A stretch of DNA of 63,635 nucleotides, filler included, from Collodictyon triciliatum (lineage: Eukaryota): assembly GCA_043381765.1 (NCBI GenBank). It is 5 parts of 5 records of this genome, joined end to end, with 100 filler letters (N's around TTAATTAATTAA, not from the genome) between each part and the next. Parts side by side here need not be neighbours in the genome. Positions count along the whole stretch, not along the records: positions 32,235 to 46,771 come from JBHJMP010001804.1; positions 46,872 to 58,540 come from JBHJMP010001805.1; 3 more parts are not named here. The stretch is one strand, 5' to 3'. Below the pieces are notes generated by a model. The model did no database searches. It was not told the origin of the DNA and saw only the letters and a program-made list of their open reading frames with translations. How positions within the stretch are numbered: position 1 is the first letter of the stretch; the number at the start of each line of letters is the position of its first letter. Shown here one piece after another: positions 1-63,635 of the stretch. Both the position numbers and the translations under genes were made by a program.

Positions 1-98
1 AAATCAAATCAAATCAAATCAAATCAAATCAAATCAAATCAAATCAAATCAAATCAAATCAAATCAAATCAAATCAAATCAAATCAAATCAAATCAAA
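1..98 (+). repeat. (AAATC)n microsatellite
   Basis: Perfect pentamer array at the window start. Confidence 0.95.
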
Positions 99-204
99 TG
101 ATTTGATTTATGAACACCAAGCTTATTTATGCATTTATACCTGCAATGTATTATTGTCACCTTTGATCAAGCCATTTAAGATGAACCCCATTTTAATCAC
201 CTAG

Positions 205-2048
205 GATGTCTATGACATGCTCTCTAGAATAATGAATCTATATGACAGGTTTCTGTACATTTTTACCCGGCATTATATGGCGTTACACGAATTTCTTAGT
301 AGCCCATTACTCTGTCGTATATATTACTAATCTTCCTATGACCAAGCTCATGATTATTCTTATTCCTTCATTTCAACTAGTCATGTAACGTACTATGGCG
401 AGATAACAAAAGAATCGTTATTTTGCATAAAGAACACTGCCAAGTACCGAGAGTTTTGCCTCCTGACATCTAAACTTCAACAAGTGAGTCATCAAACTGG
501 AAAGTCCCTTGCTGATGTACCTTTTTTCCGTTCCGTCTTGATAAAAAAAAAGCGTTAGGTTAACTCCATTTGCTCAGAATTCTGCATTGTGGACCAACAG
601 AAAGAGAATCAAAAAAAAAAAGCATATTACATTTCTCTGAAATGCAGGTCAACGTGAATGAGTTTGAAGAACACGAAAGATTATGCTTCTTTATTAACGT
701 TTACAACACGCTTAATCTGCACGCCACGGTGGATGCTGCTGAAGACTTCAAGCTAATTCGTCCTTTGACATTTTTTCAACAAGCCTGTTACGACATCGGT
801 GGATACCTCTACACCCTGGATGATATCGAGCACGGCATAATCCGAGGAAACTCGGCGGCCACGCAATTGATGGGAAATATATGTAATTAGTCCTTCCTTG
901 GTCTTCTCAGTATTCTTTTTCCTTCTCTTGCATATATTTCAGAAGGCTAGCAACACTGGTAACATGCGATAAATCGTGTCATTTTATGTAATTTTGAAGC
1001 AACATCACTGAAGAAGATTGATCGGAGGGACCCACGATTCCCTTTTGTGAGTTTGTACTTTAGCTTTCCTTGCACTGTTTCTTACTGATTTCAATGTAAG
1101 CGTAGAGGCAAATATAAATCTTTCAGAGCCAACCTTATGAATGTCGAGCTTTGCGCTCGGCTTCTTTTGTATATTCTGGAGTATCACCATCCACAGTTCT
1201 CGACTTATATTTCTTTCTTTTTTTCCGCAGGTAATCAAGACTACGACGCCATTCATCAATTTTGTGTTGTGGTCCGGCTTTAAGTCTGGGCCCTGTGTTC
1301 GCATTTACCAGTAAATACTATTCCAATATCTGACATAGGTTGGATGTAATAGCAACATCTCACATTCATCCCGTTCATATACTAATCACACTTCCCCCTC
1401 GTATCTTGCCCTTGCATACAAGTGCCGAGAACATATTAGTAGAAATGATGATTGCTGCAAAAGAGTACATCTCGAGTCACTTTCAGTTTGATTCTGTCAA
1501 ATATGAGGTTCCACTTTTTATTGGTTGTGCTCTATTTCTACCCTGTCTTTGTTGGCCTTACTTTGTATGAAATGGATTCACACAGTCACGTTTCTTTTCT
1601 TTTCATTTTATTTAAAGAACTGGCAATCGAGTGGAAAAGAATGCATTGTCACGCGCATACCACATCTGTAACCATGGAAATTTTATGAATGAGATATAAA
1701 CTCACTGATACGATTGTCACGGGATAGATAACGCTTCCAAAGCTCATCGATTACAACCAGCAAGATTTTGGCGGTTCGCGGGCTGCAATTGTTTTCTGGC
1801 TGAAAGCAGGGTCGCTATTGGGAAGGTCTCAGGCTCTTTGCCTGATGGCTGCGTGGGCTGCACGTTCCGATCACTCCATCAACTTCGATGCCTTCCACAC
1901 ATCCTTCCAGTATCACATCAGTGCAGACTGCGTTCTCAACACGCTCGATATGTCAAACTATGGCTGGGCGATGGCAAGGCGACTGCGGGCAACAAAGCAT
2001 TATGAGACACCATCACCCACTCAGTCGGCATCTGCGCCCATTGAGTAG
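205..2048 (+). CDS. DUF547-domain protein, multi-exon, 5' end outside the window
   Basis: Spliced translation includes ERLCFFINVYNTLNLHA, YDIGGYLYTLDDIEHGIIRGN, PFINFVLWSGFKSGPCVRIY and ITLPKLIDYNQQDFG, typical DUF547 motifs; GT-AG introns; TAG at 2046-2048. Confidence 0.75.
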
Positions 2049-2544
2049 AGCACTCGCCACACCCGTGTACGTTTGCTTGTTTGTCTGTAGTCTTCCCTTT
2101 CGCCCGACACCCAACTTCTTCCGGACTTTCCTTCTGTTCGTCGTATTGTTGCTTCTCCTGTCAAACTTTACCTTTTTTTCCTAGAAACATACTATAATCG
2201 GGATTGTTGCCTCGCAAAGTCCTGTATCTTTTTCCACTTTTATGAGAAAAGGAAATAAACACAAAACGCACACACACAAAAATAAAACACAATTGAATCG
2301 AGAGAATGAACGGAGAAGAGATAAAGTTGAGTGCAATAAGAAAAGCTGATGAGCTCATTGGTCCGCGCAGCCGTCTTCCATATGCGTGCCACCGCTGCCC
2401 TTACTCTTTTTTTTTCTCTTTCTCTCTTCCTTTCTTTCCTTCTCTTCTTTGATCGTGCCGTCTTTATCGGAGTTTGGACAGCCTCTCGGAGTCTAAAAGT
2501 GATTCAACAGCACAGAAGGACAGCAAAGCAGCCGGAGCCGATCA

Positions 2545-5500
2545 ATGTCAAAACTCCCGCCGATCAACAGCGCCCGAGGTGCAGACTCGTTCGAAAGGGG
2601 TTCCGTGTCGAGTCGGTCGAGATCAAATCGAACGCCGGTGTCCGCAGAGTTTGATTCGCTGTCATCTTCGCCTTCCTCGACGGTGTCTGCTTCGCACTTG
2701 GAGCTCGGTTGGAACAGCACAACAGAGTCTCGCAAACAGACACCACTGCGAAGCACCGCTGCGGATTCAACAGCGCATGTTTTGGGTGATGATGCGTTCT
2801 TGCCTGATGATGGCGCGGGTGTTGGGTTTGCCTCTTTGCGAGGACTCCGAACGGGATTGGACGGGGACGAGAGGCGCTTGGGCGGTGCAGAAAAAGTGGG
2901 TTTCTTGCCGGTTGCAGGCAAAAAAGGTGGCAAGAAAGATCAGTCGCCTGTAGAGGCGAAAGCTGAGGGAAGTCGCAGGCTTTCTCATGGGAAGAAGCAC
3001 GAACAATACGATAGAAAAAGCGAAGGAGTAACCGACTTTGATGCAGTTGGAATCTCTCTCGATGATAGATTGCAAGTACCCGCTTCTGGTAAAATTATTC
3101 TTAGTTGTTGTGACTTGAATACAAAAAAAAAAAAAAAAGGATAGAAAAAGATAGAAAAAAAAAGATAACTATACCTTCCTTTCTTCGTGGATAGGGATAT
3201 ATTTTAATGTTTATGATAGCTAGCAAAGATTTTCTTTTTAAACAAGAAATGTCGATGCAGACCATGAACAGGTCAAAAAGGAGTCAGAAGTTACGAGAGA
3301 GGAAGCAAGTAGCAGGGATGCAGACACCCAAAGACCAGCCAATCTCAAAGAGCAAAAGTATGTCATGGTGTTGCTGCAGAAGGTAAGTAGGATTAGTGAT
3401 AAAATTCAAACTTTACGTCATTTGTAATTTCATAATGATTGAGGTCGTTTTCAGTAAGAGATAAAAATAAAAATAAAAATAAAAATAAAAAGGGAAAGAA
3501 ATACTCTGACCATCCCACTTTTTAATTTAATCAGGTGGATATGATTAAAAACGCAAAGTTGAGCGAGATGGACCACAAAATTTCTCTTTCGACAGAAGAA
3601 GCCCAAGATTTAAGTATTCTAAAGAAAGATCAGAAGCTCTTGAAGCATTGGATGAAAATATACAAAGAGTCTAAAAAGTATGTGGGCTCAATCAAGAGAA
3701 TTTATGATAAAAATCAAATAAATTATGTGTAAATAATGAAATAGTTATCATATCTTCATAATTTACAATTCAAATTATTTTGCTATCGATTCGTTTAGGA
3801 AAGGCACATTGCCAACAGTTGAGATTCACTTTGGCGATGAATTGTTACAGCATGTTGCACTTGAGCCAGCCACAAATCCAAATATTGAAACAGAGTCTAC
3901 ACCAACAACATATCCTATACTCAGCCGATCGGTAGAAGTATCTGGAATAAATATGAGTAAAGATGAGGAGAATGCAGATGCCAATTCCCCTTTTGATTAC
4001 GACGTAATTTTTCTAGCTTTTTGTAAAGCACATTTGCATGTTAACATGTGATTAATGTAAGTTAAAGAAATAAAGCTAAATAAATGAAGATTTACATTTT
4101 GGTTGTAACCCTTTAGTCGACTCGCGCTCGCCTTATGGAAATAGAAAGCGAAAAAAATAGATTGATAGAAAAGCTCAATTCCATGAAACAGCATTGGAAT
4201 GAAAGCAACGTAGTGTTCTTAATTCTTTTCTATTAAAATGCAGAAACATACCGGAAAATTGAATGATATCAACTGCATGAATGCAAAGTTGAATTATTTT
4301 TCTGTATTAAAGTTCAAGTTTTAAACACTATCCTTTCTGTCATAAAAGCCACCAAACATACAACCTGGAATATCAATCGGCACTGTTGAATCAGCGGGAG
4401 ATCCACAAAGAAAGTCATCTTTCCCACGCTCGGCTGTATGTTTGTATAGGAAAAACACCACCATATACAATGTGTCACCTACATAGCCTTTTTTCTATAG
4501 CTGTTACTTATTATTCGTGCGATAAATCATTTGTTTACGTACTAAATTTACATTTAGCCTAAATCTGAGCCTCCGCTCGGTCACGGCGGTTTACAGACAT
4601 CGTGTAAGACATCTTTCGCGTGTCCTTTTTTTTTTTTTTTTTTTTTTTGTCACTTGTCGCGAAAATATGTGCAAAGAAGATTCATAAAATAAGAGGAACC
4701 ATACATTTAATCTAATTAAAAATGCTCTGTTCCAGCGGAGTTTAAACCATCTCTCATTCGTGTGGGCTTTGACAAGACAGAAGTCGAAATAAATGGAGAT
4801 ATTTACGTAAACATGGAGGATATGAAAGCATCGTGCTCAGTGATATTTGGACTCCCAGAGGATTTAATCGAGTTGCACCTGAAGTCGATACATCCATTAT
4901 CGATGGAGCTGAAGTTGATAGAAACAGGTATCGATTCAAGTTAACTTTAACACCTACTCATAAATTAACAAAAAGATGACTACTTTTATTCATGTTTGTT
5001 GGTTAAGAAGCGAACTGAATAAAATCGCACCTTGTATTAGATGGGGTCATATACGGAGAGCCTTTACGTAAGGGGTTTATCTTCATTACATAGAAATATG
5101 TCAAAACCCCTCTCCGTAAACCGTGTCAAACTCGCAACACAAGGTTTCTCCAAGGCCGCTGCGCACAAACTCGTTCAAATAACCTCGGAGGCTCTGGACA
5201 TGGCCCATCAGAAGATGAATCATGTTTTGAAAAATCGGTTCCGATATGAAGAAAATATTCTGTTAATTCGTGATTTATCAAAAAAGCTACCAGATATATC
5301 CAAAGAATGTCAAAGCATTCAGAGAGTTATTCATACCGATTTCTCTGGACATGTCACATTTGATGTTTGTTTAGATATATTTAATCATGAGTGCGCCATA
5401 TGTTTGCTCAAGCGGGTGCGAAAACTCATTTTTAACCAGTGTGTTTAACCTTATTGTTTTTAGAGGATACGCCATATCCAAGAAATAGCGGAAACTCTGG

Positions 5501-6971
5501 AACCTTTGCCGAACGATGCATTTATTCCTACGATAGATAAAAACGAATCTGAGTTTATCGTTAAGATTAGGGAGCAGTTTCACTATATTGAAATCGAACC
5601 CGACGGAAATAGTGTCTTCAACGCAATAGCCAAAGTTTGCTTCATACCATAATTTTTCCCCCCACGATGCTATCAATATATGAACTTTTTTTTTTTGTGC
5701 TTATGCGACCATTTGATTGCACTATATTTTATAGACCCATAATTAGAGCGAGTGGCAAGGCATGGTAATATGAATTCATACTAGGGCCTACTAGCTCGTA
5801 AATTGAAGGAGCCTCCCACGTCCTTTGCGGTGGAGGATATTATGAGCCACCTTTCCAAAAAAGTGCTTCATAATACCTTTTCTTTGCTGTAATCAAACCA
5901 ACTTCTTATCTTGGTGAATACTTATCGGCATATACGGCGCTACTGACATCACATTGCCTATCACAACACAGTCGAGTAAAGCAGACACGAAGCCAGATGC
6001 CAGTGAAACCCGACATCAGATACTGAATCATATTCTGTCAAAGAAAATAATCTACCGAAGAAAAATATCCGAAGCTTTACAGTAAATTCACTATTCACTG
6101 GACTTTCAATACATTTGTTGTCTCTGTTTCACAATACACATACCATGCAATATAAAAGCGGTAATGTCGCCATCCACGACCGTTCAGCTTTTTGTAAGTG
6201 GCTTTTTGATGCATGATAACTGTACAGGTTTGCCATGAATTACCCCGAGGGAGACTTAACCAGTGATTTCCTGAGAGCCTCTTTGCTCTCCAAATTACCA
6301 GATATCACGGCAGAACTGCTTGAAACTACAGAGGCCCACTCAATATATATCGATGTATTTATTTCATGCATGATCTGTTTGCATTTTATTTTCATCGCAA
6401 ATCGAGCATGCTCTTTTCAATTAATTGATATTAGCCTAATCAACGTGTAACTCTCTCTCCCCTTTCTTTCTTTGCGTTTATACTAAGTGAAGTTATTTGA
6501 AAGGTTCTTCGAAGGGACAAGATGCGAGGACAAATGTTGGAAGTGTTTGCAGCTTCGATAAACTATGATATCCCCGTTGCGGTATACTATTATGGGGGAA
6601 GTGTGCGGACTGTAGACGGCCTCATTCCAGCAGAGAGGTGAATATTCAATAATAATAAAAATAAAAAAGGCGCATTTTCTTCCGTGAAATATATTCGTTG
6701 TGTTATTTCGTGGGCTATCTCGTACAATGAGACCACTTTTTTAAAATAAAAACACAAAACACGAATCACAAAAACAAATGAAAAAAAACATGAATATATC
6801 AGTTTTAAATGTGTGACTACATTTTCCCCTAGATTTAATGACGAGATGGCCAAAGTTACTCCGTATTTGAATCTGCTCTTTGTGTTACGAACCCAGAGTT
6901 TTCATTTACTGCTCAGCAAAACAGATTTCCCGAAACGTCGTCAGTCCTCCTTCTTCAGCATGTGTAAATAG
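2545..6971 (+). CDS. Multi-exon protein with low-complexity N-terminus and C-terminal OTU-like domain, apparently catalytically dead
   Basis: Phase-consistent exon chain from ATG 2545 to TAG 6969-6971; IEPDGNSVFNAIAK (5593-5634) and YIDVLRRDKMRGQMLEVFAASINYDIPVAVY resemble OTU motifs. Confidence 0.6.
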
Positions 6972-7499
6972 TAGTATAGTTTTTTTTCAACTTATGGGCA
7001 CGGCGCGCACGGGTTTAATATGCCTGCTGTTGTTAACATGTCTGGCTCATTTCCTTCACCTTACCAACGATTCAGTTATACATGAACAAAGAACCCTTTT
7101 TTTGAATGTTTAGTATTGCAGAACAAATATTTTTCCAGTCTGATTATTGGCATTAATCACGTCGAGCGATATGTAAGAATAAAACCGGGTACATAAACAT
7201 GTTTCCTTTATTTTATTGCAAAAAAAAAAAGAAGAGACGAAGTAGGCAGTTGGTTGAATAATAATATTAAAAAAAAAGAAAAAATTGAGGCTGACACATA
7301 TCAGTGATATATTGAATATAAGTCAGTTCAAAACAGGAATATAGGTGATTGTGTGTCTTTCATTGTATCCGTATCGCAACTATGCCGTCTTATTTCCTGG
7401 AAAAAACGAAACAAAAAAAACGGCAATATTATTCTTTGATTTTTTTAAATGGCCCTTCTGATAATGAGCGGTTCTGAAGAACAGAAAACAGTGAAAATA

Positions 7500-13296
<5,797 letters not shown>

Positions 13297-14052
13297 CACA
13301 CAGATTTCCTCTCCTTTGGCTGGTTGAGCGTTTGCACTAGGAGCGATGGCCGTCAGAAAGGGAGCATATCTCACCTCTCTCTTTTACATTATTTTTTTAT
13401 ACTTACATTTTATTTCATTCGACTGTTATTTTGGCAGTGGAGTAGGTAACCTCTTTTTTTAAAGAAAAAAACAATTGTTTGGGAGCTTTGGATTCGACCT
13501 GTTTGGCGCTTGTGCACGCCGGAGACTTGCTTGGAAACCTTCAAAGCCTTTTCTTGCTGTTTATTTCGAGGTTTGCCAAGCGAAAACACAGAAGCCGCGA
13601 TGGCCTTTGTACCCTTTCCACATATGGCTGACCATTTCAGGTTCAAACCCGAATGCCCGTTCAGGACAAAAGCCGCGGCAACCATACCATTTTTGATTTC
13701 CACATCAATCGCATTTCCATGAAGGCGCCGTCAATGCGTCACTAGTTTGCGAAGCTCGCTCGATTCCTGCGTGCAATCGATGTTGGTTTTTTTATTATAT
13801 TATTTCTAAAGGACACTACTTCACTATAATCTTAAGCAGCGCTCTGTGAATCGGCAGAGGAAGAACTGCATGAAAGTCGCGTGAATCAAAGGCTCGAGCG
13901 AAGAAACAAAGAGCCGACTTTGACTCCGAGCAGAGACAGCAAGTCGAGCGACTCAGTCCCGTTCGCTCGGCATGCAGCCCAACACCGTCTAACTTCAATA
14001 AAAAAAAAACACCCCAACAGGAGCCAAACCCGCTGAGGACTAAGGCAGAAGC

Positions 14053-17311
<3,259 letters not shown>

Positions 17312-17510
17312 GTATTTCAGGGTGTATCCATTTCTCATCAGAGCTATGCGTTCTTCACTCTTCATGTTCGCCCTCATATTCGTTTTTCTTTTCTCCATCT
17401 CATTAACTAAACTTTTTTTCTTTTTTTTCTTTTTTTCTTTTTTTCTTTTTTTCTTTTTTTCTTTTTTTCTTTTTTTCTTTTTTTCTTTTTTTCTTTTTTT
17501 CTTTTTTTCT

Positions 17511-17610
17511 NNNNNNNNNNNNNNNNNNNNNNNNNNNNNNNNNNNNNNNNNNNNTTAATTAATTAANNNNNNNNNNNNNNNNNNNNNNNNNNNNNNNNNN
17601 NNNNNNNNNN
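17511..17610. other. 100-nt scaffold linker N44-TTAATTAATTAA-N44
   Basis: Identical structure recurs four times; all-frame stop linker. Confidence 0.95.

Positions 17611-17703
<93 letters not shown>
17611..17703 (+). repeat. (TAA)n microsatellite
   Basis: Trimer array after the linker. Confidence 0.95.
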
Positions 17704-17704
<1 letters not shown>

Positions 17705-17759
17705 TCCAGGTACATGCATACCTATGAAAGGAACGCAGTTCGGTTTTAGGATTGAAGAA

Positions 17760-26089
<8,330 letters not shown>

Positions 26090-26437
26090 GGAGATGGAGG
26101 GAGGAAAAAAAACAAAAGGCAAAATGACAATGCCTTTCATGCCTAGAGGAGCTTCTGGTAAAGAAATCAGAAACGAACGAGTAGCAGCCACAGAAATAAA
26201 AAGAAAAATAAAGAGACGACGATTATGAAAAGAGGAATAAAAATAAAAAAATGGAAAATATGCGAATCATTTTATTATATATATTAGGAATAGGTACAAA
26301 AGTACCGACTTGAAGATGAATCGATTTATTTGACCAGTTTGACACTTTGGAACAAGAAAGGAAAAAAAAAAAGAAGAAAATGAAAATGAAAGCGAACTGC
26401 CCAATAGCCCTATATAATCAGAAGAGAGTTCAACGAT

Positions 26438-29400
26438 TTACTCTGCTGTCGCATAGGAGTGCATTCTGTTCTCGTAAATGCTGTCGAGGCCATAAGGTGA
26501 ATCCGTGCTTCGCATAATCACCTCAAGCGGGGGCAAATCCATCAGTGATGAGCGAAAGTTTTTTTGCACCAGAAGCTCCGGCGTATCTACGATGTGTCAA
26601 TATAGTTAGATAGGTCAAAAAAAAAAAAAGATGTTTCAATAGTGCATAATATGTCTACCAAAGTCCACAAGCCGATAATTGTTTTTTTAGATAGATATAT
26701 GATAGTAATTGGGAATTATATATGTATATCTAATCAGTTCCCTTATTATTATTATTTTTATTATTATATGACTCGTATAACTTGATTCATTAACATTTTA
26801 TCTCGCCATCTTTCTTTATAAATATAAATCCCAAAATAGCTGCGTCGTATTTATGTGCTTCTCACCCGCAAAGTTTATCAGTCCTAGCTCCGGTGATGGC
26901 GATTCTACCAAGTTTGCATGAGCATGGAAAAGAAGGGAGAATTAATGCCTCGTTAGTACTACTATTTTGGCTTGAGCCTTATATTTATTGTACTTTGTAT
27001 ATTATTTACTCTTTTCCTGCAACTTTAATATTGCAATATGTTTTATGTGGCATAGTTCACTATATGTCTATACTTGCTGACTCCGCAATTGACGTAAGGT
27101 GGGAATCGGTCATATCATTCGTTCGGTTATTAACTCCTACGCCGGAATACTCTGAAATATTCGATGCATCTCTTACCTAATTCATCATGTTCATTTGAAG
27201 TAAACATGTGATTTGAATTGATGAACAGCATCTATGTGCTATGGAGTTCAATATTCATCTGTTTGTCATGGTTATTATCTCCAAAATAATAACATTTTGA
27301 ACATATTGCACTAGTCCATATTGCATGGGTACAAAGGAGTGAACCTACTGTCTGAATATCAATCCTTATATATATATCGCACAAACCATTTCTCCTTCAT
27401 GCCTGGAATCTGTCACATCTTCGATTACTATGGGAAAATCACATTCGTTTTGTTGCCCTGTTGGCTCGCATCCTACCTCTCCAGAATCGAAGCAATAGCT
27501 CTGAATACGAGTCCCGAATCCAGCAAAAAAGTGTTTGAAGTGTTTTCTAGATTACCGTAGATGAAATTCAGCTTTTTGTCTATAACATGTCAGGTGATTG
27601 CGTCATAAATCATGGATTATACAGCTGGTCAGCGCGAGCTAAATTGCAGTCCCACCTAAAGGACTGTTTGTCCCATCGAAGACAAATTGCTTCGCTCTCG
27701 GAAAAGACACTGGCAGTTCGTCTGCACTCCTCAGTCAGCAATGCGATCTCCCCAAAATAATCTCCTGTTTGAAGTTGTGAAGAGAATTTTACAGAGTCGA
27801 CTCCAACACTGATGCTGATAATACCCTATAATGTGTGTGAGGGGTTGGGAAAAATAAGCTTTATCTTTAGATTTATGAGTGATAATCTATATACAAAAGG
27901 AGAACCTTTGGAGAAATACGTGGATTCTATATTATATAACTGGATATAGTAAGAAAATCATTGAAAATAATGATGATTCGTACATCGTAGTGATTATCAT
28001 TCTTTAAGTTAATTAAAAACAGAAATAAAAAAGAATAGAGTTTCAAAGGGTACAAAGCGTGCGCTCGAGGAAATAAAATTCTAAGAACCAAGAAAAATTG
28101 TTACCGAATAAACCATGTAAAAGTAGTGTCCCTCTGTCTCCTGCTCGATAATCATATCCCCAGGTGCATACTTTATTACTTCCAGCGAATCAATCAAAAG
28201 AAATATGTCATAATCATTCATCAACCGGCTGTTTTCTACATGTATAAAATGACACAGTTTAGTTTGGTTTGGTTTGGTTTGGTTTTGGTTTTGGATTGAT
28301 TTGGTTTTGGTTTTGGGTTTGGTTTTGGTTTTTGTTTTTGTTTTGGGTTTGGGTTTGGTTTTTGTTTTTGTTTTTGTTTTGGGTTTGGGTTTGGTTTTGG
28401 TTTTGGTTTTGGTTTTGGTTTTGGGTTTGGTTTTGGGTTTGGTTTTTTGTAAATAAAAAGGATATGCATGCTGACTGTTAGGTATGTTCAATGATCCGAT
28501 GAAGTAACCATGTGAGTACCCGAGAACATATTTGATTGCAGCAAAAATGGTTCGAATTTTAGCCTCTTTCGACTCATAGGTCCATATATGTACTTTTTGA
28601 ACGCAGCCACTTCAACTCTCCACACTGTTGAAGCCCTGGAAGCCTAATTTGTGTATTAATTGAGGTGTTATGTGTCATGCAGTAAATAGAAAATTGCATG
28701 GTAAAAATATGAATGGTTGCGAATCGAGAGAAAGGTCAAATGAACACAGCAAAGAAAATGTGGTTAGAAAAAGAAAAGAGATATAAACAAAAAAGAGAAA
28801 AAGAGAGGGAATTAACAAAAATGTAAAGTTGAATTGAATGAAATGATCACCTGAACCATGGCAGACCTTTCTTCCCCGGTGAGAAGTGACAGTTCACCAA
28901 AGTAATCCCCGTGTTTGAGAAATCTGATATGTACTGCCTTATTTCCATCACTATAATCACAATTGATATATTTTTAATTCATGCAGTTTTGATAAACTCA
29001 AGTCGTAACAATCGCTAATGTTATTATTCATGAGTCTCCTGAAGATGATATCACTTAATTTTTGTAATAAAGTAATGATATTAGTTTTGGCATCCGAAAT
29101 AACAGTACCATGCTCTTTGGACTGCTAATTTTCCTGATTCAACTACAAAAAATGCATCAGCGCTGTCCCCTGAGCATCAATCAAATGAATAACATAAAAA
29201 TAAATTCAGAAATTATTCATTTAGTATCATTAAATAAATAGGAATCATATTATGTGAGATGAAAAACCTTCGTTGATTATCACATCCCCTTTTTCTAAAT
29301 ATTGCAGGCAAAAAGCAGATGCAAAATCCCACCACTAGGTATGATGATGATGGTGATAACAATTATAATACGAATATTAATATTTGCTGAGACCACAATG

Positions 29401-31971
29401 TATTGCTTCAAAAATAGCACATTCGGAGCAAAATTATGACGTATATTTTATTTCTTGGGGTTACATATTAAACGGGAGTTATTAAATGAATATAAAAAAA
29501 CATATTGCACCCAAATAACAAAAGTCATATTGCGAGTGAAAATTACGTCAAGTTTTTTCACTAGAAGAGATAAAACTGTCCCAGCAAATGTTTCGTAGGC
29601 ATAGCTCACTGATTGATTTTGTTTGTATTAAATAATTGAAGTCAGTTGTGTATATGGCAGGTGCAGAATTTACTAATTAACTAGGGTATATGTCTTCATT
29701 TACCATGACTTTCTTCGTGCATTAAAGAAGCTGACTGCATACCATCGAAGTCTTGGAGTGAAGGTGTCCTCTGTATTGAGCCGAATGAGTTTTTCAATAA
29801 CATAAAATGTGTGCATTACTATGGTGTCAAATTTTGATTTCTGAAACATGAAAGTTGTTATGATCTACAAACTACTCTGGACGACGGTGGGGCATTCACA
29901 GAATTCATTGTTTTACGAGACTCCACGGATGATGGCGTTGATTGAGGGCGAGGTCTTTAGAAGATGCAATGTGGAAAGAACAAGAGAAAATGGAAAAAAA
30001 ATTAGTTAGGTATCAATGTCCATAATACTAGTGATGGTAATATTCCCAAAATGATATATGGAATATAATAAAAAGAATTTTTTATTATAAATGTATCAAC
30101 CTATGCGTGGTGGTGTCCGAAGGGACGGCAATTGGCAATTTAGATGTAATCGTAGAGCGATGGGATGTATTGATTTTCTGAATTGATGGTTTGCTGGTGA
30201 TACTTGGGAGGTATTCTCTAAGTTTCGGTGGATTTCGAACTGTGGGAGCCAAGGATGGAATCCTGTAAATTCCCATAGAGCCAGCAGATACGGATTTCTG
30301 ATTATGACGTGGGAATGGCCCGATGATTTTTTCGGTACGAAAATCAATATTCGTTGATAAAGATGAATTCATTAATGGTGTCAAGGCTGTGTCCAATTGA
30401 TATGAAACGGATGGTGGTCTACTGGGAATTGGAAATGACTCATTTCTCTATGCGATAGAAAATGGATATATCAAGTGAGAAGCAGGTCCAAATATTCTAT
30501 CCGATGAAATGAAAAAAGGATAACATATTTTAACTAAGTGAAGGTAAAAGGGAAAATGCTACTTTTCCTATTTTATTTCGTGACTACCTCCTGCGCTTGA
30601 CTTTGGTCATACAGCTGTATCCGTTCATCTGGAAAATATTTCTGCTCTTTTGTTTCCTTCGCAAAAATTGAAGTCAACATCAGAATGATTCGTATAATAT
30701 GTTAAATTTACCAACAACCCCTCGGTTTACATGGTCTAGTCGTAAGTTGTTATTTTTGTTTTTGTTTATCATAATTGGTATTATTATCATTATCATTATC
30801 ATTATTGTATTCATTCCAAAAATATCTCAGTGCTGCGTTGACCAATTTTGTGAACAAAACAGCCAAGCCATTAAATAAAAGTATATTTCTCAAGAGTAAG
30901 CCAACAATAGACACAAATACCTTCGTTCTCAGGGGCCGAAGCTCTTCTCCCAGAAAGAGCCGCCCATCCCAACCAACCTCTCGCCGGCCAAGCTCGTTCA
31001 GCGATGGTGACGGTGTATTATGAGATTCACTATGTAGTGGTATTTATAATTAAGTTTACAGTGATGCATATCGTATGAAAGGCTATAATAAGAACGATAT
31101 ATACATCCTTCAATTACTTTTAGGAATACATAAAAAATCATTATCATATGATGACATAACGTATGATTGATGCGTGAATGTGTGATTTTATTGTTGTGTA
31201 CGTAGGTTCAATTTCAAAGACTTTGTACGAGCGTGTGGTTACTGAGGCTTGATGCACATGGTTGAAAAGGAACGCGGTGGTCAAATAAGTGGAGTGATTG
31301 AGACGGTGACATAGGGAAAGCATACCATCTGCTACTATCCCGGCCAAATCTCACTTGTGGGTCGAATGAAGATTCAGCTCCGTCGGTGAACTCATCACCA
31401 TTGGGTTTGTGACGATCTTTCTGTAGATAAACAAAAATAATGAAGTCACTAATGATTTATTAAACGTATTAAAACAGAAAGCGAAAAAAGATAGACACAT
31501 AGACACATAGACACATAGACACATAGACAAATAGACAAATAGACAAATAGACAAATAGACAAATAGACAAATAGACAAATAGACAAATAGACAAATAGAC
31601 AAATAGACAAATAGACATATAGACATATAGACATATAGATACATAAATATATACATAATCACATCGGCACATGGACACATATAAATAAAAGGAAATTGTT
31701 GATGAAAATAAGAATGATCGCAAGCCTCTCGGCAAATGAGCAACAAACTCGGCGAGTGTTGGAAACATGTGTCTGAGGAAGATAATTGCGATGGTACTGT
31801 CCGAGTGGGCGTGTGCTTCCACCGTATCCGCCACGGTGATTTAAAGGTACATAGTTTTGTGCGTGCGAGAGATCTACTGGCGCGTCCATCTGTAATAATG
31901 TTGATGCAAAAGAGTGATGATTGTGTATTATTCCCAGGCGGTAAGGGAATGCGGAGTTTTGATTCTTCCAT
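26438..31971 (-). CDS. Protein with two tandem cyclic-nucleotide-binding domains and long low-complexity termini
   Basis: [37 protein letters not shown] (~28860-28915), [41 protein letters not shown] (~27705-27765); stop 26438-26440; N-terminal exons less certain. Confidence 0.75.
28259..28447 (+). repeat. Compound G/T microsatellite (GGTTT/TTTTGG/TTTTTG variants), intronic
   Basis: Degenerate 5-6-mer array. Confidence 0.9.
31490..31640 (+). repeat. (ATAGACAA)n octamer microsatellite, intronic
   Basis: Array with ATAGACAC and ATAGACAT variants. Confidence 0.9.
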
Positions 31972-32047
31972 AATTCCTCCCTATTGTGTCATTTCTGCTC
32001 TTTCTGTTTTTTTGTTTTTTTGTTTTTTGTTTTCGTTTTTTTGTTTT

Positions 32048-32134
<87 letters not shown>

Positions 32135-32234
32135 NNNNNNNNNNNNNNNNNNNNNNNNNNNNNNNNNNNNNNNNNNNNTTAATTAATTAANNNNNNNNNN
32201 NNNNNNNNNNNNNNNNNNNNNNNNNNNNNNNNNN
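32135..32234. other. 100-nt scaffold linker
   Basis: N-TTAATTAATTAA-N. Confidence 0.95.
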
Positions 32235-32900
32235 CGTCGCCATTCTTTTTCCGCCTCAAGAACGAACGCTCGTCTAACGGTGCGCAGTCTATGCAGTTCT
32301 CGATGGCTATGGCCTACTCCAAATTCTTTCGATACAAAATATCGCCGCCGACACCCTACAAAAAGTCAAAACATCAACGGTGGGGAGAAACACTGGGCAT
32401 CACCCACGCCCCGCTCACCGCGAGCTGGAGACAAGCACGAACCTCCACAAGTCCTTTCAAATCACCGCTCTCTAATGGTTGATAACACCGATAGGGAGCT
32501 ATGGATAGGCACACGCGCGGCAAAAGCTGGCAAAGTCTCCCAACAATGCACACTTTGCAGCAACGGTGATGAATCCATCGAGCACACGTTTGTACAATGT
32601 CCCTTCGCTCAAAGCCTGCGCGAAACAGCCGGTGAGATTCTTCGACTGACACTCAAGACGGCCGCGGCTGTTGTACAACCCAGGTGATATTTGGGCCTCT
32701 GCAACAGCTGCGTCCAGATGCAAAAACATTCTGGGCAGTGACGCGAGGCCATTTACTATGGACTGTGTGGATAGCACGCACATAGTCACGCAAAGCAAGA
32801 CTCAACAACCAGCCACCCATTCCTGATAATAGACTGAATGAAATCATACAAATCTCTTTACTCAACAGCTTCCTTCGCCACCTGCACGTTCTCTACTACT
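32235..32900 (+). mobile_element. Decayed C-terminal fragment of a non-LTR retrotransposon ORF2 (zf-RVT, L1/Tx1-like)
   Basis: QCTLCSNGDESIEHTFVQCPFAQ matches the CxxC..E(S/T)xxHxFxxC zf-RVT motif, followed by LLWTVWIAR (WxIWxxRN-like); in-frame stops and frameshifts; no introns. Confidence 0.75.
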
Positions 32901-33237
32901 CAGACCCTGTGAGAAGAGACATGTGGAAAGGGACATAGAAAGATATTAAACTTCGCCTTGTATCTCTCATGCAAGCACAAGACCCAGGCTACAGGCCAAA
33001 CCGCAAGATGCAATTGCTGTTTACCGACTACTTCTCCACCACCCAGCCACCGAGTAGCGTCCATGCAAACGATGGCTAGCGAACCAAAGCCAGCATCTCC
33101 ACTATCCTGCACAAAATTGAAAGGAGGAAAAAATCTGGTAGTGAAAGTCACTGGTTGGAACCCTGTTGGTTTGGGATATGCTTTTGGAAGACAGTGCAAA
33201 GCTATCTTCAACTTCAGATTAGGTCTTTGCTTCACAA

Positions 33238-33341
33238 ACAAAACAAAACAAAACAAAACAAAACAAAACAAAACAAAACAAAACAAAACAAAACAAAACA
33301 AAACAAAACAAAACAAAACAAAACAAAACAAAACAAAACAA
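33238..33341 (+). repeat. (AAAAC)n microsatellite
   Basis: Pentamer array. Confidence 0.95.
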
Positions 33342-34420
33342 TCAATCACTTAAATTCCTCCAGTCGTGTCATCTGCCCGCTGGTCAATATGCCTAGCCTG
33401 CCTCTAGACTTTTACTTAATCATCGCCCTTCGAGTGGCTAAGCCCCCAAGGTTGCGATTGAGCACAGAAGAGATGAGTCGTGCAGAGATCCAGAAGTCGA
33501 GACCACTCAGCACGCCGAGGCTAATACCCACACCCACATAAACCAAGGTATTTCCCTTGTTAAAGCACTGCCACAACGTTTCAAGATACTACCCAGTGCA
33601 TTCGCCTGCGCTGAAAGGGACTTCGTGATTGCCGATATTCGTGCGAGAAAGCAAGCTGTATGAATTCCACATCTGATAACGCCTCAAGAGAGACCGGATT
33701 TGGGGAGGGGTTGAATCCGGGCAGGTCTTTTGGTTTGGGATGAAGAAGTCCTCCAGCATTTCCGTGGCAAGATATAGACAGCTGGTGCGACCTATGTTTC
33801 CTATTTAGTTCACTTAACATAGAAATTCAACAATGTTCCTCTGAAACATTGCAATGGTGTGATGCTGTGGTTGCAAGAAGTTCGCAAATCAGTAACACCA
33901 TCACCAACCCGCTCCGCCCTAAATGTCCAGCTGTTCGCGGGCGCATGTTTTAAGACAATGCAGCTTTGATTATGTACTATGCCTCGCCCACAAGAGAACG
34001 AGCTTTGCGCAGCACACCATTTGACAAACCATTCACTGTCCGGACACACGTCCCTGGGCTTGCGCACGTCCAGAAGGATCACCACTGCAAATCAATTCTA
34101 GCAACTCCTACGCTCCAAGGCATGTCAGACAATCCTCCTCTTTCGTACCGAGTCTGTTTTTTTTTCTACCCTTCCTCCCCTCACGCTTTATATTGCGCAA
34201 GCAGAACAACAGTATTAAAAAAATCACTCCGGGTGGTTGCATCACATTCCTAATGCAATCCAAGTGCAATTGTGTGATTTGGGGCTCCTTAAAGAAAGAA
34301 GCTTTTTTTTTTTTTTTACCTTAGCTACTCCCATAAAATAAATACGAAAAAAAAAGAAAGAAAAAAAAAGAGGAGGATTGAGGCTTTCACTAAATCGACA
34401 TTGAGAATGACGCGCATTTA

Positions 34421-35209
34421 ATGAAGCCAAATAACTGCCAACATACCACAATGATTGCCCTCGAAGCTCACGCAGACACCAAAAATCAGGCTAGGATAGC
34501 CAGAGACCACGCAGAAATGGCCGCCCCTCCTCAAGGACAAACCTCACGCCTGGCCGAGCAGATTGCCGTATACATACATATGCAGATGCCACCAGAATCG
34601 CAACCGACGCCCGAGACAGTGGCGGATGAAACCTCATTGCACACACCAATACACGAGCTGGAAACTGTCCTCGGCCAGAAGGTGGATTGGGCTTCCACCT
34701 GCACGGCGCAACGGGACATCTACACGATTGTGGAAATCCTGCACGCCTGTGATATTGCCTCAGACGCATGTGTGGCACTGGGAGTCTTGTATCTCAATCG
34801 CTTTCTACGACGCAGATGTATCTGCCTGACACCACGCTCAGCCCCGTCGTTGTTGCTTGCGTGTGTAGCAGTGGCTTCCAAGTTTGCAGACGATACATGC
34901 CATAACATCCTGACATATGCCCATGTTGGTGGACTCCCTGTCTCATTGCTGGCTGCTCTCGAATGCGACGTCCTTCTCGCCCTGCAGTTCCGTCTCCATG
35001 TCAACCCTGTCCGCGTTCACGACCTGCTTGCAGCTTTTCAGACCCCTCTGAACCCCACCGCACACCCAAGCCTTTCATTGCAACTCCATTCTCACACAGG
35101 TTCAGATTCCCATATGCAGACTGGCCAACTATCTTTGATAGCAGACTCGCCCGTGACCTATCTCGCAGTATCGTCCGCTTCCGATGCAGATGGCTCCTTC
35201 TCCATATAG
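34421..35209 (+). CDS. PHO80/P-type (U-type) cyclin, intronless
   Basis: ACVALGVLYLNRF...LLLACVAVASKFADDTCHNILTYAHVGGLPVSLLAALECDVLLALQFRLHV matches the PHO80-like cyclin box; start could be 34451 or later. Confidence 0.85.
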   Translation: MKPNNCQHTTMIALEAHADTKNQARIARDHAEMAAPPQGQTSRLAEQIAVYIHMQMPPESQPTPETVADETSLHTPIHELETVLGQKVDWASTCTAQRDIYTIVEILHACDIASDACVALGVLYLNRFLRRRCICLTPRSAPSLLLACVAVASKFADDTCHNILTYAHVGGLPVSLLAALECDVLLALQFRLHVNPVRVHDLLAAFQTPLNPTAHPSLSLQLHSHTGSDSHMQTGQLSLIADSPVTYLAVSSASDADGSFSI

Positions 35210-35710
35210 CCTTATCACAACCTTGGATTCCTCTGTCACATCTCTCGCGGTAGTATTATCTTCACGTAAAGACCGACCTTCAGGTCCTTCTTTATTTTTC
35301 TTTTTAACTGGATCCAATCTCTCCTGGTGCCGTGATGCCCTCACCCTGGAATCCTACCCAACTTGCAGCTGCAATCATGTATATTGGAATAAACTAAAGC
35401 CTTAGCTGATTTCCTGGTTGAGGCACCCCCCAAACTCCCGACCCATTCGTCATGCTGGTTGATTATGGTTCTGACATTTACATGAATCACCTAAGCAAAG
35501 CACACAAACAACCAGCAACCTCTCCTGCGAACCAACAACGAATAGGCAGAAGCATAAAAAAGTTATTTTCCACACATGGCTGGTTACTATCCACCCGCTT
35601 CGGTGGGCTATAGATCGTTTCCAGATGCATTATTCCTTTTTTAGAAATAGACTAAGCCACCGAACTGAAGTTTTGGGGTTTCTCCTGCGCCCTTGTTTGT
35701 GCGGTGATTA

Positions 35711-35790
35711 AAGTCGTTCTCTTCTTCAATGGCATAACCTCGCTGCACTTTGAATCGAATAAAGGAAAAAAAAAGAAGTCGTTCTCTTCT
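35711..35790 (+). mobile_element. Short poly(A)-tailed retroposed insertion with 15-nt TSD (copy 1)
   Basis: AAGTCGTTCTCTTCT at 35711-35725 and 35776-35790 flanks a 50-nt insert ending CTTTGAATCGAATAAAGG-A9. Confidence 0.75.
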
Positions 35791-35929
35791 CAAGTCACAA
35801 CGCGGGTGTCTCATTGAGAAGTGTGAATCGTGAGTGAGATGAGTTCGACCCAACACAGCACAGCCTCCTTCGCACTATCATTCTACCACAAAATCCTTGG
35901 CTGCAGAGATACTTTTTGACAGCGTTGCC

Positions 35930-36177
35930 AAACAAACAAAGAAACGAAGAAACAAAGAAACAAACAAAGAAACAAACAAAGAAACAAACAAAGAAACAAA
36001 CAAAGAAACAAACAAAGAAACAAACAAAGAAACAAAGAAACAAAGAAACAAAGAAACAAAGAAACAAAGAAACAAAGAAACAAAGAAACAAAGAAACAAA
36101 GAAACAAAGAAACAAAGAAACAAAGAAACAAAGAAACAAAGAAACAAAGAAACAAAGAAACAAACAAAAACAAACAA
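35930..36177 (+). repeat. Compound (AAACAAACAAAG)n/(AAACAAAG)n microsatellite
   Basis: Array upstream of ferrochelatase. Confidence 0.95.
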
Positions 36178-36270
36178 GTAAATAAATAAACGTTCTCCCG
36201 TTTAGTTTTGCTCATAAAGCTCTTGTTTACAGAAGAAAAAGATACAGTTCGTCATTTCAGGATACACAGA

Positions 36271-38933
36271 ATGCTTGCCCCATTCGTTCCAAGAGCCCTG
36301 CATCGGCTCTCCGGTAATATTTTCTTTACTTTTTAAATATTCGGTTCTTTAACAAGCGGCCATTTCCCTTATTCCCCCCCCCCCCCCCCCCCCCCCCAAT
36401 TTTTTCATAGTATCATAGTCTCGAAAAGAAAGAATACATATTAATAATGACCTTGTTCGGCATTCATTCACGCGACCTAGGTTTCAGTCTGTATTCTACC
36501 GCTACAAAGCCACCGTAAATATTTCTCTCATTATGCCTAGTTCTATAAGTAAACTCTTTCTTTTTTCTTCTTCTTGCCCCAAACCCGAACCACAACGGCT
36601 CCTTTTCCTTATCTCGACATAATCTCCTTCTGAAACCAATAAACATCTAAAATGTGTAATCTCGCCTTCAGCCTGCCAGATAGGTCATTAATATGAGAAT
36701 GACCATTAAAACTAAACAAACCTGTCACACACAGAACCGGTATTGTTATGTTGAATCTTGGTGGGCCTGCAGACCAGGCCGAAGTGGAGCCATTCCTTCG
36801 CAGGCTCTTTTCCGACCGTGAAATCATACAACTTCCTTTCCAAAAGTTTGCCGGGCCCTTGATAGCTAAGCGCAGGTCTCCAGATGTTGCGGAACAATAT
36901 CAAAAGATTGGTATGTTATGTGATTGGTCATATTTCAGTTGTTTTATTCTACTATTTAGAGAGGACATGTAAATGATCTCAAATATGAAAACCTCTAATA
37001 AAATCAGTGGAAAAAAATACATCGCTGAGAAACATAAAACTTGTCAGGTGGTGGTTCACCAATTCGCTCATGGACACAAAAGCAAGGAGAGGCTCTTGTG
37101 AAGCTGCTTGATGAAAGACTCCCAGAGACTGGTTACTTTCATTACCACATTTTCCTGGCGATTTACTAAATATATTCATTTGTAAATAAGATACACGAAT
37201 ATGACTTAATGGACATCTTAACATTTGCAATGCTATTATTTTGCATGATATCATTATGACCGTATAAAGATTCCAAATCTAACTTCTTTTTTTTTTCTTG
37301 GTGGCTATGAATGAACCCCTTGCTACAGCTCCACACAAATTCTACATCAGCTTCCGATATGCCAGTCCACTGACGGAAGATGCATTGAATGAAATGAAGA
37401 AGGACAATGTTAAAAGGGCGATTGCTTTTACTCAATATCCACAATACTCTTGCTCGACAACAGGCAATTATTCTGTTTATTTCCTTGAATTAAGTACCTT
37501 TAGTCATTGTGTGTCTTAAAATTCATGAATATCCACTACCTGTAAGATGTTTGTCAGAAAGTTGACTACATGAGTTTAATTTTTATTTGCTTATTGTCAA
37601 TTTTTAATTTTATTCAACATATGGAATTATACAGGGAGCAGCTTAAACGAACTTTGGAGAGGCCTTAATGCATCAGATTCCCTGTCTATGTTTGATTGGA
37701 CAGTTATTGACAGATGGCATTCACATACGTCATTGGCAAAGGTTATTTTAACTGTCTTCGTTCTTTATTTTCTATATATGCCTGATTTCAAGAATCTCCA
37801 AATAATTACTGAAGCAACTTTAGCATCAAAATAGCTCCAGTGCAATAGCAAATGCATACTTTCTGATGTAAATAACTGTAAAGGCCATCGCTGAAAACGT
37901 GAGGGTGGCTTTGAATTCTCTACCCAAAGAAGAAAAAGACAGCACTGTGGTTTTATTTTCGGCCCATTCGCTCCCGCTCAAAGTAGTGAATAGAGGCGAC
38001 CCATACCCATACGAAGTAATCGATTTTTTCTATTATGCAACGTATTATCACATTGTCATAAATTCAGTGTATTTTAACACATTGCTGTATTTTTACTTCC
38101 TAAAAAAATGAAAGAAATAGGTAAAAAACGAAACATATAGAATAAAACTTGTGCATAATATAATATTCCACGTTAATACCACCAGGTGGGAAATACAGTC
38201 CAAAAAGTGATGCAGGAATTAGAACACCCGCTTCCTTTTCGACTTGTGTGGCAATCAAAGGTTTTGAAACAAACACATCGCAACCTGCCTGCTTATTTCT
38301 GTTAACAGAATATTACAGCCAACCTCTCTTTCGTCTTCGGCTGCCAAACAGACCTTATTTGAATAGCTATGAACACCTCTTTCGTTGTTAATTGACCCAA
38401 CCAAACAGGTTGGTCCGCTTCCTTGGCTCCAACCCAGCATGGAGAAGGCCGTGCACGGATATGCCTCACAAGGATACCGCAACCTCGTTGTTGTCCCCAT
38501 TTCCTTCACAAGCGACCACATCGAAACCCTATTTGAAATCGACCAGACATATGCCGACCTCGCAAAGAAGGTGTGACCAAATAATAATAATAATCTTTCA
38601 TTTGCCCCCATCACGGGTTGCAATGGACAGGAAATATCAAAACTCCTCTCCCTCTCTCCCAGCCAATCAGCAACAAACTAATCTGAAACCATTACCTCCC
38701 TTCCACAGCTGGGCTATGCAAACTTTGTCCGCGCGCCTTCGCTCAACACCGAGCCGCTCTTTATCCAAGCCATGGCCGATGTCGTTGTGGACCACGTTCG
38801 TAGCAATCAAAAGTCGTCGTCCCTCCTCAAACTGCGCTGCCCAGAATGCACAAATGCCCAATGCGCAACAACGAAGGACTTTTTCACAACATCTCCACAG
38901 CCCGCTGCCCGCTCCGTCCCGCAGCCGAAGTAG
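36271..38933 (+). CDS. FECH: Ferrochelatase, mitochondrial type with [2Fe-2S] cysteines, 10 exons
   Basis: [82 protein letters not shown]-terminal CPECTNAQC. Confidence 0.97.
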
Positions 38934-39238
38934 AAGGACAATCACGAACTGCTGATGTCTGATGACCCACGTTCTGCACACCCACACTAAACCAATCACT
39001 CTGCCTTCTACGATTTGCTTTGATTTCACAACAGAAAACAAGAATGGAACAATAATAATAATAAATTATCAGGAAAACACATGTCTCGCTTTTCATTTGC
39101 TATTAATATATATTATGTCATCAATCCGCTTTATCGGCGTGTGGAATGATTTTTCCTTTTCTTTTAAGGGGAAATATATACAACCATCCGATTATTGATA
39201 ATGCGATGTGGTTGAATGCTTAAGTCGGATAGCTCTGT

Positions 39239-42200
39239 TTATAATGTTGAGAAATGCACCCTCAGCTGTTTCATCAGTTCATGAGACTCAGTGTGAGTCG
39301 GGCATATTTCCAGTGCCTTTGATGCGTATTTAAAGCTCTCTTGCAGGTCTCCCACCTTATTTGCCAGAAGTGCTACAGGAAAAGAAATGGACAAGAAAAA
39401 ACGGTAAATATTAAGTTATGAAAGAATGATTTTCATTTCCCATGCCCAAATGACAGGCAACGAAGCGCAAGAAACTCAGACCTGCATTAAAGAATGCCTC
39501 GTGCAAGTGTTGGTTGAGTGTAAGAGCAGAGTGGAAATTGGACTTTGCTTGCTCGATGTTTCCCCTACGCAGCTCCAGGACACCGAGATTGTTGAAGGAC
39601 TCTGCATGATGTGGGTCGATGGACACAGCAATCTTAAATGCTTGGTAGGCAAGGTTAACATCCCCGATGCCAATAGCCACATGGCCGAAGTTGTACCTGG
39701 TCGAATATATCATATAGTTATTGGGGAGAGTTATAAATAACTTACATATTTTTAAAATATTTCTTATATAAAACCTCCTCTTTTTGCCATTTTTTTTTGT
39801 AAGCTATTTGAGAATTACCAAACGTCTCCCATATCACCATCGTTTGCAAGAATCAGGGCCCTCTCAAAACAATTCAGTGACATATCAAACTATATTCCCA
39901 TGTGATTGGTAGTTAATACATGAATTTACATGTTTCGGACATAAAGGAATTGCAGCATGCAATTCTCATCGAGTTTGATACCTGTTGGGCATAAAAACAA
40001 CAGAGGCCTATATTTGCCCAAATTTCAGTAGAATTGACTCCCATCTGTGGTATGACAGAGATAATATTAAAATTTTGAATACGTAACAAAAGTTTATTGT
40101 CTTTTTATCTAAAGAAAAAGGGGAAGGATAATTAAGACAATCATTAACAAAAAAAATAATAATAATTAAGAAAAGGTGAATAAAGCATAAACCTGCAGCA
40201 GCCGGCGATAAAATCGCAGTGCCAGCTCTGGTTGGTCTGTATAGAAGTGATTACTAGCAATGCATGCAATCGCCTCAACATTGGCGCTGTCTATTTGAAG
40301 CACTTTTTTATAATACAATATGCTTTTGGGGATATCATTGATTGCATCATAGACACGCGCCACGCCTGTCAAAAGCGAAACGTCCCCAGGGAATCTTTCT
40401 GAGCCCTTCAAATAATATTCCAGCGCAGTATTGGGTTGATCCATCTTAAGATATACTTTGCAAAGTTCAAGGTATGTGGAGACCATTTCCTAATGAAGCA
40501 ATTAAACTGAGAATAATAATAATAATAATAATAAAAATAAAAAAACAGAGAACATCTCACTGGGTTATATATACAGTCTACGTTCGCTTTAATATATGAT
40601 AAATGTAGTATTCTTATGTTTGAACATATTCCAGAGGCAATTCACCTGATTTTTCAGGGAACTCTTGAATTGCCGCTCTGCTTCACGAAGCAAACCTAGC
40701 TTGTAGTAACACTTTCCTAGTCTCGCCTTCCACCACCAATCTTTGAAGGTATATATGGTTAAAGATGCAGCTCTCTGTCCTTTTCAATCGTGACGAAGAA
40801 AAAAGGGGTGTGAAACTGTGATAAAAAATGTCCTTCGATCATTATTTGTACTTTTTTTAAAAGAAAAATACTAAAGAACAATCAAATATTATCCCAGCAG
40901 TTATAGACAAAAGAAGAAGGGTAGAAGTGAAAAGGATATTCGGATTGTGCGGTCGCCAGCGAGGCGAGTTCAAGCGCTTTCCTTGGGTTTTGTAGTTGAT
41001 ATAACATGTAGTCACATAACATCTTTGCTAGCGCAGGTCGAGCAGCATACTTTCTCAAATCTAACTTATCGACGTTGATGTAAACACCTCCTGGGTCTGA
41101 AACCATACTTGCTGTGCCCAAGCGAACAAACCTATCATAAGAAAAACAATAAGTTCCACAAGGTTGGATTTCAATAGAAATAATGAAAATAAGAAAATAA
41201 GAGCATCCATCATAAAAAAAAATCATTATAGTGACATCTGCCTCATAAATGTTAAAGCTGCACACCTTCCAGATGACGTTACCGGTCTGCTAGTCCCAGG
41301 GCGATTTCCTTGGAAGGCCTGGTCCACGGTCATATTACCAGTCGATGGCCTGCGAAAATAAATTATACATAATGATAAGTTCTTCAATTATAATTCTGAC
41401 TTTCTAAATTCCTAGCAAAATAATAAAATAAAAAAACTCGCCCCCACTTTCGTTTTATTTATGTTTAAATAAGCTACAATGTGGTGTGATGTGATGTGAC
41501 CAGACCTTGAGGACCCTGTCCCTGGACGTGCGTATCCAGAGAGTGGGCGACCCGAAGCGCTGACCGGGCGCACAATCTGGCTTTGGGGCCCCGACGCAGA
41601 CGTCAATGGACGCGCAAGAGACGTGCCTGGGCGAGGCAGCTGAGCAATAGCATTCTGATCCATGAGCAGCTCTGCAACGCCCTCGTCTTCCATGTCCATC
41701 ACATCGTCCACGTAGGTCTTTTCGATCATGGCGCGTGTTTTCAGAAACCATACAGCCTGTTGTCCGTTGTTTTCGTGTTGAGAATGAGAGCGGCGCAATT
41801 GCGTGATATATTTCACAAAGCACAGGTAGGCCGCGATGTTGTCCAGATGTAAGCGGGGCATAAAAAAATAATAATAGGAAAGGAAAAATAGAAAATAGAA
41901 AATAGAAAATGAAAATAAAAATAAAAATAAAAATGAAAAAAGAATAAAATGAAAAATACAAAACGAAAAATAACAAATGAAAATAAAAATGAAAAATAGA
42001 AAATGAAAAATAGAAAATGAAAAATAGAAAATGAAAAAAAGAATAAAAATGATAAAATAAAAATGAAAATTAAAAAAAATGAAAATGAAAAAAGAATAAT
42101 AATCAAAGGGGATACAATACTGAACAATCGGCCCACAAGATATATATAACAGAGATGTGAAGAGTGGGTGACTGAAGGGCGGAACGACAAGCCTGATCGA

Positions 42201-42351
42201 GAGGATTGCGCTCGAGTAGTTGCGTGCACTTTTCGACGCAGGGATCGAACCGACGGCGACGATAAAGACTAACGGCATAGAAGACAGGATCCATGACATT
42301 GGGACGTCCTTTCGGCCCATCTGCGCCGCTTGGAGAAGAAGGGATGTCCAT
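39239..42351 (-). CDS. TTC8: Tetratricopeptide repeat protein 8 / Bardet-Biedl syndrome 8 (BBSome subunit)
   Basis: MDPVFYAVSLYRRRRF, PRPGTSL, RPVSASGRPLSGYARPGT, RFVRLGTASM, DWWWKARLGKCYYKLG, NHFYTDQPELALRFYRRLLQMG, HAESFNNLGVLE. Confidence 0.97.
40749..40939 (-). other. U12-type (minor spliceosome) AT-AC intron in TTC8
   Basis: Donor ATATCCTTTT, branch TCTTTAACC 8 nt before the terminal AC; removal restores ...AQSD-FKDWWWK in frame. Confidence 0.9.
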
Positions 42352-42956
42352 CGGCCTTTACACCTGGCTCTCTCTCTCTCTCTCTCTCTCTCTTCCGCCC
42401 TTGAGAGGATTCCACAGCAAAAGGCAGGTTTAAGCAAGCATGCATCCATCAAAGAAACACCACGCAGAGGGAGAATAGCATAGGTGAAAGGCATAGTTGT
42501 GCTATTTTTCCTTGGGCTGCGCGAGTTCACTCTCTCTCAAGCAACAGACTGGGTTTGGAAAGCAGCCAGTTGATTGCTCCGCCATAATGCGAGTTGGAGA
42601 GGCGTGTGATTCAAAAAAGTGTTTTGTTGGGGCAGCTCAAAGACCTGAACTTTCTTCGTGGAATCAGTCCAGAATTATACAACGTTTATTTATATGTGGA
42701 AAATATAATATTAATTATATATTGTGCACAAAATGCAGAATTTAGACTTTAAAAATCTATTAAATATGCATCTATATACTTTCCTATCATAATGCATACC
42801 CATCTGCGAGTTGCGGTGCTGTGACTTAAACCTATGGGGCTGTCATACGGAATTCATATTCTTCTGCAGATGAAGCACTCCATTTAACCAACCTCGTTTC
42901 CCTTTATTTTGTTTGCTGACAAAGGCCATCAGGAAAGTCGTGCATCTGTGAAGGAA

Positions 42957-45900
42957 ATGTCGATAAGGCCAAGTCTTCCAAGCCTCCCGCCTCTCAAAAT
43001 CACCTCAGAGACTTCAGAGGTCTGTTATTTTTCGCACTATATTGGCGATCTGCGGCAACGTTCTCTTGGTGCCTGTTTTGCTTATCTTTTTTCTTTTTTT
43101 TCTTCTTCTTTTTGAATATGATTGAGTTGGTGCTCTGTTCACCACCAGCACCTAGAGCTCCCAGAAATGCACTTTCCATACGTTCTTTTAAATGACCCTA
43201 TAATATTCTTTCTTTCTTTGTTTTTTTTTCTTCATATAATTAAATATATAATATCCAGCCACATTTTTTAAAACCCCACACCGGTATTTTTTTTTTCGTT
43301 GCAGGATCGAAGCAAGGATCATGAAAACAGCCCAAAGCTCCAAAACCCTGACACAATATACGCAACATCAAGCGCGACTATGGAGCCGAAAGAAAGGAAG
43401 AAAGGAATCTGGTCCAAGAAGAAAAAGAAGGGAAAAGCAGCCGACGACTTCAATTCTGTTCCAAAGAGCTTTTCTTCAGAGAAGGAAGAATCAAGCACGG
43501 TTGATATTTACATTTATTTGAAAATTCGTTGGAGAATGGGAATATTCATCTACATTCAAAGCATAAAGAACAAAAGCGCATCATAATAATAATTTTGAAT
43601 AAACATAGAGCTTTAATAGAGATATAATTCAACCAGACAACCGATAACTTCAGTGATATAAGTGAGGCCGAAAAGATGAAATTTAAGGAGAAGAAGAAAC
43701 ATTTCTGGTCGAAAAAGAGCAAGTCAGTGAAAGATGAGACGAATCCAGACTCGTGCCATAAAGATGATGTCTCTGAAACTCCAAAAGGACTTTATATACC
43801 ACCAAGTGACACCGACGGAAGTTTTGCTCCATCTAGTCCAGTAGAATCTTCACTGAAGCATACTCAAAGCGATGTAGATTATCCTGTCTGTATAAATCCT
43901 TTCCAATTTCATAAATGATGTACGTTCATTTTTCTTTCAAAATATCGTGTATTAATCTGATATAGACGACTAAACAAGTTTTCATCTTAGGAGACGAGTT
44001 CCTCGATTTCTCCAAAGGACCCAAAAAGTAAATTCTGGAGAAAATTACAGAAAAAGAAGAAATTATCTGGTATGATTACATAATACCTTCTTTTCTGGGG
44101 ATACTCAAAGAACCTTATGTTGACCAGTGTAATTTTTTTCAAAGCGACGCTTGATTATTACCTAGAAGATTGATTAACCTTATCCAATACACCACATTCG
44201 TATATAGTGGAGATAGGTGCGCCTTTTAATGTGGTACATCAGTCCCACGTTGACTTCGAATACAACTGGACTTTACATGACCCTAATAAAACATTCGAAT
44301 TGCTCGATCTGCTTGGCACTGGGTAGAGCTTCATTTTTAAACTTTAAAAACCAATCATTAAAAAGAGTTAATCTATCAAATATTTAACCGAAACTCATTG
44401 CCAATTCATACATTGAAACAGAACATTTGGTTCAGTCTACAAAGCAAGACACAGGGAGTCTGGTTTCATATTAGCCGTAAAGTTAATTAAAACTAATGAT
44501 GCAGCTGAGTAAGTAGCAATTTTCATTCATGTCATTACATTTTAAGAGTACCACTACTGCTAATTTTTTTAAAAAGAAAATGTAGGGCATATGTACTGTT
44601 CTTCTTTCGTATTTCCTTTCAATATCTTGGTTCCCATCCAGGTTTGAAGAAGTCATCAAAGAGGTTGAGATTCTAAGGAAATTGAAGCACCCTAATACAG
44701 TATCATATTACGGCTGCTGCGCTGTGAGCAAAAAAGAACTATGGGTAATTTATACTTTATACATTCACTATGGAAAGAAGTTACTATGCTTGATTCCTCG
44801 ATTTACTTGAATGACTTTGTCATAACCGAATATGCCATATTATGTGCTATGTCACCATGGCAAACCAGTTCTTTCTCTTGTTCAGATTATGATCGAGTAC
44901 TGCGATGTCGGTTCGGCTAGAGATTTTCTGGAATTATGGCCAGGTAACGTGTACTACAGAGAAAACTAATACAATTGAGCTTAAGTATAAATCGATCATG
45001 TTGACCTGTTCGTCAATATAACTGGATTTTTTTTTTTCAAAGATGAAACTTCAAATGAGACAATTTGTAAAGACGGAACTGTATATAATTCATACACCAC
45101 GTAGATACATTATCTGAACAGCAGATAGCGACTATTCTGTCCCATACTCTGCAAGGACTGGCATACTTGCACGAAAATAGGATTGCACACAGTTAGAAAG
45201 TTATTTCCACCAATATTTAATATTCACTTTCATGTAGTTCATCACCATGACAGGAATTTTTATTACAATTTTTTCTTGAACATTACAAGGGGATATAAAA
45301 GCCGCAAATGTGCTCCTGAATTCATCTGGACAAAGTAAATTAGGTAATTAAATTCAAAATGGCAAGAAAATATGTTTAAAAATCATATATGAGTTTTCAA
45401 AAGATATAATACCATTCTCTTCATCGCCATGTGAAGAAAAAGAAGAAAAAGAAGAAAAAGAAGAAAAAGAAGAAAAAGAAGAGGGGAAGAGGAAGGAAGA
45501 GAAAGATATGAAGCTCATTATACTTTTTTATTAAAAAATTAACCTTTCTACAGCTGATTTTGGCGTCGCTGGGCAACTTTCTAAATCCTTAGGCAAGGTA
45601 ACTCTGAGAGCTACATATTGAATAGTTTTGCCTGTCTGTAATCAGCAAATTATACATATTTTAATATATATCTAGTTGAACGACTTTGTGGGAACCGTTC
45701 TTTTTATGGCACCAGAGATATTCCAAGAGCGAGCTGGCTATGACCTTTCAGTAGCATTCTTGTCTATTACATCTTTATCAAACATGATTTATCCTATGTC
45801 TAATAATAAGGCATATGTTTAGTGAGAATATGAGCGTCAGATTTATCAGTATGTGTCTCTTTCTTATACTTTGTTCTTACCTTTTCTACAGGCAGACATA

Positions 45901-46771
45901 TGGTCTTTGGGTATAATGTCAATAGAACTGGCCGAACGGGGCGAGGTTCCTTATTGTAACGACCGGGTTATGACCGTAAGTTGACATAACATAGTCATTC
46001 TGTTGAAAATTATATATATATGGGGTTTTACTTATTTTTCTGAACATATTGCGATTTTACTCATGTGACTCAGGCGATGCAAAAGATTGCAAGCAACCCG
46101 CCACCAAGCTTGACAGACACGATGAAGTGGTCTCCTCAATTCCGTGATTTTGTTGGACTTTGCTTGCAAAAGTATGAAACTTTGAGAGTAAAATTATATC
46201 TCTAGCTTTTTGAGATATGCTTAGATTTTAATCGAGACTGTCTTTAATTTTTCTTCTCTTCCAAAATTTCATTTGCCTAAGGATAATAGTCGAAACCTGC
46301 CAACTTGCATAAATTGAAAATATTTAGTATTTTTTTTTTATCAAATAACATGTGTGGAATCTCTTTGAATCGAATAAAGGAAAAAAAAAAAACAAGTGTG
46401 GAATCTCTTAAAGCTGCTCATCCTATTATCACTACAACACACAGAGACCCATCCCGACGTCCAAAAGCTAAGATGCTTTTGAAACACCCATTTATCCTGA
46501 GCCATCGATCTGATATATTAAGAGAATGCATACTTTCTGACGATGAATCGCAGAAGGTAAGCATGCAACTACTTTAAGAATAGAGATAAACACAAAAAAT
46601 TACGATAAAGGTTTTTTTTTTAAAAAATAAATCAAACAAGAGCTATCAATGCTGTGCAGCTTTTAGTATGCCGCATGGAAGCCTTTTAATTATTCTGCAT
46701 TTTCATCATTTAGTTACCGACAATACCTCGAGTTGCATCCAAATCTCCAAGAAGAGCACAAAAGAATTCGG
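42957..46771 (+). CDS. STE20-family Ser/Thr kinase with CRIB-like motif directly before the kinase domain; 3' end cut by gap
   Basis: EIGAPFNVVHQSHVDF, LGTGTFGSVYKA, AVKLI, HRDIKAANVLL, ADFGVAGQL, GTVLFMAPE, ADIWSLGIMSIELAE. Confidence 0.92.
46352..46409 (+). mobile_element. Short poly(A)-tailed insertion with 14-nt TSD (copy 2), in a kinase intron
   Basis: GTGTGGAATCTCTT at 46352-46365 and 46396-46409 flanks TGAATCGAATAAAGG-A12-CAA. Confidence 0.75.
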
Positions 46772-46871
46772 NNNNNNNNNNNNNNNNNNNNNNNNNNNNN
46801 NNNNNNNNNNNNNNNTTAATTAATTAANNNNNNNNNNNNNNNNNNNNNNNNNNNNNNNNNNNNNNNNNNNN
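46772..46871. other. 100-nt scaffold linker
   Basis: N-TTAATTAATTAA-N. Confidence 0.95.
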
Positions 46872-47083
46872 AAAAAAAAAAAAAAAACAAAAAACAAAAA
46901 ACAAAAAACAAAAAACAAAAAACAAAAAACAAAAAACAAAAAAAACAAAAAGACAAAAAGACAAAAAGACAAAAAGACAAAAAGACAAAAAAACAAAAAA
47001 ACAAAAAAACAAAAAAACAAAAAAACAAAAAAACAAAAAAACAAAAAACAAAAAAACAAAAAAACAAAAAAACAAAAAAACAG

Positions 47084-49470
47084 GACCACGACGCCCCCCA
47101 GAAGCAAGCAGCAGCAGGAAGGCCCATTCCAATGCAGCCACAGCCAAGACCAGGGGCGCAGTTTGCCGGAGGCGCTCCGCTGGTGGTAGGGGGCCACTTT
47201 GCAGGGAGTCCCACCGGGGTGTTTGCGCCGCAGCTGCTTCTGAATCCCGCGTGGGGAGGGCAGCCTCGCCTGGACACCCGTGTCTTTGCGCTGCAGGCGA
47301 CGCACGCACAGGGCCAGCCATCCGGTCAAGTGCCACACACCTACGCCGCAGGCATTCCGCACGGGAGGCCCGAGACGCACTTGCCGCCATTCCACCCCAT
47401 GTCCGGCGTCTCTACGATGGGCTTTGCAGATAACCCTCGTGCCTGGATGAACGACCTGGTGGGCTGCCCACCCGCCTTCATTTCCTTCTTCTTGTTTTCA
47501 CGGTTGATGATGCTTTTGTTTTTCTGTGGATTTATTTCATTTCTTTTTCGATAGTGTATCTGGGTCATATTGATTAATCGACATTTTTATCTATCCATTC
47601 ATCTATTGTTGTGAGTAGAGTAAGCTCATGCTTCTGTATCATATCATGATGTTTAATTTTATTTAATTGATTATTTATTCTTTCTCGATTCTTTAATTGT
47701 CCAATTTTTATTTTTAATGAAATTATTTTGATTGTTTTATATCGATTGATTTTGACTCTTTGATTGATTCAGGATTACTCTCGCCCCGAGAGGTATGACT
47801 CTCAGAGGAACTCGCCACCGCACCGACGCAGCCGTGATGGATTTTCGCGCGACTATCCAAAGGACGGCCACCGAGACTACCGCCGCGACCGCGACCACGA
47901 AAGGGATCGAAGCAGGGAAAGAGCCCGACAAAGAGACAAAGAAAGAGACAGAGAGAAAGAGCGGGATAGAGATAAGGACAAAGAAAAAGACAGACACACT
48001 CGAGGAACCCCGCGCAAGGCAACCAAGTTGTTGTCTGCATCTAAATCGAATGCATCCGTGGAAGATGCCCAGCAAGAGCTCGTAGAGTCTAAAGACAGAG
48101 CTACACATTCTGACTCTGCCTCCTTGGACCGAGTCGAAAATGCACTGTCAACGCCAAGTGAGGGCTTGTTGGAATCAAAAGACACTGAAAAAATGGTTGC
48201 TGCGACTGATGGTTTGACGATGTTGTTCATTTAAATGTGTATTCTTGCCTTTGAATCGAATAAAGGAATTTTTTTGTATTCTTGCGAAATACCATGAGTG
48301 ACTCATTCCAATAAAGTTCGTAGATAACACACCTATAGGCGAAGATGAACCAACACATTATCATAATTTGTTTTTCACACCCGTTACAGATTGCCAGGGC
48401 TCCTTGCTGGGCCGTGACCAGGAATCCTACCACCATGAGCAAATCGAAGTGCCTGCTGAATCTACAACGATTAGCCATAATAGCATGAATGAAGAAGCAA
48501 CTTTCTCCCAGTCAAGCACAGTACTGCAAAAACTAGACGAAAGACTCCCGCATCACGAGGGTATGAAGCACAATCTGACTCAAAAACTCACCTGTGGTGT
48601 ATTTAATAAGATAGATATTCATCCATGTATTCCAAATGGTACAGCGATGCTGACATCATTTATTTATTTAGACGGCAATAAGTGCACAATAACAGGGAAA
48701 TCTACAATAAAGGTATTCTTGGTGTTGCGTGGGGGATTTATTCCTCCCTCTTCTAACTTATTTTAAGTGTTTAGATTGATAAAAGTGATGGTGTATTTTT
48801 GAAATTACCTGTTCACATCATTATATAAAATTTTATATTTTCATAATAACATACTTACGTACCAATCATATATTAGCAGGATTTATCTTCGAAAGAGTCT
48901 CAACAAATCTCACCCAAAGTTTCTGGCAAATCCGGTGTCCAGCAAGAAGGGAAAACAGCTGGTCTGGGGTTATCAGAGAGTCCAAGTCAAAAAACCCAGC
49001 TGTCAATTCCAACTCTGAGTCAATTGAGCTCTTACGATATGGGTGAACTTCAAAGCATGTATGAACAGGCGAGACAACGACAAGAATCCATGGAGGCGGA
49101 GTTCTTTCGATTAAGACAAAATCTGCTAGAGTCGTGCGTCATCAAGGAGGAGCTGCAAAGAACTGCCGACACTATTCGAACTCAGTTACAACAGTTTAAG
49201 GAAAAGATCATCGAGAAACAAGAGCATAAGAAATCGCTCGAGCAGAAGCTTATTCCTCTGGAACTGGAGCTGGAAAAAATCAGAAGAGCTGTCATTGAGA
49301 AGAAAATAGAATCGACGCATTACCAACTAGCGGAGCTGCTTTCCCAACAGGAGAACGAGCAATACCAACAGCACGAATCCACCATCTCAATCACACTCGC
49401 CCCAACACCAGCACGAAATGCAGAGTTATCCACGCGCCATATTCCTTCGACCATAAACCCGACGAATTAA
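47084..49470 (+). CDS. Partial hypothetical protein: Pro/Gly-rich segment, Arg/Asp/Glu-rich segment, C-terminal coiled coil
   Basis: Exons with GT-AG borders (~47084-47458, 47773-48211, 48390-48560, 48878-49470); RDRDHERDRSRER repeats; heptad-rich last exon. Confidence 0.6.
48238..48285 (+). mobile_element. Short insertion with 11-nt TSD (copy 3), intronic
   Basis: TGTATTCTTGC at 48238-48248 and 48275-48285 flanks CTTTGAATCGAATAAAGGAATTTTTT. Confidence 0.7.
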
Positions 49471-50177
49471 TAGGGAAAAATGTATCGATGCACGGAATAT
49501 GTTTATCTTGATGGCTTTTTTTTTTTTTGTTTGTTTGTTTGTTTTTTGCGTGGACTGTTCAGCTTTGCTCAAAGACTATCATTATTAGTACTTTGTTTTT
49601 TTTTTTATGTCATATATGATGATATTCGTTTATTGCTGTGTATATATTTCATTCCATAAGCTTCATGGGGTTGCCTTGCGAGGCTGGCTGGGACTGTGGC
49701 AATTCTAGTGCACTGATATGACTGATTGCGTAAATAGAAGATTTGAGTATGCAGGTTCGAACAGAAACCCCAAACCGCTCTCTGATACTAAAAATATATC
49801 TCCAGAAAAGTCTATTCTAATGAACAGAAATAAATATGGAATATATAAGTATATCCATACAAAATTGTAAATTATCCTTTAATGCTTTATGCATGCATAA
49901 ATTTACTACACATATGTATTTTTGTATAATAATAAATGGCTGAATTCACGACTGAACAAATGGCAACAGCGCTTTGGCAAGTTTGGTAATCACTGCGAGT
50001 TGATTCTGCTCGATAGACATCCCAAGCAGAGACACAGCGAAGCGCAGAAAAGGATCACAAGACTTTGGCGGCGGCAGGAGCGAAGAACCAGCGAGGAGGA
50101 GAGACCAGGCAAACGCACGTGGCAAAAAAGAGACAAAAGCGATAAGAGCGGCTCTACTTCCTTTGCTCTTCCTTTGA

Positions 50178-53100
50178 ATGGAGCGGGAGTTGGCGCAAGC
50201 GGCAGAGATCATCAAAGGTAACCGCAGATTCTTTCTATTCTCTCTTTTTTGTTTTCTCTTTTTATTCTTTCTATTCTCTCTTTTCTTTTCCCTTTTTTTT
50301 TTCAATTCAAGCAATTATTCGACAGCTTTAATGCCTCTCATATACGCGAACTGCAGACCGATTCTTCTTTGTGTCACTCCGCGTAACACCGAGAGACAAT
50401 GAACGTGCTCTGTTTTTTTCCGTGGATAATGAGCTTGTCTATCTTCATTTCTTCAATGACTTTGGGCCACTCAACATGGGTCAACTGTACCGTTTTTGCA
50501 ACACCCTCAAAGCCAAGTTATCGGTAAGTTTCTCTTTTCTTTTCTTTTCTTTTCTTTTCTATTGAGCATATCGGTATAAAATATTTCTCATGTTTTTTTT
50601 TTTGCTATTGTTTCTTTACTGCGAGATGACCCAAACGATTGAGCAAAATTAACAATATGAGAGTCACGTCTTTGATCGAAAATACTGCCTCTGATATACG
50701 ATGGGACATTATGGATAAACTTGATTCTAGGATTCGAGAAGCCGCATCGTCTATATGTACTCGAGCTTTGATGCACACAAGCGCGCAAATGCTGCGTTCC
50801 TAATTGGGGGCTATCTTGTAATTATGAATGCAAACAAAAAAGCATCCCCATGCCATATTAAATAGTCTTATATGTTGTGTTCATGTTTGTTTTCTAAGGA
50901 ATTTTGATACTGGTAAAGCCTGTCTCAGACTATTTTTCTCATACGCTCCATGGAAACATCTACAGATAATGATGATGGACTATTCCCCTGAGGATGCGTT
51001 TCGACCTTTGGCCAACATCCACCCAAACTTCACTCCCTTTCGAGATGCATCGTATGGTGCCTCAACATTCCCTCTTACACTTATCGAGTGCTTCAGGGGA
51101 CTGCACAAAGGCAAGATATTGAAATGGGTGGACTTTTCGCTTTTCAACATAACAGAGTGAGTATTTTGCTTCTGGTGGATTTTAAAAGTGGACTGCAAAT
51201 ATATACCAACACTCAGTTTTCATGTCAGCTAAGAAAAGAAAAAGAGAAATTGTTGCAATATCATGAATTGGAAAATTATTTCAATTGTCATGTATTAATA
51301 AATGAACCTCTTTAAGATTACCACACATTTATTAGCTGTCAGTCTTTTTATTTTCAATTATATTTAATCCCTTTTTTTTTTTCCCACCGCCATTCATTAT
51401 CAACCGCATCGGATTTTTAGATATGAGTATTTTGAACGAGTTGAAAATGGAGATATGAATTGGATAGTCCCAGGAAAGTTTCTAGCATTTAGCGGACCGC
51501 ATGCAGTCTCAGTCGAAGAAAATGGTTTCCGGACTCTCACGCCTGGTTCGTATTTTACTCAATATTGATGGGATATTTTAGAAGATTTTTATCTTCCCTC
51601 TCCCAAAACGAAAATCATCTTAACTAAATGATAATGACAAAGTCTTCCATTCGACCCCATCAACAAAACGACAATTTAGATTACTATATCCCACACTTCC
51701 GGAAAATGGGTATTGCTGCTGTGGTTCGATTAAACAAAAAAATTTACGACAGGCGTAAATTTACAGATGCAGGTCTGACCTCGACATAATAAAGCTAATT
51801 GTTCTCTAATTAATATATATTTTTAATATTTCCAGAATTGTATATTGAGACTGCTTAAATGTGTTTCGAATTTAATATTGTTATGGAATCTAGGTATAAA
51901 ACACCATGAATTATACTTCACTGATGGAAGTGCTCCTAGTGATGCAATTGTTAGAAAGTTTTTGGATATTGCAGAGGGAGAACCAGGTTTTTTATATCTT
52001 TTTTCTATTTCTACTTTTACTTTTACTTTTACTTTTACTTTTACTTTTACTTTTACTTTTACTTTTACTTCTACTTGAACTTCTACTTGAACTTCTACTT
52101 GTACTTCTACTTGTACTTCTACTTGTACTTCTACTTGTACTTCTATTTCTATTTCTATTTCTACTTCTACTTGTACTTGTACTTGTACTTGTACTTCTTT
52201 TTCTTTTTCTATTTCTATTTCTATTTCTATTTCTATTTCTATTTCTATTTCTATTTCTATTTCTATTTCTATTTCTATTTCTATTTCTATTTCTTTTTCT
52301 TTTTCTATTTTTCTAAATAATTCAAAAAAGGACACCGTTATTTATTGATACGCGCTTATATGCCCTGATAATCCGTGTATAACATACAATCAACATTTCT
52401 AGGAGCGATTGCCGTACATTGCAAGGCAGGACTGGGTAGAACAGGAACGCTGATTGCATGTTATATGATGAAGCACTATCGATTCACCGCTACGGTTCGT
52501 TTATGATGAATGCCTAAAAGTTATAATATAATGTTAAGGAAGAGAAGAAATCATGTGAAAATTTCATGAGGAGCATTTTCAAAAATAAAGTAAAAATAAA
52601 TTACTCTATGAATACAAATAAAGGAAGCTATAGCTTGGATTCGAATATGCCGACCAGGAAGCGTTATTGGTCCCCAGCAACATATACTGATAGAGTAGAT
52701 TATTAAACACTTCAATAATGAGCTTGTTTCTGTCACAGAGGAAAACGAATACTCAAATATAATCAGATATCCTTTTCTCACCCTCAGCGCTATACTCTAG
52801 TTGATATATTCAAAATTTTTTTTTTTAAAAAAACTCACCTTTAATATATCACAGATACCAGCCGAGGCTGTGGAAGCAAGGTTCTCAAATAATTTACCTT
52901 AATGTATAACCTCCATGTGTTCTAAAACTGTACATACAAACTAATCTACTAAAATGAATCCTCGTTAGGGGAGACTACCCAGAGGCCAACTGCAAACTTG
53001 CAGTCAAGTTCTGTCTCTAATACACAAGGAGTAGTTGCTTTACAAGGTTTTAATTGTTTGGACTTTTTATAAAAAAAATCTGCTGTCTTCTCTTGTCACT

Positions 53101-54699
53101 TTATTGTCCTTATATTACCATTTTCATTTTCATTTTCATTATGATTGTTTATATTCGTATTCATATTTTCATTATCATTGTTTATATTCGTATTCATATT
53201 ATCACTATTATTCTAGTTCTTGTTATTTTGTATTTTCACTTGCTTCCTTTCCCACACGTATTATTCTGACAGTGATGCATAACCACAATCAGCCTCATTT
53301 TCACCAATATAATCGCATAAAGGTGTTCTTTGTATTAACACTTTCATAATTCCTTCTTTTCTTCTTTTTGGTTCGAAAGAAACTGAAGGGGATATCCGCA
53401 CTTTAAGCTCTGGCATGAAGGTGAGTATTGTAGTCGATATCTATTAGATAAAAAAGTGTTAAGTGAAATCCTAATACATACGACAAAGAACCCTAACATT
53501 ATTTGAATCTGTATTTGCGTTTATTTTATTTTTTCCTCAGCGCCTTTCCATCGATTCTCGAACAACGGGTCCAACTTACATATCTAAAGTGAGTGATAAC
53601 GCCTATGTTCATTGGTTGTTTTTTTTTTTTTTTTGAAGAATTATAGTACATATTTTATTCTGATTTTTATCGTCGGTGATTGAATCAGACACGAACCCCT
53701 TCATCGGCCACATCCCGACCTAGCCCCCATTCGTCTGGTATTCAAAATTAGAATTTACATTAAATACATGCAGTGCCTTATCGCACACAAATATTTTTCA
53801 AAAAAGTTATTAAAGTGAATTTGGTGCCAAAATGACGAGTATATTCTGTGTAGGCCCTATTTCGCCCATCCGTTCGTCTCTTGGGTGAGTTTGATGAAGG
53901 GTTCAGGATTACAGAAAGTGTATGAAATATCAATGCTGTTACCTAACCTGATTTTTTTTTTTTGTCATTAGAGGTAGAGATATGTCTGCCTTACAGTATT
54001 ATTCCAGCGCCCAAAAGTATATAAATGTGTTATTATCATACTCACACTCACGCATTTCGTTCCTCCTTTTGAATCTGTGACAAAATTTTAAAACAATTTG
54101 ATTCTGCTTCTTAACTCCTCGTGGGAGATATCTGCATTTTTTTTTTGGTTTGAGATTAAGAACTAAATCTGCCCTCATTGTCATATTCTCCTTCTCCTTG
54201 GCTGTTTTCAGTTCGGCATACCCTCCATCATCACACTCCCCTCTGTCATATTCTCCTGCCTCTCCATCTGGATTTGGGTGCGTCTCTTATCATTGTCCCA
54301 AACCCATTATGGTTTTCCTAAACATCTGTATTTTAAATCACGCGTGCACCTTATGTGTCCTTTGAAATCCTCACAAGCATGATATACCCAGGAGTGGCCC
54401 TTCATATGGGCGTGCTTCTGTTCGCACAACCAGCGTATCGCTCGATGGCCCACCGAAGCCACGCAGCAGGTTTTAAAATAGACCCACATAAGATATAAAG
54501 CTACCTGCCTTGATGCAAAATATTATTGGTTGTAATGAAATAAAGAAAAGAAAGCCAACAATATATTTTTGTTGTGTTTGTTTTTTCTTTTTGTAAAATA
54601 AATCCGATACATAAGCATTTACAGGCATGTAAAAAGTCTTTAAATTCCTGTAGTAGTGCCGTTTCAGCAAGACCACGGCATGGCACTGCTTTTATGTGA
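50178..54699 (+). CDS. CDC14: Cdc14 dual-specificity phosphatase
   Basis: [77 protein letters not shown]; Ser/Pro-rich tail exons to TGA 54697-54699. Confidence 0.95.
52004..52313 (+). repeat. Compound hexamer microsatellite (TTTTAC/TTCTAC/TTGTAC/TTCTAT), intronic
   Basis: Blocks of related hexamers in a Cdc14 intron. Confidence 0.9.
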
Positions 54700-55276
54700 C
54701 AAGTATTGTTCCTTTTAAGGATTTTATTAGTTCTGGTTGAGTACATCAAACACAGTCGTGGTTATCAGCTTCCGAGCATACGGATCCACTATTCCCTTTC
54801 CTTTCATTTATCTTCTATTTTGTGTGAGTCTGCAATCATCTAGATGTCCCTATCCCTGAAATTCGTGTCTTTGTTGAGTTGACAAATATATTCACTTAAG
54901 TCACTAAGACGAGAGAAAAAAGGGACTAGAATCATCGTGGGCAAACCTCCAATTTTCGAAGCTTTTTTCATTTTTCTCTGCCAAAAGGCACAAATTGTCT
55001 AAGCTGCTGTGACATTTGTGAAACCCTACATCGAATGATATGATGTTGTGCTGTATTTCATCTTTTGATTTTCTTTCCCATATGACTGTCATGTGTTGAA
55101 TCAAGTTCGTTTTTATATATTTTGGATAAACCGCTCATCAAACAATAAACACGGAGCCAAACAAGCAAAGCGTTGAAGATTAGTTCCTCCCTTTCGCAGC
55201 TTTCGACTTTTACGTGGTTTTATGTTGTATGGATGTTGTCAATTCCATTCTTTTTGGAGCACACTTTTTGGTGCTG

Positions 55277-58019
55277 TTAAGAAAACTCTACTTTCGTCCG
55301 AACCAGAAGCATATCTGTGCTTATGTGGCACGCCGCGTAGAGGATATACATATAATTTTCCCAAGTGCTGATGAATACTTTCCAACTTCCCATGATGGAC
55401 ACCCGAAAGCGGTACCTGCACGCAGAGTTCCATAAATTACAATAATTATTCTTTTTTTTTAATAATACAGAGTGAGCCGAATAGATTAAGTCTGAGCAAG
55501 AAAACAAACGCGATGTATGGATTATAAGAGGTAAAAAAAAAAAAAAAAGCTATGTGATTCTGAATGGAAACTGAGATGCTACACAGTCTATTCATATACA
55601 ATTTCGTGCGCAGTACTTAAACAGAAAAAAAAACAATGTCACCTGTAAATGAACTCGAGAAGAAGAACGACTACCGTCTCCCCGAGAATCGACCAATACA
55701 CATACTCTAAGTCTCTACCTCTCTTATCGTCCAGACTGACGTTGCGAAACAAGTGCCCAAACGGAAGATGCCTGATAACCACCTCGATGAGGAGGAGATT
55801 AAATATTCCATTGAAGAACCCGGTGATGCGCAAAGTGTATTCCACACAAGTTGATGAAAGGTAGGTTTTGTACTCCTCCTTTGTGTATTACATCGTAATG
55901 CTGAGTACAATTCGTCATTATATATTACATGAGCTATATGGTTTGGGTATTCACTATAATGGAGTTCATAACCTCTATTAAAAAAAGGACTGGGGAATGA
56001 ACTAACGGTTGGCTTAAACCTTGAAATGGGTTCGTATCACAAAGAGAGGGAAAACAACCACAAATGACTGCATTTTCTTACTTCCTCTGTTCTGTCAGTT
56101 GGGTGTGAAGAGCTGATAAAGAATCGTTCGATTCTCAGCTGCAGTTTATGATAATATGGAAGTGCCAATATATAATACGTCCCGATCTCAAAAATCGCAG
56201 CTTGGAACTGATTTATAATTACGAAGTATTGATAGAGATTAGCAACAACTAGGTAAGTACGGAGACAGATGAGAGGAGAGATAAATAAAGATAACAAAGA
56301 TACCAAAAAAATATAGATAGGAAAAACCTGTATGATAAGAAATGATTCGACATTGTCCACTGCGTCGAACAAAGCGCGGTAGAATATGAAAAAGAACATG
56401 TGTATCATAAATACGAGACATTGGCTCATGCTGCATCGATTCAACCCTTTATCATAGCGGTAAGCCAGGAATCGAATAAGCCAGCGAGCGAAGAAAAATC
56501 CAAGCTGAAACATGAAGCTGACCACGAACTTCATTTTTTTTTTTTTGTGTGTGTTTTAGAGAGAAGGAAAATAATCTATAGCAACGAAGGACTCAAGTAG
56601 CGTGCTAAGAAATTTTACAGCCTTATATGTAACTATGTGCGATGAAAATTTGTGTATTATTGATGTAAAATGTAACAGTTCACCTGCTCTCTATTCGTTT
56701 TCACGGACGAGAATACAATAAGGGCGTTCTGGCAGAAGAAATAAACCCCAAATGAATAGACACTCATCAACGATACGTGCCAGAATTGTCTAATATGATG
56801 TATTGTGCTGAGCATTGTGCTATGAATTGTTTGAGATTGTGGTCGTTTTCAAGTTGAATATGACTTGTGAACCTTTGAAACCGTTTTTTAGCGCTAATCT
56901 TTGATTGATCAGGAAGCCTATTCACAGAATCCGAATACATATCCGAGACAGAAAGCAGCCAAGCACGGTTTGATTGAGAACCTGCTGCAAGAACAAGTTC
57001 TAACTTCTTTTATAAAAAATGGTTGTCAAAAAGAATTGCAAATAAATATTTATCTCATAAAATCAACATTAACAAATCGGCAAAATCGTATCATATAAGA
57101 AAGAAAAGGATTATTAATGAAATTAAAAGATGGACGAATAGATAAGATATTCAATAACTCACTTCATCTGGCCCGTAGACAAATGAGAGATAGTATACGA
57201 AACAAACAAAGAAAATAACAAGTCCTGCTATGGTGGTTAAGAAAGGGTACTCTGAGAGCGTTGTTGGGCCAGCAGAAAACAAAATCCCAGTGTTTAAGAT
57301 AAATCCCGATGTAAATAAAATTTTCCTATGATATGGTAATGCAATTCTCTTTTTTAATAGATGCCAACACAAAATCAACGAGTGATATAATACTAATACT
57401 ACTAATAATACCAATAATACTAATAATAATACTAATAATAATACTAATAATAATACTAATAATAATACTAATAATAATACTAATAATAATACTAATAATA
57501 ATACTAATAATAATACTAATAATAATACTAATAATAATACTAATAATAATACTAATAATAATACTAATAATAATACTAATAATAATACTAAGAATAATAC
57601 TAAGAATAATACTAAGAATAATACTAAGAATAATACTAATAAGAATAATACTAATAATAATACTAATAAGAATAATACTAATAATAATACTAATAAGAAT
57701 AATACTAATAAGAATAATACTAATAAGAATAATACTAATAAGAATAATACTAATAAGAATACTAATAAGAATAATACTAATAATACTAATAATAATAGCA
57801 GTGGGATATTAGTAGGGTCCAAATAAAGCGAATGAAAAAATACCAAGCAGATACCGGACATGTTTCTTGAGGCATGGCGTACCAGTACTGAGCCAAGTTC
57901 AACGGGAACGATATTGCGTAATATAGCGAATGAAAGAAGAATACGTATACATAGAAGTTAAGGGGATCGCCTTCTTCGTCCACACCCCCTCCATCCTGGG
58001 TTTTTAGTGTTTCTGCCAT
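55277..58019 (-). CDS. Multipass membrane protein of unknown family
   Basis: Exon chain from ATG 58019 (MAETLKTQ...) with many hydrophobic segments (FYVYVFFFHSLYYAISF, LVIFFVCFVYYL, CLVFMIHMFFFIFYRALF, VVVLLLEFIY); stop 55277-55279. Confidence 0.6.
57388..57797 (+). repeat. (TAATAATAATAC)n compound AT-rich microsatellite, intronic
   Basis: 12-mer array with TAAGAA variants. Confidence 0.9.
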
Positions 58020-58477
58020 AGAGTGCGCTGCGTCTTGTTGGGTGTGCGTCTTGCTGCTTCGCGAATCAAACGACCCGGTTAAAGGACACGCGAAGAAAAT
58101 CACTGTGGAAATCGCGGGCAGCACAAAAACAGAGACTGTGCGGAGCAGTGTGCTTCTGTCCCATTCAGGAGCGCGCAGACTTGCAGCCGGAAACAAATCC
58201 TCCGGGCCAGCAGCGAGTGCAGCCGCGCTGCTCGCAGAACCGCGACTTGCAATCATCTTAACTTGCTTGTGCTTATTATCGTTGTTGTCATTATTATCGT
58301 TGTTGCTTTTGCCACTACTGTCTTATTCGACTCTGGATATCTGGCATCACCTCGTTGTGGCTCCGCAGAGCAAAGTTGTGACAGGAAGAGCATACGGGCC
58401 AACAGTTGAGTGTGGGTGATGATCTTTGTCTGTATGGATGCTTCTTTTCCATATACTTTTTTTTTTTTTTTTTTTTA

Positions 58478-58519
<42 letters not shown>

Positions 58520-58540
58520 TTTTTTCATTTTTTTTTTTTT

Positions 58541-58640
58541 NNNNNNNNNNNNNNNNNNNNNNNNNNNNNNNNNNNNNNNNNNNNTTAATTAATTAANNNN
58601 NNNNNNNNNNNNNNNNNNNNNNNNNNNNNNNNNNNNNNNN
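58541..58640. other. 100-nt scaffold linker
   Basis: N-TTAATTAATTAA-N. Confidence 0.95.
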
Positions 58641-58739
58641 AAAAAGAGAGAATAAAAAAAGAGAGAATAAAAAAAGAGAGAATAAAAAAAGAGAGAATAA
58701 AAAAAGAGAGAATAAAAAAAGAGAGAATAAAAAAAGAGA
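58641..58739 (+). repeat. (AAAAAAGAGAGAATA)n 15-mer tandem repeat
   Basis: About 6 copies after the linker. Confidence 0.9.
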
Positions 58740-58784
58740 CTGAAGAAACGATACTGAAAAGATCTGCAAACGGCGCACGAAGAA

Positions 58785-63471
<4,687 letters not shown>

Positions 63472-63483
63472 TACATCTTTTTG

Positions 63484-63570
<87 letters not shown>

Positions 63571-63574
63571 TTTT

Positions 63575-63635
<61 letters not shown>
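63484..63635 (+). repeat. (ATT)n followed by (GTT)n microsatellites
   Basis: Arrays at the window end. Confidence 0.95.

Follow-up and report, generated by a model that had tools for sequence, protein, structure and literature searches.

The stretch of Collodictyon triciliatum DNA analyzed here (63,635 nucleotides, filler included, and referred to below as the window) harbors three very short, repeat-flanked insertions, which are very probably dead-on-arrival copies of a single poly(A)-ended, APE-type, L1-like LINE, deposited by target-primed reverse transcription (TPRT) and retaining only the tail of their parent. The phenomenon is ordinary in kind, TPRT accompanied by 5' truncation being a textbook mechanism, and it is the shortness of the products that is unusual.

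When the whole window was searched for the 19-nt core common to the three stubs, exact matches were found at 35748-35766, 46363-46381 and 48249-48267, each of them on the + strand, just as the initial annotation had it; allowing up to three mismatches gave 4 matches, where shuffled sequence gave 0.09 on average. The inserts of 50, 30 and 26 nt and the perfect direct repeats around them (15, 14 and 11 nt), also described by that annotation, were recovered when close direct repeats of at least 10 nt were sought across the whole window; stubs 1-3 were among the very few hits lying outside simple-sequence arrays (Table 1), and the sequences of these target-site duplications (TSDs) differ from copy to copy. 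The insert of stub 1 opens with 3 nt whose origin is uncertain, after which come 38 nt of LINE tail, A8 and a G; that of stub 2 consists of 16 nt of LINE tail, A11 and CAA, and that of stub 3 of 19 nt of LINE tail plus A+T6, devoid of an A-run. The earlier reading of the tails as A-runs, with a T-run in the third copy, agrees with what follows the final GGA in each of them. In stub 2, three extra LINE bases at the 5' junction coincide with the end of the TSD (microhomology), which makes its LINE part 16-19 nt long, and the TSD itself reaches 19 nt if one mismatch is allowed. Overall, the LINE parts of stubs 1-3 measure 38 (+3), 16-19 and 19 nt, their 3' end being common and their 5' ends variable; the complete parent 3' end (its last 16-38 nt) is found in 3/3 stubs and an A-tail in two of them. 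The shared 3' end, 5' truncation and variable TSD length, which had been put forward as hallmarks of target-primed reverse transcription by APE-type LINEs, are all present, with microhomology at one 5' junction in addition. The TSD starts of stubs 1 and 2 are A-rich (AAG..., and, once extended, AAATAACA...), which fits priming on poly(A) as well as endonuclease-type sites that are T-rich ahead of the nick and A-rich where the TSD starts; those of stub 3 and of a possible fourth stub are not A-rich, four sites being too few for a consensus.

Table 1. Coordinates of the insertions and associated features, counted along the window.
Feature	Position	Strand	Description
Stub 1	35711..35790	+	Left TSD 35711-35725 (15 nt, perfect); insert 35726-35775 (50 nt); right TSD 35776-35790
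Stub 2	46352..46409	+	Left TSD 46352-46365 (14 nt, perfect); insert 46366-46395 (30 nt); right TSD 46396-46409
Stub 3	48238..48285	+	Left TSD 48238-48248 (11 nt, perfect); insert 48249-48274 (26 nt); right TSD 48275-48285
Possible fourth stub	21646..21694	-	17-nt TSD with one mismatch (21646-21662, 21678-21694); 15-nt insert
Sister LINE fragment, dead	32235..33133	+	ORF2 C-terminus, 3' UTR, related but different tail + A6
Intron, GT..AG, 178 nt	48212..48389	+	Skipped (178 nt) by X1 and X2 RNA contigs; expressed gene; stub 3 inside, sense
Inferred intron, GT..AG, 273 nt, kinase-like gene	46172..46444	+	Deduced from flanking ORF pieces; stub 2 inside, sense
Artificial spacer	46772..46871	.	N44 + 12-nt all-frame stop linker + N44; sets stub 3 apart from stubs 1 and 2
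Further copies of the same artificial spacer	17511-17610, 32135-32234, 58541-58640		

It should be borne in mind that the window strings together five or more contigs by means of N44/12-nt/N44 spacers, with stubs 1 and 2 residing on one contig (32235-46771) and stub 3 on another (46872-58540), so the distance and relative strand of stub 3 with respect to the other two are meaningless, and the proposal of three copies within 13 kb finds no support, the spacing behind it resting on an artificial contig join.

The parent element, which the initial annotation had suggested seeking by extension in the 5' direction, is represented by the metagenome contig L002, where the C-terminus of a LINE ORF2 and its stop are followed by a 3' UTR of ~75 nt, the identical stub tail and A10. 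The end of this UTR and stub 1 are identical at 37/38 nt (97.8% identity over 46 nt by blastn), and the stub 1 sequence upstream of the core runs on into the LINE 3' UTR. L002 does not belong to this genome, spans the last ~1 kb of the LINE and contains a frame break; its ORF matches zf-RVT (E 1.5e-7), with a CCHC motif lying within the match. The parent is very probably an L1-like poly(A) LINE; the CCHC motif, short 3' UTR and poly(A) end are all present in L002. Searches with the 19-mer gave 13 loci in metagenomes, among which the flanks match only in L002 (the other 12 being unrelated), 0 matches in viral contigs and 5 matches in prokaryote genomes, all of the latter in unrelated sequence whose flanks do not match. 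The core lies inside a natural LINE 3' UTR and is not a library adapter.

Relatives of the L002 ORF amounted to 7 fragments and 16 representatives, and a word search for long ones found none. Four long representatives (P0012, P0014, P0015 and P0018) have E-values of 2e-12 to 2e-4 against P0001, and all four, when scanned, showed Exo_endo_phos, RVT_1 and zf-RVT; the RT and endonuclease domains are those of distant, full-length relatives ~30% identical over the C-terminal part, which is the only part contained in L002. ORF2 of this LINE clade ends in a PCNA-box-like motif. That the genome of C. triciliatum hosts the clade follows from a sister LINE fragment within the window itself, which has frame breaks and a stop, has its 5' side cut by the contig end, and is 92-98% identical to P0002 and ~54% to P0001 (tblastn), and 67.7% to L002 (blastn). 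Stubs of the sister LINE tail were found nowhere else in the window.

Given the parent end in L002 and the APE, RT and zf-RVT domains of its relatives, we interpret the stubs as extremely 5'-truncated target-primed copies, and the origin by TPRT through an APE-type LINE, as first proposed, gains from the parent-like and shared 3' ends, the variable TSDs and the microhomology. According to the established TPRT model, the LINE endonuclease would nick the target, and the freed target 3' end would prime on the A-tail of the LINE RNA; cDNA synthesis would end after 16-41 nt, whereupon the short cDNA would be joined to the other target end (through the 3-nt microhomology in stub 2, and perhaps with 3 filler bases in stub 1), and a staggered second cut, once filled in, would yield duplications of 11-19 nt. 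Simple poly(A) priming gives no account of the A+T6 end of stub 3.

A comparable insertion is suggested by the metagenome protein P0007, originating from another assembly, in which a 14-residue insertion is absent from 4/4 aligned family members (paralogues), and includes a 9-residue stretch that has a copy of a 7-residue repeat on either side and agrees, at 8/9 residues, with stub 2 translated from its reverse complement. P0007 would, thus, seem to carry a stub in antisense orientation, together with a duplication of its own and with empty sites, the latter seen at the protein level and being paralogous rather than allelic. Within the window, a possible fourth stub has an insert composed of 3 odd bases, the last 6 bases of the LINE and an A-run; it is possibly a stub of this LINE, and, as 6 bases alone tie it to the element, it was left out of the count; the events in this window number three or four. 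Other candidates were discarded: a core match with 3 mismatches on the - strand at 20434, lacking both tail and repeat, looks like chance, the match at 10090 is featureless, a look-alike at 26342-26375 has an A-run and no flanking repeat longer than 6 nt, and the A-tailed, repeat-flanked candidates at 5638, 40128 and 50228 are low-complexity sequence or unrelated.

Why the copies should be so short is a separate matter. A common start base, 18-19 nt before the tail, is possible for three of the four insertions (stubs 1-3 and that in P0007), namely for stub 3, for P0007 and, given the 3-nt uncertainty at its junction, for stub 2; with three to four insertions this may also be a coincidence. That the element mostly deposits stubs, as the initial annotation proposed, may in part be an impression created by selection and assembly bias, the one long LINE fragment in the window lying at a contig end. 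Our preferred reading is a real bias by which synthesis stops, or loses its template, early, ~18-19 nt beyond the tail; in addition, long copies are probably taken out of view by assembly bias and by selection in a compact genome. The latter component might even suffice by itself, if the same TPRT spread its truncations as widely as that of human L1, long copies were purged or collapsed at contig ends, and near-neutral stubs in introns and spacers stayed visible. Two of the three stubs sit in short introns, one of 178 nt seen in RNA and an inferred one of 273 nt, the sole long LINE fragment in the window (the sister one) abuts a contig end, and introns in the RNA-covered region measure 112-314 nt, by which the genome looks compact; scattered 5' ends would then be predicted, however, whereas stub 3, stub 2 and P0007 may share one start base, and we regard a filter of this kind acting alone as a serious possibility that nevertheless stays well short of even chances.

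Somewhat more tentative is a very early stop, built into the LINE or imposed by the host, at a fixed distance (~18-19 nt) from the poly(A) junction. Were this so, retrotransposition would mainly yield tail-only scars with TSDs, supplying introns with small insertions on a regular basis, and the fixed distance would reflect a physical ruler (e.g., the ORF2 footprint on the RNA or the second-strand cut point), with a possible link to the PCNA-box-like C-terminus and the A+T6 of stub 3 as a possible U-tailed RNA 3' end.

It is also conceivable, although rather unlikely, that the template itself was short, i.e., that the LINE RNA had been cut or trimmed to an ORF2-protected piece (~19 nt plus tail) off the end of which the RT ran. 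A 5' end that may recur at one base would be in line with this, as would the lack of any RNA structure in the LINE tail beyond that of shuffles (z -0.37), which leaves no stable fold to stall the enzyme. The 3 unmatched 5'-junction bases in stub 1 and the possible fourth stub likewise fit non-templated addition, which, for non-LTR RTs at the template end, is reportedly the subject of PMC8857657. The 38-41 nt of stub 1, on the other hand, imply that the template was not always short, and the microhomology of stub 2 equally fits the joining of an unfinished cDNA.

Three further explanations appear most improbable. The initial annotation spoke of a LINE/SINE, of which the LINE half stands, with L002 as the parent, and the SINE half finds no support: a tiny non-autonomous retroposon with its own transcription unit and a borrowed LINE tail would indeed have its 3' end in common with the LINE, as do SINEs using stringent-type LINEs, but the LINE parts start at different points (38-41, 16-19 and 19 nt), inserts of 26-50 nt leave no room for an internal promoter and have no defined 5' end, and stub 1 continues upstream of the core into the LINE 3' UTR, which makes such a micro-SINE very hard to credit; neither a match to any Rfam family nor a tRNA was found in the window. 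It is just as improbable that the stubs arose artificially during amplification, library preparation or assembly (e.g., by template switching), for although stubs 1-3 are known from one assembly only, a precise 11-19 nt duplication, a donor from a natural 3' end and an A-tail next to the 3' duplication would not be expected together, a like insertion is found in the independent metagenome protein P0007, and the core, situated in a natural LINE 3' UTR, is not adapter-like. Captures at double-strand breaks come without regular target-site duplications, and the captured sequence may begin elsewhere than at the tail. Every case here has an 11-19 nt duplication and the complete 3' end, which renders endonuclease-independent capture of LINE cDNA or RNA fragments at random breaks scarcely likely, even though capture of retrotransposon sequence at breaks is documented (PMC4516963).

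Set against human L1, the stubs share a good deal with truncated copies of that element: the poly(A)-ended 3' terminus is kept while the 5' end varies, TSD length is variable (11-19 nt in the stubs), microhomology occurs at a 5' junction (stub 2), and ORF2 of the relatives is built of APE, RT and Cys-rich domains. They differ in that one start base, 18-19 nt before the tail, may be used repeatedly, in that their A-tails are short (8-11 A) with one tail being T-rich, and in that ORF2 of this clade ends in the PCNA-box-like motif. In PMC11702581, 76/99 de novo L1 insertions were 5'-truncated, with microhomology of at least 2 bp at 5' junctions, and the median de novo human insertion was 712 bp, compared to the 16-41 nt of LINE sequence in the stubs; 5'-junction microhomology in truncated L1 copies is likewise described in PMC2912911 and PMC11702581. 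As for SINEs that share a LINE 3' tail, the stubs have the common LINE 3' end and mobilization by LINE machinery in common with them, but possess no defined 5' end, promoter region or unit length, and are fragments of the LINE itself.

A search of a limited collection of papers returned none describing LINE insertions this short and reduced to the tail, and none on LINEs of diphylleid protists. The end of LINE integration, i.e., second-strand cleavage and 5' joining, is poorly understood, and, if the start at 18-19 nt holds genome-wide, a deep-branching protist would offer natural products marking a sharp failure or hand-over point in that process. Scars of 26-50 nt will be missed by standard repeat annotation, even as they sit in introns of expressed genes and bring a sense AATAAA signal with them.

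Regarding the individual settings, stub 1 is located ~500 nt downstream of a cyclin-domain ORF. The ORF pieces flanking the inferred intron around stub 2, ...FRDFVGLCLQK and DPSRRPKAKMLLKHPFI, presumably represent the end of a protein-kinase domain, and the pieces upstream of that intron have weak Pkinase matches (Pfam) with E-values of 0.04-0.05, below the cut-off. An empty allele was seen at none of the three sites in the reads, which covered the surroundings of stub 3. Stub 3 had no coverage from runs X3 or X5 (a single read only in X5) and no DNA contig across it; runs X1 and X2, on the stub 3 contig, behave as RNA, with spliced joints and, for the gene holding this stub, a poly(A) loose end at 49480.

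The 19-nt core common to the three short insertions (stubs 1-3) has three exact matches in the window, each of them on the + strand (35748, 46363, 48249), and a search tolerating up to 3 mismatches returned 4 matches as compared with a mean of 0.09 over 100 shuffles; the fourth (20434, minus strand), having neither a tail nor a flanking repeat, was treated as chance. That each of the three copies lies on the + strand inside its own perfect direct repeat (15, 14 and 11 nt), as described in the initial annotation, was borne out by the sequence. A first scan, covering the window from end to end, sought direct repeats of at least 10 nt no more than 200 nt apart and gave only a handful outside simple-sequence arrays, and those of stubs 1-3 are conspicuous among them; a second scan, looking for A-runs and then for a repeat of the upstream sequence, picked up stubs 1 and 2 and one more candidate at 21646, while three others were dropped as low-complexity or unrelated. 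It seems very probable that the inserts are products of target-primed reverse transcription by an L1-like LINE. Elsewhere, a perfect 14-nt direct repeat surrounds a 51-nt insert (54179-54257), which has no A- or T-run and does not resemble the LINE tail; it could be a small insertion of some other type, or else a short tandem duplication.

Coordinates of the insertions and of other features discussed (window positions unless a contig or protein is named; TSD, target-site duplication)
Feature	Position	Strand	Details
Stub 1	direct repeat 35711/35776	+	perfect, 15 nt; insert 50 nt; LINE part 38 nt; after final GGA: A8, G
Stub 2	direct repeat 46352/46396	+	perfect, 14 nt; insert 30 nt; LINE part 16 nt (16-19 nt in all); after final GGA: A11, CAA
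Stub 3	direct repeat 48238/48275	+	perfect, 11 nt; insert 26 nt; LINE part 19 nt; 5' junction without overlap; after final GGA: one A, T6
Possible fourth stub	21646-21694	minus	17-nt TSD, one mismatch, around 15 nt
Dead sister-family LINE fragment	32235-33133		internal stop
PCNA-box-like motif	L002:205-552; C-termini of P0001, P0008; window 33011-33034	minus (L002)	
RNA-supported intron	48212-48389		178 nt, GT..AG; skipped in X1, X2
Inferred intron around stub 2	GT at 46172, AG at 46443-46444		
Spacers	17511-17610; 32135-32234; 46772-46871; 58541-58640		
(AAATC)n simple repeat	1-50		window start
GGTTT/GGTTTT-type repeats	28262-28445		
T-run >90	32040-32134		contig end
Simple repeats (CAAAGAAA)x30 and (AAAAAAAC)x27	35929-36168; 46872-47082		

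Extension 5' of the core to a longer element, as the initial annotation had proposed, proved attainable: among the 13 metagenome loci matching the core, 12 were rejected as relatives owing to their unrelated flanks, and L002 (a 1157-nt contig, minus strand) shares 46 nt with stub 1 at 97.8% identity and, upstream of the stub-like tail, runs on into coding sequence, the open frame of which matches zf-RVT (the Pfam domain after RT; E 1.5e-7) with a CCHC motif inside the match. After this frame come a frame break, a stop codon and an untranslated stretch of ~75 nt, whose last 38 nt correspond to those of stub 1 (37/38 identical) and are followed by A10. By word-index search, 7 protein fragments proved to be related, and one of these, P0003, 99% identical to L002, keeps its frame intact through the L002 frame break. 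A full library search with P0001 as the query gave 16 representatives, and Exo_endo_phos, RVT_1 and zf-RVT were all present in 4/4 of the long ones scanned (P0012, P0014, P0015 and P0018). Because of the L002 3' end and the domains of these long relatives, the parent is probably an APE-type (apurinic/apyrimidinic-type endonuclease), L1-like LINE, known from its 3' end only, on a metagenome contig, with RT and endonuclease seen in its relatives; the literature searched contained no description of this LINE family. The sister fragment in the window encodes protein 92-98% identical to P0002 and is 67.7% identical to L002 as DNA; its tail is related to the stub tail, but different, and no stubs of it were found in the window. 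A PCNA-box-like motif, Q-x-x-I-x-x-F-F, is seen at the ORF2 C-terminus of this LINE clade (L002, P0001, P0008), with Q-x-x-F-x-x-Y-F at that position in the sister fragment.

As for the junctions, the LINE part of stub 1 is preceded at its 5' end by 3 bases, two of which do not match L002 (filler, or variation within the family), and in stub 2 a further 3 LINE bases are common to the TSD end (microhomology). With one mismatch allowed, the stub 2 TSD reaches 19 nt and has an A-rich start, and that of stub 1 starts AAG, both of which fit priming of the nicked strand on poly(A). The stub 3 tail (48269-48274) is an A then six T's, with no A-run, the T's lying outside the duplicated target; their origin from a U-tailed RNA end is speculative. 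The 15 nt of the possible fourth stub comprise three odd bases, the LINE's last six bases and an A-run, and it was not assigned to the LINE because six bases are too few. As RNA, the LINE tail was no more structured than shuffled controls (z -0.37). A stretch at 26342-26375 resembles the LINE tail (85.7% to L002 across 35 nt) and is followed by A11, with no flanking duplication >6 nt; it may be an old stub, one from a different family, or a chance likeness.

P0007, a 136-residue protein from a 561-nt contig of another source than the window, is a member of the LINE family of L002, with 91% identity to its frame, and carries a 14-residue insertion relative to 4 other aligned family members, within which a 9-residue stretch, 8/9 identical to the reverse-complement translation of stub 2, lies between two copies of one 7-residue stretch. 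Read from the protein, this would be a stub inserted antisense into a LINE copy and flanked by a duplication of its own, for which the 4 aligned members would represent paralogous empty sites at the protein level; its LINE part, going by the reading frame, would be 18 or 19 nt, and it may share its first base with stubs 2 and 3. Such an insertion would argue against an artefact specific to the window's assembly. Residues 1-37 of P0007 (N-terminal) show no alignment to the family, and the contig may have a further rearrangement or frame change upstream of the nested stub.

At least 5 contigs are joined by four identical spacers, each made of two blocks of 44 N around a 12-nt linker with stops in every frame, and there is a separate gap of 902 N at 10477-11378. 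Since the window strings together separate contigs, neither distance nor relative strand has any meaning across a spacer, and of the earlier "three copies within 13 kb, all +" the copies are real, but their spacing and strand are partly a concatenation artefact: one contig (32235-46771) has stubs 1 and 2, separated by 10.6 kb, and the next (46872-58540) has stub 3. The DNA is eukaryotic (cyclin, LRR and vitellogenin-type domains; spliced GT..AG introns of 112-314 nt), with no tRNA or Rfam matches in the window; simple repeats are abundant at contig ends and interiors. Four sequencing runs were placed on the stretch 47083-52000, and two of these, X1 and X2, behave as RNA, giving spliced contigs and one poly(A) loose end at 49480; a loose end on one of their contigs is presumably a cDNA-synthesis oligo. 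Stub 3 sits in sense orientation within the intron they skip, and a stop codon just ahead of it, suggested by the ORF list, is intronic according to the same splicing. Stub 3 was spanned by no DNA contig or read: run X3 has zero depth at 48117-48293, and X5 has one read placed in the whole stretch. Stub 2, flanked by two coding pieces resembling the final part of a protein-kinase domain, probably lies in an intron of a kinase-like gene; on the short coding pieces, Pfam gave only sub-threshold kinase matches. A cyclin-domain ORF lies ~500 nt upstream of stub 1.

This kind of insertion is already known, the products here being unusually short, and the window contributes what may be a further LINE family and some new evidence. 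One report on de novo human L1 insertions gives 76/99 as 5'-truncated and a median length of 712 bp, and describes microhomology of at least 2 bp at truncated 5' junctions (PMC11702581); another describes abortive intermediates healed via microhomology-mediated joining (PMC2912911). The brevity seen here may mean that synthesis really stopped, or lost its template, early on, as 3/4 insertions (of stubs 1-3 and that in P0007) may have a recurrent 5' end at 18-19 nt. It may also stem from selection and ascertainment, the genome being compact, with two stubs in short introns, and the window's one long LINE fragment lying at a contig end, or from a short, protein-protected RNA template, on which run-off synthesis would fit the possible filler bases seen at two 5' junctions; the three readings are compatible with one another.

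The host gene of stub 3 is polyadenylated at ~49480, a few bases past an AT-rich signal, GGGA and A's (49460-49480), an arrangement resembling the LINE's own end (AATAAA, GGA, A-run); judging from this one site, the poly(A) signal and the cleavage site may be unusually close in this organism.
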